Shown: piece by piece, positions 1 through 32,342 of the stretch
Layout of the letters: each line of letters opens with the position of its first letter
Position numbering within the stretch: the first letter of the stretch is position 1
NCBI GenBank assembly: GCA_031732875.1
Contig: JAVMKL010000101.1
Location: forward strand, 1-32,342
Direction: 5' to 3'
Length of the DNA: 32,342 nt
Origin: Candidatus Competibacter sp.
GTDB lineage: Bacteria; Pseudomonadota; Gammaproteobacteria; Competibacterales; Competibacteraceae
Made by a program: the position numbers and the translations under genes
The notes under the pieces: generated by a model
What the model saw: the letters and a program-made list of their open reading frames with translations, nothing else
Database searches by the model: none
What the model was told of the DNA's origin: nothing

Positions 1-182
1 CGCTGGCGGTCTGGGTGGGTGGAACGCTGGCGCTGGCGCTGACCTCGGCGCTGGGCGTGCTGGCGGGCCAGACTCTGTTGCGGCGTCTGCCGCTGCGCTT
101 GCTACACCTGGTTGGCGGCGCGCTGTTCCTGTTGCTGGCGGCGCTCGCCGGCTGGCGGGCCTTCGCCGCCCTGGCCGGGTGA
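1..182 (+). CDS. 3' end of an upstream integral membrane protein (partial; possibly UPF0016/GDT1-like). Ends ...LHLVGGALFLLLAALAGWRAFAALAG*
   Basis: Open in frame 3 from the window edge to TGA at 180-182. Hydrophobic, Gly/Leu/Ala-rich, helix-like translation. Family assignment is a guess from the C-terminal motif style. Confidence 0.35.
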   Translation, partial: LAVWVGGTLALALTSALGVLAGQTLLRRLPLRLLHLVGGALFLLLAALAGWRAFAALAG

Positions 183-1179
183 GTGGAGGCGCCGCTCCAA
201 TGATCCGACAGGCGCAACCGGTTTCCGTCCATCCGTCCATCCGTCCGACGGCGCTCTCGCGGGCATCCTGAACGCGCTGGGCTGTTTCAGCCTCTGGGGC
301 CTGTTCCCGATCTACTTCAAGCTGCTCCAGCACGTCCCGGTGCTGGAGGTGCTGGCGCACCGCATCCTAGGGTCCGCGCTGCTGCTGCTGGCGCTGATTC
401 TGGCCCAAGGGCGCGGACGCGCCTTGTTGGCCGAATTCCGCAACCAAGACCGCCTCGGCTTCCACCTGCTCACCACCCTGCTGATTTCCGCCAACTGGTT
501 GCTGTACATCTGGGCGGTACAGAACGGCCGAATTCTGGAAGCCAGCCTCGGTTATTACATCAATCCGCTGGTCAACGTCCTGATGGGGGTGCTGTTCCTG
601 CGCGAGCGGCTGAACTGGCGCCAGTCGGCCGCAGTGCTGATCGCCGCCGCCGGAGTGCTGGTTCTGGTGATCGGCCACGGCGTGTTTCCCTGGATTTCCC
701 TGATCCTGGCGTTCAGCTTCGGCGGTTACGGCATGTTGCGCAAGAAAGCCGGTCATAACCCAACCCTGGGTCTGTGCGTGGAAACCGCCCTGATGGCGCC
801 CGTGGCCCTGCTGTTCCTGACGGCGCTCGCGGGGCTCGGCGCCGGCGCGCTGAGCATGAGCGACGGGCGAACCGACCTGTTGCTGCTGGTCGCCGGCCCG
901 GTCACGGTCGTCCCCCTGCTGATGTTCCTGGAAGCCACCCAGCGCCTGCGCCTGTCAACCGTCGGGCTGATCCAGTACCTGACCCCTACCCTGCAATTCC
1001 TGCTGGCGATCACCCTCTACCACGAACCTTTCACCGACATTCACCTGGCGGCGTTCGGCTGCATCTGGCTGGCTCTGACGCTCTACAGCGCCGATGCCTG
1101 GTTCCTTCACCACCGCCGGGATCGCTGGGATCGCCGGGCCGCCGGGCTTGTCCTGCCGTGCCGCGACGCCCGCCCATGA
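112..1179 (+). CDS. rarD: RarD / EamA-family (DMT superfamily) permease
   Basis: Translation ...LGCFSLWGLFPIYFKLL...HRILGS...NWLLYIWAVQNGRILEASLGYYINPLVNVLMGVLFLRERL...RLRLSTVGLIQYLTPTLQFLLA... aligns along its length with E. coli RarD. No ATG/GTG/TTG lies in frame between the upstream stop (180-182) and the conserved N-terminus, so the only canonical start is TTG at 112. That start overlaps the upstream gene, so the true start is uncertain and may be a rare codon near ~230-260. Confidence 0.8.
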   Translation: MAARCSCCWRRSPAGGPSPPWPGEWRRRSNDPTGATGFRPSVHPSDGALAGILNALGCFSLWGLFPIYFKLLQHVPVLEVLAHRILGSALLLLALILAQGRGRALLAEFRNQDRLGFHLLTTLLISANWLLYIWAVQNGRILEASLGYYINPLVNVLMGVLFLRERLNWRQSAAVLIAAAGVLVLVIGHGVFPWISLILAFSFGGYGMLRKKAGHNPTLGLCVETALMAPVALLFLTALAGLGAGALSMSDGRTDLLLLVAGPVTVVPLLMFLEATQRLRLSTVGLIQYLTPTLQFLLAITLYHEPFTDIHLAAFGCIWLALTLYSADAWFLHHRRDRWDRRAAGLVLPCRDARP

Positions 1180-2102
1180 ACCCGCAATCAGGCAATATCC
1201 AGCTTCGCATCATCGGGCTATTGTTTCTGATCATCGCGCTGTTCGTGGCTGGATTGACGGTCATGAAAAACGCCGAACTCGAACGGCTTGCCTTGCTGGA
1301 GCGGAACGCGGCGGGCGAACGGGCGACGCTGTTCGACAAGTTGCTGGCGCTCAAGGGACAAACCCTGAAAAACTACGCTTTCGACTACAGCGTCTGGGAT
1401 GAAATGGTCGCGTTCGTCCGGAGCAAGGACCTGGAATGGGCGCGGATCAACCTGGATGAAACGCTGGCCAGCCAGAAACTGGCGGTTGCCTGGGTTTATA
1501 GCACCGATTTCGAACCGCTTTACGTCACCCGGAAACCGGTTCGAGTCCTGTCCTCAGCGGGACCCGCGCCGCCGGCCGCGATCCGCGACTGGTTGCGCGA
1601 CCGGCCGTTCCAGCACTTTTTCATCGATACCGCCACGGGCTTGCTGGAAATTCGCGCCGCGCCGATCCAGCCCAGCGCGGATACCCAGCGCCAGACACCG
1701 GCGCAAGGCTATCTGCTGGTCGGCCAGTTCTGGGACGCCGAGTATCTGGAAAGCCTGTCGGAACTCATCGGCGGGACGGTGACGCTGCAACCGGCCACCG
1801 CGACCGCGGAACAGATGATCGACCGGGCCAGCGCAGCGTCACGCTCGTGCCACAGGCTCGACACCAGGCTTGTCGTTGGCCATAGCTGCCGCCGTTTCTC
1901 ACCAATGCCCCCTCAGAGAAGGTCACCCCGTAGTATCGGCACGCCCGATTGGGGCAGTAGCGCGTCTGCCAGTCCAGCGTTGCCTCGCTGGGCCACGGAC
2001 AGTTGCTCGGCGCAGGATAGGCAGCAGCGCTCTACAGGGGCGGACCCATCAAGGCCATCGAGGGACACTACCAGATTTCACATGAAACATGACGCTGGCT
2101 AA
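1176..2102 (+). CDS. Membrane-anchored periplasmic sensor-like domain protein (N-terminal TM helix plus ~200-aa sensor domain). The C-terminal ~90 aa look non-protein-like, so it is probably a truncated or pseudogenised sensor.
   Basis: ATG at 1176 overlaps the rarD stop (ATGA). N-terminus MNPQSGNIQLRIIGLLFLIIALFVAGLTV is a signal-anchor. This is followed by a conserved-looking domain (KNYAFDYSVWDEMVAFV...LAVAWVYSTDFEPLY...GYLLVGQFWDAEYLESLSELIGGTVTLQP). After ~aa 225 the translation becomes low-complexity R/S/P-rich, with no output domain. Confidence 0.45.
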   Translation: MNPQSGNIQLRIIGLLFLIIALFVAGLTVMKNAELERLALLERNAAGERATLFDKLLALKGQTLKNYAFDYSVWDEMVAFVRSKDLEWARINLDETLASQKLAVAWVYSTDFEPLYVTRKPVRVLSSAGPAPPAAIRDWLRDRPFQHFFIDTATGLLEIRAAPIQPSADTQRQTPAQGYLLVGQFWDAEYLESLSELIGGTVTLQPATATAEQMIDRASAASRSCHRLDTRLVVGHSCRRFSPMPPQRRSPRSIGTPDWGSSASASPALPRWATDSCSAQDRQQRSTGADPSRPSRDTTRFHMKHDAG

Positions 2103-2167
2103 ACTTTATCCAGGCGAGAAGCGACCGTGGAACCGGGCATCCGCCCGTTTGGTTTCGACCGTGTTCC

Positions 2168-3184
2168 ATGATGGAGAGCAAGCCGATGCGTTGTCCGGAG
2201 TGCAAACATACTCAGAAGTACCGGGAGGGAACTCGGTGTCAAAAGTGCCGCTATCAATTTATCTTCCGAAAAAGCACGGACGGGATCAGCGACTTCGCTT
2301 TCCGTCAGATGATCCAGCGCCTGTCGGAGGGCGGCCAGCAGGCGTTCACTGCCACGCAACTCGCGCTGGAAATCTGCCGGAGCTGGCGCAAAAAAACCGC
2401 TGGACTGATCGGTTGCGGCGTGGTGGCCGCGGTGATCGCGGTGATCGTCGGTTTGATTCTGAACATCGCCAGCGGAGCGGGTGCCTTCCTCATTTTGTTG
2501 CCGGTTGCCATCTGGGTCGGCTTCCGGAGCAAACGCACGTTCCCTTTCCACAAGGCCCGCGATCTCATGGATCGCTACCACCAGGCTCACCCCATCACCG
2601 CCCTGGCGGACGGTCGGGCTTTCCGACAGCAAGCCGCGAGGGTCGATCCTCAAGAATTACAATACGCGCCCGAGCGGATTCTGGTGGTGGAACGCGACGA
2701 TCTGGTGGATATGCTGATTCGCAATCGCTTCCACCTGAACCATAAAACCGCCGTGGTCAGCCGCTCGGGCTACCCGGAACGGGTGTTTGCGGCCTGCCGG
2801 GAATTTCTGCGAAACCACCCCAATACGCTGGTGCAGGTGCTCCACGATGCTTCCCTGCCAGGATTCGGCCTGACCGCGCGACTGGCCGCCGATCCCAAAT
2901 GGGAATTCGCGCGCCAGCACCTGGTCGATCTGGGCATTTCCCGGGCGGTGCTCGACAACGGCTCCTCCCTGCCCTGGCTACCGCCGGACAGCTCCCGTGG
3001 CGGTGGAGCCTTCAGCGCCAACCCCGCCAAAATGCTGCGTGCCGGTCGCCGGGTTCCCGTGGACTACATCGGGCCAAAGCCGCTGCTCAATCTGCTGGGG
3101 GCGGCGGTGGTCGGCGGCGCCTTGTTGCTGACGCCGGAGATGCTGAACGCGGTCGAAGCGGGAGTGGAAATCGATTATGGCTGA
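2168..3184 (+). CDS. Hypothetical protein: N-terminal zinc ribbon (CPEC...CQKC), two TM helices, ~200-aa C-terminal domain of unknown function
   Basis: ORF with a CxxC-x15-CxxC pair near the N-terminus, then hydrophobic stretches (GLIGCGVVAAVIAVIVGLILNIA / FLILLPVAIWVGF). High third-position GC supports coding. The start could be ATG 2168 or ATG 2186 (GAGAG 6 nt upstream). Confidence 0.55.
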   Translation: MMESKPMRCPECKHTQKYREGTRCQKCRYQFIFRKSTDGISDFAFRQMIQRLSEGGQQAFTATQLALEICRSWRKKTAGLIGCGVVAAVIAVIVGLILNIASGAGAFLILLPVAIWVGFRSKRTFPFHKARDLMDRYHQAHPITALADGRAFRQQAARVDPQELQYAPERILVVERDDLVDMLIRNRFHLNHKTAVVSRSGYPERVFAACREFLRNHPNTLVQVLHDASLPGFGLTARLAADPKWEFARQHLVDLGISRAVLDNGSSLPWLPPDSSRGGGAFSANPAKMLRAGRRVPVDYIGPKPLLNLLGAAVVGGALLLTPEMLNAVEAGVEIDYG

Positions 3185-3207
3185 AGACGCGGGAACTCCG
3201 TAACGCC

Positions 3208-5028
3208 ATGTCCTGCCTCTTTGGGTATTGCGGCCCACCGGCGGACGATCTGCTGGCGCGGATGGCGGCGTTGCTGGCGCATCGTTGCCCCATGGACTGG
3301 GAGCGTGTCGGCGGTGCGACCGCAACCGGCGAAACCGTGGAAATCGGCCACGGAATCGCGGCCTGGAACCTGGAATCCCAACTCGCCCGGCGCGGCCACG
3401 ACCTGCTCGGCTACGGCGGCGTCCTGTTCGACGCCGATGCGCTGGCCGGGTCGGGCGATCCAAAAAGCCGGGCCACCGACCGGTTGCTGGCCAACCTGCG
3501 CCAGGAGACCGCTATTGATTACCCGCTCGAACGCCTGACCGGAGCGTTCGTCCTGGTCCTGAGCCGGGGTGACTCCGTTTATCTGGCACGCGATCCCGCT
3601 GGCGTGAAAGTCCTGTACTGGACCGTGCGGCAGGGCCGACTGCTGTTCGCCAGCGAGATCAAGGCCCTGTTCGCCGATCCCGCCGTGCCCCGCCGGATGC
3701 GCGCTGGGGCGCTGCCGGAATATCTGACGTTCAGTTTCGTGCCCGGCGCCGGCACGATGTTCGAAGGCATCGAGGAATTGCAGCCCGGTTCCATCCTGCG
3801 CTTTCGCCAGGGTCGGGCGTCGGTGCGCCGGCATTTCCGCTTTGAGGAACTGGAAGCGGAATCCCCGCGCCCGCCCGAGGAATACCCCGCTCTGGTGCGC
3901 GCCGTCCTCGAACGATCGGTGGCCGAATGCCTGGCGCTCGGTCCCGAAAAACCGCCCGCCTTATTCCTGTCGGGCGGCATCGATTCCAGCGCGGTCCTGG
4001 CCGTCGCCGCCCGACAGCGACCACAGGCGCCCATTCCGACCTTCTCGGTGCATTTCGGGGCGGAATACGCCCGGGAAAACGATTTCGTGCAATTGATGGT
4101 GGATCGCTATCGCACCGAGCACCACTGGCTGGAAGTCCGTCCCGTCGGCTTCCTCGAACGGATGCGGGAGATCGTTTGGCGGCTGGACGATCCCATCGGC
4201 GATCCGGTGACCGTGCCCAACTACCTGCTGGCGCAAGCAGCGGCCCGAGTCGCCGATGTGGTATTGAACGGGGAAGGCGGCGATCCCTGCTTCGGCGGTC
4301 CGAAGAATCTGCCCATGCTGCTCGCCCGGCTGTACGGCCCCTTGCCGGGGGAGCCCGCCGGCGGCTGGCTGGAACGCAACTATCTGCGGGCTTTTCAACG
4401 ATGTTACCAGGACCTGGGCATCTTGCTGGATCCCGCGCTGTTGCGGGACGCCGGCGGCGATGAGGCGATGATTGGCCTGCTGGAACCGTTTTTCCAGGCT
4501 TCCCGGCCGCGCGATTTCGTCAACAAACTGATGGCCATGAATATCCGGCTCAAGGGCGCCAACCTGATTCTGGTCAAGGTGGAAAAAATGACGGCGGCGA
4601 ACGGCGTGCTGGCCCTGCCGCCGCTGTTTTCCCGGCGGATCATCGAAACCAGCATGATCTGCCCGTCGGGCGCCAAACTGGAAGGCGCGGTGGAAAAAAG
4701 CGTCCTCAAGAAAGCCGTGCGGGATGTGGTGCCGGACGCCATCGTGGCCCGACCCAAGTCGGGGATGATGGTGCCCGTGCGGTTCTGGTTTCAGGGCGAC
4801 CTGCGCCGCTACGGAGAGAAGCTGCTCGCCCGCCAGAATCTCCAGCGCTGCGGCTTTTTCAACCCCGACTACGTCAAACGGCTGGTGAATTACGAGATGG
4901 AGGGCGTCCCCGGTCTGCGGCATGGCCTGAAACTCTGGATGCTCATCACGTTTCTGCTCTGGCACGAGCAGATGGTCGAGGCACCGTTGCCGCCCCAATC
5001 GGCGCCGCGGTTGCGGGAAGCACGGTGA
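3208..5028 (+). CDS. Asparagine synthetase B-like amidotransferase (PP-loop ATP pyrophosphatase domain intact; N-terminal class-II glutaminase domain degenerate)
   Basis: SGGIDSS PP-loop motif; strong AsnB-like blocks (FVLVL...LARDPAGVKVLYW...LLFASEIKAL; HRCP ~ HRGPD). The N-terminus is MSCLFG, so Cys is not at position 2, and the NGEIYN block is replaced by GGVLFD. ATG at 3208 lies 24 nt after the upstream stop. Confidence 0.8.
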   Translation: MSCLFGYCGPPADDLLARMAALLAHRCPMDWERVGGATATGETVEIGHGIAAWNLESQLARRGHDLLGYGGVLFDADALAGSGDPKSRATDRLLANLRQETAIDYPLERLTGAFVLVLSRGDSVYLARDPAGVKVLYWTVRQGRLLFASEIKALFADPAVPRRMRAGALPEYLTFSFVPGAGTMFEGIEELQPGSILRFRQGRASVRRHFRFEELEAESPRPPEEYPALVRAVLERSVAECLALGPEKPPALFLSGGIDSSAVLAVAARQRPQAPIPTFSVHFGAEYARENDFVQLMVDRYRTEHHWLEVRPVGFLERMREIVWRLDDPIGDPVTVPNYLLAQAAARVADVVLNGEGGDPCFGGPKNLPMLLARLYGPLPGEPAGGWLERNYLRAFQRCYQDLGILLDPALLRDAGGDEAMIGLLEPFFQASRPRDFVNKLMAMNIRLKGANLILVKVEKMTAANGVLALPPLFSRRIIETSMICPSGAKLEGAVEKSVLKKAVRDVVPDAIVARPKSGMMVPVRFWFQGDLRRYGEKLLARQNLQRCGFFNPDYVKRLVNYEMEGVPGLRHGLKLWMLITFLLWHEQMVEAPLPPQSAPRLREAR

Positions 5029-5103
5029 CGACGCGGTGCCGGCGAAGAACCGCCCTCACTCCCTATCCCCGTCTCAAAGGGCGAGGGGAGCGGGCATTAA
5101 CGA

Positions 5104-5755
5104 CTACCGGGGAGGAATCAGGGTACGGTTGATCATGGGATGATCGTCGTCGCGCGGCCCGAAATCGCTGTCGGGATGCCAAGCGATCACGTCGAGCGAT
5201 TCATCCCGGGTATAAAAGGAATGCAGGCAGCCGGTCGGAATATACCAGCCCATACCCGGCCGCAACGCATGGACGCCGCCGGGCGTGCGGCATTCGCCGG
5301 TTCCCCGCAGGATGACTCCGATCCGGATCGAGGGATGGGTATGCGGCGTTTGGTCGGTTCCGGGTGGAATGTGCAGATGATTCAAACAGGGATCGCCCAA
5401 CCGAGGTGGACAGATCAGAAGCGTGTCGCTGCACCCGTCGATGTAGCGCAGGCGGCCGGTCGTTTCCAGGGGTCCGCCGATCTGGCGCAGCCCCCGGTAG
5501 CCGGTCAATACGATCGCCAGACCGCCGCCGCCGCGCGCCACGCCGCCGTCGGGCAATATGAAAAACATCCCCGCGCTCAAGTCGAAGGGGCCGGTTTCAG
5601 CGTCGCGCAGTTGGGTTCGGCCGGTCGTGACCATGCCGTAGGCGGTCGCGCCACGCGGCAGCGTCAGAGGTTCCTCCGCCCAACCCCAAACCCGGACGGC
5701 GCCCAAGTCCAGCAGCAGACCCGAATCGATCATCAGCGGAGCAAACGCCATCATT
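5104..5755 (-). CDS. Cupin-domain protein (probably a bicupin)
   Basis: Translation has His-rich cupin motifs (HTHPSIRIGVILRGTGE...H). The preferred start is the MMAFAPL... ATG at 5755, which has a GAGG/AGGGA SD. The ORF-track start at 5784 lacks an SD. Confidence 0.65.
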
Positions 5756-5805
5756 TCCCTTGCCTCGACTGGTACATCGCACATAGCCGAATTTCGACAC
5801 GCCCG

Positions 5806-6831
5806 TTATATCGCATCATCTGGCGACAGCTCCTCGCGACCGAACCGGACCAGCACCCCGATCCGCTGTTCCTCCAGCGAGGTCAACTCGACCAAGGCGA
5901 TGGTTTCGCCTGGTTCCGGCGAATCCGGGTCGAGTTTGATGCCGAGCCGGTTGAGCCGCAGGGACAGCGGACGGATCCGAAGGTAGTCCTCCGGCTGGCC
6001 GAGCATCCGCCGCACCTGTTCCAGATAGTCGTCCAGCGTGTTCAATGGCTTGCGGGCGTCGGCCAGATCCTGCTCGGTCCGATCCAGCCGCCGTTCCAAC
6101 TCCGCCAGACGGCGTTCGTCGGGGTCCGCGCTCGATGGCAACGGTCGCGGGCCATGGGCGTTTCCCCGCAACGCGCCCAACTGCGCCCGCAACTGCCGTT
6201 GCTGTTCCTCCAGCGTTTCCCGCCGCGTCCGCAGTTCGACGATCCGATCCCGCGCCCGGCTCGCCAGAAACACCAGCATTCGTTGCCGGAGTTCCTTGCG
6301 CAGATCCGATTCGCTGGCGGCCGGAAAGAACAGCCGGTGGTCCGAGAAGCTGACCTGAATCTGGCGAACTTCGCGGACCAGCATCTCGCCTTCCAGCGCG
6401 GTGCCGAAGGTTTCAGTTTCGTGCATGACCATCAGCATCCAGGCGAAGCACTCCTGCCGGCCGTTCTCCTTGAAAAAAGCCCGCACTTCGGGGTCGCCGC
6501 TCAGGATGGCCCGCAGGTCGTCCGCCGTCGCGAAAAAGGCGTTGACCCGCGGATCCCTGGCCCAGGCGTGGCTGCCGAGAGCCAGCGCTGGCGGCACTTG
6601 TCGCAGCACGCCCTCGCAATGGGCCAAGGCGGTTTCCACGGCGTCCACCAGCTTTTCGGCGTAGTCACCGACCAGCCGGATACGCGGCTCGCTGGCGTCT
6701 ACGATCCGTTCGATGGACTCCCGCATGACCGCCAGCCGCTCCTGGTTCAGGCGGTGCTCGGCCAACTGGTGCTCGGCGAACGCCGTGATGCCGCCGAGCA
6801 CGTGTTGCAGGAAGCCGTGACCGTCGGTCAT
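5806..6831 (-). CDS. Hypothetical protein (341 aa) with a long Arg/Glu/Leu-rich predicted coiled-coil segment; no family recognised
   Basis: Start MTDGHGFLQ at 6831. The upstream part of the 485-aa track ORF is the reverse frame of the HNH gene and is rejected. Same strand as, and 67 nt downstream of, the HNH gene. Confidence 0.55.
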   Translation of the reverse strand: MTDGHGFLQHVLGGITAFAEHQLAEHRLNQERLAVMRESIERIVDASEPRIRLVGDYAEKLVDAVETALAHCEGVLRQVPPALALGSHAWARDPRVNAFFATADDLRAILSGDPEVRAFFKENGRQECFAWMLMVMHETETFGTALEGEMLVREVRQIQVSFSDHRLFFPAASESDLRKELRQRMLVFLASRARDRIVELRTRRETLEEQQRQLRAQLGALRGNAHGPRPLPSSADPDERRLAELERRLDRTEQDLADARKPLNTLDDYLEQVRRMLGQPEDYLRIRPLSLRLNRLGIKLDPDSPEPGETIALVELTSLEEQRIGVLVRFGREELSPDDAI

Positions 6832-6898
6832 TGTCGCTGTCCCCTCTTCCCCACGCGATGGATGCCGAGCCTCGCCCCTTACTACCCCTCGCGCGGAT

Positions 6899-7498
6899 TC
6901 ACGACAATCGGGCCAGCCGCTGGTGCAACGGGCTGGACCGCGGGAAGTGCGCGCGCAGGAAATCCATCTGATCGACCAGCACCCGCCTGCCCTGCAGGTA
7001 GACGTATTCCGCGTGATTGGGCGTGAACGGAATCGCCAGCAACTGCATCCCGGCCTGTTCCGGGGTCTTGCCGCCTTTTTGGTGATTGCAGGGCTTGCAG
7101 GCGGTGACCACGTTGTTCCAGTGATCGCCGCCGCCCTGCACGATGGGCCGGACATGATCGCGGGACAAGTCGCGAACCGGGAAGGTCTCGCCGCAATACA
7201 GGCAGGTATTGCAGTCGCGCCGGAACAGGGAAACGTTCGAGAGCGGTGGGACGTAGTCGTCACGGGCGCGCAGCCGGGCGTAGGTACCGCCCTGGGTGGC
7301 GATGATGGAATTCACCGTGATGACGCTGCGTTGGCCGCTGCGGGCGTTGAAGCCTCCACGAACCGTGTACAGCACCATGCCGCAGGTGTAGGCTACCTGT
7401 TCGGCATAATAAAGCCGAACCGCCTGTTGATAGTCAATCCACTCCAGCGGCATTCCCGTCACGTCCGTATGCAAAACCTGTTGCTCCAGTCCGTACAT
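6899..7498 (-). CDS. HNH endonuclease-family protein
   Basis: CNTCLYCG...HVRPIVQGGGDHWNNVVTACKPCNHQKGGKT is a canonical HNH (Cys4 plus His-Asn-His) signature. AGGTGA SD lies 4 nt upstream of ATG 7498. Confidence 0.8.
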   Translation of the reverse strand: MYGLEQQVLHTDVTGMPLEWIDYQQAVRLYYAEQVAYTCGMVLYTVRGGFNARSGQRSVITVNSIIATQGGTYARLRARDDYVPPLSNVSLFRRDCNTCLYCGETFPVRDLSRDHVRPIVQGGGDHWNNVVTACKPCNHQKGGKTPEQAGMQLLAIPFTPNHAEYVYLQGRRVLVDQMDFLRAHFPRSSPLHQRLARLS

Positions 7499-7815
7499 GC
7501 TTCACCTGTGCCTGTTCCCATCCCCGTGCCGCATTGTCGCCAGTCCACACGAACCTCCGTCGACATCCACCCAATAGACGCGCGAGCGACCCATGGGTTG
7601 CGCGATCGCCGGGAAACTCCGAGTATATTTGAGCCTGTGCTTTTGTGATGGTGAAAGTCTAGGCTACTATTCTACAAGTATCGCGCGTTTCCCGCCGATG
7701 GCGCGCGCGACCACCTCGAATCCCCGATCCCCGGCTGGCTTCGCGCAGGCCTTTTTTCGTGTCAGTTTCCCGGCGGGCGGGCGCCGGGAAGAATAACAAC
7801 CGTGAGGACAACAAC

Positions 7816-8937
7816 ATGCCAGTTCGTATGGCCGTCCCGAAGGAAATCGTTTCGGGCGAACGACGGGTCGCGCTGGACCCGACGATGGCCGAGCGTTTCA
7901 GCAAGCTCGGCGTCGAAATCCTGTTGGAAAAGGGCGCCGGTCTCAGCGCCTTTTTCCCCGATGAGGCTTATGGCAAGAGCAGCCGGCTGGTGGACGGCGC
8001 CCAAGCCCTGTACGCCGAGGCCGACGTGGTGTTCAAGGTGCAGGCGCCGACCCTGGAAGAGGTGGAACTGCTCCGGGATGGCTCGACCCTGTTGGCTGTT
8101 TTGCAAGCGCATCGCAACGTCGAGATGGTCAAGCGGCTGCGCGACAAGAAGATCACCAGTTTCGCCATGGAACTGATCCCGCGCATCTCCCGCGCCCAGT
8201 CGATGGACGTGCTGTCCTCGCAAGCCGCCGTGGCCGGCTACTATGTGGCGTTGCGGGCGGCCATTCTGGCCAGCGGGTTCTTCCCCATGCTGACCACCGC
8301 CGCCGGCACCATCCGCCCCTCCAAGGTCGTCATCGTCGGTGCGGGCGTAGCCGGCTTGCAGGCGATCGCCACCTGCCGCCGGCTCGGCGCGATGGTGGAA
8401 GCCTACGACATTCGTCCCGCGGCCCGGCAAGAGATCGAATCGCTGGGCGCCAAGATGATCGACACCGGAGTCAACGCCGCCGCCGAGGGCGGCTACGCCC
8501 GCGAACTGACGGCGGAAGAGAGGCAGAAACAGGCCGATGTGTTGGCCAAGCACGTCGCCGCCGCCAATGCGGTCATCACCACCGCGGCCATTCCCGGCCG
8601 GGCCGCGCCGAAGATCGTGACCGCCGCGATGGTGGAAACCATGAAGCGCGGCGCGGTGATCGTGGACCTGGCGGCCGAATCGGGCGGCAACTGCGAGCTG
8701 ACCCGTCCCGGCGAAACCCACGAGCACAACGGCGTCCTCATCGACGGCCCGCTCAACATCCCCAGCAGCTTCCCGGTTCCGGCCAGCGAGATGTACGCCA
8801 AGAACTTGTACAACTTCCTGTCGCCGATGATCAAGGACGGCAACCTGAACCTGGATTGGAACGACGAGGTGATCGCCAAGAGCGCGCTGACCCGCGACGG
8901 GCAGATCGTCCACGAACCCACCAGCAAGCTGGTATAA
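7816..8937 (+). CDS. pntAA: NAD(P) transhydrogenase subunit alpha part 1 (dI domain)
   Basis: Translation MPVRMAVPKEIVSGERRVALDP...VVIVGAGVAGLQAI (Rossmann GxGxxG) matches PntAA. GAGGA SD lies upstream of ATG 7816. Confidence 0.9.
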   Translation: MPVRMAVPKEIVSGERRVALDPTMAERFSKLGVEILLEKGAGLSAFFPDEAYGKSSRLVDGAQALYAEADVVFKVQAPTLEEVELLRDGSTLLAVLQAHRNVEMVKRLRDKKITSFAMELIPRISRAQSMDVLSSQAAVAGYYVALRAAILASGFFPMLTTAAGTIRPSKVVIVGAGVAGLQAIATCRRLGAMVEAYDIRPAARQEIESLGAKMIDTGVNAAAEGGYARELTAEERQKQADVLAKHVAAANAVITTAAIPGRAAPKIVTAAMVETMKRGAVIVDLAAESGGNCELTRPGETHEHNGVLIDGPLNIPSSFPVPASEMYAKNLYNFLSPMIKDGNLNLDWNDEVIAKSALTRDGQIVHEPTSKLV

Positions 8938-8956
8938 CAAAATCCGGAGAAGCGTT

Positions 8957-9268
8957 ATGGAAGTCATGAAGCAAGTTGTCGAGTTCTTCTCCCCTATTTA
9001 CATCTTGATGCTGGCCGGCTTTCTGGGCTATGAAATCATCGCCCGGGTGCCGGTTATCCTGCACACCCCGCTGATGTCCGGCACCAACTTCGTTCACGGC
9101 ATCGTGCTGGTGGGCGCGATGGTGGCGCTGGGCCAGGCCGTGACCCCGCTGGAGCAGACCATCGGGTTCCTCGGTGTATTGCTGGGCGCAGGCAACGCGG
9201 TCGGTGGCTATTTCGTCACGGAGCGGATGCTCGAAATGTTCAAGAGCAGCAAGGGCCAGGAGAAGTAA
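8957..9268 (+). CDS. pntAB: NAD(P) transhydrogenase subunit alpha part 2 (membrane dII fragment)
   Basis: 103-aa hydrophobic protein between pntAA and pntB, as expected for the split-alpha organisation. GGAGA SD present. Confidence 0.85.
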   Translation: MEVMKQVVEFFSPIYILMLAGFLGYEIIARVPVILHTPLMSGTNFVHGIVLVGAMVALGQAVTPLEQTIGFLGVLLGAGNAVGGYFVTERMLEMFKSSKGQEK

Positions 9269-9271
9269 GTC

Positions 9272-10681
9272 ATGGGCTATCTCATTGAAACGATTTATTT
9301 CCTGACGGCGGCGCTGTTCATCATCGGACTGAAGCGAATGTCGCATCCGACGACGGCCCGCAGCGGCATCGTCTGGGCCGGCTATGGGATGGTGCTGGCA
9401 ACCGTGGTCAGCTTCGTTCACCCGCAGATTACCGCGCATATCGTCGCGGCCAACTACGTGTTGATGGTGATCGCTATCGTCATCGGCGGCGCGATTGCCT
9501 GGTGGGGCGCCAAAAAGGTGCCGATGACCGCCATGCCGCAGATGATCGCCATTTACAACGGCATGGGCGGTGGCGCGGCGGCGGCGATTGCCGCGGTGGA
9601 ACTGCTCAAGAACCATGGTGACCAGTTGCCGCAGACCCACATCATGATCATGGCGGTGGCCGGCGCGCTGATCGGCGCCGTCGCCTTCTCCGGTTCGGTG
9701 GTCGCCTTCGGCAAATTGCAGGAACTCAAATTTTTCAAGGATGACGCCAAGTTCCGTTTCGAGGGACAACAGAAAGTCAATGCGGCGATTTTCGGCGCAG
9801 CGGTGGTGTTGGGCCTGGTGATCGCGTTGAGCCACAGTTCCAGCGGCGCGCTGATCACCGTGTTCTTCCTGCTGGCGCTGGCGTTTGGCGCGATGATGGC
9901 CCTGCCCATCGGCGGCGCGGACATGCCGGTGGTCATTTCGCTGTTCAACGCCTTCACCGGTCTGGCGGTGGCGCTGGAAGGCTTTGTGCTGGGTAACTCG
10001 GCCATGATCATCGCCGGCATCATCGTCGGCTCGTCAGGCACGCTGTTGACCTTGATGATGGCCAAAGCGATGAATCGCTCGGTGTCGAACGTGTTGTTCA
10101 GCAACTGGGCGGCGTTGGGCAGCGGCGAGGCGCAAGCGGTGACGGGCAGCCTCAAGCCGATGGAGCCGCCGGATGCGGCGATTCAGATGGCGTATGCGAG
10201 CAAGGTCATTATCGTACCCGGTTATGGCATGGCGGTCGCTCAGGCGCAGCACAAAATCTGGGAAATGTGCAAGCTGCTCATGGAGCGCGACGTCACGGTC
10301 AAGTTCGCCATTCATCCCGTTGCGGGCCGCATGCCCGGTCACATGAACGTGTTGCTGGCCGAAGCGGGGGTTCCCTACGATCTGATCTTCGATATGGAGG
10401 AGATCAACGAAGAGTTTTCTACCGCCGATGTAGCCCTGGTAATCGGCGCCAACGATGTGGTGAATCCGGCGGCGCGCACCGACAAGGCTAGCCCGATCTA
10501 CGGGATGCCGATCCTGAACGTGGATCACGCCAAGAACGTGCAGGTGATCAAACGCGGCAAGGGCGTGGGCTTCGCCGGCATCGAAAACGCACTGTTCTTC
10601 GCCGACAACACCCGGATGGTCTACGGCGACGCGCAAAAAGTTGCGGCAGGAATGATCCAAGGGATCAAGGATCTCGGCTAG
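9272..10681 (+). CDS. pntB: NAD(P) transhydrogenase subunit beta
   Basis: 469 aa with an N-terminal polytopic membrane domain and a C-terminal dIII NADP-binding domain (GYGMAVAQAQH...VKFAIHPVAGRMPGHMNVLLAEA). Confidence 0.9.
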   Translation: MGYLIETIYFLTAALFIIGLKRMSHPTTARSGIVWAGYGMVLATVVSFVHPQITAHIVAANYVLMVIAIVIGGAIAWWGAKKVPMTAMPQMIAIYNGMGGGAAAAIAAVELLKNHGDQLPQTHIMIMAVAGALIGAVAFSGSVVAFGKLQELKFFKDDAKFRFEGQQKVNAAIFGAAVVLGLVIALSHSSSGALITVFFLLALAFGAMMALPIGGADMPVVISLFNAFTGLAVALEGFVLGNSAMIIAGIIVGSSGTLLTLMMAKAMNRSVSNVLFSNWAALGSGEAQAVTGSLKPMEPPDAAIQMAYASKVIIVPGYGMAVAQAQHKIWEMCKLLMERDVTVKFAIHPVAGRMPGHMNVLLAEAGVPYDLIFDMEEINEEFSTADVALVIGANDVVNPAARTDKASPIYGMPILNVDHAKNVQVIKRGKGVGFAGIENALFFADNTRMVYGDAQKVAAGMIQGIKDLG

Positions 10682-10709
10682 AACTCGTCGCGATTCGCGT
10701 CAAAATCGC

Positions 10710-10738
10710 AAGGCGGCCTCCGGGCCGCCTTGTTTTTC
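10710..10738 (+). terminator. Rho-independent terminator of the pnt operon
   Basis: aaggcggcc-tccg-ggccgcctt perfect 9-bp stem followed by gtttttct, 29 nt after the pntB stop. Confidence 0.75.
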
Positions 10739-10951
10739 TGGAGTCCCGACTGGAACGTGACGAGCCACCAAAACAATCGCCTCGACGGTTTTGCCGGTGT
10801 GAGTTGGATCCGCGCCGGATGCCGGCCGGGCTATACTTTTTCGTGCTTCCTGGTTAGCGCGTTGCCGTATCATTCAGCCCTCGGGAAGTCATGGGGAAAC
10901 CGATAATCGCTGTTTGTTCCCGACGGTGCGGTTGGCGCAAAAGGCTCGCGG

Positions 10952-11746
10952 ATGCGAGCCACCCTGTTTGGCAAGGTATTGGCCAGGAGTTTCATCATAA
11001 TGATCGATTACAGCGCGATCGAGGAGGGGTTCGCCCAAGGAGAATTCTTCCTGCAGTATTTGCCGACTGTTTCTCTCGATGACGGTCGCTGCGTCGGCGC
11101 CGAGGCCCTTACCCGGTGGCATCGTCCGTCCGGGATGGTTCACCCCCATGAGTTCATCCCGATTCTGGAAAACACCCCGCTGTCCGGCCGTCTCACCTAT
11201 TGGGTGATCGACACGGTGGCGACCGAACTGTCCGATTGGCTCCGGGCGCACCCCGAAGCGCACGTCAGCATCAACGTGCCGCCGGAAATTCTCGGTCGAG
11301 GTGGGCTGGAATATGCTGGCGAGAAATCCGGGTTGCTGGAATTTGCCCGGCAAATCATTCTGGAAATCATCGAGCGGGGGATACCGGACCAGCTCGGGTT
11401 GCAAGCCCTCGCCGGCGCACCCGATTATGGGATCCGCTTCGCTCTCGACGATGTCACCATGAGCGGGGCCAATCTGGCGCTCCTGGCACGATGCCCCTTC
11501 AACATTATCAAGATCGACCGCGCGGCAGTCGGACAGATCGTGCCGGAAAATCCGCGTCCGCAGTGGCTCGAAGCGTTGGCGGCCCTGCTGCGGACGACGC
11601 ATCTGGACGTGATCGCCGAAGGAGTCGAAACCGCGTATCAGGCTGCGGCGCTGCGGGAGGCTGGAGTCAAGCTGGCCCAGGGATTTTATTTCGCCCGCCC
11701 GACTTCGGCCGCTGGTCTTCGCGAATTTCACGCTCGAAGTGGATAA
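10952..11746 (+). CDS. Stand-alone EAL-domain protein (putative c-di-GMP phosphodiesterase)
   Basis: GAEALTRW (EAL motif), IKIDRAAV, VIAEGVET and AQGFYFARP blocks. The start could be ATG 10952 or ATG 11000. Confidence 0.75.
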   Translation: MRATLFGKVLARSFIIMIDYSAIEEGFAQGEFFLQYLPTVSLDDGRCVGAEALTRWHRPSGMVHPHEFIPILENTPLSGRLTYWVIDTVATELSDWLRAHPEAHVSINVPPEILGRGGLEYAGEKSGLLEFARQIILEIIERGIPDQLGLQALAGAPDYGIRFALDDVTMSGANLALLARCPFNIIKIDRAAVGQIVPENPRPQWLEALAALLRTTHLDVIAEGVETAYQAAALREAGVKLAQGFYFARPTSAAGLREFHARSG

Positions 11747-11763
11747 GTCGAACGACTCCCCTC

Positions 11764-11782
11764 CCCCCTTTGCCAAAGGGGG
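11764..11782 (+). terminator. GC hairpin (cccccttt-g-c-caaaggggg) downstream of the EAL gene; possible terminator or binding palindrome
   Basis: Near-perfect 9-nt palindromic arms. No U-tract follows, so function is uncertain. Confidence 0.3.
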
Positions 11783-11875
11783 CCAGCGATACCGTGACGC
11801 GATGATTTGTCGTCGATTTCGGCTACCATGACGCTCTACTGGCTCGATCCCTTCCTCCCGACCGGAACCACCACG

Positions 11876-12835
11876 ATGCAAGAACTCCCTGCCGGACCTC
11901 ATGCCCTGGTGGCCGACATCGGCGGCACCAACGCCCGTTTCGCGCGGGTGGACGCCGATGGTCGGCCGTACGCCGAACGCAGCCTGCCCGGCGCTGACTT
12001 TCCGGGCCTGACCGCCGCTGCCAAGGCCTATCTCGATGCCACCGGCGGGTCGCGCCCGGTCCGGGCCGCCGTCGCGGTCGCCACGCCGGTGACCGGCGAC
12101 TGGATTCAGTTCACCAACAGCGACTGGTCGTTCTCGATCGAAGCCGCGCGGCGGGAGCTGGGACTGGAACGGCTGACCATCCTCAACGATTTCACCGCGC
12201 TGGCGCTGGCGCTGCCGCTGCTCGGCCCGGACGAACGCCGGACGGTCGGCGGCGGCGCGGCCGCGCCGGAAGCGCCCATCGGCCTGATCGGCGCGGGCAC
12301 TGGCCTGGGCGTGTCGGGACTGGTCTGGTCGGGCGAGCGCTGGATTCCCCTCCAGACCGAAGGTGGGCATGTGACCTTTGCTGCCGCTGACGAACGGGAG
12401 TGGGCGATCGGCCGGATCCTGCAACGGCGGTTCGGCCACGTCTCGCCGGAACGGCTGCTGTCCGGTCCCGGATTGATGAATCTCCACGCCGCGCTGGCCG
12501 AACTGGAAGGCTGGCCGGCCGAATCGCTGGATCCGGCCGACATCACCGACCGGGGCCTGACTGGGGCCTGCCCGCATTGCCGGGACGTGCTGGGCCTGTT
12601 CTGCGGCGCGCTGGGCGCGGCGGCCGGCAATCTGGCGCTTACGCTCGGCGCGCGGGGTGGGGTCTATATCGGCGGCGGCATCGTGCCCCGGCTCGGCGAC
12701 TTTTTTGACCGCTCGACGTTCCGCGCCCGGTTCGAAGCCAAGGGCCGGTTCAGTGGCTATCTGGCGACCATTCCCACTTGGGTGATTACTGCTGCCCATC
12801 CGGCGCTGCGCGGCGTGGCGGCGGCGCTGGACTGA
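11876..12835 (+). CDS. glk: Glucokinase
   Basis: ALVADIGGTNARFARV matches the Glk N-terminal ATP-binding motif (E. coli LVGDVGGTNARLAL), with similarity along the length. Start chosen at MQELPAGPH; ATG 11828 and TTG 11807 are alternatives. Confidence 0.8.
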   Translation: MQELPAGPHALVADIGGTNARFARVDADGRPYAERSLPGADFPGLTAAAKAYLDATGGSRPVRAAVAVATPVTGDWIQFTNSDWSFSIEAARRELGLERLTILNDFTALALALPLLGPDERRTVGGGAAAPEAPIGLIGAGTGLGVSGLVWSGERWIPLQTEGGHVTFAAADEREWAIGRILQRRFGHVSPERLLSGPGLMNLHAALAELEGWPAESLDPADITDRGLTGACPHCRDVLGLFCGALGAAAGNLALTLGARGGVYIGGGIVPRLGDFFDRSTFRARFEAKGRFSGYLATIPTWVITAAHPALRGVAAALD

Positions 12836-12892
12836 CTGGATTAAAGCGGCGACGGCGGCACCGCCAGCAGGGTGAGGGCGGTAGTGCTTCAA

Positions 12893-12975
12893 ATGTGGAT
12901 GCTGAATTATAAGATATTGTATTAATAAAATTATTTATAAATTTGAATCCATATTCACATCAGGAACACTACCGA
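12893..12975 (+). promoter_or_regulatory. Sharply AT-rich promoter/regulatory island upstream of the CBS-domain gene
   Basis: ~80 nt of 'aatgtggatgctgaattataagatattgtattaataaaattatttataaatttgaatccatattcacat' in an otherwise ~65% GC context. GAGG SD lies 7 nt before ATG 12990. Confidence 0.3.
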
Positions 12976-12989
12976 TAACGAGGCGAATC

Positions 12990-13475
12990 ATGCAACCAGG
13001 GCAGCATCCCCGTGTCGCGCACCCGACGCTGAAGCAAGTACTCGCGCAAAAGCCACGCGACCTGCATGTGGTCGACATCGACGCAACGGTGCTGGATGCC
13101 TTGCGAGTGATGGCCGAACGGGATGTCGGGGCCGTTCTGATACTGGACGGCAAACGCCCGGTCGGCCTGTTTACCGAACGTGACTTTGCCCGCCATACCG
13201 TTTCCGATGGCAGCCCGGTTCATCTGACACCGGTCCGCCAAGTGATGGCCGGGAATATCGTTTTTGCCACGCCCGAGCAGACGGTGTTGCAAGGCATGGC
13301 GCTGATGCGCGAACGGTGGCTTCGCTACCTCACGGTGCTCGAAAACGGCCATCCGCTGGGGATGCTATCGATCGGTGATCTACTCGAGGAAATCATCGCC
13401 TACCAGGAACGCGTCCTGAATGCCATCGAGTTAGACCAGCTCGTGCTGTTTGCCCGTGGAACGTACAGTTGCTGA
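12990..13475 (+). CDS. CBS-domain pair protein
   Basis: Two CBS-like repeats (VLDALRVMAERDVGAVLIL...GLFTERDF / VLQGMALMRERWLRYLTVL...GMLSIGDLL). Confidence 0.75.
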   Translation: MQPGQHPRVAHPTLKQVLAQKPRDLHVVDIDATVLDALRVMAERDVGAVLILDGKRPVGLFTERDFARHTVSDGSPVHLTPVRQVMAGNIVFATPEQTVLQGMALMRERWLRYLTVLENGHPLGMLSIGDLLEEIIAYQERVLNAIELDQLVLFARGTYSC

Positions 13476-13487
13476 TCGCGCCTTCCC

Positions 13488-14396
13488 TCATTCCTCGCCG
13501 TGGAGGAACAGCCGGCGATGCGCGTCGGCCAGCGAGCGCAGGTAATCCCAGACCACCCGCACCCGCTTGAGTCGCAGCCGGTCTGCATGAGCGGCCAGCC
13601 AGAACGTATGCTGGAAAGAGGCTTCATCCGGCAGCACCTTGATCAGACGTGGATCGCTGGCTCCGATGTAAGGCGCCAGTACCGCCAGCCCAACCCCAGT
13701 CAAGGCCGCTTCCTTGTGCGCCAGCATGCTGGTGCTGCAGAAGCGCAAATTCGGTTTATCGCAGAGTTTTTCGAGAAACCGTAATTCCTGGCTGAGCAAA
13801 TAGTCGTCGATATAGGCGATGAAGGGATGATCCGCCAGATCGGCACGGGACCGAATCGGCGGATGCGCCGCCAGATAATCCCTGGCCCCATACAGAAAAT
13901 AAGTGAAGTCGCTCCAGCGGGTCACTACATAAGGTCCCCGGCGCGGCGGTTCCAGGGTAATCGCTAAATCCGCCTCGCGGCTGGCCAGATTTGCCAGCCG
14001 GGGCAGAGCCAGCAATTCCAGGGTCAAGCGGGGATGTTCGTCGAGCAGTGGTTTGATCCGCGGCGTCAAAAAAATTACCGCCAGTCCTTCGGGAATGCCC
14101 AGCCGCACTTCGCCGCTGATCGCTACATCCCGATCCGCCAGTTCCTCCGATACCACAGCCACCGTGGATTCGACCATCTCCGCCATGGGCAATAGCGCTT
14201 GGCCAGCCTCGGTCAGGATGAGCCCATCGGGGCGACGGTCGAACAGCCGGGTACCCATCGCCCGTTCGAGCGCATCGATCCGGCGAGCCACCGTGCTATG
14301 TTCGACTCCCAATCGTCGAGCGGCGGGACTTAATCGTCCCAACCGCGCTACTGCCAAAAAATAGCGCAGGTCGTTCCAATCCATTTCGCGTTTCAT
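13488..14396 (-). CDS. LysR-family transcriptional regulator
   Basis: MDWNDLRYFLAVARLGRLSPAARRLGVEHSTVARRIDALE is a LysR wHTH, followed by a substrate-binding domain. Start taken at ATG 14396 (MKREMDW), which has a GAGAGG SD. The track start at 14414 lacks an SD. Confidence 0.85.
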   Translation of the reverse strand: MKREMDWNDLRYFLAVARLGRLSPAARRLGVEHSTVARRIDALERAMGTRLFDRRPDGLILTEAGQALLPMAEMVESTVAVVSEELADRDVAISGEVRLGIPEGLAVIFLTPRIKPLLDEHPRLTLELLALPRLANLASREADLAITLEPPRRGPYVVTRWSDFTYFLYGARDYLAAHPPIRSRADLADHPFIAYIDDYLLSQELRFLEKLCDKPNLRFCSTSMLAHKEAALTGVGLAVLAPYIGASDPRLIKVLPDEASFQHTFWLAAHADRLRLKRVRVVWDYLRSLADAHRRLFLHGEE

Positions 14397-14663
14397 CGCA
14401 TTCCTCTCCGCCATTCTTGCGTAACCGGCCCAACCAGATTTGAGGCTTGTTGTTTATTTATGCACTGAGTTTTCAATATTTTTGGGAATTTTCACCCATC
14501 CTGAGAGCGATTACAGTTAATTTGTCAGGTTTCATCCGTCGTTCGCGATTTGCCAATCCTGCCGCAACTAGAATTTATTTCGGATAGCGGGAGCGATCGG
14601 CCGTCATGGATCGGTTGCAACCGGACACTTCTCACAACGACATCCACCAAGAGGTTAAGCACG
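14397..14663. promoter_or_regulatory. Divergent promoter region between the LysR regulator and the permease / CoA-transferase operon
   Basis: 267-bp AT-rich intergenic region (ttatttatgcactgagttttcaatatttttgggaattttcac...) between divergently oriented genes. This is the expected location of LysR T-N11-A boxes, but no site was defined confidently. Confidence 0.35.
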
Positions 14664-16058
14664 ATGAGTTTCCTGATCGTCATTGGAGCGTTGATCCTGT
14701 TGATGTACGTGGCCTACAAGGGCCATAGCGTGGTGCTGTTCGCGCCTGTCGCCGCCCTGCTGGCGGTGCTGCTGACCGATCCGATTTTGGTTGCGCCGAT
14801 GTATCTCGGCGTGTTCATGGACAAGATGGTCAGCTTCATCAAGCTGTACTTCCCGGTATTCATGCTGGGAGCGGTGTTCGGCAAGGTGGTCGAGTTGTCC
14901 GGCTACTCGAAATCCATCGTGTCGGCGGTGGTCGACGCCATCGGCCACGAGCGGGCAATGCTGTCCATCGTTGTGGTGTGCGCGATCCTTACCTACGGCG
15001 GGGTTTCCCTGTTCGTGGTGGTGTTCGCGGTCTATCCGTTCGCAGCGGAACTGTTCCGGCAGACCCACATCCCGAAACGGCTGATTCCCGGCACGATTGC
15101 ATTAGGGGCGTTCACCTTCACCATGGATTCGCTGCCCGGCACTCCACAGATTCAAAATATCATTCCGACCTCCTTCTTCAACACCACCACCTGGGCCGCC
15201 CCCTGGCTGGGCGTAGTCGGCGGCGTGTTTATCTTCATTGTCGGGATGCTCTATCTCAACTGGCAACGCCGCCGCGCCGAAGTGGCCGGCGAAAGCTACG
15301 GGACCAACCTGATCAACGAGCCGGAACCGTTCACCCACGAAAAGCTGCCCAATCCCATCCTCGCCATCACCCCCCTGCTCCTGGTGGGCATCCTCAATTT
15401 CGCTTTCACCCAACTGGTGCCGATTCTGTACGGCCAAAAATTCGAGCTGACCATGACTGGGATCGGGGCCAAGCCGGTGCCGTTTGAAATCCCCAAGGTT
15501 GCAGCGATCTGGGCGGTGCAAGCGGCGCTGCTGGTGGGCATTCTGTTCGTGGTCATCACCGCCTGGAGGCCGATCAAGGAGAAATTCGCCGAAGGCGCCA
15601 AGTCGGCGGTAGCCGGGTCGCTGCTGGCATCGATGAACACCGCCTCGGAATACGGCTTCGGTGGCGTCATCGCCTCGCTGCCAGGATTCCTGGTGGTGGC
15701 CGATGCGCTACGGGCGATTCCCAACCCGCTGGTCAACGAAGCGATCACCGTCACCACCCTGGCCGGTATCACCGGCTCGGCATCGGGCGGCATGAGCATC
15801 GCCCTCGCTACCATGTCCAACCATTTCATCGAAGTCGCCAAAGCCGCTGACATCCCGCTGGAAGTGCTGCACCGCGTCGCCTCGATGGCCAGCGGTGGCA
15901 TGGACACGCTGCCGCACAACGGCGCGGTCATCACTTTGCTGGCAGTGACCGGTCTGACCCACAAACAGTCCTACAAGGACATCTTCGCGATTACCGTGAT
16001 CAAGACCAGCGCGGTATTCGTGGTGATCGCCTTCTTCTATCTGACCGGCATCTACTGA
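14664..16058 (+). CDS. GntP-family permease (gluconate / short-chain hydroxy-acid:H+ symporter family)
   Basis: 464-aa polytopic membrane protein with GntP-like N-terminal (MSFLIVIGALILLMYVAYKG) and C-terminal (TLPHNGAVITLLAVTGL) blocks. GAGG SD present. Confidence 0.75.
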   Translation: MSFLIVIGALILLMYVAYKGHSVVLFAPVAALLAVLLTDPILVAPMYLGVFMDKMVSFIKLYFPVFMLGAVFGKVVELSGYSKSIVSAVVDAIGHERAMLSIVVVCAILTYGGVSLFVVVFAVYPFAAELFRQTHIPKRLIPGTIALGAFTFTMDSLPGTPQIQNIIPTSFFNTTTWAAPWLGVVGGVFIFIVGMLYLNWQRRRAEVAGESYGTNLINEPEPFTHEKLPNPILAITPLLLVGILNFAFTQLVPILYGQKFELTMTGIGAKPVPFEIPKVAAIWAVQAALLVGILFVVITAWRPIKEKFAEGAKSAVAGSLLASMNTASEYGFGGVIASLPGFLVVADALRAIPNPLVNEAITVTTLAGITGSASGGMSIALATMSNHFIEVAKAADIPLEVLHRVASMASGGMDTLPHNGAVITLLAVTGLTHKQSYKDIFAITVIKTSAVFVVIAFFYLTGIY

Positions 16059-16126
16059 CCTGATCCGTGACGGGGCACGATCCACTTCATCGCGCCCCGT
16101 TCACTACCCAAAGGAGGAACAACGCC

Positions 16127-18139
16127 ATGCAACATCCTCTGCTTGCCTCGCTGCGCATCCCCGAACGCGGCAAGGTCGTCAGTGCCCGCGAGGCCGTCAG
16201 CCTGATCCGTCCCGGCGACGCCGTCGCCACCAGCGGCTTCGTCGGCACCGGTTTCGCCGAAGACATCGCTCGCGCGCTGGAGGAACTCTATCTTGCCCCC
16301 GAGGGCGATCCGAACGCGCCCGGCTTGGAAAAACCGCGTGATTTGACCCTGGTCTACGCCGCCGGCCAAGGCGACGGCAAAGAGCGCGGGCTCAATCATT
16401 TGGGCCACGCGGGACTGGTCAAACGAGTTATTGGCGGCCACTGGGGCCTGGTGCCGAAGCTGCAAGCGCTGGCGGTGGCCGACCAAATCGAAGCTTACAA
16501 CCTGCCGCAGGGCGTGATCACCCATCTGTATCGCGACATCGCTGCCGGCAAGCCGGGCACCCTGACCAAGGTCGGGCTGGGCACGTTCGTCGATCCGCGT
16601 TACGGCGGCGGCAAGCTCAACGCCATCACCCAGGACGATTTGGTCGAACTGATGGTGATCGGCGGTCACGAATATCTGCTTTACAAGGCGTTCCCGATCA
16701 ATGTCGGCATCATCCGGGCCACCACCGCCGACATCGACGGCAACCTGACCATGGAAAAGGAGGCCCTGACCCTGGAGTCGCTGGCGATCGCCACCGCGGT
16801 CCGCAATTCGGGTGGCATCGTCATCGCCCAGGTGGAGCGGGTGGCCGAGCGCGGTTTCATGCGACCCAAGGACGTGCGGGTACCGGGAATCCTGGTGGAT
16901 TGCATCGTGGTCGCGCCGCCGGAACACCATTGGCAGACTTTCGCCACCCCGTACAACCCGGCCTTTTCCGGTGAAATCAAGATACCGCTGGCCTCGATTC
17001 CGCCGATCCCGATGAGCGAGCGCAAGATCATCGCTCGCCGGGCGGCGCTGGAACTGACGCCCAACGCCATCGTGAATCTGGGCATCGGCATGCCGGAGAG
17101 CGTGGCGAACGTCGCCGCCGAGGAAAAGATCATCGATCTGCTCACCCTGACCGCCGAACCGGGGGTGGTGGGCGGCATTCCAGCCGGCGGGCTGGACTTC
17201 GGCGCGTCCACCAACGTGCAGGCCATCATCGACCAGCCGAACCAGTTCGATTTCTACGACGGTGGCGGCCTGGACATCGCGGTGCTGGGCATGGCCGAGG
17301 TGGATCGGTACGGCAATCTCAACGTCTCGAAATTCGGGCCCAGGATCGCCGGCGCCGGCGGATTCATCAATATCAGTCAGAATTCCCGGAAAGTGGTATT
17401 CGCCGGGACCTTCACCGCCGGCGGTCTGGACATCGCGGTGGAACAGGGCCAACTGTGCATCCGGCGCGAAGGGAAAACCGCCAAGTTCGTCGAGACGGTC
17501 GAGCAACGAACCTTCAGCGGCGAGGTCGCCAGTCGTCACAAGCAGCCGGTGCTTTATGTCACCGAGCGGGCGGTGTTCAGGCTGACGGTGGAGGGACCGG
17601 AATTGATCGAGATCGCCCCGGGCATCGATCTGGAACGCGACGTACTGGCCCACATGAAGTTCCAGCCCCGCGTCAGCGCCCAACTGCGGCGGATGGATGC
17701 CCGCATCTTTGGCGAGGAACCCATGGGGCTGCGCGATATCCTGCTGGCGCAACCGCTGGAGCAACGGCTGTCCTACGATCCGGTCAAGAATCTGTTTTTC
17801 CTGAACTTCGAATGGTTGACGGTGCGCAGTCGCGAGGATATCGAAAACATCCGGGCAGCGGTCAGCGGCAAGCTGGAACCGCTGGGCAAGAAAGTGTTCG
17901 CCATCGTCAATTACGACAATTTTTCGATCAGCCCGGAACTGTTGCGGGAATACATGGACATGGTGAGCGAAGTGGTGCAGCGTTATTACATCGGCGTGAC
18001 CCGCTATACCACCAGCGCGTTCCTGCGGGCCCGGCTGGGCGACGCCCTCCGGGAACGCGACCTGGCGCCCCAGATTTACGAAACCGCCGCCGAAGCAGCG
18101 TCGCGGCTCAATCCCTCGCAAGACCTTAACAACCCCTGA
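16127..18139 (+). CDS. Family I CoA-transferase (fused alpha/beta, acetate/propionate CoA-transferase-like)
   Basis: 670 aa, with N- and C-terminal 3-oxoacid CoA-transferase-like halves ([10 protein letters not shown]...GGHWGLVP...; [12 protein letters not shown]...GGLDFGAS...[10 protein letters not shown]). AAGGAGG SD lies 9 nt upstream of ATG 16127. Confidence 0.8.
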
Positions 18140-18217
18140 AACTCCGCAACGGGCCGACGTCTCGACTCAGGATGCCGGCCCATGAAACTTCCCGTACTCC
18201 GATAGAGGATACGCAAC

Positions 18218-18409
18218 ATGAACACCACCACCCCGAATCTCGATGCCGCCCTGGCCGAACTCGACCGCGCGCGCGAACTGTTGATCTTATTGCTGAAACT
18301 GGACAACGCGACCGAGTTGAGCGAGGAAGACACCGTGCTTCACACCCTGAGCGACCATATCAACGCCGCTTATGCTCTGTTGGCGGAAACGACCGGCCGA
18401 CCCGAATAA
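18218..18409 (+). CDS. Small hypothetical protein (63 aa, predicted helical)
   Basis: AGAGGA SD lies 8 nt upstream of the ATG. GC3-rich codon usage is consistent with coding. No family recognised. Confidence 0.4.
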   Translation: MNTTTPNLDAALAELDRARELLILLLKLDNATELSEEDTVLHTLSDHINAAYALLAETTGRPE

Positions 18410-18533
18410 AGCCGGTATCCACGCTGCGCCATTCTCCCCGCTCCGCGGCCCGTCGGCCTGGGGGGGCGGCTCTCTGGATCGGCGTGGGTTCTCCAGTTGA
18501 AGGGTCGAGGCCGGCGCAGCGCGCGGGCCGGCA

Positions 18534-20360
18534 TTACAACGGCAGCAGCAACGGCACCACCAGCAGGGTGATGGCCATTACCACCAGGATCAGCGGCAGC
18601 CCCACCCGCACGAAGTCGTTGAACCGGTAGCCGCCCGGGGCCAGCACCAGGGTGTTGACCGGCGAGGACACCGGGGTGGCGAAGGCCGCCGAGGCCGCCA
18701 CCGCCACGGTCATGGCGAAGGGGTAGGGCGAGACGCCGATCTTCTGGGCGGCGGCGATGGCGACCGGCGCCATCAGCACCGCCGTGGCGGTGTTGGAAAT
18801 GAACATGCCGACCAGCGCTGCCAGCAGGAAAATCCCGGCCAGCAGCGCCAGGGGGCCGAATCCGCCGAGTGCGGCCGCCAGCCCGTCGGCGATCAGGGTC
18901 ACGCCGCCGGTTTGTTCCAGCGCCCTGGCCAGCGGCAACATGCCGGCGATCACCACCAGGCTGGGCCAATTGATCGACCGGTAGGCATCCTCCAGCCGCA
19001 GGCAGCGGAACAGGCCCATGGCCAGCGCCGCCAGCAGCGCCGCCGCAGTGTTGGGGACCAGGCCGAAGGTCATCGCGACCACCATCGCCAGCAGGACCAG
19101 CAGCGCGAACGGCGCCCGCCGGTAGGCCGGGGCCACCTCACCGAATTCCGCCGGCAGGCCCAGCACCAGGAAATGCCGGCGGTCGCCCTGGAGCCGGCCG
19201 ATCTGTTTCCAGGAACCGGCGACCAGCAGCACGTCGCCGAAGGCCAGCTTTTCCTCGATCAGGTTGCCCGGCAGCGAGCGACCGCGGCGGCGGATGCCCA
19301 GTACGCTCAGGCCGTGGCGGCTGCGGAACGCCGCCTGGCGCAGGGTCTGGCCGACCAGTTCCGAATCCGGCGGCAGCAGCACCTCGACCATGCCCAGTTC
19401 CTTGACCAGATTGCGCTGCCGGCCTTCCTCGATCGGCAACGGGGTCAGCCGTTCGGCCGCGCCGAGGGTCTCCACCGCCTGGGTCGAACCGACCAGGTAG
19501 ACGACATCGGCGGGGCGCAGATCGGTGGTGGCCAGCGCCGGAACCACCTTGTCGCCGAACGGCCGCTGGCGCTCGACCCCGGCGATGGTGACACCGTAAC
19601 GGCTGCGGAGCGCAGCTTCCGCCACGGTCCGGCCGGCCAGGGACGAATCCGGCTCGACCCGCAGCCGGTGCAACTGGCCAAGCAGGTCGTAGCTTTCGCC
19701 CAGTTCCCGCAACGTCTGCCGGCGGCCCGCGGTTCCCGTCGGCGGCGGACTGGCCGGCAGCAGTCGGGAACCGACGGCCCACATGTAGGCAATTCCCAAC
19801 CCCAGCGCCAGCAGACCGATGGGGGTGATGCTCAAAAAGCCGAAGGGTTGCAGGCCGGCGGTGCGCAGGGCGTCGTTCACCATCAGGTTGGGCGGGGTGG
19901 CGATCAGGGTCAACATCCCGCTGAGCAGGGCGGCAAAAGCCAGCGGCATCATCAGCCGGCCCGGACCGATGCCGAGCCGGTTGATGATGCCCAGCACCAC
20001 CGGGATGAAGATCGCCACCACCCCGGTGGAACTCATGAACGCGCCCAGCCCAGCCACCGCCAGCATCAGCAGCACCAGCAACCGGGTTTCGCTGGCGCCG
20101 GCCACCCGGGTCAGCCAGTTGCCGACCTGGTTGGCGACGCCGGTTCGCACCAGACCCTCGCCGACTACGAACAACGCGGCGATCAGGACCACGATGGAAT
20201 CGCCGAAGCCGGCCACCGCCTCAGCCACCGGCAGGATGCCGCCCAGGATCAGGGCCACGATCACCAGCAGGGCCACCACGTCCGGCCGCAGCCGGTCGGT
20301 GGCGAACAGCACGACGGCGGCGGCCAGCACGCCGAAAACGAATAGAGCATCGGGAGTCAT
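18534..20360 (-). CDS. SLC13/DASS-family permease with tandem cytoplasmic TrkA-C (RCK_C) domains
   Basis: N- and C-terminal transporter repeats flank two TrkA-C-like segments (RVEPDSSLAGRTVAEAALRSRYGVTIAGV / LLPPDSELVGQTLRQAAFRSRHGLSVLGI). Start MTPDALFVF at 20360 has a GAGGTGA SD. Confidence 0.85.
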   Translation of the reverse strand: MTPDALFVFGVLAAAVVLFATDRLRPDVVALLVIVALILGGILPVAEAVAGFGDSIVVLIAALFVVGEGLVRTGVANQVGNWLTRVAGASETRLLVLLMLAVAGLGAFMSSTGVVAIFIPVVLGIINRLGIGPGRLMMPLAFAALLSGMLTLIATPPNLMVNDALRTAGLQPFGFLSITPIGLLALGLGIAYMWAVGSRLLPASPPPTGTAGRRQTLRELGESYDLLGQLHRLRVEPDSSLAGRTVAEAALRSRYGVTIAGVERQRPFGDKVVPALATTDLRPADVVYLVGSTQAVETLGAAERLTPLPIEEGRQRNLVKELGMVEVLLPPDSELVGQTLRQAAFRSRHGLSVLGIRRRGRSLPGNLIEEKLAFGDVLLVAGSWKQIGRLQGDRRHFLVLGLPAEFGEVAPAYRRAPFALLVLLAMVVAMTFGLVPNTAAALLAALAMGLFRCLRLEDAYRSINWPSLVVIAGMLPLARALEQTGGVTLIADGLAAALGGFGPLALLAGIFLLAALVGMFISNTATAVLMAPVAIAAAQKIGVSPYPFAMTVAVAASAAFATPVSSPVNTLVLAPGGYRFNDFVRVGLPLILVVMAITLLVVPLLLPL

Positions 20361-20367
20361 GAACGCT

Positions 20368-22329
20368 TCACCTCGGCCAGCCATCGCTGGAGTGTCGCCA
20401 ATCTTCAGGGCCACCGGCAAAACCGCCGGCGAGTTGCCGGTTCAGGGCGAGCAGCCGCCGCAAAATTTCAGCGTCTGGCATGGCCGGCTGGTAGTCGTCC
20501 CAACCATACGCCGCCGCCACGGCCGCATCCAGTTGCCGATGGGCCTGATCCAGCCAGGCCGGACGGGCGTTGTAGAGATTGGTCAAGGTGCGCCGGTTCA
20601 GTTCGGCGGCGAATTCCGGTTTGGGAAGCAGTCGGTCGGGATAGCCGGGAACGATTTCGGGAACCCGCTCCACCCATTCCGGCGGATTGAGCCAGTTTTG
20701 CCGCAGCGCGTTCAAGCGGCGCGCGGCTTCGGCGATGGCGGGGAACTGAGGCCCCTCGCCCGCTTGCGGGAGAGGGGTTGGGGTGAGGGCGTTTCGATTC
20801 GGCTGCAAACCAGGGGGAAACGGAAACGTCTCGAAGCAGGTGGCGGCGTTGTAGGTCGGGTCATTTCCAACGCCGTGCCGGCTGGCGTTGGCCAGCGCCC
20901 AGACTTCGTGAATGCGGGAATGCAGAATGCCGCAGGTCGCGTCGTCGTCGCGGGCGATCACGTACAGGCGGCTGTCGGGCAGCACGGCCGAATACAGCCA
21001 GACAAACAGCCGGTGCTTGGCGACGCGGGGCGTGGCGATGTAGCGCGGGACCCGAGCCAGCGCCTTCCGCATACCCGGCATGACCTCGCCATGCCGCCAC
21101 CAATATCTGGCGCGCAACGCCCGCCGGTTCCGTTCCCGTTCCGGCTTCACATGGGCCAGCACATAGGCGAACGGCGCTTCGTACAGCGCTGCCTCGGCCT
21201 CGGACAGTTCGCCGCCGAAGTCGATGATCCAGGTATCGGACGGGCGGCGGGTGATATCCATGCCGTTGGCCCAGGGGCGCAGGACATCACCGTTCGGCCT
21301 GCCGTGAGGGTTGGGTTGTTGAAGCCACTGGCGGGCCAGTTCGCCGGGAATGTCGAAAGCGCCGACTTTGACCGGCCCCTGAAAGCAGGTAGCTATGTTT
21401 TCGCGGAGCCTCACGGCCCTGGTTAAATCGGTTTCACCGGCGGTCAGGTCGGCGTTGACGGTGGCGACGGGGTGGCCGTCGAGTGAAATTCCCCCGGCTT
21501 CGCCACTCCCAAAACATACCAGCGACACCCGCACCGCCGCGCCGTCGTTGATCCAGGGTTCGTCCGACCAGGCGTTGAAGATGCGCGCCTTCACCTCCAG
21601 CCCCTGCGGAGGGAGGGGGGTATTGAGGATGCGTTCCAGCACGGTTCGATTGGCGCCCTTGCGGATGGCCTGCGTCGCCACCAGCCCGGCCCGTTGCGCC
21701 TTCCCCGCCTCAAGCTGCGCCCGCGCCTTCTCGAACCAGTAGCACACCAAATCCGCCCCGCCCGGCACCCGCCCGTCGTAATGGGCGACTTGGCGCGGAT
21801 CGTGGCCCCGCCGCTCCAGCGATCCGGCCAAGTCGGCGAACCGCCCCGCCGCCGCCAGGGTGATGTCGCGGTCGGTGCGGCGGGGGCGGAACTGCGCGGG
21901 GTGATCGAACACCGCGCGCAGCTTGGCGAGGTTCTCCGGCCGGCCGATCTCCTCCAGCCGGATGACGTGGGCTTCCGAGGGCGTGCCGGTGAAATGGGTG
22001 TGAATCTCGATGGTCCGCCGGTCGCAAACCACCAGCAGCGGCGGGTTGTCCAGGGCCAGGGCGTAGGTCATCAACTGCTTGAGCGCCTCGCCCAGATGGC
22101 CGCCCGGGGCCTTGTTCTCCCAGGCGAAACAGCCGCGCTTCCACACATCCGCCCAGCCACGCCCGGCCCCGGTGCGCGCCGCCCCGCGCTCGAAACAATA
22201 GTTCTCCGGGTCGCCGGGCTTGGCGACCCCCAGAATCTCGCAGAGATCGAGAAAGAACGGCTGAGCGCCGGCCCGCTCGCTCAGCGGATTGTCGCGCCAC
22301 AGGGCGATGAATTCAGCGGGAGTTCGCAA
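20368..22329 (-). CDS. MmeI-family (type IIL restriction-modification) homologue that retains the N-terminal PD-(D/E)xK nuclease domain and the C-terminal TRD/C-domain but lacks the methyltransferase catalytic core
   Basis: N-terminus aligns with MmeI (AQPFFLDLCEILGV ~ AKPFLIDFFEVFGI; GWADVWKRGCFAWENK...LLVVCDRRTIEIHT ~ GFVDLFWPGILLIEMK...YVLVCDFQRFRLT, with the D...ExK motif). The C-terminus also aligns (ARIFNAWSDEPW ~ AHRTFSWTNEAS; LTNLYNARPAWLDQAHRQLDAAVAAAYGW ~ LAGLYDPKTMPSELLKAHQKLDKAVDSVYGF). No FxGxG or NPPF/Y motifs are present, and the protein is ~270 aa shorter than MmeI. The only possible start is TTG 22329. Confidence 0.7.
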   Translation of the reverse strand: MRTPAEFIALWRDNPLSERAGAQPFFLDLCEILGVAKPGDPENYCFERGAARTGAGRGWADVWKRGCFAWENKAPGGHLGEALKQLMTYALALDNPPLLVVCDRRTIEIHTHFTGTPSEAHVIRLEEIGRPENLAKLRAVFDHPAQFRPRRTDRDITLAAAGRFADLAGSLERRGHDPRQVAHYDGRVPGGADLVCYWFEKARAQLEAGKAQRAGLVATQAIRKGANRTVLERILNTPLPPQGLEVKARIFNAWSDEPWINDGAAVRVSLVCFGSGEAGGISLDGHPVATVNADLTAGETDLTRAVRLRENIATCFQGPVKVGAFDIPGELARQWLQQPNPHGRPNGDVLRPWANGMDITRRPSDTWIIDFGGELSEAEAALYEAPFAYVLAHVKPERERNRRALRARYWWRHGEVMPGMRKALARVPRYIATPRVAKHRLFVWLYSAVLPDSRLYVIARDDDATCGILHSRIHEVWALANASRHGVGNDPTYNAATCFETFPFPPGLQPNRNALTPTPLPQAGEGPQFPAIAEAARRLNALRQNWLNPPEWVERVPEIVPGYPDRLLPKPEFAAELNRRTLTNLYNARPAWLDQAHRQLDAAVAAAYGWDDYQPAMPDAEILRRLLALNRQLAGGFAGGPEDWRHSSDGWPR

Positions 22330-22483
22330 GGCGGTTCACTGATCGGGTCGGGGATGGCGGCCATCGATGGCGATCATATCAAAACTGAGATTTCCGACGC
22401 GGCGAAGGTGGCTACAGGATGCGTTGGAGAAGACGGGGCCGGTCGTGCCGGTGGCGGAGCGGAAGAGGCCGGAGGAACCCGCT

Positions 22484-22825
22484 ATGCTTTCCAGCATGTC
22501 CGAGTTGAATGTGCCAGCGCCGCCGGTGTCTGATGCTTATGAAATCGCCAAGGCGGGCGGCAAGCATTCTAATTGGTACAAACAGCAGCTTGGTTTGCCT
22601 TCTTCGATATTGGAGCGCGCCATCAAGTCGTTCCAGTTGCTCGTTGGGAGGCATGAATCATGGATTCAAAATCCAACAGCAGAATATCCCGATTTCCATC
22701 AGTGGGATCCGCGGCGGCAACGAAATTTGATCGAACATCATTGGCCAGCGGACATAGCGCGTCATCGGGATTTCATTCGCATCCTCGAAGGAATTTTAAA
22801 GGAGCGCGGTTATGGCAACCAGTGA
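22484..22825 (+). CDS. Hypothetical protein (113 aa); first gene of an overlapping two-gene module; locally low GC
   Basis: GGAGGA SD lies 7 nt upstream of ATG 22484. The region is visibly AT-richer than its flanks. No family recognised. Confidence 0.45.
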   Translation: MLSSMSELNVPAPPVSDAYEIAKAGGKHSNWYKQQLGLPSSILERAIKSFQLLVGRHESWIQNPTAEYPDFHQWDPRRQRNLIEHHWPADIARHRDFIRILEGILKERGYGNQ

Positions 22826-23033
22826 TCGTTACGCGACTATTTTGATATCAGTATTGGAACTGGCCAAGCAAATCGGACAGGAACAGGCCGATGCCGATGC
22901 GGCGGAAGCGTGTTATCGGCTTTTGGAAGAGGCCGCCGCCCAAGCTGAAGTATGGGAAGTCCCGTTAGCCGAAATCGGTTTGGCCGGCTTCGATCCGGCT
23001 TCGCTGTTGAGCGCACCCCGCAAAGCCGCCTGA
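22812..23033 (+). CDS. Hypothetical protein (73 aa, acidic/helical); overlaps the upstream gene by 14 nt
   Basis: ATGGCAACCAGTGA overlap joins the two ORFs, which suggests translational coupling typical of toxin-antitoxin-like pairs. Confidence 0.4.
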   Translation: MATSDRYATILISVLELAKQIGQEQADADAAEACYRLLEEAAAQAEVWEVPLAEIGLAGFDPASLLSAPRKAA

Positions 23034-23049
23034 CCCGTCGCATCAATCT

Positions 23050-23077
23050 CTCCCGCATCGTCGATGACGAGCGGGAG
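23050..23077. terminator. 28-nt near-perfect nested palindrome (ctcccgc-a-tcgtc-gat-gacga-gcgggag) between convergent genes; possible bidirectional terminator or binding site
   Basis: The palindrome is read directly from the sequence. No U-tract follows, so it is not a canonical intrinsic terminator. Confidence 0.35.
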
Positions 23078-23111
23078 CGACGCCTTCATTCATTCCAGGC
23101 ACGTGATCGGC

Positions 23112-23951
23112 TCATGGTGGCGGAGGATTTACCCGCTCCTCCGCCCCCGCTTCGAGCCACCCCAGCACCTCGTCCCACCAGGCGGCGCGCGGATCCACCG
23201 GCCAACTGTTGTGGCCCGCGCCCGCGAAGACCCAGCGCCGCTTCGGTTCCCGCAGCGCGTCGTACAGGCGCTGGCTGTGGCGCGCCGGGATGATCTCGTC
23301 CCGTTCGGCCACCAGCACTGCGATCCTGCCGCCATACTGGTTCAGAGAGGCGATGTTGTCGTAGCGGTCGCGCAGCAGCCAGCGGGCCGGCAGATACCAG
23401 TACAGGGTTTGCGCCAGATCGGACAGACGATCCCACGGCGTGATCAGCACCACCCCGGCCACCGGCAGCGCGGAGTCGGTCGCCACGCCCGCCGCCACCG
23501 CCGCTCCCAGCGACTCGCCCCAGACCAGCAGGGGACCGCCGAACGCCGCCAGCGCCCGCCGGGCAGTCTCCCGACCATCGCTGATGAAGGAGTCTTCGCC
23601 CAGCTCACCACCCCGCCCGCCATAACCCGGATATTCCGCGAGCACCACGCGATAACCGCGGGCTTCCAGGGCCAGCCAATAATAAAACCGGTCGCGGGCG
23701 CCGCCAGCGTTGCCGTGAAACACGACCACCGTTCCCCGAACTGGCGAACCCTCACGCAGGCCCGCGCCGGCGTAGCCCCGAAATTCCGCGCCACCGGCCG
23801 GCCAGGGTTCGAGGGTCATCCCGCTCGCCAGACGCACGGTGGCGATAGCGGGCGGCGCGGGATCGGGAAAGTACAGCATGCGCCGCTGGACCACAAAGAC
23901 GAATCCGACCAGCAACAGGTAGCCGATCACGAGATACAGCAGGATCCGCAT
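23112..23951 (-). CDS. Alpha/beta-hydrolase fold protein with an N-terminal membrane anchor
   Basis: GESLG nucleophile elbow (GxSxG), and a His near the C-terminus (GAGHNSW). N-terminal helix MRILLYLVIGYLLLVGFVFVV. GGAGA SD lies 6 nt upstream of ATG 23951. Confidence 0.75.
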   Translation of the reverse strand: MRILLYLVIGYLLLVGFVFVVQRRMLYFPDPAPPAIATVRLASGMTLEPWPAGGAEFRGYAGAGLREGSPVRGTVVVFHGNAGGARDRFYYWLALEARGYRVVLAEYPGYGGRGGELGEDSFISDGRETARRALAAFGGPLLVWGESLGAAVAAGVATDSALPVAGVVLITPWDRLSDLAQTLYWYLPARWLLRDRYDNIASLNQYGGRIAVLVAERDEIIPARHSQRLYDALREPKRRWVFAGAGHNSWPVDPRAAWWDEVLGWLEAGAEERVNPPPP

Positions 23952-23985
23952 CGGATTTCTCCGTTGGCAACCATTCACCGCCCGG

Positions 23986-24885
23986 CTAATACGCCGAGTT
24001 CAGCAGGTTCGAGGGAGAGTACTGGTCGGTGAGGATGCGCGCTCCTGGATCCCAGTCGCGCTCGGTCGAAAACAGCGGCACGAGCCAGTCGCCGCCAAAA
24101 CCGAATGGTTTCAGCTTCTCCTCGAGCGAATCGGCGTTCCGCTTGATGATGTCGAGAGCGGGAAGTCCGTCCATTCTGGTCAGGACGATGCGATTTTTCA
24201 GCTTCAGCCTGAGATTGTAGAAGGTCCCGAACACGGATTCGTAGGTCGTCGATTCGTGGGGGTAAAGACGGCTGCTTGAGAACGTATTGGCCACCAGAAC
24301 TCCATCCGCCGTCAACAGGGTCTTGACTTCGAGCAGAAACTCCCGGGTCAGCAGATGTTCCGGAATGTACTCGTGATCGAAGGCATCCAACATGACCAGA
24401 TCGTATCGTTGACCGGACTTGCCCGCACGCTTCACGAAAACCCGCCCGTCCTCCTCGAAAACCCGGACCCGCTGGCTCGGGTTAAAGTCGAAGAATTGTT
24501 GGGCGACTCTGATCACCGCCGGATCGATTTCCACGACATCGATCTCGGCATCCGGAAACATCCCGGCCAGCGCCGTCGGCAAGACGCCTCCCCCCAGTCC
24601 GACGATCAGGACTTTCCTGGGATTGGGATTCAAATACAGCGCGCCCATCATCATCTTCGTATAGCTGAAGACGAACTGGTTCGGATCGTCCAGGGAGCGG
24701 CAGGTTTGCCGGGCGGTTTGATTGCGCCGGGTGAAACTCATGCATCGCTGGTCGTCCTCTTCGTAAACGACGATATTCCGGTAAAGCGACTTTTCGGTGT
24801 GAACGATGGTCATTGCGGCGGATGGCTGGGTCACGAGCGAAGCGACAAAAGCGATCAGCGTATTGAGCCTATTGGCTTGGCGCAT
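23986..24885 (-). CDS. Spermidine-synthase-like (polyamine aminopropyltransferase-fold) protein
   Basis: TEKSLYRNIVVYEED...VLIVGLGGGVLPT...YDLVMLDAFD motifs of the spermidine synthase family. Candidate starts are ATG 24885 (MRQANRL, a hydrophobic leader), ATG 24813 and TTG 24912. Confidence 0.7.
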   Translation of the reverse strand: MRQANRLNTLIAFVASLVTQPSAAMTIVHTEKSLYRNIVVYEEDDQRCMSFTRRNQTARQTCRSLDDPNQFVFSYTKMMMGALYLNPNPRKVLIVGLGGGVLPTALAGMFPDAEIDVVEIDPAVIRVAQQFFDFNPSQRVRVFEEDGRVFVKRAGKSGQRYDLVMLDAFDHEYIPEHLLTREFLLEVKTLLTADGVLVANTFSSSRLYPHESTTYESVFGTFYNLRLKLKNRIVLTRMDGLPALDIIKRNADSLEEKLKPFGFGGDWLVPLFSTERDWDPGARILTDQYSPSNLLNSAY

Positions 24886-25552
24886 CGGTGGAATTTCCGA
24901 ACAGGATGGCAAGAAAACCCAAAATCAGCGAAATGCCGATCAGGCCGGCCAGAATCTGGTCGATCTCGAAATAGAGAACGAGATAGAACGACGTCAGGAT
25001 GGTTCCCACCGCGCTGCCGAAAGTCGAGAAAAAATAAAGCAGCCCCGCCAACTGGCCGCTCCGCTGGGATTCGTTCACCAGCAGGCGGACGGCATAGGGT
25101 GATACCATTCCGGCTATGGTGGTCGGAACGAAGAAGAGCAGGGTGGCCGATATCAGGGAACCGTAACGGGGATCCTGAACCAGGTCGAAGATCCAGTCGA
25201 GGACTGGATTGCCCAGCAGAATCACCGGGATGGTGGTCAGCGCCCCGGCAATCGAGATGAACGCCAGCCGGCGCAAGGTCGGGTCATACAACGACAATCG
25301 GCCGCCCAGGAGATAGCCGACCGACAGCGCCAGCATGAAAACCGTGATCACCCCTCCCCAGACATAGATGCTGTTGCCAAAATTCGGCGCGAGAATGCGC
25401 CCGCTCAACAGTTCGATCGCCATCACGAAAAACCCGGACCATCCAGCGATCAACAAGACGAAAAGGCGGCGCAAAGTCGAGTCCTCGCAACGGTTCGGGC
25501 CGCGCGCGCCGGCATCGCCGACGGCTTGGCGAGATGCTGGTGAGACTATCAT
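24869..25552 (-). CDS. Polytopic membrane protein resembling the N-terminal transmembrane domain of fused membrane spermidine-synthase-like proteins
   Basis: Six or seven hydrophobic helices. It overlaps the downstream SpeE-like ORF by 17-44 nt in a different frame, so the pair may be one gene with a frameshift (see findings). Confidence 0.6.
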   Translation of the reverse strand: MIVSPASRQAVGDAGARGPNRCEDSTLRRLFVLLIAGWSGFFVMAIELLSGRILAPNFGNSIYVWGGVITVFMLALSVGYLLGGRLSLYDPTLRRLAFISIAGALTTIPVILLGNPVLDWIFDLVQDPRYGSLISATLLFFVPTTIAGMVSPYAVRLLVNESQRSGQLAGLLYFFSTFGSAVGTILTSFYLVLYFEIDQILAGLIGISLILGFLAILFGNSTDAPSQ

Positions 25553-25561
25553 GCAAAGTCG

Positions 25562-25588
25562 AAAAAAGCCCGGCCTTGCGGCCGGGCT
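25562..25588 (-). terminator. Rho-independent terminator (copy 1) belonging to the duplicated SPFH 3' segment
   Basis: On the minus strand: agcccggcc-gcaa-ggccgggct followed by tttttt. Confidence 0.7.
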
Positions 25589-25603
25589 CCGGTTTGACGG
25601 CGC

Positions 25604-25823
25604 TCAATGCGCCGGCAGGTCAATGCGCACCGTGTCGCGCAACACGCTATCCAGGCCGCCGAACACGGTCAGCCGTTCGACCTTATCCACGACCTTCTCC
25701 AGCGCTTCCAGTTCCTTGAGCCGCAGCAGCAGGGGGTTCTCTTCCATGAGCTTCGCCGTGTTGAGCAGCGAGCGGGTGGCGGCGATTTCCTCGCGGCGGC
25801 GAATGATGTTGGCCTGCGCCACC
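25604..25823 (-). pseudogene. Orphan 3' fragment of an SPFH/band-7 gene (encodes ...VAQANIIRRREEIAATRSLLNTAKLMEENPLLLRLKELEALEKVVDKVERLTVFGGLDSVLRDTVRIDLPAH*)
   Basis: Matches the last 73 aa of the intact gene at 29722..30870 with a few substitutions. The N-terminal codons of the track ORF come from the insertion. Confidence 0.8.
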
Positions 25824-25852
25824 CTCGCGGAAAAAATCCACAAATATGGAAT

Positions 25853-28762
25853 TCAGTCTTTTTCAGTATGGCTGATGACTTTTTCAACTTGAATATCATT
25901 TATTCCAAAATCGTCCTGAATTTTAGTCTGTTTCTGTTTTCTACAAACTCTGCGAGAGAATATGAAACCCTTGGGGCACAATTCTATCTGTGGCAATATT
26001 CGTTCTTTGTTAGGATTTTCACAAAATTCATCGATATCTTTCTCCTGTGAAATGAGAAATTTAAGAAAATTAACTCCCTTATATTTGCAGGTTATATAGA
26101 GACTTAAAAGGATAAGATAAGAATTTAGGCCAGATTCTGAAATCTGATAATCAACAACCTCTCGATAATAAGCAAATTCCTTAATGGCGTGTTCCGCATT
26201 GTTATTATTCCATGGTACGCCATCATGATTAATAAACGTAAATAGTTTATCCTGATACTTCACCAATCTTTTACGGTAGTCTTCAGTCACTTCAGAACGG
26301 TAAATCTTCCCCGAGATATTTTTGAAGAATTGATTAACATCCCGTTTATGCTTTCCAAGGTATTTTTTCTGGAGTCCATAATTGTCAATAGTGTCGATGA
26401 TATTGCGTAGTAATTTACCAAAATCGGATGCGAGTTTTTTAAGTTCTTCATCCCATGAATTAGCCTGTATATCATTATTAAAGTCCCTGATAAGGTGGAT
26501 TAAACACTTTTGCTGTTCACATGGAAGAGCGTCATAAGGCGCGTAAAAATCAGAAATTAATACACCTCGAAAATCTTTTAGCATATTATTTAGAAAGCTT
26601 CCCTCTCGTGATTTCCTGTAGATATATAAGACTTCTTCCATATTTGTGAAGACCCACACATACTCTTTGCCATCACGCGTGAGATGAACCTCCGTCTCGT
26701 CCACATGGATAAAAGTACCACCTATCATCTTGGCCAGAATTTGCTTGGAAGTTTCCTCATAATATTGGGATAGTAACTGCTTAAATGTGAATACATCAAC
26801 TGTGGATACAGGTAACCCAAAATAGTCATTAAACCTCTTTGCGATTTTTGAAAAACTAGATCGACATGCCACATATTCATACATGGCCCAGCTTTTCAGG
26901 GAATGGAAATACTCGTCCGAACGAAGATATTCTTCGGGTAAGAACCGCTTGCCACATGTCAAACAGCAATGCCGAGTAGTCGTAAACCGTATTACCCATC
27001 TGCTGATACCACTTTGCGTGATTTGAAGGTTTCGAGCTAAGCGAACTAACCGCCTATCCATCTGCCGAGTTATCTCTGTCCCTCTACAGCTAGGGCATTT
27101 TTGGCTACTGATTTCAATGGTATTATTTGCCAAAATATCTTTTTTGCCCTGCCTACTGTGTCTTTTAGATCTCTTTTTCTTTAGAGCCTCGTTTGTTCGA
27201 ATAAAGATTTTATCTCTTTGATAATCGAAGTATGCGCATTTGTTGATAATCCTGAAATCAGGGATAGTGAACTCTGTCCGGCCCCAGTCTGGACGGCTAG
27301 AATCTGGACTCATCTCTCCTACTTGCGATACAGGGTAACCTTCGTGGGTTATGGTCTTGGGTTGCGTCGCCGAAGTTTGCTTCGGGCAGATGGCATAAAG
27401 GAACTCTGTTACCTTCTTCAATGCAGCACAGTCTTCCAAATTGTATGTTGCGAGCATTTCTTTGAGTGCCTGCGAACCAGTTTGCTCCCACTTATTTCGC
27501 CACACAATGCTCTGTATGCCTGAAGCATCGGCTTCAGTCCAGTTAAAACCCAGATAGCCACCGATATGCTTCAAGCCATTGGAATATGTAGGGAAATAGA
27601 TATGCGAATAAATGATTGAGAGAATGTTGACAACACGAGCAAGGATCTTGTCGCCAACCTCCTGTTGGCCCAAATCTTTTATCATTCGTCGCAAGAATAT
27701 TGCCTCATAACTACCATAAGCGTAGAGGTAAAAGTCGTCGAGACGATTCACTACATCGAGAAATTTCTGGAACAGATGGAATTCCTCAGTTTGGCTGTCT
27801 ACCCAAAATGAGTGATGCTCTTCCGCTCCATTCCTCACGATAATCATACCAAGCAGGTATATATATCTGCGTTCCGGGTCACCTTCGAGATCTAAATAGA
27901 TTTGTGTTGATGGATGTGGCAGTTCGGGTGTACCAAGCACGTAGATCTTCTTATTTCGAATAGCCAACGCCTGTAAAGCATGATTGTGTGGTTGACTTTT
28001 TTGCTTTGATCGCGTATTTCTTTTTTGTGGGCGGAAGATACAGGATAGTTGAGTGACAGTGAGGATTCCTCTCTTATTGTATTTTCGGATTTCCTTTTGA
28101 CTCAATCCTTGTAGCAAACTGAGGTCATCCTTTGCTGTCGCATTAACATGGCACCGTTGGCAGAACTCGCAAATTTGGCAGTGTCGGTTAAGCATTAATA
28201 CTGGAGCTACACCACTCTCTTGGATTTCCTTAATTTCTTGTAGTGCTCGTCGTGCGCTTTTATCGCCAGAATCCAGCTTGAATTTTGTGGTATTGCATTC
28301 GCGGCCATGGATCAAAATCCCAACCTGTGGTTGCCTTCCTTGGGTATCGCCGAGGATGCAGCCATGCATTGCAAGCAAGATTTTATGTTGTCTGTTGAGT
28401 TTTTCTGCCTCGTGGAATAATACGGGAATGTAGTGAAATTCTCCTAGTCGTGATGGGCCAACTTCTTTCTGGAGAGAATCAAAGTGGACTGCAATCCTCT
28501 GATCTTCTAGAATCACGTCTGAGAGTAATGATATCCCCCGTTTTAGTGTCGCAAGTGTTAGGGTGACACCATGTGCGGTATCGACTTCTTGGTATCGAGT
28601 TACAAGTTTATGCGTGGCCGCTTGTCGTACATGGTTTCTGGTCTCTTTCTGCAATAATTCATAGGGTGATACGTTACCTTGTTCACGAATCAGCTTCAGG
28701 TATCCTTTGTATTTGCAGTTCAAGTAGCTCTCTAGAATTTCCCCGGTGATCTTCGTGTCCAT
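25853..28762 (-). CDS. 969-aa fusion protein: N-terminal TM0106-family RecB/Cas4-like nuclease plus RNase-H-like (YprB-type 3'-5' exonuclease) domains, fused to a C-terminal IS66-family transposase (zinc ribbon + DDE domain)
   Basis: N-terminus ITGEILESYLNCKYKGYL plus HCQICEFCQRC Cys cluster (Cas4-like). IYLDLEGDPERRYIYLLGMII ... YGSYEAIFL ... NLEDCAAL form an RNase_H_2 / DEDD-like exonuclease triad. CPSCRG...CLTCGKRF is the IS66 zinc finger. FIHVDETEV ... YVWVF ... RGVLISDFYAPYD ... CLIHLIRDF ... NNNAEHAIKEF is an IS66 DDE transposase core. GGAGGTAAGCT SD precedes ATG 28762. Confidence 0.8.
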   Translation of the reverse strand: MDTKITGEILESYLNCKYKGYLKLIREQGNVSPYELLQKETRNHVRQAATHKLVTRYQEVDTAHGVTLTLATLKRGISLLSDVILEDQRIAVHFDSLQKEVGPSRLGEFHYIPVLFHEAEKLNRQHKILLAMHGCILGDTQGRQPQVGILIHGRECNTTKFKLDSGDKSARRALQEIKEIQESGVAPVLMLNRHCQICEFCQRCHVNATAKDDLSLLQGLSQKEIRKYNKRGILTVTQLSCIFRPQKRNTRSKQKSQPHNHALQALAIRNKKIYVLGTPELPHPSTQIYLDLEGDPERRYIYLLGMIIVRNGAEEHHSFWVDSQTEEFHLFQKFLDVVNRLDDFYLYAYGSYEAIFLRRMIKDLGQQEVGDKILARVVNILSIIYSHIYFPTYSNGLKHIGGYLGFNWTEADASGIQSIVWRNKWEQTGSQALKEMLATYNLEDCAALKKVTEFLYAICPKQTSATQPKTITHEGYPVSQVGEMSPDSSRPDWGRTEFTIPDFRIINKCAYFDYQRDKIFIRTNEALKKKRSKRHSRQGKKDILANNTIEISSQKCPSCRGTEITRQMDRRLVRLARNLQITQSGISRWVIRFTTTRHCCLTCGKRFLPEEYLRSDEYFHSLKSWAMYEYVACRSSFSKIAKRFNDYFGLPVSTVDVFTFKQLLSQYYEETSKQILAKMIGGTFIHVDETEVHLTRDGKEYVWVFTNMEEVLYIYRKSREGSFLNNMLKDFRGVLISDFYAPYDALPCEQQKCLIHLIRDFNNDIQANSWDEELKKLASDFGKLLRNIIDTIDNYGLQKKYLGKHKRDVNQFFKNISGKIYRSEVTEDYRKRLVKYQDKLFTFINHDGVPWNNNNAEHAIKEFAYYREVVDYQISESGLNSYLILLSLYITCKYKGVNFLKFLISQEKDIDEFCENPNKERILPQIELCPKGFIFSRRVCRKQKQTKIQDDFGINDIQVEKVISHTEKD

Positions 28763-28939
28763 AGCTTACCTCCAAGGATGAAGTTTCCATTAGCAGATCC
28801 ACGCACATCAGATACTGCACCACTCGACCCCGGTCAGTCACGATGCGTTCCAGTTTCGCTGCCGACAGGCTAATAGGATTGGGCCGGAAGGTGGAACGAG
28901 TCGCGAATACGTCCAGCCGCCCGAGTCGATCCGGGCTGG

Positions 28940-29679
28940 CGTGGAACCCCGAATTATCGCGGAAGCAGCCTCAATGACTTACCGGCTAAAGCCGGTAGGT
29001 TGTTAGAGGCGTAAACGCCCGTTCAGACTCAAGTCAGTTCGGGTTGCGGATGAATCTGCCTGAAGCTCATTCCGCCAGCGCCGGTGACTCGTCCCAGACT
29101 TGGAAGGCACCCGATCCGTCCTCTTGCTCTTCGATATAGCGCTTAACTTGTTCTTCCGTCACTCTGCCCCCACCGTCACGCAGAAATACCCCCTCCCCCA
29201 CAGGTATTGGCTCCAATACCGCTTCTGCAACTCCCGAAATTCCCGCTGCAACCGATAGGAGGATTTACCCTTGAGGTATTGCAGCATCTTTGCCGGCGAC
29301 AGATACGTCGGCGCACTCACCAAGAGATGGACATGATTGGGGCGAATATTTCCCTGTATGACTACCATATCGTGTTCCGCAGCGATCATCCGCAGCAAAT
29401 CCCGGAGCCGGAGCCCGATCTCCCCGCGCAACACTGGATACCCGTACTTCGTCTTCCATACCATGTGGTACTTCAGGTCTGTAACCGTGTGGGCACCACG
29501 CCGATACCGCGCTCGATCTACCATCCGCTGTTCCCGCTCAAGCTGTAGCCCTTGACGAAGGGCGCGTGCTAAAGACGTTTCCGCCTAAAGGCGAAGGTTT
29601 ATATCCTATTGTTTGGAAATCAAACGATGCTGATCGGCGTCAAGCTAAATATTGGCGGAATTTCGGTGGACAGTGGTAC
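28940..29679 (-). mobile_element. IS200-like (IS200/IS605 family) element, ~0.74 kb, with TAAA-loop subterminal hairpins on both sides of tnpA
   Basis: tnpA is flanked by short hairpins cgcc-taaa-ggcg (29581-29592), gccctt-gacg-aagggc (29547-29562), ccggc-taaa-gccgg (28981-28994) and ggcg-taaa-cgcc (29007-29018). The size matches IS200. The left boundary is approximate. Confidence 0.5.
29068..29524 (-). pseudogene. tnpA: IS200/IS605-family Y1 (HuH) transposase tnpA, frameshifted near the 3' end
   Basis: TDLKYHMVWKTKYGYPVL ... HVHLLVSAP (HuH) ... YLKGKSSYRLQ ... RGYFCVTVGAE*. The conserved C-terminus VTEEQVKRYIEEQE continues in another frame immediately after the stop (gcaGAGtgacggaagaa), extending to TGA at 29068. 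Confidence 0.75.
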
Positions 29680-29706
29680 AAAAAAGCCCGGCCTTGCGGC
29701 CGGGCT
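29680..29706 (-). terminator. Rho-independent terminator of the intact SPFH gene (repeat copy 2)
   Basis: On the minus strand: agcccggcc-gcaa-ggccgggct followed by tttttt. The IS200-like LE begins immediately 3' of the T-run. Confidence 0.7.
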
Positions 29707-29941
29707 CCGGTTTGACGGCGCTCAATGCGCCGGCAGGTCAATGCGCACCGTATCGCGCAACACGCCATCCAGGCCACCGAACACGGTCAGCCGTTCGACC
29801 TTGTCGACCACCTTCTCCAGCGCCTCCAGTTCCTTGAGCCGCAGCAGCAGGGGGTTCTCCTCCATCAGCTTCGCCGTGTTGAGCAGCGAGCGGGTGGCGG
29901 CGGTTTCCTCGCGCCGGCGGATGACGTTGGCCTGCGCCACC
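29680..29941. repeat. Direct repeat copy 2 (262 bp) = native 3' end of the SPFH gene plus terminator
   Basis: See copy 1 (25562..25823). Confidence 0.8.
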
Positions 29942-30870
29942 TTCTCCGCCTGCACGACCTGGTTGAGAATGTCCTTCATCTCGCCCGGCAGGATCACGTC
30001 CTTCAAGCCGACCGTCTCCAGTTCCAGACCGTGCGGGCGAACCTTCTCGACCGCGTAGTCCCACACGGCCCGATCCAGTTCGTCCTTGTCGCCGAGCAGC
30101 ACGTCCAGGGTGCGGGTACCGATGGTCTGGCGCAGACCGAACTGCAAGGTCCGGTACAGGTAGTCGCCGCTGTTGCCCAGTTCGGCGCGAGCCTTCACCG
30201 GATCGGCGATCCGGTAGACCGCCGACAGGTTCACCCGCAGGCTGACCTTGTCCTTGGTCAGGATTTCCTGGCCGGAGACCTCCAGGGTCTGCAAGCGCAG
30301 GTCCACCGACTCTACCTTCACCGCCCGGTTGAACCGCCAGAAGGCGTGCAGGCCGGGCGACAGGGTACGGACCAGCTCGCCGTCCACCAGCAACAGACCG
30401 ATGTGGTTGTCCTCCACCTCGGCGACCTGAATGAAACCGGTCACATTCTTGACCAGGGTCGCCGACGGCCGCGCCAGCAGGGCCGCGTGCGCCCGCGACA
30501 GGGCGTAATCGGTGGCGATGTTGATCGACTCGACGCGAACCTCCACCGGACCCCGCCAGTAGACCCGACGGGTCGCGGGGGGCAACACGCCATCCAGACG
30601 ACCGTTCTTGTAGATCAGGCCAACCTGCCGGTCGCCGGTCTCGACGACCTGAAAATGGCGCTCGATCAGCTCCTGGTCGGTCTTCAACAGCACGTCCAGC
30701 CAGGGGTGCTCGAACTCGGCCACGGTTAGATCGTACCGCTGCACCTCGTGGCGGTTCAGAGGATCGAGCCAACGGTAAATACCCGGTTCCAGAATGGCCG
30801 CCAGCCGGCGGTCGTACAGGTGGAGCCCACGCTCGTTCTGGGCGATCACGATTCGCTTGTAACCCAACAT
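29722..30870 (-). CDS. SPFH/band-7 (stomatin/slipin-like) domain protein, apparently soluble (no N-terminal TM helix)
   Basis: The C-terminal half carries the SPFH core and coiled-coil (RTLQFGLRQTIGTRTLDVLLGDKDELD...ILPGEMKDILNQVVQAEKVAQANVIRRREE...). Start MLGYKRIVIA at 30870 has an AAGGAG SD. The upstream part of the 443-aa track ORF lacks a start signal. Confidence 0.75.
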   Translation of the reverse strand: MLGYKRIVIAQNERGLHLYDRRLAAILEPGIYRWLDPLNRHEVQRYDLTVAEFEHPWLDVLLKTDQELIERHFQVVETGDRQVGLIYKNGRLDGVLPPATRRVYWRGPVEVRVESINIATDYALSRAHAALLARPSATLVKNVTGFIQVAEVEDNHIGLLLVDGELVRTLSPGLHAFWRFNRAVKVESVDLRLQTLEVSGQEILTKDKVSLRVNLSAVYRIADPVKARAELGNSGDYLYRTLQFGLRQTIGTRTLDVLLGDKDELDRAVWDYAVEKVRPHGLELETVGLKDVILPGEMKDILNQVVQAEKVAQANVIRRREETAATRSLLNTAKLMEENPLLLRLKELEALEKVVDKVERLTVFGGLDGVLRDTVRIDLPAH

Positions 30871-31320
30871 CTTGGTTCTCCTTGTGAAGTTGTTTGCAGT
30901 CTTCCTGTTCCGCCGCAATGCGGCGGGCGAGCGTGGCGTGTTGCTAGTCGGCGCCGTTTCCGGCCCGCCACCGCCGAGCGTCAGGATGTCATCGAGACCT
31001 GCTCCTGCCGGTTGGTTGATGAAAGAGGTTAAAGGGTTGGGAGCACACCCCACGCCCGCGCGGCGGACGACGGGTCGCTGCCGGGTCGATGATCGGCGGG
31101 CCTCGTGCGGCGGCCAGCGTCCTTGCTGGCCAGCGTCGCGCTCGGCTGGCCGATCATGACTTCAGCCTGATTCCCCGTCGCGCGGGACCGCGCGGACGGT
31201 GCGGGTCGGCGACCGTCCGATGCCGAGGCACCGGGCAAGCCGCCGCCCGCCGGGGTGGCTCCCGGGGTACTACAGTCGATGAAGCGGATTCGAACCGCGA
31301 GCCGTTTTAAGGCTTTCCCA

Positions 31321-31396
31321 TGGTGGAAAAGGAGGGAGTCGAACCCTCGACCGTCTGATGATGAGTCAGATGCTCTACCCGCTGAGCTACTTTCCG
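31321..31396 (-). tRNA. tRNA-like gene with CAT anticodon (tRNA-Met/Ile2-like), 76 nt including encoded CCA, with atypical features
   Basis: The minus strand reads CGGAAAG-TA-GCTC-AGCGGGTA-GAGC-A-TCTGA-CTCATCA-TCAGA-CGGTC-GAGGG-TTCGACT-CCCTC-CTTTTCC-A-CCA. It has perfect D, anticodon and T stems. Atypical features are a C1:C72 mismatch and C at position 37. Confidence 0.6.
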
Positions 31397-31553
31397 TGCT
31401 TCGAAGTCCCATCGTCCGCCCGACACACGCCGTGCGATGGCTAGCGTTGGCGCGCCGGACCGGCGTTCGAACCGGTACCGCTGTGCGTCGACGGGGCTGC
31501 TTCGAACCTTGCCGGCGGGGATTTCAAAATCTTTCCGCCGGGCGCCAGACAAC

Positions 31554-31590
31554 AAAAAACCCCGGAAGGCTGGCCGCCGACCGGGGTTTG
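31554..31590. terminator. Possible bidirectional intrinsic terminator (aaaaaa-ccccgg-[15-nt loop]-ccgggg-ttt)
   Basis: 6-bp GC stem with an A-run upstream and a short T-run downstream. The loop is long, so this is a weak call. Confidence 0.35.
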
Positions 31591-32342
31591 GTATTCCCGC
31601 TCGGAAGGTCGCCTCACGCGGACCTCCCGAGCCTGTATTCTCGTCAGGTCCGCATCGAATCCATCGTGGGCGCGCAAGGATGCGCTGTCGGCATTGGCCG
31701 GCCGACGATGGACGAAAGGTTAAAGGGGCGCTGGGTTATGTTCATGGGGGGCGAATTATAGGCGGGAAAAACAGCAAGTCAAGCTTGTGAGGAAAATCTT
31801 CTTACCACCTATCAGTCTGTCCCAAACCATGGGTTCAGAACATTTCAGCAGATTTCCTGCAACGGTAAATCAAACACTTAATACCACCTGCTGACGAGCG
31901 AACCCAGCGATTTTCAAAACTGATGGGTGATGAGGCAAGCGGTGATCCCCGAGCAGGGCATTCGGGCATTCGGGTGTTCGTCTACTCAACAAAACACCGT
32001 GATGATAAAGTCTTCGAGCGGCATGGCGGTCCCTCCGGGCGGTTGAGGTGGTTGGTTCCTCTCAGCTTAGCTCGATCACCATGCCGCATCAGCCTGTGCC
32101 CCATCTCTCCTATCTCCCCTCGAAAAGTCGAACATCGCGTTGGGATATGGATATCAGTAAAATGCTTGCGACGTGTTGACCATAAAGCAGCTTAACGAGT
32201 CGGTATCCACGCCTGAAACACTACCAGCATTCTGTCACTGTGCCGGAGAGTCGTGGATTTTGGGGAAATCGTTGCATTCCCCGCCGCCGCGCCGTATATC
32301 TCTGGTCGTTTGGGACAGGAGTGACGGCCATGTCCACCCGCC

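Follow-up and report, generated by a model that had tools for sequence, protein, structure and literature searches.

MmeI (type IIL, PDB 5HR4; Morgan 2008/2009, Callahan 2016) is divided into an endonuclease domain (residues 1-155), a spacer (156-300), a methyltransferase (301-620), a target recognition domain or TRD (621-825) and a C-terminal bundle (826-919), with methyltransferase motif I at residues 360-370 and motif IV at residues 481-484 (PMC4833311). The features that characterise the family are an N-terminal PD-(D/E)XK domain with a D-X9-E-X-K motif, the multi-helical spacer, a gamma-class N6-adenine methyltransferase carrying motifs X, I and IV, and a family-type TRD with a C-terminal helical domain. 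AdoMet is needed for cleavage by every tested MmeI-family enzyme (PMC2731913, PMC2582602), and cleavage in the family also depends on a pair of enzyme molecules, bound at two sites.

Members of the family that have lost part of their function are already on record. Three naturally disrupted MmeI-family genes were reactivated by Morgan et al. 2009 (PMC2731913); the lesions in those genes were small and could be repaired by simple mutation, whereas the gene described here has lost 972 nt. Homologues of the YeeA and MslORFHP type, which belong to the same superfamily, have been left with only one of the two activities (PMC2731913), but they retain the methyltransferase and lack the PD-ExK nuclease motif, the opposite of what is missing here. 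Internally deleted family members are also found in databases. One of them (P0229) reads VAH and 25 further residues before continuing into GRLPGGADLVCY, with a right endpoint two residues from that of the present gene; five others (P0125, P0179, P0225, P0205 and P0230) have the nuclease domain fused to a C-terminal tail, and P0260, P0331 and P0342 show other internal losses. Several of these are in-frame joins of the nuclease domain to downstream parts, yet none has the junction reported below.

The window, meaning the whole stretch of 32,342 nucleotides that was analysed, carries on its minus strand a 653-aa ORF that opens, as the preliminary description had noted, with a TTG codon. The parts of the locus are given below, with spacer boundaries taken from PMC4833311.

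20368..22329, minus strand: whole ORF, a putative restriction-modification gene of the MmeI family (type IIL/IIG) with an internal deletion (Pfam, PDB, PADLOC)
22327..22329, minus strand: TTG start codon
21865..22329, minus strand: N-terminal PD-(D/E)XK nuclease domain, aa 1-155 (Pfam MmeI_N, MmeI alignment)
22149-22147, 22119-22117 and 22113-22111, minus strand: catalytic residues D61, E71 and K73, intact
21781..21864, minus strand: linker and first helical-spacer residues, aa 156-183, ending ...QVAH183
21778..21783, minus strand: deletion junction CAT/TAC (H183/Y184)
21415..21780, minus strand: C-terminal remnant of the gamma-class N6-adenine methyltransferase, aa 184 to ~305, corresponding to MmeI ~503-620
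20800..21414, minus strand: TRD, aa ~306-510
20401..20799, minus strand: C-terminal helical domain, aa ~511-643
20368..20400, minus strand: read-through tail, with TGG at 20400-20398 and the new TGA at 20370-20368
18534..20360, minus strand: downstream CitMHS/TrkA_C (SLC13-type) permease, ATG at 20360
22329..22988, no strand: upstream segment without nucleotide homology to relatives L003 and L004, GC 0.55
22367-22825 and 22812-23033, plus strand: two-ORF cassette, mostly inside the segment 22329..22988

By sequence, the 653-aa ORF is a homologue of the MmeI family (type IIL/IIG). The Pfam mapping that the preliminary description had proposed as a check recovers MmeI_N at aa 6-173 with a significant E of 7.6e-11, a partial and weak match to MmeI_Mtase at aa 191-236 (only profile positions 172-217 of 259), and weak matches to MmeI_TRD (aa 444-505, E 6.6e-4) and MmeI_C (aa 578-634, E 2e-4); these last two lie below the Pfam cut-off, as they also do in the full-length relative P0003. 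The helical spacer model, MmeI_hel, has no Pfam match in the 653-aa protein, and NCBIfam returned no match for it. The sole match in a PDB sequence search is MmeI 5hr4, aligned over query residues 3-109 (MmeI 11-121) and 191-274 (MmeI 510-588); MmeI is likewise the top Foldseek match, and PADLOC assigns aa 187-635 to REase_MTase_IIG with 536 bits. Identity to full-length relatives is 62-92%. Within the nuclease domain, predicted by AF2 with a pLDDT of ~90, the D61-X9-E71-N-K73 array (WADVW...WENK) aligns with D70/E80/K82 of MmeI, and the triad is invariant across 50 homologues, in agreement with the earlier identification of a D...ExK motif in WENK. Kinship to the DrmMI methyltransferase of DISARM or to PglX of BREX was considered and rejected: the DrmMI match in PADLOC reaches 192 bits against 536 for type IIG, the NCBIfam BREX matches of P0003 fall far under the cut-off, and the neighbours in the window, in L003 and in L005 are housekeeping genes, without drm or brx genes.

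The comparison with MmeI separates what is retained from what is gone. The N-terminal PD-(D/E)XK domain with its D-X9-E-X-K motif is shared, and the region of methyltransferase motifs V-VIII, the family-type TRD and the C-terminal helical bundle are homologous, whereas MmeI residues ~187-509, comprising most of the spacer, His314/motif X, motif I and motif IV, have no counterpart. Of the methyltransferase, the last third is left. A regex scan for [DNS]PP[YFW], a DPACGSG-type motif I and a GAxYT motif X found none in the ORF and none elsewhere in the window; all three motifs are present in full-length P0003 and P0001, and their conservation across the family is 90% or more. Because motifs X, I and IV are missing, the protein should be unable to bind AdoMet, or to flip and methylate adenine, in the manner of MmeI. 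The ORF therefore belongs to the family by descent, yet lacks both spacer and methyltransferase core, two features that define the family, and the initial reading of an MmeI homologue without a methyltransferase core holds good.

The nature of the loss is seen best against close relatives. In a set of 5.8 billion proteins, the 120 top-ranking relatives are all 930-1060 aa long except two fragments from short contigs or contig ends, and the nuclease-TRD architecture occurs in none of the 120. Two apparent precedents dissolved on inspection: a ~660-aa match over both halves in Chromatium okenii (L029) proved to be two tandem full-length paralogues bridged by tblastn, and an unbroken match across the junction (P0301) is a contig-truncated fragment that keeps DPACGSG and NPPF, with a spurious match extension. 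Aligned with its relatives, the protein shows a single clean gap, passing from ...QVAH183 to Y184DGRVPGG..., and 972 nt (324 codons) are absent, in frame, at 21780/21781, relative to both L003 and L005. The preliminary description had put the protein at about 270 aa shorter than MmeI; it is indeed shortened, but by 324 codons against its own orthologues, and with the whole spacer gone as well.

The same preliminary text had suggested that orthologues in related strains be checked for length, and L003 and L004 do carry a full-length gene of 948 aa (P0003) at the same chromosomal position. The window flanks are 93-95% identical to these contigs by BLASTN; the nuclease domain aligns at 95.4%, positions 2567-3536 of L003 are skipped, and the alignment resumes at 93.5%. 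The order abhydrolase, small ORF, MmeI-like gene, CitMHS/TrkA_C permease is common to the window and L003/L004, and the pair of MmeI-like gene and permease is found throughout L001-L004. The full-length Competibacteraceae orthologues (P0003 in L003/L004, P0006 in L002 and P0004 in L001) thus match the window in position and downstream permease but keep the 972 nt that it lacks, as seen along its length in L003/L004 and from motif IV onward in L002. The TRD allele of the window is that of L001 and L002, with 73-81% nucleotide identity to the allele of L003/L004, and from the junction onward the window is ~95% nucleotide-identical to L001/L002. Since L002 has this same TRD allele at ~95% nucleotide identity with NPPF intact, a full-length version of the window's allele exists.

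Projected onto P0003, the deletion removes residues 184-507 (MmeI ~187-509), starting at Pfam MmeI_hel (180-249) and ending at residue 507, 21 residues past NPPF. This right endpoint lies inside Pfam MmeI_Mtase (355-588), and so not at a domain border. The junction reads CCCAT/TACGAC, and only TT, a microhomology of 2 nt, is common to both ancestral sites, which argues for illegitimate recombination or slippage rather than homologous recombination. On these comparisons the ORF is best described as a deletion allele and not as a distinct protein architecture. No protein carrying the VAH/YDGRVPGG junction was found in protein database searches, a degenerate DNA pattern for VAHYDGRVPGG gave 0 matches in JGI metagenome contigs, and an exact-protein look-up of the 653-aa ORF returned no record.

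Both ends of the gene have changed as well. Where L003 and L004 start with ATG CGA ACT, the window has TTG CGA ACT; nucleotide homology to them stops at the first base of this TTG codon, and the next 660 nt upstream (22329-22988) bear no relation to the 326 nt that L003/L004 have there. The two ORFs of this region had been described as a module following the gene and as lending the locus the flavour of a defence island. They actually lie upstream, in divergent orientation relative to the MmeI-like gene; neither has a Pfam, NCBIfam or PADLOC match, only 8 homologues were found, and the remaining neighbourhood is one of housekeeping genes (abhydrolase, spermidine-synthase-like gene, permease and CoA-transferase), so that nothing is left to recommend the defence-island view. 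A literature search found nothing specific on Competibacter restriction systems. At the other end, L001, L002 and L003 finish with ...GAT TGA, 38 nt before the permease start, whereas in the window the ancestral TGA has become TGG (GAT TGG) and the frame runs on for 10 codons up to a new TGA, which overlaps the permease Shine-Dalgarno sequence (GAGGTGA). It is solely through this stop loss that the ORF abuts the permease, as had been noticed, although the gap to the permease ATG is 7 nt rather than 8. The GAGG at 20374-20371 does lie inside the extended ORF, but the position of the Shine-Dalgarno sequence within the gene is a by-product of the change from TGA to TGG; in relatives the same sequence sits in the 38-nt intergenic spacer. 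Scanning 18300-23200 for promoters and terminators yielded no promoter-like sites, and terminator-like sites only at background level.

One question regarding such an allele is how long it has existed, and the retained codons bear on it. Columns at least 97%, at least 90% and at least 80% conserved among 118 full-length homologues were compared, and the window deviates at conserved columns no oftener than intact homologues do, with deviations in the C-terminal part at 0/98, 5/163 and 9/208 columns, respectively. Apparent N-terminal deviations at aa 151-181 were discarded as an alignment artefact beside the gap. Pairwise dN/dS against L001, L002 and L003 lies at 0.23-0.28, as it also does among the relatives themselves, and private codon changes number 10 non-synonymous to 22 synonymous in the window, 20:23 in L001 and 18:21 in L002. 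Against an assumed neutral proportion of ~75% non-synonymous, the 10:22 count has a binomial P of 2.4e-7, which suggests that purifying selection acted on the window lineage during the greater part of its separate history. None of the three measures (conserved-column deviations, pairwise dN/dS, private counts) gives a sign of decay or relaxed selection in the retained codons. The open frame, the intact nuclease triad, the usable TTG start and the absence of codon decay are features that speak against a dead remnant. A very young deletion and selection on the truncated protein fit the retained-codon data equally well; that the junction is found nowhere else, and that start and stop codons have also changed, favours the former, and the deletion is probably young relative to strain divergence.

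Taken together, the evidence makes it probable, with good though not complete confidence, that the ORF represents a loss-of-function allele, and that the gene concerned is a Competibacteraceae restriction-modification gene of the MmeI type, standing alone and inherited vertically. On this reading, one illegitimate-recombination or slippage event at 2 nt of microhomology took out 972 nt in frame and, with them, nearly the whole helical spacer and the methyltransferase region holding motif X, motif I (AdoMet binding) and motif IV (NPPF). The nuclease of the family presumably works only with AdoMet bound and the methyltransferase-TRD clamp intact, and would depend on the spacer for its placement ~20 bp from the site. 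The product would then neither methylate nor cut site-specifically, and would be harmless rather than lethal. The allele differs further in its 5' flank, where TTG replaces ATG, and in having lost the original stop. The suggestion of an inactivated remnant gains support here, in that the close relatives are all full-length and the window differs by one clean in-frame deletion.

What the 653-aa product does is judged from knowledge of the family, on which it should be inactive. Since the AdoMet site has been deleted, AdoMet-dependent cleavage ~20/18 nt from an asymmetric site, together with protective methylation of one strand, is expected to be lost. The preliminary description had argued that a nuclease with a TRD and without cognate methylation should be lethal if active, an argument weakened by the AdoMet requirement of tested family members and by a deletion that ends inside the methyltransferase fold. 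If cleavage is AdoMet-dependent, a remnant without the AdoMet core would be inactive rather than lethal, and most likely the product does nothing. Structure predictions run with the same 50-sequence alignment gave full-length P0003 a pLDDT of 86.3 and a pTM of 0.75, with segment 508-630 mostly at 86-97, and the window protein a pLDDT of 72.8 and a pTM of 0.39, with the methyltransferase remnant (aa 184-310) at 39-67. The disordered remnant in the AF2 model fits a fragment deprived of its fold context, although this is only suggestive.

Alternatively, the gene may really be full-length, and the 972-nt gap may have arisen from contig joining or a chimeric read. The junction has been seen in this window alone, among JGI metagenome contigs and protein databases, and its right endpoint falls ~24 nt upstream of GADLVCYWFEKARAQ, a block that is a frequent breakpoint of metagenome contigs; L001 begins precisely at the junction, and L074, L042, L057 and L070 start no more than ~30 nt from it. 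However, 2 nt is all that the two sides have in common, too little for a k-mer graph to bridge, and neither flanking conserved block of the deleted segment has left a trace. The join is in frame, within a 32-kb contig otherwise collinear with L001, L003 and L004, and the start- and stop-codon changes specific to this allele suit a real decaying gene. An assembly or sequence artefact is for these reasons unlikely.

It is also conceivable that the deletion created a repurposed nuclease-TRD fusion that is kept by selection, for instance as a nuclease independent of methylation, as a regulator that binds DNA or as the partner of another methyltransferase. The open frame, the intact D61/E71/K73, the complete TRD and C-terminal domains and the lack of excess in private non-synonymous changes relative to L001 and L002 are all compatible with such a role. 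The architecture, however, is in no second genome or metagenome searched, and the deletion cuts through the methyltransferase fold, leaving a ~120-aa fragment that AF2 predicts poorly. Moreover, the 5' region and ATG of the orthologues are gone, the scan of 18300-23200 found no promoter-like site, and family cleavage has the AdoMet and two-molecule requirements given above. The early proposal of a repurposed DNA-binding or defence protein is in consequence left without positive support, the junction having been found in no other protein, and repurposing in general appears quite improbable. The narrower version, in which a functional sequence-directed DNA binder or AdoMet-independent nuclease was selected and the pristine codons and triad reflect selection after the deletion, must be rated as very doubtful.

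A mixed population with a standing OFF allele, in which deleted and full-length alleles occur side by side and recombination with a relative could restore the full-length form, is barely credible: active and inactive MmeI-family alleles have been proposed to coexist in natural populations (Morgan et al., PMC2731913), and L001, a contig of another MAG, has as its start exactly the first base that both alleles share, but that coincidence is largely due to the nearby assembly-breaking conserved block, a 972-nt deletion is irreversible within a clone, and the idea is a population-level extension of loss of function and not another mechanism. The start of L001 could be taken as proof of allele coexistence, yet it is weak evidence, because four unrelated contigs also start within ~30 nt, just before GADLVCYWFEKARAQ.

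Under the preferred reading of a loss-of-function allele, the gene adds another decayed member to a known family, a case of ordinary gene decay. An annotation should label it a type IIL restriction-modification gene that is disrupted or a remnant, and should call it neither a methyltransferase nor an active nuclease. Were the truncated protein active after all, a nuclease that is guided by its TRD and works without methylation would interest enzyme engineers. For the family, the allele adds evidence that in-frame internal deletion is a recurrent route of decay, and it indicates how a restriction enzyme made of a single polypeptide could lose its activity in one step and yet not kill its host, since the cleavage activity relies on the very AdoMet-binding core that the same deletion removed.

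Within the MmeI-family gene, the region encoding the target recognition domain (TRD; window 20894-21564) is 73-81% identical to its counterparts in L003 and L004, the Competibacteraceae contigs with a full-length gene at the syntenic position, and its flanks are 93-95% identical; against L001 and L002, the other two syntenic contigs, the same region reaches ~95% identity. Two TRD alleles therefore circulate at this locus among closely related strains, presumably corresponding to two recognition specificities. Chromatium okenii DSM 169 carries two full-length MmeI-family genes in tandem (contig L029, 9-5666) that are near-identical except in the TRD, and three to five paralogues per genome are found in C. 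okenii LaCa, RA.bin98 and an erpe_2018 bin. MmeI-family paralogue families of this kind account for the breaks of metagenome contigs at the conserved block GADLVCYWFEKARAQ.

Upstream of the MmeI-family gene lies a pair of small genes.

22367-23033, plus strand: two overlapping ORFs, 152 aa and 73 aa

The two ORFs overlap by 14 nt, have a GC content of 0.55, and match nothing in Pfam, NCBIfam or PADLOC; the true start of the larger is probably at M40. An equivalent pair (160 aa and 73 aa), again with a 14-nt overlap, is carried by contigs L088 and L089, where the 73-aa product is 47% identical to that of the window, and in L088 the pair is adjoined by fragments of an IS1595 transposase. The search for homologues of the larger protein yielded only 8, and in L003 and L004 the pair is represented solely by a 110-aa ORF related to the 73-aa one. 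The two genes could together form a small, mobile, toxin-antitoxin-type cassette.

Two larger differences separate the window from individual syntenic contigs, L003 in the first case and L004 in the second.

16067-18139: CoA-transferase gene, within a ~5.6-kb extra segment
25562-29944: low-GC island with flanking direct duplication
25853-28762, minus strand: 969-aa fusion ORF, main cargo of the island
29159-29524: small ORF, also in the island
29722-31053, minus strand: SPFH/Band7 gene

The first, ~5.6 kb that the window has in excess of L003 in the interval from the permease to the glucokinase region (12876-18534), is a strain-level indel, of which at least the permease-proximal part is common to the window and L001. 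The second, an island at ~25827-29679 (GC 0.44 versus ~0.65) that is missing from L004, is inserted into the SPFH/Band7 gene at its 3' end, ~265 nt of which are directly duplicated, with one copy on each side of the island (25562-25826 and 29680-29944, ~95% identical). In the 969-aa ORF, an IS66-family DDE transposase is fused to both a TM0106-family RecB/Cas4-like nuclease and an RNase_H_2 domain; the island is an unusual single-gene mobile element.

Follow-up and report, generated by a model that had tools for sequence, protein, structure and literature searches.

A 265-nt imperfect direct repeat in a Candidatus Competibacter sp. contig marks a single old integration event, common to a sub-lineage of this genus. 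The window analysed here is the whole 32,342-nt stretch of that contig (JAVMKL010000101.1, assembly GCA_031732875.1). The repeat restores the 3' end of a gene that encodes an SPFH/Band_7 family protein, and the DNA that it brackets carries a transposon-type gene encoding a predicted fusion of a RecB/Cas4-like nuclease, an RNase-H-like exonuclease and an IS66 DDE transposase domain. The reading that we tentatively prefer, at a probability of roughly 0.4, is that the inserted unit arrived with an SPFH 3' end of its own and recombined into the homologous site.

The repeat pair and its host locus

The intact SPFH gene (29722–30870, minus strand; PF01145) has a longest open reading frame that reaches 31053, and its product is 95–96% identical at the amino acid level to those of Candidatus Competibacter genomes. 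A repeat search of the window and subsequent alignment place copy 1 at 25562–25826 and copy 2 at 29680–29944 (both minus strand), with 95% identity over 265 nt and no gaps. An earlier note made from these letters had given a gapless length of 262 bp, which differs by fuzzy edges only. Its description of the two copies is borne out by the alignment. Copy 2 is continuous with the intact gene and comprises its last 223 nt with the stop codon, a spacer, a terminator hairpin (29685–29706) and a T-run, and copy 1 is an orphan SPFH 3' fragment with its own terminator (hairpin at 25567–25588), joined to the downstream genes. Ten nt separate the orphan from the start of the first native downstream gene (24869–25552, minus strand), which is the N-terminal part of a fused MFS/spermidine-synthase-like gene. 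Mapping of substitutions along the repeats, a comparison the earlier note had in view, places every one of the 14 mismatches inside 25634–25824 and leaves 72 nt at the terminator end (25562–25633) without any (P ∼0.01 if mismatches were evenly spread).

Comparison with insertion-free relatives, to which the note had likewise looked, shows the arrangement of empty sites. Eight relatives (L010, L011 and L013–L018) have a single repeat copy and no insert; the same is true of L028, in which the SPFH gene runs straight into downstream MFS/SpeE-like genes, and both window copies are homologous to the one resident segment of these sites. In the Contendobacter empty site the MFS/spermidine-synthase-like gene directly follows SPFH. 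An exact look-up of the SPFH protein, made in search of near-identical strains with an empty site, found no record of it. The insertion itself is present with the same junctions in three Competibacter relatives, L002, L012 (a 59-kb contig of a Candidatus Competibacter sp. metagenome-assembled genome) and L171, and a Logan contig (L001) is identical to the window.

Repeats that exceed the assembly k-mer can be mis-joined, and short Logan contigs do break within this repeat. However, the same junctions were obtained in four assemblies made by different methods, one of them on the 59-kb contig, and we reject an assembly artefact. We likewise reject an ancestral tandem duplication with no connection to the insert, since the duplication was never found in a relative that lacks the insert. 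Either origin is very improbable.

Composition of the insert

GC content across the fusion gene is 32–47% versus ∼63% in the flanks, in agreement with the earlier view that the DNA between the repeats is foreign to the locus. The ∼3.9 kb is not one element but a composite of a trmO fragment, a transposon core and an IS200 element.

The core (25827–28775, minus strand) spans ∼2.95 kb and holds a single gene, its 3' tip having been lost in a ∼47-nt deletion. The copy in L170, which occupies an unrelated site, becomes homologous 13 nt upstream of the ATG. Five independent pairs of related cores at sites unrelated to each other were compared, and their homology sets in 1–21 nt before the ATG and stops within tens of nt past the stop codon. 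The trmO-like fragment, which we call segment S, is 255 nt long and lies in two parts on the minus strand, a proximal part at 28776–28968 that matches TrmO_N (PF01980, E = 5.6e-9, profile positions 62–104 of 116) and a distal part at 29618–29679 that abuts the SPFH terminator at junction J1. Because the core ends are sharp in the five independent pairs, S is a carried flank, outside the conserved core and foreign to the locus. Its sequence was found nowhere else among the fetched SPFH loci, and a protein search for its origin returned only the copy in L012.

The two parts of S are separated by a 649-bp IS200 element (28969–29617, minus strand) with subterminal hairpins and a tnpA gene at 29159–29524; the Y1 transposase is well supported (PF01797, E = 6.7e-32; NF033573 score 111 versus a cut-off of 55). 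The hairpins and precise ends were defined against IS200-free copies and place the insertion within S. As the sole other transposase between the repeats, this enzyme had been named as a candidate for making the structure. The element is missing from L002, L012 and L171, in which repeats and junctions are the same, its ends lie within S, and to our knowledge IS200/IS605 elements make no target duplication. The IS200-free copies refute it as the agent, and we give next to no credence to its having created or mobilised the structure. It is a later, secondary insertion specific to the window lineage. L012 alone has a 107-nt miniature insertion in S.

The inner edge of the repeat was reshaped by the deletion. 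At its right junction L171 retains ∼47 nt beyond the window edge (25826/25827), and its orphan begins 8 nt past the last base common to L171 and L170; the second junction lies within ∼8 nt of the core 3' end. The window edge is thus secondary, trimmed by the ∼47-nt deletion, and because L171 retains more the original repeat was at least 287 nt long, starting at the equivalent of window position 29966. Junction J1 lies directly past the SPFH terminator, and the other junction at least 287 nt upstream within SPFH.

The window and L012 are little diverged only within a 1.8-kb tract inside the core. This looks like recombination mosaicism and says nothing about the integration itself, and on the same observation we reject an element younger than its flanks. 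Later events at the locus are the ∼47-nt deletion, the IS200 insertion in the window, the 107-nt insertion in L012, gene conversion between the copies and decay of the window orphan.

The fusion protein and its family

The fusion gene (25853–28762, minus strand) encodes 969 amino acids. Residues 6–455 correspond to a TM0106 RecB/Cas4-like nuclease with an RNase_H_2 exonuclease domain and cover the whole model (TIGR03491/COG2251; 255 bits versus a cut-off of 97.45, profile positions 2–462 of 462), of which stand-alone members lack the transposase half. A zinc finger and an IS66 DDE domain come next, at residues 531–903; PF03050 (DDE_Tnp_IS66) matches with E = 6.3e-27, and the NCBIfam IS66 model NF033517 aligns over positions 3–380 of 387 with a score of 173, below its cut-off of 180. 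The motifs DETEV, SDFY and NNNAEH (D688, D738 and E857) are invariant in 30 homologues, and C16, C195, C198, C204 and the exonuclease motifs are invariant in the homologue alignment. Among copies of the gene, dN/dS is 0.17–0.29. Databases hold more than 2000 relatives; none were found in viral contigs, and carriage by phages is rejected. A nuclease-IS66 fusion has been noted in passing for Solibacter usitatus (PMC3469429). Membership of a defence system is rejected, as PADLOC gave no more than weak matches to Cas4 (E = 2.5e-7 for the Cas4-like match).

We searched for the usual hallmarks of transposon ends. Terminal inverted repeats were limited to chance-level matches at 70 family loci (blastn-short), local alignment at the mapped core ends gave none that were consistent, and a 16-nt match in L170 had a score no higher than those of matches in other loci. 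No short target duplication is shared at the eight mapped junction pairs. Accessory tnpA and tnpB genes are absent from the core, in which the single reading frame begins almost at once. In the 5' region, Rfam gave sub-threshold matches to the terminator hairpin only, and a promoter and terminator scan yielded nothing beyond shuffled expectation. As the earlier note had observed for the window, no tyrosine or serine recombinase lies between or beside the repeats, and this extends to L012, L002 and L171.

Gene-end duplications around relatives of the fusion gene

Among the 58 relatives with adequate flanks, seven have direct repeats of at least 50 nt that bracket the gene, compared with 4 of 186 control segments (P = 0.005). 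One of these repeats, in L152, is a REP-like palindrome and was rejected as a gene-end duplication, leaving 6 of 58 as relevant. A protein-level search (tblastx) showed no significant enrichment (8/61 versus 8/124 controls). The footprint is absent in ∼88% of testable family members; plasmid-borne copies in Acaryochloris and Calothrix have no flanking repeats, and in L172 the gene sits as a plain insertion within an operon, again without a repeat.

At five loci, what is duplicated is clearly the 3' part of a coding gene, stop codon included. The genes are those for SPFH in the window, a Big-domain protein in L120, SpoVR in L003, a protein read as PFOR-like in L145, and a tyrosine integrase in L149. 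The target gene may point the same way as the fusion gene or the opposite way, and a spacer of 150–770 nt that does not belong to the core is always on the 5' side of the latter; repeat lengths across loci range from ∼100 nt to ∼290 nt or more. In L145, three copies of one gene end separate different cassettes, some of which lack the fusion gene, and the arrangement suggests stepwise accretion at a single conserved 3' end. Toxin-antitoxin remnants are found within the repeat-bounded segments of L003 and L145, and tyrosine recombinase genes adjoin the fusion gene in L149 and L178. No common motif was found at the repeat edges of nine loci, whose targets differ and in one of which, the window, the inner edge is deleted. 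A hairpin as the insertion target was also considered and rejected; some of nine reconstructed sites fall in a loop, with mostly unremarkable z-scores.

Divergence and selection on the repeat copies

The copies in L012 are 99.6% identical, and in both L002 and L171 the orphan agrees with the functional consensus. The window orphan has private changes at 25807, 25802, 25796, 25785, 25706 and 25648. A t at 25622/29740 is common to both window copies, against c in all other genomes, and nine private states are common to the two copies of L012. Judged from these patterns, the Competibacter copies were near-identical at the outset, and the two copies do recombine by gene conversion. The 95% identity in the window cannot date the event, because of the 99.6% identity in L012, the shared lineage-specific bases and the private orphan changes; for the same reasons the earlier objection that the repeats are too divergent for a target duplication does not hold. 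At 25748, 25742, 25685 and 25658 the window copies differ, and both alleles are present among Competibacter genomes. The 3' 72 nt of the window copies have been homogenised, and either copy may be the imported one; the divergence of the pair is compatible equally with a copy already diverged on arrival and with allele import and gene conversion.

Between copies, dN/dS based on 40–100 codons per locus is 0.13 in the window, 0.27 in L120, 0.26 in L145 and 0.13 in L003, with dS up to 0.7. The pooled values reject a model in which one copy has been neutral since an in-situ duplication (P = 3e-4), and the pairs diverged mostly under purifying selection, in L120, L145 and L003 as expected if both copies had evolved as working genes.

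Origin of the repeats

Under the preferred reading, in which the unit brought a gene end with it, the core would earlier have inserted into a trmO gene and would move together with adjacent DNA. A unit consisting of an SPFH 3' end with terminator, the trmO fragment and the core would then have entered a chromosome with an empty site by recombination inside the homologous SPFH 3' end, either by one Campbell-type crossover of a circular molecule or by illegitimate recombination that homology facilitates. The SPFH gene would be left intact, followed by the unit and then by an orphan 3' end. For integration, homologous recombination by the host could suffice, and the fusion enzyme would be needed only to release the unit, by cutting or copying, at the precise 3' end of the latter. 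The earlier note had likened the pattern both to an element bearing its own replacement 3' end and to recombination with a related allele. That comparison we favour, and its support comes mainly from other loci, in which the copies diverged mostly under purifying selection; at the Competibacter locus an in-situ duplication fits equally well, because the copies were originally near-identical. Other points count against import. J1 joins the terminator to the middle of trmO and still has to be attributed to a prior event, illegitimate or one-ended, and most family members have no flanking repeat. Homologous recombination is inefficient between sequences only 75–87% identical, the level seen in some loci. 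Among the loci compared, none showed a circular form, a donor state or a recently emptied site.

Two other explanations deserve consideration. In one, the trmO fragment and core inserted behind the SPFH terminator and the long target duplication was the work of the transposon itself. Its reaction, one-ended or replicative, would join the precise core 3' end to one target strand and the other end would be resolved ∼290 bp away, so that resident DNA is copied, and the flank would be carried along because the 5' end is undefined. A single event then suffices for the window locus, where the repeats abut the unit on either side and the copies began near-identical. The order of repeat, spacer with core, and repeat in both orientations is what simple insertion predicts. 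Neither inverted repeats nor short target duplications were found for the family, whose chemistry may thus be unusual, and all three catalytic domains are conserved. However, the copy pairs in L120, L145 and L003 diverged mostly under purifying selection, an outcome not predicted by in-situ duplication with later decay of the orphan. The variable repeat lengths, the many copies without a repeat (including the plain insertion in L172) and the L145 cassettes that lack the fusion gene also argue against it, and we know of no DDE enzyme that makes staggered cuts of ∼100–290 bp. We regard this as unlikely. An extension of it is, in our judgement, a shade more doubtful still, namely that the fusion proteins would represent an undescribed class of prokaryotic transposon with sharp ends, without inverted repeats or short target duplication, that can carry adjacent donor DNA, and whose own chemistry, with one precise end and a distant second junction, makes 100–300-bp gene-3'-end duplications that are reused as homology for excision and for re-integration into further genomes.

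The other explanation is a decayed site-specific integrative island that carried a replacement SPFH 3' end and has lost its recombinase. The fusion core would be a passenger in the island's trmO gene, with deletions, one of them from the core end, having removed the rest; in a variant, the fusion protein itself would be the site-specific recombinase. Purifying selection on both copies would follow if the element-borne end became the working gene end, arrays such as L145 would be tandem accretions, and the toxin-antitoxin remnants and neighbouring recombinase genes described above are of a kind with such islands. The recombinase in L149 weighs the other way, in that the duplicated gene there is the integrase itself, which makes it the target and not the agent. 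Moreover, none of the four Competibacter copies has an integrase, two independent deletions are required, one exactly at the repeat end (J1), no core motif is conserved at the repeat edges across loci, and the repeats differ in length and in how they are oriented to the fusion gene. We consider an island origin unlikely, and less probable than either form of transposon-made duplication.

Relationship to known systems and implications

The C-terminal half of the fusion protein resembles transposases of the single-ORF, ISBst12-like group of IS66, with a zinc finger followed by DDE_Tnp_IS66 and with TnpA and TnpB genes similarly absent. It differs by the 520-aa nuclease and exonuclease region at its N-terminus, and IS66 elements have inverted repeats of ∼15–30 bp (typically starting with GTAA) and 8-bp target duplications, neither of which was found here. 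The layout of the locus recalls e14 and phage 21, which integrate into icd carrying a replacement 3' end of this protein-coding gene. There too an intact gene, the insert and a similar but non-identical orphan 3' fragment result, and the gene stays functional; their integration relies on a tyrosine integrase with a short crossover core, whereas here there is no integrase and no conserved core motif, and the repeats span 100 nt to ∼290 nt or more.

In ISEcp1/IS1380 and in one-ended events of the Tn3 family, flanking DNA is mobilised and target duplications are 5 bp. The combination of one precise end with a variable donor flank, here the trmO fragment, is shared, although the enzyme family differs and flank capture by the fusion family is putative. 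Rhs/CdiA orphan modules arise when recombination at a conserved gene end displaces the old 3' part as a downstream orphan. T6SS effector/immunity loci are likewise reported to form orphan arrays, through recombination within the conserved end of an upstream gene (PMC5361080). These arrays share with the present loci the homology at a gene end, the displaced orphan and an array build-up like that of L145; in them the incoming 3' end is a different toxin tip, whereas here the two ends are functionally equivalent, with a transposon as cargo.

Where long imperfect direct repeats re-create a coding gene's 3' end, they are usually taken as the mark of an integrase. Here such repeats bracket a transposon-type gene without one, and some relatives of this gene are bracketed likewise. 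Should recombination by the host through an imported gene end indeed suffice, it would provide a simple and largely overlooked route by which DNA that is neither conjugative nor phage-borne could be targeted to the same site in related genomes. The fusion family is large and widespread, combines three predicted nucleic-acid-processing domains in one protein and is without a described mechanism, and it deserves experimental attention whatever the origin of the repeats.

The repeat at the SPFH gene end

Repeat search and alignment reveal a gap-free 265-nt match (95% identity) between window positions 25562-25826 and 29680-29944. Copy 2 (29680-29944) takes in the end of the intact Band_7/SPFH gene (29722-30870) together with the stop codon and, beyond it, a GC-rich hairpin and T-run. 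Copy 1 (25562-25826) is an orphan SPFH fragment that stops 10 nt short of where the next gene, fused MFS/spermidine-synthase-like, begins. Both descriptive claims of the earlier note, that a direct repeat duplicates the SPFH 3' end and terminator and that copy 1 is an orphan continuous with the downstream gene, are thus confirmed and sharpened; its interpretation is supported in part. The SPFH protein is 95–96% identical to homologues in Candidatus Competibacter MAGs, and GC content is ∼63% in the flanks versus 32–47% across the gene for the 969-aa protein between the copies. When substitutions are mapped along the repeats, all 14 mismatches fall within 25634-25824 and the terminator-proximal 72 nt are identical (P ∼0.01 if mismatches were evenly spread).

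Three neighbouring features were also noted. A tRNA-Met gene (31321-31396, minus strand), ∼270 nt upstream of the longest SPFH ORF and ∼450 nt from the ATG at 30870, is kept in insert-free relatives and is not an edge of the insertion. The overlapping minus-strand ORFs 24869-25552 and 23986-24912 (together 23986-25552) jointly match one 'fused MFS/spermidine synthase' model, and are either a frameshifted gene or a natural split. A 653-aa MmeI-like type IIG restriction-methyltransferase ORF (20368-22329, minus strand) matches the N- and C-terminal parts of the profiles with the middle unmatched, and is possibly an internally deleted gene.

Insertion-bearing relatives and empty sites

The same insertion is present in L012, a 59-kb MAG contig (9364-16215 corresponding to window 28968-22141 at 96%), in L002, a Logan contig from a different run (92% identical), and in L171, an ENA contig (90%); the Logan contig L001 is identical to the window, insertion included. 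Comparison with relatives lacking the insertion, as the earlier note had proposed, finds the segment once and no insert in L010, L011 and L013-L018, and in the Contendobacter locus L028 the MFS/SpeE-like genes directly follow SPFH, which makes this an empty site. Occurrence in separate contigs (L012, L002, L171) rules out an assembly artefact, and the single segment in insert-free relatives rules out an ancestral tandem duplication without insert. The insert-free relative L013 carries a second, different SPFH rearrangement: an 87-nt orphan from the SPFH interior (15426-15512), which matches the intact copy of the gene 6 kb upstream at 98.9% identity, is found in a low-GC stretch between a truncated pntB and an IS4-like transposase.

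Window position 28968 is joined directly to 29618 in L002, L012 and L171, so the 649-bp IS200 element (28969-29617; Y1 transposase gene and subterminal hairpins) is a later insertion specific to the window's lineage. It is thereby excluded as the source of the repeat structure, and its TnpA falls away as one of the two candidate enzymes that the earlier note had suggested. Between copy 2 and the transposon core lie 255 nt (28776-28968 and 29618-29679), outside the core and missing from the empty site, that encode a fragment of the N-terminal domain of the tRNA methyltransferase TrmO (PF01980, E 5.6e-9) with an internal stop codon. At its copy 2 edge, the SPFH terminator is thus joined to the middle of trmO. 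The fragment indicates that the core would formerly have lain inside a trmO gene and come to the SPFH site with a piece of it, and hence that the core can travel with neighbouring DNA. A protein search for the source of the fragment found just the same fragment in L012, annotated 'TrmO family methyltransferase'. L012 also has a 107-nt insertion (9222-9328) in this spacer, resembling a miniature inverted-repeat element, ∼30 nt from the window's IS200 site; the spacer thus tolerates or attracts small insertions.

The fusion protein and the transposon core

Residues 6–455 of the 969-aa protein correspond over full length to the TM0106 RecB/Cas4-like nuclease and include an RNase_H_2 exonuclease domain (TIGR03491, 255 bits); behind them come a zinc finger and then an IS66 DDE transposase (residues 531–903). 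Across 30 homologues, four cysteines are invariant, as are the DxE motif of the exonuclease and the IS66 motifs surrounding D688, D738 and E857. Among 8000 candidates scored, 2153 match the fusion protein, many of them named 'predicted RecB family nuclease'; in the searchable literature we found just one passing mention of this architecture, for Solibacter usitatus. The gene is intact in all four Competibacter copies and under purifying selection (dN/dS 0.17–0.29).

In five independent sets of related copies at unrelated sites (L170/L171, L100/L172, L136/L161/L156, L149/L150 and L003/L170), homology stops 1–21 nt ahead of the ATG on one side and no more than tens of nt past the stop codon on the other, which defines a mobile core of ∼2.75–2.97 kb with sharp ends. 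No terminal inverted repeats were found in the family loci or at the mapped core ends, the mapped core junctions share no short target duplication, and the family is absent from viral contigs. Several reconstructed pre-insertion sites among L100, L136, L161 and L170 place the junction in the loop of a small hairpin or palindrome (in L170, TCTGATGCAGC ... GCTGCAATCAGA), a tendency that is not significant across nine reconstructed sites. In L004-L009 (e.g. L004 3004-8931) two tandem paralogues of 911 and 976 aa adjoin genes for a TniB-type ATPase and a 744-aa protein with weak helix-turn-helix matches, a setting that may be Tn7-like or Tn5053-like.

After the fusion-gene stop codon, L171 reads ... 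GGGTTCGCGACGAATAG GCAATCAT up to the right junction and CAACCAAGTGGTGCAGGCGGAGAAGGTGGCGCAGG beyond it. This junction is located at the core's 3' end, which suggests that the unit has one end set by the fusion enzyme. In the window, L012 and L002, a deletion of ∼47 nt between short GGT repeats has altered this junction; it took the core's 3' tip and 22 nt of the orphan, so the original repeat was at least 287 nt. The tip is therefore missing in three of the four Competibacter copies despite an intact, selected fusion gene, and the window's core is probably no longer able to move. The 969-aa ORF and the orphan SPFH fragment (25604-25852) share a reading frame, with a TGA stop (25853-25855) the sole separator; this is a product of the deletion and probably coincidental.

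Divergence of the window from L012 is mosaic: ∼0.4% over 27759-25960 (1.8 kb inside the core), ∼5% over 28559-27760 in the nuclease part and ∼10% over 25959-25763 at the 3' end. This pattern suggests recent recombination between fusion-gene copies of different strains, and is uninformative about the integration event.

Divergence between the two copies

The L012 copies differ at one of 264 positions and have nine private states in common; at 25622/29740 the window has t in both copies, against c in every other sequence. Such lineage-specific bases common to both copies show that they undergo gene conversion. Six changes are private to the window orphan; three of the six are non-synonymous, and four are absent from the orphans of L171, L012 and L002. 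At four further sites the orphan has the state of insert-free relatives and copy 2 that of L012. In the window, either copy or neither may be the imported one. Orphan decay, allele differences and conversion thus all contribute to the 5% divergence, which is no measure of age and does not speak against duplicated resident DNA. The earlier view that the repeats are too divergent for a transposition target duplication does not hold.

Gene-end repeats in the fusion-gene family

Of 80 metagenomic loci of relatives, 58 extended 400 nt or more upstream and 300 nt or more downstream of the gene. A direct repeat of at least 50 nt brackets the fusion gene in 7 of these 58, versus 4 of 186 controls (random 2.75-kb segments in unrelated loci; P = 0.005). 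Most copies, including L172 and two plasmid copies, have no flanking repeat, and the repeat is thus enriched in the family though a minority feature. In L172 (7144-11136) the core is a plain insertion within a MoxR/DUF58/VWA operon, beginning 2 nt past the upstream gene's stop codon. Behind it, a 51-aa ORF that is probably the displaced DUF58 terminus overlaps the beginning of the following gene. Of the seven bracketed loci, L152 was rejected as a gene-end duplication: its repeat is a REP-like, strongly palindromic unit of ∼90 nt (fold energy −64 kcal/mol) occurring at least four times around the fusion gene (3696-3784, 4991-5080, 5337-5460 and 8858-8985).

With L003 and the window counted in, gene 3' ends are clearly duplicated at five loci, with different targets: SPFH in the window, a Big-domain protein in L120, SpoVR in L003, a gene read as PFOR-like in L145, and a tyrosine integrase adjoining tRNA-Val in L149. 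The duplications cover the last 100 to ∼290 nt or more and run through the stop codon and 10–45 nt past it. Target and fusion genes may share a strand or lie on opposite strands, and a spacer of 150–770 nt of non-core DNA is always 5' of the fusion gene. In L145 (1-1958 and 6000-6420), the terminal ∼95 nt of the PFOR-like gene and its stop codon are present three times and divide a ParE/antitoxin cassette, an HNH-endonuclease cassette and the fusion-gene unit from one another; whatever generates the repeats thus does not depend on the fusion gene in cis, and the array resembles serial accretion at a single conserved gene end.

Mode of integration

Duplication in place followed by drift of the orphan should give a dN/dS between copies of ∼0.5 or higher. 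The values are 0.13 for the window (dS 0.19), 0.27 for L120 (dS 0.39), 0.26 for L145 (dS 0.54) and 0.13 for L003 (dS 0.73), and the pooled 53 non-synonymous and 61 synonymous differences argue against the drift model (P = 3e-4). In the more diverged loci, most divergence would have arisen at a time when both copies served as functional gene ends, which on these ratios means that one copy probably came from another genome.

We tentatively favor, at a probability of roughly 40%, a model that fits both the family and the window locus, in which a unit carrying a target-gene 3' end recombined into the homologous site. The incoming unit would consist of the gene end, a carried flank and the core, and would enter the recipient's homologous gene end either by a Campbell-type single crossover of a circular form or by homology-facilitated illegitimate recombination, leaving an intact gene, the unit and an orphan. 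Recombination between the repeats, once formed, could release a circle bearing one repeat copy, which would provide the homology for the next integration. The earlier proposal of an element that carries its own replacement 3' end, or of recombination with a related allele, is accordingly favored by the family dN/dS values. At the window locus alone, where the copies started out almost identical, insertion of trmO fragment plus core in one step, with duplication of ∼290 bp of resident DNA, fits equally well; taken overall we consider it unlikely. A decayed integrase-type island, to which we give slightly less credence still, would account for selection on both copies and for the arrays, but requires a lost integrase and two well-placed deletions.

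The structure combines an IS66-derived transposon with integration that restores a gene's 3' end, each of a known kind, and the mechanism of integration at the SPFH gene end is testable from read data and simple genetics.

Follow-up and report, generated by a model that had tools for sequence, protein, structure and literature searches.

Insertion sequences of the IS66 family are recognized by terminal inverted repeats (TIRs) of about 15-30 bp and an 8-bp target-site duplication (TSD), and in the canonical group tnpA and tnpB lie upstream of tnpC. Members of the ISBst12 group of IS66 have a single open reading frame (ORF) and are also devoid of tnpA and tnpB. The TM0106 proteins (COG2251, 'RecB-family nuclease', TIGR03491) are stand-alone proteins whose function is not known. 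In Tn7, TnsA turns replicative transposition into cut-and-paste.

Here, we analyzed a 32,342-nt stretch of DNA from Candidatus Competibacter (the window), in which a TM0106 module and an IS66 transposase are joined in one gene. The ORF was confirmed, begins with ATG, and is composed of the following parts:

25853 to 28762, minus strand: fusion gene (969 aa), with TM0106 module, linker, zinc finger, IS66 DDE core and variable C-terminal tail
28118 to 28762, minus strand: Cas4-like PD-(D/E)xK domain (aa 1-215), with invariant C16, C195, C198, C204 and D95
27398 to 27901, minus strand: RNase_H_2 (DnaQ/PolB-exo-like) 3'-5' exonuclease domain (aa 288-455), with invariant D291, E293, Y440, N441 and D444
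27128 to 27397, minus strand: fusion-specific linker (aa 456-545) of low pLDDT, with partly conserved F503, D513-Y514-Q515 and R522
26048 to 27127, minus strand: CxxC...CxxC zinc finger (C556, C559, C600, C603) and IS66 DDE core (aa 546-905)
within 26048 to 27127, minus strand: DDE core residues D688-E689, D738 and E857, and the C753-x2-H756 block

The fusion of a full TM0106 module (a Cas4-like Fe-S nuclease plus a DEDD 3'-5' exonuclease) to an IS66 transposase is real and conserved. The TM0106 family model (TIGR03491) matched aa 6-455 over positions 2-462 of its 462 with 255 bits (cutoff 97.45), and PF13482 (RNase_H_2) matched aa 288-455 (E 2e-24). For the transposase, PF03050 (DDE_Tnp_IS66) matched aa 624-870 (E 6e-27; 95 bits, GA 23.1), and NF033517 (transpos_IS66) covered aa 531-903 and model positions 3-380 of 387 with 173 bits, slightly less than the 180 bits of its equivalog cutoff. 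The single 969-aa fusion ORF proposed in an earlier note on this DNA is thus present, and the HMM searches of both halves gave significant matches, with Pfam Cas_Cas4 below its gathering score (17.9 versus 22.7 bits). A PADLOC Cas4 model did match aa 3-205 (E 2.5e-7). Searching the PDB by sequence, using full-length or N-terminal profiles, gave no match; when the AF2 model was used in Foldseek, the ISCth4 transposase (E 1e-8), Cas4 of the Cas4-Cas1-Cas2 complex (E 4e-4) and a Streptococcus thermophilus DnaQ domain (8h18) were found.

When 29 homologues were aligned, the catalytic residues proved invariant in each of the three modules. This includes D688/E689, D738 and E857, so that an IS66-type DDE core is present, as well as the zinc-finger and exonuclease residues and the CxxH block. 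The Cas4-like domain required some correction of the earlier reading. Its cysteines are of the Cas4 type, but the family-wide four-ligand pattern is C16 plus C195-x2-C198-x5-C204 rather than the C-x2-C-x2-C-x2-C cluster described before, since C201 is restricted to the closest relatives. D95 and H117 are invariant and E118 and E120 are conserved in at least 80% of the sequences, but no clear canonical RecB motif III (D/E)xK can be made out; P-V-L-F-H-E-x-E-(K/R) stands where ExK is expected. We count the lack of an obvious motif against the explanation favored below.

The long ORF might be an artefact in which a frameshift from sequencing or assembly has merged two genes, a caveat also raised in the earlier note. 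No evidence for this was found, and we consider it practically impossible. It is refuted by more than 120 independent full-length protein clusters of about 900-1000 aa (NCBI, JGI, ENA, Logan) that carry both PF13482 and PF03050. The linker itself is conserved, being matched by at least 450 clusters at 50% identity, and the same ORF occurs at this locus in three independent assemblies. At least 536 fusion loci were confirmed among 600 pattern matches listed from species-representative genomes, and at least 596 among 600 listed from metagenome contigs. The loci confirmed in the species-representative genomes come from Planctomycetota, Acidobacteriota, Proteobacteria, Nitrospirota, Cyanobacteria and archaea. 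The fusion, with which the author of the earlier note was not familiar, is thus by no means confined to this window. In the databases, these proteins are labeled either 'TM0106 family nuclease' or 'IS66 transposase' (PGAP: 'TM0106 family RecB-like putative nuclease'). A table published in 2012 lists 'IS66' genes with pfam03050 and COG2251 in Solibacter usitatus (PMC3469429). Apart from this passing entry, no study characterizing TM0106-IS66 fusions was found in the literature; the architecture is already in databases, yet it appears to have been characterized by no one.

The surroundings of the gene were then compared with those in related genomes. The fusion element lies just past the terminator of a slipin (membrane-protein) gene, and the final 265 bp of slipin are repeated on its other side:

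29722 to 30870, minus strand: slipin/SPFH (Band_7) gene, the host target (homologues have 382 aa; the mechanical ORF extends to 31053)
29680 to 29944, minus strand: 'up' copy of the slipin direct repeat, i.e., the intact slipin 3' end and terminator, 95% identical to the 'down' copy
29618 to 29679, minus strand: remainder of a 268-bp upstream stretch, abutting the slipin terminator
28969 to 29617, minus strand: nested IS200/IS605-type element (tnpA 29159 to 29524, Y1_Tnp), absent from L001 and L092
28763 to 28968, minus strand: non-coding stretch upstream of the fusion gene, which makes up the 268 bp together with 29618-29679
25827 to 25852, minus strand: 26-bp tail 3' of the stop codon, with a hairpin GTGGA-TTTTT-TCCGC at 25827-25841, kept in the relative L180
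25562 to 25826, minus strand: 'down' copy of the slipin direct repeat (last 74 slipin codons, stop codon and terminator), contiguous with native downstream DNA

Between the repeats, only the fusion gene and the tnpA of the nested IS200-type element were found; the latter is a separate element outside the fusion element. In seven Competibacter relatives without the insertion (L089, L090, L093-L097), the slipin terminator abuts the pntB terminator, and in L098 slipin is followed by a SpeE-like gene with no fusion gene. Two other Competibacter assemblies, L092 and L001, carry the same insertion as the window at 92-98% identity, indicating that it predates the split of these lineages. The 268-bp stretch is common to L001 and L092, but L180 and L002 share only its last 13 bp (the ribosome-binding site, RBS); no match to it was found anywhere else. 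As observed earlier, the gene forms a strongly AT-rich island, with a GC content of 0.37-0.47 versus 0.56-0.71 elsewhere in the window (0.41 for the gene versus 0.61 for the host). The composition is indeed foreign, but a 'recent' horizontal origin, as first proposed, holds only in part, given the shared insertion. The gene is situated at the edge of an 18.9-kb variable region of the window.

To delimit the mobile part, near-identical copies in unrelated contexts were compared. The core comprises approximately the RBS, the ORF and a further 0-126 bp; its ends are sharp in pairs such as L053/L138 (98.5% identical), L069/L159 (96%), L059/L148 (95.5%) and L156/L167 (92.6%). The window core and L180 (86% identical nucleotides) share only the part from -13 to 36 bp past the stop codon. 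With the 26-bp tail, the conserved core comes to its right end, about 3 bases before this similarity stops; a junction triplet AGG (about 25824-25826) is found both at the core end and in the slipin sequence. The presence or absence of the insertion among Competibacter genomes, the near-identical cores in unrelated contexts and a GC content 20 points below that of the host support the view that the fusion gene belongs to a mobile element.

In principle, this could be an ordinary single-ORF, ISBst12-like member of the IS66 family that carries an extra N-terminal domain and moves by the usual DDE route, with TIRs and an 8-bp duplication. The C-terminal half matches IS66 models over nearly their full length, its DDE and CxxH blocks are invariant, and some databases label members 'transposase IS66'. 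We searched for TIRs and TSDs by flank-versus-flank BLAST of 140 loci and control intervals, and by inspecting the sharp ends of near-identical pairs. Inverted repeats between flanks were no more common than in controls (2/44 loci versus 1/55 control intervals, and 2/62 versus 2/86 in a second comparison). Six core pairs of 92-98.5% identity in unrelated flanks had neither TIRs nor TSDs at their sharp boundaries, including any 8-bp duplication; copies bounded in this way, which the earlier note had suggested looking for, were not found. In several lineages the conserved unit extends just 0-8 bp past the stop codon, and tnpA and tnpB are absent. The ordinary IS66 reading is thus already largely refuted, and we regard it as very unlikely. 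Of the earlier idea of a new IS66-derived mobile element, the mobility and the apparent lack of characterization stand; the architecture itself is not new to databases, and a mobile core without TIRs and an 8-bp TSD is not canonical IS66.

Across all loci, no conserved terminal motif was found 3' of the stop codon, with the exceptions of a lineage-specific hairpin and a CGG(G/T)TCG motif common to two lineages. The absence of a conserved terminal sequence for transposase recognition counts against the explanation we favor. Rfam families gave no match in the island, and no non-coding end of the size of a guide RNA is conserved. A promoter search in the island found none; since the conserved core has no promoter of its own, the fusion gene probably relies on read-through or a junction promoter.

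The slipin repeat is not an isolated case. Long imperfect direct repeats of 35-690 bp, often of gene 3' ends, flank 16-29% of the loci. They were detected at 11/44 loci versus 1/55 control intervals and at 10/62 loci versus 4/86 controls in a second comparison (Fisher p = 0.024). In two independent sets, about 20/70 and 12/59 loci had them. Gene 3' ends serve as targets, namely those of slipin, comM/yifB, SpoVR and a DUF4344 peptidase. At most repeat-positive loci, the repeat-bounded span nearest the gene is 2.85-4.9 kb, tight around the gene. An assembly chimera of strain variants is an unlikely source, as the repeats are also seen in long-read MAGs (L063, L067, L069, L074) and three assemblies agree on the structure of the window. 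In the genome set, the longest identical block of the repeats seemed to have a fixed polarity; this was not replicated in the metagenome set and was dropped.

The differences between repeat copies were examined by codon phase. In the window, 10 of the 14 differences fall on third codon positions (2/2/10 by phase), and the corresponding counts were 3/24/2 in L012, 5/0/21 in L054, 55/27/11 in L038 and 45/39/90 in L170. This third-position bias points to a copy of the target that was borne by the element. To see which slipin copy is native, both were compared with L089, from which they differ at 16 and 31 positions (expectation 24 ± 5). Alternatively, a self-mobile element might have generated the repeats as true target duplications, if two strand transfers or cleavages were uncoupled and spaced by tens to hundreds of bp, as in LINE target-primed insertion, with the copies diverging later. 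The wide range of repeat lengths would fit this, as would the AGG/AAGG microhomology at the right junction of the window and several repeats of the metagenome set that show no codon periodicity. Moreover, both 265-bp copies in L092 are identical, so the 5% divergence in the window could reflect an allelic replacement after integration and not carry-over during it. However, a decaying fragment should change at all positions, at least at the synonymous-site rate of the intact gene, whereas the differences cluster at third codon positions in all five loci listed above. In L012, the constrained copy would need to have changed, per site, about 8 times faster than its neutral counterpart. Filler DNA also separates repeat and core. 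We therefore consider such long duplications quite unlikely.

On the left, this filler measures 38-255 bp, on the right 0-55 bp; near-identical cores elsewhere do not have it in common. Because unshared DNA sets them off from the sharply defined core, the repeats could belong to a larger unit or to a separate event. Clustering of the neighbors of 80 fusion loci revealed no recurrent accessory gene and no recurring recombinase gene. Frequent neighbors are toxin-antitoxin or Schlafen-type genes, tRNA-Arg genes are close to several loci, and a small tyrosine recombinase adjoins the copy on an Acaryochloris plasmid. Each genome has few copies of the fusion gene, and its GC content tracks that of the host (r = 0.86). 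Tandem arrays of divergent fusion paralogues occur, 42-300 bp apart; between the tandem genes in L039, no repeated spacers (att copies) were found.

These features bear on another explanation, namely that the gene is a passenger or domesticated nuclease-transposase (for defence, repair or addiction) residing in variable islets whose movement depends on other recombinases or on general homologous recombination, the repeats being att sites of the islet. The low copy number and ameliorated GC content fit a long-resident or domesticated gene; the neighboring toxin-antitoxin or Schlafen-type genes, the Acaryochloris recombinase, the tRNA-Arg genes, the gap between repeats and core, and the position at the edge of the variable region likewise speak for it. 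Against it, no second gene recurs with the family, and repeat-bounded units as small as 2.85-3.2 kb have room for the fusion gene only. The many different target genes would demand as many different helper recombinases, near-identical cores occur in unrelated contexts, and invariance extends to the DDE, zinc-finger and exonuclease residues alike. Nothing was found in support of the domesticated or defence role suggested earlier: the sole PADLOC match is the Cas4-like domain of the fusion protein. Overall, we consider this explanation possible, albeit rather unlikely.

The explanation we favor, with about even confidence, is that the fusion ORF is the only gene carried by a mobile element that is compact, at about 3 kb. 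It would belong to a widespread IS66-derived family in which a TM0106 module has replaced the N-terminus, and which integrates at gene ends by means of a target-derived segment. Besides the missing terminal sequence and (D/E)xK motif, we count against it the identical repeat copies in L092, the unshared DNA between repeats and core, the few copies per genome, the tracking of host GC, the tandem arrays and the detection of repeats at only 16-29% of loci. From sequence comparisons, we infer the following mechanism, which would depart from canonical IS66 transposition. Integration might proceed by recombination or joining between the element-borne segment and the resident gene, in an att-like or Campbell-like manner, leaving an intact gene and a fragment that is displaced or xenologous. 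Breaking and joining of strands would fall to the DDE domain. The two nuclease domains may act on DNA ends: they could cleave the second strand, like TnsA in Tn7, or trim and resect the ends, like Cas4 and DnaQ ahead of Cas1 integration. Expression would probably come from read-through or a promoter formed at the junction.

A bolder version, which we think improbable, is that these are DDE elements without fixed ends, whose carried target DNA serves as a homology arm steering integration into the same gene of a new host. The Cas4-like 5'-3' nuclease and the DEDD 3'-5' exonuclease would expose or trim strands for pairing and joining, so that one protein would in effect carry out re-programmable transposition guided by DNA homology.

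Should the anatomy of the family reflect the way it moves, it would be a branch of IS66 whose integration chemistry differs: it would do without inverted repeats and a short duplication, and a carried copy would restore its gene-end targets. One polypeptide would unite a transposase with two end-processing nucleases and perform all steps, which would widen the known ways in which DDE enzymes choose and process DNA. Thousands of entries now named 'RecB-like nuclease' or 'IS66 transposase' would merit one consistent name.

Among known systems, IS66/ISBst12 is matched by the C-terminal 430 aa, which align nearly full length to IS66 models (zinc finger, DDE triad, C-x2-H block). The fusion differs in its N-terminus (455-aa TM0106 module plus linker), its NCBIfam equivalog score, the lack of tnpA/tnpB, TIRs and 8-bp duplication, and the long gene-end repeats bordering a quarter of the loci. 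The TM0106 proteins share the full module, i.e., four conserved cysteines in a Cas4-like domain and, C-terminal to it, an RNase_H_2 domain with DEDD-type residues, but here it is fused to a transposase. Compact elements without TIRs or fixed target duplications are also found in IS110/IS1111 and IS200/IS605; their catalytic proteins are unrelated (DEDD plus Ser, or HUH), and the fusion element has no conserved guide-RNA-sized non-coding end. Integrase islands with a surrogate gene end (e14 in icd, tRNA-gene islands) similarly insert at gene 3' ends and leave an intact gene, a fragment, and an imperfect direct repeat with mostly synonymous differences. In the fusion element, however, the unit contains no tyrosine or serine recombinase, its sole gene being the DDE-nuclease fusion, and proteins 79-98% identical sit at unrelated targets.

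Like Tn7 with TnsA and TnsB, the fusion combines a restriction-type nuclease (PD-(D/E)xK) with a DDE transposase and is inserted just past the 3' end of conserved genes, but it is a single polypeptide with an extra exonuclease. No Tn7-type ends or 5-bp duplication were found at the sharp ends and no accessory genes (TnsC, target selectors) among the neighbors of 80 loci, and the resemblance is a functional analogy only. Finally, Cas4 (and DnaQ-Cas2) with Cas1, and casposons, also couple an Fe-S PD-(D/E)xK nuclease and a DEDD exonuclease to a DNA integrase. In contrast, the integrase of the fusion is a DDE enzyme rather than Cas1, the window has no CRISPR array, and inspection and Pfam scans of the ORFs in about 10.9-31 kb of the window detected no cas genes, nor did any recur among the neighbors of 80 related loci. 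If the proposed mechanism is true, the fusion would be a natural parallel to the cooperation of Cas4/DnaQ with Cas1 and of TnsA with TnsB, and possibly a single-protein integration tool.

The fusion gene is an ORF of 969 codons on the minus strand (25853-28762). In HMM searches, the full TIGR03491 model (TM0106 family) was matched by aa 6-455 with 255 bits (cutoff 97), and PF13482 (RNase_H_2) by aa 288-455. The C-terminal half matched PF03050 (DDE_Tnp_IS66; aa 624-870) and NF033517 (IS66 transposase; aa 531-903), the latter with 173 bits, slightly below the 180-bit equivalog cutoff. Residue conservation was scored on an alignment of 29 homologues (50-89% identity). C16, C195, C198, C204 and D95 of the nuclease domain, D291, E293, Y440, N441 and D444 of the exonuclease domain and C556, C559, C600 and C603 of the zinc finger were invariant, as were D688/E689, D738, E857 and the C753-x2-H756 block of the DDE core. 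The model matches in both halves confirm the earlier note's claim that one ORF combines Cas4-like/exonuclease and IS66 transposase domains. Foldseek matched an AlphaFold model with 29 homologues as input (mean pLDDT 72, domains confident) to the ISCth4 transposase (IS256-family), a DnaQ domain, and Cas4 as it occurs in Cas4-Cas1-Cas2. Cas4 likeness was weak in Pfam and had an E of 2.5e-7 over aa 3-205 with the PADLOC Cas4 model. The nuclease is Cas4-like as proposed, but no canonical (D/E)xK motif stands out, and the conserved cysteines form a Cas4-type C...C-x2-C-x5-C pattern instead of the described CxxCxxCxxC cluster. The gene also lies on the AT-rich island noticed before (GC 0.37-0.47 vs 0.56-0.71 in the remaining window). 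Across the family, gene GC correlates with host GC (r = 0.86) and is on average 4.7 points lower; the window copy, 20 points below its host, is the extreme case.

The architecture had been regarded as unfamiliar. However, a search of 5.8 billion proteins yielded more than 120 full-length clusters (~950-980 aa, 50-89% identity), every one with PF13482 and PF03050, and at least 536 fusion loci were confirmed among the matches listed, counting one genome per species. They come from Planctomycetota, Acidobacteriota, Proteobacteria, Nitrospirota, Cyanobacteria and Omnitrophota, and also from archaeal MAGs and a single MAG of the Parcubacteria group (candidate phyla radiation). A metagenome scan added at least 596 further loci among the matches listed. 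The linker (aa 460-560) lies mostly outside both models, since TIGR03491 stops at aa 455 and NF033517 begins at aa 531. Used as a query, it found at least 450 clusters at 50% identity, and it occupied the same position in full-length matches. Together with the full-length clusters, this conservation rules out a frameshift joining two genes. Databases name these proteins "TM0106 family RecB-like putative nuclease" or "transposase IS66". We found no published study of the fusion; its sole trace was in a table of a 2012 paper (PMC3469429), where one line gives Solibacter usitatus four "IS66" genes with pfam03050 and COG2251. Two superfamily surveys mention COG2251/PF13482, and the fusion is absent from both. 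The gene belongs to a large, database-visible and apparently uncharacterised family with an element structure that deviates from IS66. Family genes from a Gemmataceae (bacterial) MAG (L005) and a Nitrososphaerales (archaeal) MAG (L006/L108) share 82% DNA identity, as a result of transfer between the domains or else of faulty binning.

The neighbour of the fusion gene encodes a slipin (SPFH) protein of 382 aa, which marks the host as Candidatus Competibacter. Its last 265 bp, including the stop codon and terminator hairpin, occur twice in the window, and the copies are 95% identical.

Features at the insertion site in the window
10738-29673: ordinary genes (CBS, LysR, CoA transferase, CitMHS transporter, MmeI_N fragment, hydrolase, SpeE-like)
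25562-25826, minus strand: slipin repeat copy, fragment, beginning 26 bp past the fusion gene stop codon
28969-29617: nested IS200/IS605-type element of 649 bp with subterminal hairpins, splitting the non-coding DNA that lies upstream of the fusion gene
29159-29524, minus strand: tnpA of the nested element (Y1_Tnp, 121 aa)
29680-29944, minus strand: slipin repeat copy within the intact gene

Excluding the nested element, 268 bp of non-coding DNA separate the intact slipin gene from the fusion gene. The same insertion lacks the IS200-type element in two other assemblies, L001 (92% identity) and L092 (GCA_031732855.1, 96-98%). In L092, the same stretch holds a MITE-like insert of ~115 bp (~7222-7335), whose inverted ends are AGCGCTCCTATC / GATAGGAACGCT, and it seems that this short region attracts small mobile elements. 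In seven other Competibacter relatives (L089, L090, L093-L097) the insertion is missing and the slipin terminator lies right against that of pntB (window position 10737); therefore, the whole 18.9-kb stretch 10738-29673 is variable. No recombinase gene was found in the rest of this stretch. In another relative, L098, the SpeE-like gene that sits beyond the slipin fragment in the window comes immediately after slipin. Just upstream of slipin, L092 carries two genes (2086-4686), one with a TIR_2 domain and one of the radical-SAM type, possibly a defence pair. L089 has a DUF6946 gene in their place, so the surroundings of slipin vary on either side.

Flanking direct repeats are a family trait, far commoner than in control intervals of equal size taken from the same loci. 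With 2.5-kb flanks, long direct repeats surrounded the gene in 11/44 loci vs 1/55 controls, and with 1.5-kb flanks in 10/62 vs 4/86 (p = 0.024). Flanks of 6 kb gave repeats in ~20/70 genome loci and 12/59 metagenome loci. Repeat lengths range over 35-690 bp, and paired copies share 70-97% identity (100% in L092). The pair nearest to the gene spans 2.85-4.9 kb in most repeat-positive loci and encloses the gene and at most small cargo such as a Gp49 toxin, PIN or Schlafen/AlbA gene. An assembly chimera is an unlikely source of the repeats, as they are found in long-read MAGs too and three assemblies show the window structure. Six tRNA genes were found a few kb or less from family loci, five of them tRNA-Arg (L029, L039, L042, L052, L064), and in L029 a flanking repeat overlaps the tRNA 5' end.

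Coding repeats are gene 3' ends (slipin, comM/yifB, SpoVR, DUF4344 peptidase). In five loci the differences between copies cluster at a single codon phase (window 2/2/10, L012 3/24/2, L054 5/0/21, L038 55/27/11, L170 45/39/90). After a duplication, a decaying fragment should accumulate changes at every position, no more slowly than the synonymous sites of the intact copy. The periodicity thus argues against true long target duplications, and we consider that explanation unlikely, although several repeats are not periodic and both slipin copies are identical in L092. Because of this identity, the divergence in the window may stem from later allelic exchange. The periodic differences point to copies that diverged inside working genes and were joined later. 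Such a pattern is the signature of elements that bring along a version of their target, one example being prophage e14, whose target is icd.

The boundaries of the mobile core were read from several near-identical gene pairs with unrelated flanks among 160 related loci, and were sharp; four such pairs are given below.

DNA common to near-identical pairs beyond the ORF
L053/L138, 98.5% identity: 86 bp upstream, 126 bp downstream
L069/L159, 96% identity: ~180 bp upstream, 0 bp downstream
L059/L148, 95.5% identity: 30 bp upstream, 90 bp downstream
L156/L167, 92.6% identity: 61 bp upstream; right limit inside the ORF tail

The window core and L180, a copy in another context (86% nt identity), share only -13 (ribosome-binding site) to stop+36, including a conserved small hairpin, GTGGA-TTTTT-TCC(G/A)C. 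One caveat to the repeats as parts of the element is that gaps between repeat and core measure 38-255 bp (left) and 0-55 bp (right), and gap DNA is not common to near-identical cores elsewhere. No inverted repeat or short target duplication was present at any boundary of the four pairs or of window/L180, and inverted repeats between flanks were no commoner than in control intervals. A canonical IS is therefore very unlikely. Recurring accessory genes were likewise not found among the neighbours at 80 related loci. This, and the near-identical cores in unrelated flanks, make it rather doubtful that the gene is domesticated, or a passenger, in islets that depend on other recombinases for their movement. 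On the same grounds, and given the missing inverted repeats and short duplications, the fusion unit appears to be a compact, promoterless, single-gene mobile unit failing the structural hallmarks of IS66. The earlier observation is confirmed and its interpretation partly supported: the element appears to be mobile, but the IS66-type ends are missing.

Two lineages (L053/L138 and L156/L167/L076) share the right-boundary heptamer CGG(G/T)TCG, and the left ends of three lineages start with short palindromes (CATCCC...GGGTG, GCCCA...TGGGC, CGCTG...CAGCG). Five loci (L039, 7888-16166; L005, L017, L030, L083) contain two or three divergent family genes, head to tail in one orientation and 42-870 bp apart; a search for repeated spacers between the L039 copies gave none. 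In L083, an N-terminal fragment (871-1026, 33 codons) from an A-type gene lies directly upstream of a B-type gene and overlaps its start; 262 bp downstream there is a complete A-type gene. One element seems to have entered the 5' end of another. Toxin-antitoxin genes (Gp49/HigB-like, PIN, VapC) adjoin family genes in L054, L002 and L182. The last, Acaryochloris marina plasmid pREC4, also encodes a 199-aa tyrosine recombinase 600 bp downstream.

The most economical reading that we infer has four parts. The fusion protein would mobilise its own gene, the DDE core would break and join DNA, the Cas4-like nuclease and DEDD exonuclease would process DNA ends, and integration at gene ends would involve a target-derived segment travelling with the element, leaving an intact gene and a fragment. 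This segment might be an att site, a homology arm or a mere by-product; DDE transposition guided by a homology arm seems improbable to us. For end processing, two known systems offer models. The nuclease domains could cleave the second strand for the transposase, as TnsA does for TnsB, or they could trim or resect ends, like Cas4 and DnaQ ahead of Cas1 integration.

Follow-up and report, generated by a model that had tools for sequence, protein, structure and literature searches.

A TM0106-type Cas4-like and exonuclease module joined to an IS66-type DDE transposase core in a gene of Candidatus Competibacter

Results

One open reading frame holds both halves of the fusion

The stretch of 32,342 nucleotides analysed here (hereafter the window), from Candidatus Competibacter sp. 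(genome G000), carries on its minus strand a fusion ORF (P0001; 25853..28762), open for 969 aa, in which a TM0106-type module precedes an IS66-type DDE transposase core. Sliding 1-kb intervals gave 37–47% G+C over this gene versus 56–71% elsewhere in the window, in line with the AT-rich island noted in a preliminary description of the sequence. In Pfam, P0001 matched RNase_H_2 (aa 288–455, 2.2e-24, 86.7 bits), DDE_Tnp_IS66 (PF03050; aa 624–870, 6e-27, 95 bits against a cutoff of 23) and, weakly, Cas_Cas4 (aa 119–205, 0.0036), and the PADLOC Cas4 model matched aa 3–205 (2.5e-7). The NCBIfam model TIGR03491 (TM0106) covered aa 6–455 with 255 bits against a cutoff of 97.45 and spanned model positions 2–462 of 462, which together with the RNase_H_2 match bears out the TM0106-type architecture proposed earlier for the N-terminal half; transpos_IS66 (NF033517) matched aa 531–903 with 173 bits, a near miss relative to its curated cutoff of 180. 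A Foldseek search with the AlphaFold model of P0001 returned Cas4, Dna2, Exo5, the Pol II exonuclease domain, and the ISCth4 and Hermes DDE transposases.

The P0001 frame is likewise open in the sister genome G001 (97% aa identity) and in the independent contig L108 (89%), both junctions of the window insertion are bridged by independent contigs from other runs, and in a family alignment of 24 members (49–79% identity with the window protein) conservation runs on without a break across the domain junction. The 969-aa ORF is real and intact in two independent assemblies. Although the source genome is a MAG of 300 contigs and composition switches sharply at the gene, as might be expected had a sequencing frameshift or a chimeric assembly joined two genes, these observations and hundreds of full-length homologues from many sources effectively refute such an artefact, whose probability we consider negligible. 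The fusion of a nuclease-type module and an IS66 transposase in one ORF, as first described, is thus confirmed by the Pfam, NCBIfam and PADLOC matches and the intact frames in G001 and L108; the frameshift between two genes that had been named as its possible undoing was not found, and the full-length protein recurs in more than 120 database clusters of the same length with both domains.

Within the N-terminal module, the PADLOC and weak Pfam matches, Foldseek similarity to Cas4, Dna2 and Exo5, and family alignments define a Cas4-like Fe-S domain (aa 3–205; 28148..28756, minus strand). Its invariant cysteines C16, C195, C198 and C204 conform to the Cas4 pattern C...CxxCx5C; of the C-x2-C-x2-C-x2-C cluster described previously, C195, C198 and C204 hold across the family, but C201 is peculiar to the window copy. 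The assignment of this domain to the PD-(D/E)xK nucleases did not survive: no catalytic (D/E)xK motif is recognisable in it anywhere in the family alignment (24 plus 12 sequences), as judged from sequence and predicted secondary structure. D95 is near-invariant, and the strand expected to bear the motif reads Y-x-P-V-h-F-H in these 24 plus 12 sequences, without a conserved acidic/lysine pair. Lacking the motif, the domain is probably not a nuclease; DNA binding as an Fe-S module is the likelier role. A WhiB-like alignment of the cysteine region of the N-domain was not significant (E ~1), and sequence searches of the N-domain against solved structures gave no match.

The second part of the module is an RNase_H_2/PolB-like 3'–5' exonuclease domain (aa 288–455; 27398..27901, minus strand), delimited by the Pfam match, invariant columns and Foldseek similarity to the exonuclease region of E. 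coli Pol II. D291, E293, Y440 and D444 are invariant in the 24 members and position 353 is acidic in all 24 (E in 23, D in one); D291, E293, E353, Y440 and D444 together constitute a DEDDy-type motif, and by these residues the 3'–5' exonuclease looks catalytically competent. Two 'short' matches considered as standalone close relatives of the module proved, when checked on long contigs, to be frameshift-split or decayed fusions.

In the C-terminal half, a four-cysteine zinc finger (C556/C559/C600/C603; 26954..27097, minus strand), invariant in 24 family members, lies at the zf-IS66 position. The IS66-type DDE catalytic core (aa 624–870; 26153..26893, minus strand) was recognised by Pfam, NCBIfam, BLASTP and Foldseek, the last with a match to the ISCth4 transposase, and its D688, D738 and E857 are invariant across the 24 members; BLASTP aligned a canonical TnpC with P0001 at 22% identity over aa 685–903. 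Of the complete IS66-type body initially described, the DDE core with its triad and the invariant zinc finger were upheld, but Pfam zf-IS66 and DDE_Tnp_IS66_C did not match P0001. LZ_Tnp_IS66 did not match either, whereas both it and zf-IS66 match the canonical TnpC encoded beside the fusion in relatives L150 and L176, in agreement with the earlier observation that the usual leucine zipper is missing.

The window copy lies between repeats derived from the 3' end of an SPFH gene

The target of the insertion is an SPFH/Band_7 gene (29722..31053, minus strand; Pfam Band_7 2.6e-29), homologues of which in G012, G014 and G018 are without it. One copy of a 265-bp direct repeat, DR1 (29680..29944, minus strand), spans the intact SPFH gene's 3' end, terminator included, and the other, DR2 (25562..25826, minus strand; 265 nt, 95%), is an orphan copy of the last 74 SPFH codons and the terminator. 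By restoring the 3' end, the duplication has left the SPFH gene intact. The left end of the element, GTACCACTGTCC..., directly follows the SPFH terminator, with an IS66-like terminal inverted repeat, GTACCACTGTCCACCGAAATTCC (29657..29679, minus strand), whose tip abuts the T-run of that terminator. The inverted repeats of the relative L058 consist of this motif too, and it resembles the GTA(A/C)G..TCCGG..GA repeats of L054, L144, L150 and L176. We found no second inverted repeat at the other end of the element, and none of IS66 type is recognisable in the 26-nt stretch from the P0001 stop codon to DR2 (25827..25852, minus strand). Nor is an 8-bp target-site duplication present, the 265-bp duplication being there instead, and no tnpA or tnpB lies between or beside the repeats.

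Comparison with G001 and L108 divides the region upstream of P0001 into a proximal promoter/leader part (28763..28955) collinear with both, a secondary IS200/IS605-type insertion (28956..29617) absent in both, and a distal part (29618..29656) extending from this insertion to the terminal repeat (all minus strand). The secondary insertion contains a C-terminally truncated Y1 tnpA ORF (29159–29524; Pfam Y1_Tnp 6.7e-32, profile positions 1–108 of 121) and is polymorphic, since contigs from runs X10 (DNA) and X15 (RNA) skip from 28955 to 29618. Rfam searches found no RNA family within the element, and a promoter/terminator scan did not exceed shuffled expectation. In RNA run X15 the ORF body was not covered by any contig; this is weak evidence and does not show silence. 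The fusion gene is present once in G000, and no canonical IS66 was found there. An empty site of the window insertion was found in none of 30 relatives, the left flank and the SPFH gene being on separate contigs in G012 and G014, and no contig in four runs skips the whole element, which proves nothing about an empty site.

The insertion occupies the identical site in the sister species G001 and in a third relative, the organism of L108. Because the site is common to the window genome and its sister species, the insertion is old, having been inherited vertically by G000, G001 and the organism of L108. The fusion gene, with dS of 0.05–0.21 and dN/dS of 0.24–0.29 (0.17 for the DDE part alone), is under purifying selection. 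These data overturn the recent horizontal origin that had been read from base composition. As purifying selection persists, the window protein is probably functional; the element as such is probably stranded.

The fusion family is large and some members lie in IS66-type units

We found the fusion in at least 520 loci of GTDB species representatives and on at least 574 contigs from metagenomes; it spans many phyla of bacteria and archaea and forms more than 120 clusters at 90% identity. The N-terminal module yielded 822 clusters at 50% identity (E<=1e-30). Host phyla are thoroughly intermixed on the protein tree of this large family, which has spread horizontally through bacteria and archaea. 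A phylum-wide genome search in Planctomycetota recovered the gene in 3 of 401 genomes, most complete genomes have a single copy, and pseudogenised or split copies occur. Far from being the unfamiliar rarity first supposed, the fusion is thus carried by hundreds of genomes and metagenome contigs, under the NCBI and JGI name "TM0106 family RecB-like putative nuclease", though we found no paper describing the family in the searchable literature. Among recurrent neighbours in ~130 loci there is no conserved host partner gene; neither these neighbours nor the flanking ORFs scanned include cas genes or a CRISPR context, and PADLOC gave no defence match beyond the Cas4 domain.

Several relatives lie in recognisable transposons. 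The layout in L144 is target-site duplication CGTGATTT, inverted repeat, fusion gene, tnpC, tnpB and tnpA, inverted repeat and again CGTGATTT, and L150 and L176 share this layout. L054 (target-site duplication GCCCGTTG, inverted repeats matching at 19 of 24 positions) contains the fusion, tnpA and a truncated tnpB without canonical tnpC. Both terminal inverted repeats are present in all four, the 8-bp target duplications of L054 and L144 are perfect, and Pfam confirmed canonical TnpC and TnpB in the relatives' units. Given these IS66-type repeats and 8-bp duplications with tnpA–tnpB(–tnpC), the fusion gene belongs to IS66-family transposons. tnpABC genes occur near it in only 5 of ~130 related loci. 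Local flank alignments and repeat-defined ends gave no consistent terminal inverted repeats family-wide, and k-mer enrichment no enriched flank motifs. Near-identical copies in different contexts have in common only the gene and very short flanks, with neither repeats nor duplications where the homology ends.

A minority of loci have long flanking duplications

Flanking direct repeats of 35–396 bp were detected in 7 of 46 and 8 of 69 loci, compared with 2 of 63 shifted control intervals, so that ~12–15% of related loci have long, imperfect flanking duplications and 85–88% do not. In at least six loci (the window, L082, L091, L065, L179 and L208) one repeat border coincides with a neighbouring gene's stop codon or immediately follows it. 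First-scan repeats were set aside where they were fragments of another IS (L037), tandem family members (L067, L030, L056) or flanking paralogous genes (L173). Empty-site comparisons in Bradyrhizobium and Polaromonas met variable or accessory regions and gave no clean result. The unpublished genome G131 underlies none of the findings.

When mismatches between the repeat copies are pooled, they avoid codon position 2 (16, 4 and 45 at positions 1, 2 and 3). At least part of the divergence must therefore have accumulated while the sequences belonged to functional genes in different lineages, and the bias points to recombinational import over in-situ duplication. The repeats of L185 are 87% identical, yet its gene is 98.5% identical to that of L081; the L208 copy, though truncated at both ends, is flanked by 100-bp repeats; and in L029 flanking DNA travels with the fusion gene. 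A surrogate 3'-end (att-type) model, with a host-side repeat travelling with the element, was rejected on L082 versus L090, because the repeat copy beside the host gene has diverged as far as that gene (~77%), whereas the element is more similar (~90%). The 265-bp duplication in the window could quite possibly have come about when recombination, anchored in the homologous SPFH gene, imported a truncated copy, an origin that we rate at not quite an even chance; more tentatively, it may stem from widely staggered integration by the fusion transposase.

Discussion

IS66-family elements encode tnpA–tnpB–tnpC (e.g. IS66, IS679) or, in the ISBst12 group, a single ORF, and generate an 8-bp target duplication; they are among the most abundant IS families and mechanistically among the least understood. 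On balance we favour, with some reserve, the reading of P0001 as an IS66-type DDE transposase in which a TM0106-type module replaces the leucine-zipper N-terminus. Like those elements, the fusion has a four-cysteine zinc finger before a DDE core homologous to TnpC (PF03050), and relatives lie between GTA(A/C)G...-type inverted repeats (the window has one) with 8-bp duplications, sometimes beside tnpA and tnpB. Unlike them, it has a Cas4-like and exonuclease module of ~460 aa in place of the leucine zipper, falls below the NCBIfam equivalog cutoff, is usually present once per genome, and at many loci is without repeats or has long imperfect flanking duplications; the window copy lacks tnpA, tnpB, the second repeat and the 8-bp duplication. 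The module agrees with the TM0106 family (TIGR03491/COG2251; DUF83/Cas4-like plus PF13482) end to end (aa 6–455), in domain order and in cysteine pattern, but is followed by an IS66 transposase body of ~500 aa and has no (D/E)xK.

If P0001 is such a transposase, the Cas4-like 4Fe-4S domain, without (D/E)xK, might clamp single strands or the ends of DNA, the DEDDy exonuclease might trim 3' flaps or overhangs at the element ends or the target gap, and the zinc finger and DDE core would bind and join IS66-type ends. DEDDh/DnaQ exonucleases and Cas4 trim prespacers for Cas1–Cas2, and in Tn7 the PD-(D/E)xK endonuclease TnsA works with the DDE transposase TnsB; the trimming envisaged here could be comparable to either. 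With the former the fusion shares the fold and Fe-S cysteine pattern of its N-terminal domain, and in both an end-trimming exonuclease is paired with an enzyme of integrase type. It lacks, however, the catalytic (D/E)xK of Cas4 and a cas/CRISPR context among the ORFs scanned, and the place of Cas1 is taken by a DDE transposase within one polypeptide. The likeness to Tn7, drawn without sequence similarity to TnsA or TnsB, lies in a restriction-endonuclease-fold domain combined with a DDE transposase, insertion just downstream of the 3' end of a conserved gene, and tandem arrays at one site; in the fusion, however, the parts are joined, the PD-(D/E)xK part looks inactive, an exonuclease is added and TnsC/TnsD/TniQ partners are missing. 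The window copy would have landed directly 3' of the SPFH terminator and been inherited vertically, with the IS200 insertion striking later in the window lineage.

Several observations count against an IS66 transposase: the NF033517 score of 173 versus 180 and the unmatched zf-IS66, LZ and DDE_Tnp_IS66_C models, the lack of family-wide terminal repeats or enriched flank motifs, the mostly single copy per complete genome, unlike a proliferating IS, and the restriction of homology between near-identical copies to the gene and very short flanks.

That a fixed single copy is under purifying selection would also be consistent with a function for the host, and the gene might have become immobile in the window lineage and been exapted for DNA-end processing, repair or defence against mobile DNA. 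The dN/dS of 0.24–0.29 over dS 0.05–0.21 at one site in G000, G001 and the organism of L108, the missing second inverted repeat and the absence of a detected canonical IS66 from G000 accord with this, but we regard it as unlikely: the family is patchy (well under 1% of genomes), copies are frequently pseudogenised, the composition of the gene is foreign to the host, relatives are embedded in IS66 units with target duplications, and neither a conserved host partner gene nor a PADLOC defence match beyond the Cas4 domain was found. The RNA run without a contig over the ORF body adds weak evidence against it.

The four-gene units also hold canonical TnpC, and the fusion protein may not move them. 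TnpA, TnpB and TnpC might instead transpose these units, with the fusion as a helper (in end or gap processing, or in competition with other IS66 copies) or as cargo, and solitary copies such as that of the window as debris after loss of the remaining IS. The outer IS66 repeats, 8-bp duplications and full canonical tnpC of L144, L150 and L176, without an inner repeat separating the fusion gene from tnpC, and the single repeat of the window copy are in keeping with such a role. It nevertheless seems rather improbable, given an invariant DDE triad and zinc finger and a dN/dS of 0.17 that cargo would not need, the perfect 8-bp duplication of L054, which has no canonical tnpC, and the rarity of nearby tnpABC (5 of ~130 loci).

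A third alternative is that the protein captures the ends of linear DNA bearing its own gene, trims them with its exonuclease and joins them to the two target strands at points tens to hundreds of bases apart, which predicts long, variable target duplications without defined element ends. The excess of 35–396-bp repeats over control intervals, the repeat borders at or after stop codons in at least six loci, the end of homology between close copies at or near the ORF borders without repeats there, the doubly truncated but repeat-flanked L208 copy, and the DNA travelling with the gene in L029 would be explained. Against it stand the codon-position pattern with its indication of recombinational import, the L185 repeats, 87% identical beside a gene 98.5% identical to that of L081, the 85–88% of loci without such repeats, and the relatives with 8-bp duplications, which behave as ordinary IS66; we consider this mechanism distinctly unlikely. 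Equally doubtful is the corresponding view of solitary members as DDE elements without fixed ends, in which the Cas4-like clamp and the exonuclease would prepare any DNA ends beside the gene and the DDE core would join them to widely separated points on the two target strands, making 35–400-bp duplications by which the neighbouring gene typically keeps its 3' end; in a variant of it, a carried piece of target would guide the next insertion by homology.

To our knowledge, P0001 and its homologues would be the first DDE transposases with a built-in 3'–5' exonuclease. Judging from conserved residues, a large, cross-phylum branch of IS66 combines in one protein a transposase, a Cas4-like Fe-S domain and a proofreading-type exonuclease that appears active. 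The name "TM0106 family RecB-like putative nuclease" hides the transposase half, and mobilome surveys therefore miss these elements. The fusion is a natural experiment on the coupling of end processing to strand transfer and, if it is true that the enzyme makes the long flanking duplications, would represent a new mode of DDE integration.

Domain architecture of the fusion protein

The preliminary description had proposed that one gene joins a TM0106-type nuclease module to a complete IS66-type transposase, and the fusion is real, with the architecture claimed. At 25853-28762 the minus strand holds an uninterrupted frame of 969 codons whose product, P0001, matches in Pfam RNase_H_2 (aa 288-455, 2e-24), DDE_Tnp_IS66 (aa 624-870, 6e-27) and, weakly, Cas_Cas4. 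The NCBIfam model for the whole TM0106 protein, TIGR03491, covers aa 6-455 with 255 bits (cutoff 97), and the PADLOC Cas4 model covers aa 3-205. In an AlphaFold model built from 24 homologues the domains are predicted confidently (pLDDT about 85) and connected by disordered linkers; in Foldseek the first domain matched Cas4, Dna2 and Exo5, the second the exonuclease region of E. coli Pol II, and the third the ISCth4 (IS256) and Hermes transposases. Two genes joined by a sequencing frameshift had been considered, and since the frame is equally open in the sister-species genome G001 (97% aa identity) and in L108, an independent Logan contig from a third relative (89%), such an artefact is excluded. 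Contigs from other runs span both junctions of the insert.

Family alignments show the Cas4 cysteine pattern (C16, C195, C198 and C204 invariant) and have D95 as near-invariant; C201, part of the cysteine motif first pointed out, is variable. The predicted PD-(D/E)xK catalytic site is not supported: at the (D/E)xK strand all members have Y111-x-P113-V-h-F116-H and no conserved acidic/lysine pair, and from sequence and predicted secondary structure the site looks lost. A weak alignment of the cysteine cluster (aa 194-232) with the Fe-S/DNA-binding part of a WhiB regulator was also seen and is not significant (E about 1). The exonuclease domain keeps a DEDDy-type set (D291, E293, E353, which is D in one member, Y440 and D444). 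In the transposase half the zinc-finger cysteines (C556, C559, C600, C603) and DDE residues (D688, D738, E857) are invariant. The zf-IS66 model gives no match, and the IS66 equivalog model (aa 531-903) scores 173 bits, slightly below its cutoff of 180. Canonical TnpC, which BLASTP aligned with aa 685-903 at 22% identity, matches both LZ_Tnp_IS66 and zf-IS66, whereas the fusion protein matches neither, and the usual leucine-zipper N-terminus is indeed absent. P0001 is best classed as an IS66-family TnpC bearing a TM0106-type module, with a Cas4-like domain that appears dead and an exonuclease that appears live.

An old insertion behind an SPFH gene

The gene is AT-rich, as stated (37-47% G+C inside a window of 56-71%). 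The insert is bracketed by a 265-nt direct repeat (25562-25826 and 29680-29944, 95% identical) comprising the final 74 codons and terminator hairpin of an SPFH/Band_7 gene (29722-31053, minus), whose own 3' end is the 29680-29944 copy; the other copy is an orphan. Following the minus strand, a left-end motif, GTACCACTGTCCACCGAAATTCC (29679 to 29657), stands directly after the terminator T-run and is succeeded by a leader of about 270 nt, the fusion ORF, 26 nt and the orphan copy. The leader is split by a 662-bp IS200/IS605-type insertion (28956-29617; ORF 29159-29524, minus) with a C-terminally truncated Y1 tnpA, which is absent from G001, L108 and the contigs of two other runs, the last skipping from 28955 to 29618 with 14 other letters between.

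A recent horizontal origin, proposed from the base composition, is contradicted by the relatives. Because the element's site and repeat borders are shared by G001 and L108, and dN/dS of the fusion gene is 0.29 and 0.24 against them respectively, the insertion is an old one that has been passed down vertically, with selection acting on the protein. Against G001, dS is 0.05 for the fusion gene and 0.075-0.15 for neighbouring host genes. The SPFH gene also occurs in three genomes of other genera (G012, G014 and G018), where the element is absent and the downstream neighbours differ; there was no clean empty site among the genomes compared. A search of the right end revealed no repeat matching the left-end motif, and a stranded member of the family, retaining one end and still under selection, is the best reading of the window copy.

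The SPFH region is a variable spot, since its downstream neighbours differ in every genus examined. A tRNA-Met gene (31321-31396, minus) precedes the SPFH gene by 270 nt. In G012, a homologue of window 6367-10737 sits 5 nt from the SPFH terminator; the window genome and G001 have about 14.8 kb of ordinary genes (CBS, LysR, CoA transferase, citrate transporter) from 10737/10738 to 25557/25558, whose G012 homologues are on other contigs. An MmeI-like type IIL restriction-modification ORF (20368-22329, minus) with MmeI_N, TRD and C domains has 653 aa, below the usual length, and window 20457-22140 has no counterpart in G001.

A large and scattered family

Far from being a singleton, the fusion forms a large family: our scans located it at no fewer than 520 loci among GTDB species representatives and on 574 or more metagenome contigs. 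Both Pfam domains occur in all of the best 120 database clusters (855-1134 aa, most 925-990; 50-89% identity to the window protein). For the N-terminal module by itself, a library clustered at 50% identity yields 822 relatives at E<=1e-30, many of about 900-970 aa and many others shorter, the latter taken to be truncated fragments. Source databases name the protein "predicted RecB family nuclease" or "TM0106 family RecB-like putative nuclease", and no paper found in a full-text literature search describes the fusion; of COG2251 it is said only that it combines PF13482 with DUF83 (Majorek et al., 2014; PMC3985635).

Hosts include Planctomycetota, Acidobacteriota, Pseudomonadota (Cupriavidus, Bradyrhizobium, Polaromonas), Cyanobacteriota, Nitrospirota, Verrucomicrobiota and archaea, and are intermixed throughout the protein tree. 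Prevalence is low (3 of 401 Planctomycetota genomes sampled), most complete genomes with the gene have one copy, and copies that are split or contain stops are common. In about 8 of 130 loci a second member lies within 3 kb, mostly in tandem and strongly diverged; in L030, L043, L067, L121 and L189 (and L056) two such members form tandem arrays 46-1000 nt apart, the L121 pair adjoining TniB/TniQ-like genes of a Tn7/Tn5053-type element. Family members recombine with each other, since the divergence of the N-terminal and DDE halves differs 5- to 30-fold within one gene pair.

IS66-type ends in relatives

The preliminary description had suggested looking for relatives with terminal repeats and target duplications, and two such loci, L144 and L054, have both. 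Five loci have a canonical set of IS66 genes convergent to the fusion gene, and in four of these a single IS66-type repeat pair, GTA(A/C)G..TCCGG..GA..., surrounds the entire unit, with no inner repeat found within any of the four. L144 reads CGTGATTT, inverted repeat, fusion gene, tnpC, tnpB, tnpA, inverted repeat, CGTGATTT, and L054 reads GCCCGTTG, inverted repeat, fusion gene, truncated tnpB, tnpA, inverted repeat, GCCCGTTG, canonical tnpC being absent. Both are bona fide IS66-family transposons with an 8-bp target duplication, a length reportedly typical of that family (ISfinder; Han et al., 2001).

A GTAAGCG-type repeat lies upstream of the fusion gene in L140, and the window's left-end motif resembles these IS66-type repeats and differs very little from the inverted repeats of L058 (Bradyrhizobium ivorense), whose tips adjoin 61-63-nt repeat copies. 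As the motif was derived by eye from the window and L058, its recurrence is only suggestive and no independent test. On each side of the L058 copy (7119-7212 and 10855-10950) two end-motifs have their tips facing a 61-63-nt spacer, in what looks like a right-end/left-end junction; the B. ivorense genome has just those two units. In L095 (7657-14906), inverted repeats matching at 23 of 26 positions (GTAGCATAAG.GGACAAA) surround 7.25 kb in which further ORFs accompany the fusion gene, one of them with an N-terminus that by eye resembles a Tn3-family transposase, and the unit sits in the loop of a long palindromic hairpin.

Long flanking duplications

Direct repeats of 35 bp or longer flank the fusion gene, within 1.5 kb to each side, at 7 of 46 loci in a first set versus 2 of 63 shifted control intervals; in an independent set of metagenome loci, with 2.5 kb allowed to each side, they do so at 8 of 69. 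They measure 35 to at least 396 bp with 72%-96% identity. In the window, L082 (at comM), L091, L065 and L179, the host-side copy corresponds to the 3' end of an upstream gene in the same orientation, with its border at the stop codon or as much as about 40 nt beyond; the repeat in L208 corresponds to the 3' end of a convergent integrase gene. Mismatches between copies fall on codon positions 1/2/3 as 16/4/45 when pooled and as 5/0/21 in L082 alone. Because decay in place of an orphan copy should add second-position changes, much of the divergence arose when both copies still belonged to working genes of different lineages.

At the one comM site shared by L082 and L090, the host-side copy diverges like the host gene. 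Identity within the element is about 90% over the N-terminal half and over a 660-nt tail, and about 55% over the DDE half. This tail, downstream of the fusion gene (L082 4889-5548 and the equivalent L090 stretch, about 92% identical), ends in an ORF with an XRE/HigA-like C-terminus, which may be toxin-antitoxin cargo. Among close copies in differing contexts (L185/L081, L096/L202 and the L208 group), the shared part is the gene with very short flanks, and no repeats or duplications were found at the homology borders. L029 indicates that flanking DNA is able to travel with the fusion gene. In L028 the gene at 4568-7330, upstream of the element, encodes 920 aa with a P-loop (GGGKT) motif and is DUF499-type ATPase-like by eye; an orphan 75-nt copy of its 3' end adjoins the L029 element.

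We tentatively entertain, at somewhat less than an even chance, that copies spread among related hosts by recombination anchored in a homologous neighbour gene, the second join being illegitimate; this would also account for the few-base microhomology at the window copy's right junction and for the absence of a right-hand repeat there. That a solitary transposase instead integrates with a very wide stagger, leaving the long repeats, is only slightly less likely.

The fusion itself is not categorically new, nor is its insertion recent. A part for P0001 in transposition or end trimming is a candidate function, and it is the long flanking duplications that might prove truly new.

Follow-up and report, generated by a model that had tools for sequence, protein, structure and literature searches.

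Within the 32,342-nucleotide stretch of Candidatus Competibacter sp. DNA analysed here (the window), one reading frame, P0001, combines a predicted nuclease half with an IS66-type transposase half. What kind of gene is this, and how did it come to lie where it does? P0001 is a member of a known family of fused nuclease-transposases, although our literature searches for a TM0106-nuclease/IS66-transposase fusion found no published description. The unit that carries it is most likely a low-copy, transposase-derived mobile unit.

Architecture of the fused protein

The P0001 frame is uninterrupted from its ATG to its TGA codon, with a GGAGG ribosome-binding site 6 nt 5' of the ATG (Table 1). As the sequence-only reading had stated, the gene is the strongly AT-rich island of the window. 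GC content is 0.33-0.47 between positions 25750 and 28800 and 0.56-0.71 elsewhere, the ORF averages 0.41 against 0.64 in its flanks, and the borders of the island lie at most about 100 bp from the ORF ends. No CRISPR-like tandem repeat array was found within the window, nor was tnpA or tnpB found there 5' of P0001. A gene for an MmeI-like restriction enzyme lies 3.5 kb away.

Table 1. Features of the P0001 gene and the surrounding Band-7 locus (window coordinates)
Feature	Residues	Position	Strand	Basis or remark
Fused nuclease-transposase ORF P0001, 969 aa		25853..28762	-	ORF call, Pfam/NCBIfam domains
5' untranslated leader with GGAGG ribosome-binding site		28763..28968	-	Kept in G001, L003, L083, L120
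Cas4-like PD-(D/E)xK fold with Fe-S cysteines C16, C195, C198, C204	1-210	28133..28762	-	PADLOC, weak Pfam, Foldseek, profile alignment, conserved Cys
DnaQ/YprB-like 3'-5' exonuclease (RNase_H_2)	288-455	27398..27901	-	Pfam, TREX1/DnaQ structural matches, invariant residues
Disordered linker joining nuclease and transposase parts	462-523	27194..27379	-	pLDDT <50
zf-IS66 zinc ribbon	556-603	26954..27097	-	C556, C559, C600, C603 invariant
IS66-type DDE transposase domain	624-870	26153..26893	-	Pfam, NCBIfam, ISCth4 structural match, invariant residues
DDE triad codons	D688, D738, E857	26699-26701, 26549-26551, 26192-26194	-	Plus basic K861
R2, 264-bp copy of Band-7 gene 3' end and terminator		25562..25826	+	Directly past element 3' end; contains 79-aa Band-7 fragment ORF
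R1, original Band-7 3' end and terminator		29680..29944	+	Element 5' side; direct repeat of R2, 94.7% identical
Band-7/SPFH gene, 443 aa, 3' end duplicated around element		29722..31053	-	Pfam Band_7; orthologs in G012/G014 differ in downstream context

Profile searches returned the domain layout that had been read from the letters, with TIGR03491 (TM0106-family RecB-like nuclease, NCBIfam) spanning aa 6-455 (model positions 2-462 of 462, E 1.5e-75), Pfam RNase_H_2 at aa 288-455 (E 2.2e-24) and Pfam DDE_Tnp_IS66 at aa 624-870 (E 6.3e-27). All of the motifs named beforehand are present in the translation (HCQICEFCQRC, IYLDLEGD, YGSYEAIF, NLEDCAAL, CPSC..CLTCG, HVDETEV, ISDFYAPYD, NNNAEHAIK and CLIHLIRDF). 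Searches of solved structures by sequence gave no match for P0001. Structure prediction, a check that had been proposed, yielded a model in which Foldseek recognized all three parts: the Cas4-like domain matched Cas4 8d3l (E 1.8e-5, TMt 0.63), 4r5q and 4ic1, the exonuclease part resembled TREX1/DnaQ structures, and the DDE part matched the ISCth4 transposase (E 2.2e-8).

In the Cas4-like domain, a PADLOC Cas4 match covers aa 3-205 (E 2.5e-7) and a weak Pfam Cas_Cas4 match, under the curated cutoff, covers aa 119-205 (E 0.0036). The Fe-S cysteines follow the pattern of one N-terminal Cys plus C-x2-C-x5-C; among the 22 homologs (36-97% identity) over which residue conservation was scored, C195, C198 and C204 are invariant and C16 is 95% conserved. 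These cysteines align with those of Cas4 in a weak profile alignment (E 0.061), in which the Cas4 'VEYK' falls on L115-F116-H117 of P0001. Between aa 100 and 190 no D, E or K is invariant among the homologs, and D95 is 86% conserved. It is possible that the E-x-K catalytic motif has been lost from this domain, whose nuclease role is uncertain.

In the predicted exonuclease, D291 and E293 (motif I, D-x-E) and Y440 and D444 (motif III, Y-x3-D) are invariant in the 22 homologs; the motif II D of a DEDDy enzyme was not identified from the P0001 sequence. The transposase half matches the NCBIfam IS66 transposase equivalog NF033517 at aa 531-903 (E 1e-50; 173 bits, below the 180-bit cutoff), and D688, D738 and E857 are invariant together with K861. 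The zinc ribbon had been assigned to zf-IS66. Its four cysteines (C-x2-C...C-x2-C) are present and invariant across the same homologs, but the Pfam zf-IS66 model called no match in P0001. The invariance of the exonuclease, DDE and zinc-ribbon residues indicates that the predicted exonuclease and DDE transposase activities are both under selection.

Could the architecture have been produced by a sequencing frameshift or misassembly that fused a TM0106 nuclease gene to an IS66 tnpC? What speaks for this is only that the architecture is unusual and that its two halves are joined by a disordered linker. Against it, over 2,000 independent proteins share the continuous fused ORF, complete genomes and plasmids included, distant homologs have intact ORFs, and the copies in G001 and L003 are intact at 97% identity. 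Recurrence on this scale rules out a frameshift or chimera, the single-ORF claim holds, and an artefact is left with a negligible probability.

Distribution, copy number and ends of the family

The same fused arrangement, universal within the family, was found in 2153 homologs from bacteria and archaea, and 478 loci, their ORFs intact throughout, were distributed over Planctomycetota, Acidobacteriota, Nitrospirota, Deltaproteobacteria, Gamma- and Betaproteobacteria, Cyanobacteria and archaea. Many homologs are labelled 'predicted RecB family nuclease' at JGI, and the plasmid-borne members carry the RefSeq name 'TM0106 family RecB-like putative nuclease'. The sequence-only reading had been struck by a nuclease module in place of the leucine-zipper N-terminus of IS66 transposases. 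The zipper is indeed absent, but a fusion that recurs so widely and is named in RefSeq is not new. When shorter proteins were sought with the IS66 part, only fragments of the fusion family were returned, a result that carries no weight for or against a close standalone IS66 parent. P0001 shares approximately 22-25% identity with the genome's own IS66 copies.

The distribution is patchy, sequence identities among homologs are incongruent with host taxonomy, two homologs are carried by conjugative plasmids and related genomes hold the gene at different sites. Judged by these comparisons, the family moves between genomes. At most of 35 loci the GC content of the family gene is below that of its host, and an AT bias is typical of the gene in many hosts. 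Copy number is low. The P0001-type gene is present once in each of G000, G001 and G041-G044, genomes in which ordinary IS66 elements range from 10 to about 40 copies, and the two family copies in G045 are divergent paralogs rather than recent duplicates.

A Pfam scan of the nearest ORFs on both sides at 27 loci revealed diverse neighbours and no conserved partner gene. No IS66 TnpA/TnpB, cas genes or PolB were present among these neighbours, nor did the 27 loci have a consistent gene neighbourhood or defence-island context. Terminal inverted repeats (TIRs), whose search at other loci had been suggested beforehand, did not emerge: blastn-short comparison of 800-3,000 bp flanks from 33 loci gave no recurrent TIRs, only chance 12-13-mers. 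Element ends were not conserved across genera, flank conservation being limited to close relatives. In two pairs of loci, L004/L005 and L054/L065, the common segment consists of the gene with approximately 100-750 bp upstream and 0-115 bp downstream, within unrelated flanks; these pairs map the element ends only roughly and show no recognizable end motif. The L004/L005 unit also contains a 163-aa ORF, found at these two loci only.

The Band-7 locus

In the window, the unit lies between direct repeats of the 3' end of a Band-7 gene (R1 and R2, Table 1). No 8-bp target-site duplication was found around it, and the 264-bp direct repeat occupies that place instead. The same Band-7 site is occupied in G000, G001, L003, L083 and L120. 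In G001, of the same genus, the gene has 97% DNA identity, and it is also present at this site in a Competibacter MAG, so that its arrival predates the split of these strains. The recent horizontal origin proposed from base composition is therefore sustained as to horizontal acquisition of an AT-rich gene, but not as to 'recent', the AT bias moreover being family-wide. Specificity for Band-7 genes was considered and rejected: Band-7 fragments flank the copies of the Competibacter lineage only, and the upstream genes of L004 and L010 are unrelated. The relatives G012 and G014 yielded no empty site, their orthologs of the Band-7 and 227-aa genes lying in different neighbourhoods. No excised or empty-site form of the element appeared in Logan contigs from four metagenomes; as such contigs break at the repeats and would not reveal rare forms, this absence is not evidence.

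We weighed these data against the behaviour of a classical autonomous IS66 insertion sequence, that is, a single-ORF element whose tnpC has acquired an N-terminal nuclease, with TIRs and short target duplications, and which happens to be present once here. A complete IS66-type DDE core with zinc ribbon, placement at differing sites and horizontal spread would all be expected of such an element. The absence of TIRs and of conserved non-coding ends across genera, the long duplication in place of an 8-bp one, the lack of tnpA/tnpB and the single copy in six genomes where true IS66 copies proliferate make it improbable. The evidence fits better with a low-copy mobile unit, or with one recently fixed at one site, on account of the missing TIRs, the missing tnpA/tnpB and the one copy per genome. 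From the suggestion of a new IS66-derived mobile element we retain the mobile unit and the relationship to IS66, but not the novelty, given more than 2,000 such proteins.

The opposite possibility is that the transposase-nuclease has been domesticated and is immobile, performing a host function such as DNA repair or protection against foreign DNA, with vertical inheritance within lineages and only occasional transfer. The orthologous site fixed in the five Competibacter-like loci, the single copy and the strongly conserved catalytic residues agree with this, as do the nearby MmeI-like enzyme and the Cas4-family relationship given by the PADLOC match, the Cas4 literature linking that family with defence or repair roles (PMC5704561). 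Domestication nevertheless sits poorly with the patchy, taxonomically incongruent distribution, the differing sites in related genomes, the conjugative-plasmid carriers, the inconsistent neighbourhoods outside defence islands and the AT-richness of the gene relative to its hosts, and we consider it rather unlikely. The fixation at one site in the Competibacter lineage does look like domestication or inactivity, and to that extent counts against a mobile unit.

A proposed mechanism and its relation to known systems

Overall, the account that we favour, and hold to be moderately probable, is that of a widespread three-part fused enzyme borne by a low-copy transposase-derived mobile unit, with an old, fixed insertion in this genome. 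We infer the enzymatic activity of P0001, the self-mobility of the unit and the order of steps as follows. The DDE domain, with its triad, K861 and zinc ribbon, probably performs DNA joining (integration). The exonuclease, possibly with the Cas4-like domain, probably trims or resects DNA ends, either ahead of this step or following it; in CRISPR adaptation, Cas4 and DnaQ-like exonucleases process DNA for integration by Cas1 in a comparable manner. Here, an old insertion common to close Competibacter-like strains would have been made just downstream of the Band-7 terminator, and the 264-bp duplicate may represent either a long target-site duplication left by it or a product of recombination. 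That the ends show no motif by which a DDE transposase would recognize them counts against the mobile unit.

A further reading, decidedly improbable in our estimate, would make P0001 a 'capture-and-integrate' machine contained in one polypeptide, the transposon-borne counterpart of CRISPR adaptation, with nucleases that make or trim DNA fragments or ends for integration by the DDE domain. Movement coupled to resection would then proceed without inverted repeats and could give rise to long target duplications like the 264-bp Band-7 repeat.

In the Competibacter genome itself, the unit is an ordinary, fixed, lineage-shared insertion. Its wider importance lies in the family, which is large, widely distributed and horizontally mobile, with conjugative plasmids among its carriers, and which joins two predicted nuclease activities to a transposase. 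The family's low copy number and lack of inverted repeats call into question the usual view of how IS66-related elements spread. If the DDE domain integrates DNA after nuclease processing, the family would parallel the Cas4/exonuclease/Cas1 adaptation machinery independently, by means of a transposase, and would add a new way for transposases to acquire DNA-processing modules.

The closest relatives of P0001 are the other fusions of a TM0106-family nuclease (TIGR03491) with IS66, which have the same architecture and catalytic residues; within this family P0001 is distinguished only by being strongly AT-biased and by the Band-7 duplication around it. With IS66 TnpC (e.g. IS66/ISPsy and the ISBst12-group single-ORF elements) it shares the zf-IS66, the DDE(K) core and a similar RNase-H fold, but it has a Cas4-like and DnaQ-like module at its N-terminus rather than a leucine zipper, and its unit differs from IS66 elements in lacking TIRs and tnpA/tnpB and in occurring once per genome.

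Casposons (Cas1-solo transposons) also combine an integrase with Cas-like nucleases on a mobile element. They carry a Cas1 recombinase, TIRs and family B polymerases, whereas the P0001 unit uses an IS66-type DDE enzyme, and no Cas1, TIRs or PolB were found with it. CRISPR adaptation by Cas4, a DnaQ-like exonuclease and Cas1-Cas2 involves the same predicted set of activities, namely an Fe-S nuclease, a 3'-5' DEDD exonuclease and an integrase, and the Cas4-like part of P0001 resembles, in predicted structure, the type I-C Cas4 of a Cas4-Cas1-Cas2 complex. In P0001, however, the integrase is a DDE transposase, Cas1, Cas2 and an array are absent, and the activities reside in a single polypeptide. 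Finally, solo-Cas4 and MGE-Cas4 proteins and the nuclease domains of Dna2, RecB and AddB share the Cas4-like PD-(D/E)xK fold and the C...CxxC(x5)C Fe-S cluster; the P0001 family, however, may have L115-F116-H117 in the place of the usual Cas4 E-x-K, and its Cas4-like domain shares a polypeptide with an exonuclease and a transposase.

Domain organization and active sites of P0001

Profile searches matched the whole TIGR03491 model (TM0106-family RecB-like nuclease) to residues 6–455 of P0001 (E 1.5e-75), with Pfam RNase_H_2 lying inside this match at residues 288–455 (E 2.2e-24). Over the N-terminal 200 residues the Pfam Cas4 signal is weak and below cutoff (E 0.0036), whereas the PADLOC Cas4 match is clearer (E 2.5e-7). 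In the C-terminal part Pfam detects DDE_Tnp_IS66 (E 6.3e-27); the match there to the NCBI IS66 transposase equivalog (E 1e-50) scores 173 bits, narrowly short of the 180-bit cutoff. All the domains named in the sequence-only reading were thus recovered. An AlphaFold2 model from a 22-sequence alignment (pLDDT 80.7; linker 462–523 and tail 920–969 disordered) was compared with PDB structures in Foldseek. The best matches were an ISCth4 DDE transposase (E 2.2e-8), the Cas4 subunit of type I-C Cas4–Cas1–Cas2 complexes (target-normalised TM-score 0.63), the Cas4 proteins Pcal_0546 and SSO0001, Dna2, and TREX1/DnaQ exonucleases. Profile and structural matches together divide the protein into three domains: at the N-terminus a Cas4-like Fe-S domain of the PD-(D/E)xK type, then a 3'-5' exonuclease resembling DnaQ/YprB, and at the C-terminus a DDE transposase of the IS66 type with its zinc ribbon.

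Residue conservation was assessed in 22 aligned homologs (36–97% identity) from Gammaproteobacteria, Betaproteobacteria, Planctomycetota, Acidobacteriota, Nitrospirota, Cyanobacteria and one Nitrososphaerales archaeon. The Fe-S cysteines C195, C198 and C204 (C-x2-C-x5-C) are invariant and C16 is conserved at 95%; in a profile alignment, the Fe-S cysteines line up with those of the type I-C Cas4 cluster. Also invariant are the DEDDy-like exonuclease motifs I (D291-x-E293) and III (Y440-x3-D444), motif II not being found by sequence in this alignment, the zinc-ribbon cysteines C556, C559, C600 and C603, and K861 together with the DDE triad, D688 (HVDETEV), D738 (ISDFYAPYD) and E857 (NNNNAEHA), in agreement with the contexts first proposed. 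Conservation of both active sites implies that the predicted exonuclease and transposase activities are under selection. The alignment contains no invariant D, E or K within residues 100–190 of the Cas4-like domain, and the Cas4 VEYK segment aligns weakly onto L115-F116-H117, suggesting that the E-x-K nuclease motif may have been lost.

A CKYKG motif occurs twice, at residues 16–20 (28711-28726) and 891–895 (26078-26093). Both cysteines are conserved, that of the C-terminal motif (C892) invariantly, the N-terminal motif being C16-G20. Once the protein is folded, C892 might take part in the N-terminal Fe-S site.

Distribution of the fusion

A protein database search returned 2153 homologs at E <= 1e-3, the best 120 of which are all 900–1000 aa long and carry both RNase_H_2 and DDE_Tnp_IS66 domains. 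A genome-collection scan placed the fusion gene at 478 loci, with intact ORFs in distant members. The fusion already has database names, 'TM0106 family RecB-like putative nuclease' for a plasmid copy in RefSeq and 'predicted RecB family nuclease' for many copies in JGI. Such recurrence excludes a sequencing frameshift or chimera joining two genes. TM0106-domain proteins without the transposase part exist, many of them truncated fusions. Literature searches found no paper describing a TM0106–IS66 fusion. The initial interpretation therefore holds for the domains and their fusion, and fails on the suspected novelty of the fusion, which is not unique: P0001 adds a member to an existing database family that is widespread, recognised and uncharacterised, large and biochemically unexplored.

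The insertion site in Competibacter

The P0001 gene, with a GGAGG ribosome-binding site 6 nt 5' of its ATG, forms with its short untranslated ends the sole AT-rich stretch of the window. Composition profiles, which bear out the earlier observation, give GC of 0.33–0.47 across this island vs 0.56–0.71 elsewhere; the change is abrupt at both ends, near 25750 and 28800.

Features in and around the element (window positions)
Feature	Position	Strand	Remarks
MmeI-like Type IIL restriction-modification enzyme	20368-22329	-	MmeI_N, TRD and C-terminal domains; ~3.5 kb from element
Spermidine synthase-like methyltransferase	23986-24912	-	adjoins 227-aa membrane protein gene
R2 (Band-7 3' end duplicate)	25562-25826		94.7% identical to R1
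79-aa ORF in R2	25604-25843	-	begins within element 3' end, runs into Band-7 C-terminus
P0001 ORF	25853-28762	-	ATG to TGA, 969 aa
IS200/IS605-family element	28969-29617		apparently complete; at fused element's 5' end
IS200 Y1 TnpA ORF	29159-29524	-	Y1_Tnp, Pfam E 6.7e-32
R1 (Band-7 3' end)	29680-29944		direct repeat of R2
Band-7/SPFH gene	29722-31053	-

The element adjoins the terminator of the Band-7/SPFH gene, just downstream; on its other side the last 74 codons of that gene recur together with the terminator as a direct copy of 264 bp. Beyond R1 and R2 the genome has no further copy of this segment, and the 79-aa ORF is a truncated Band-7 paralog fragment. The direct repeat could represent a long target duplication from insertion, or a recombination product. 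A further Competibacter contig has the same layout with the element/Band-7 junction shifted by ~47 bp; no Band-7 neighbour was found beside the element in other genera. The IS200 insertion is present in the host genome only, being absent from the same-genus genome G001, the Candidatus Competibacter MAG L003 and the homologous locus L083, and a Logan contig of a different sludge sample shows its empty site (joint 28955->29618). At ~29652, on the element's 5' side, G001 and L003 carry a 107-bp segment absent from the host genome; it contains a strong palindrome (CCCCTCCTTGGATAAGGAGGGG-type) and may be REP/BIME-like. The window contains no CRISPR array.

The host genome (3.94 Mb, 300 contigs, 94% complete) holds a single copy of the fusion gene, as do G001 and four further genomes. 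The G001 copy is 97% identical and at the same site, as is that of L003 (6 kb at 96% DNA identity). This shared position marks the insertion as an old one, common to the lineage and not strain-specific. Activated sludge, wastewater and bioreactors are the sources of the metagenome runs with this stretch. A domesticated, fixed host enzyme is a rival reading that we consider unlikely; it draws support from the single copy and from the orthologous position shared within Competibacter.

Probable mobility of the unit

A gammaproteobacterial protein is 57–63% identical to archaeal and deltaproteobacterial ones, a mismatch with host taxonomy. Two copies are plasmid-borne (Acaryochloris pREC4, MOBF and conjugative, and a Calothrix plasmid), and no phage matches were found for the gene. 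In most of 35 loci the gene is richer in AT than its host. A recent horizontal origin had been proposed: these data support horizontal spread, and the shared site in G001 and L003 speaks against recency. In two pairs of related MAGs (L004/L005 and L054/L065), only the gene with ~100–750 bp upstream and 0–115 bp downstream is common and the flanks are unrelated, indicating that the unit occupies different sites. In the L004/L005 clade only, a 163-aa ORF lacking a Pfam match lies inside the unit, upstream of the fusion gene (L004:2354-2845, L005:2442-2930).

No terminal inverted repeats were found near the gene ends at 33 loci, no noncoding ends are conserved across genera, and neither tnpA/tnpB nor any other conserved partner lies beside the fusion gene. 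In one Blastocatellia MAG the gene is spanned by an inverted repeat of 934 bp, near-perfect at 98%, which may be two copies of some other IS. An alphaproteobacterial MAG (G045) has two full-length copies (C2:225203-227899 and C2:2383047-2385473), divergent and without DNA similarity to each other; they are independent acquisitions and not products of recent transposition.

On balance we lean towards a mobile unit of low copy number, spread horizontally and centred on the three-domain nuclease-transposase. Judging from the conserved active sites, integration is probably the work of the intact DDE domain, and DNA ends are probably processed by the exonuclease and perhaps also by the Cas4-like domain. 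A classical autonomous IS66-family element is improbable, as the missing terminal inverted repeats and the single copy argue against it; ordinary IS66 transposases, only ~22–25% identical to P0001, number 10–40 per genome in these single-copy genomes. A one-protein analogue of CRISPR adaptation, in which nuclease processing would be followed by DDE integration, is a parallel that we draw as a long shot.
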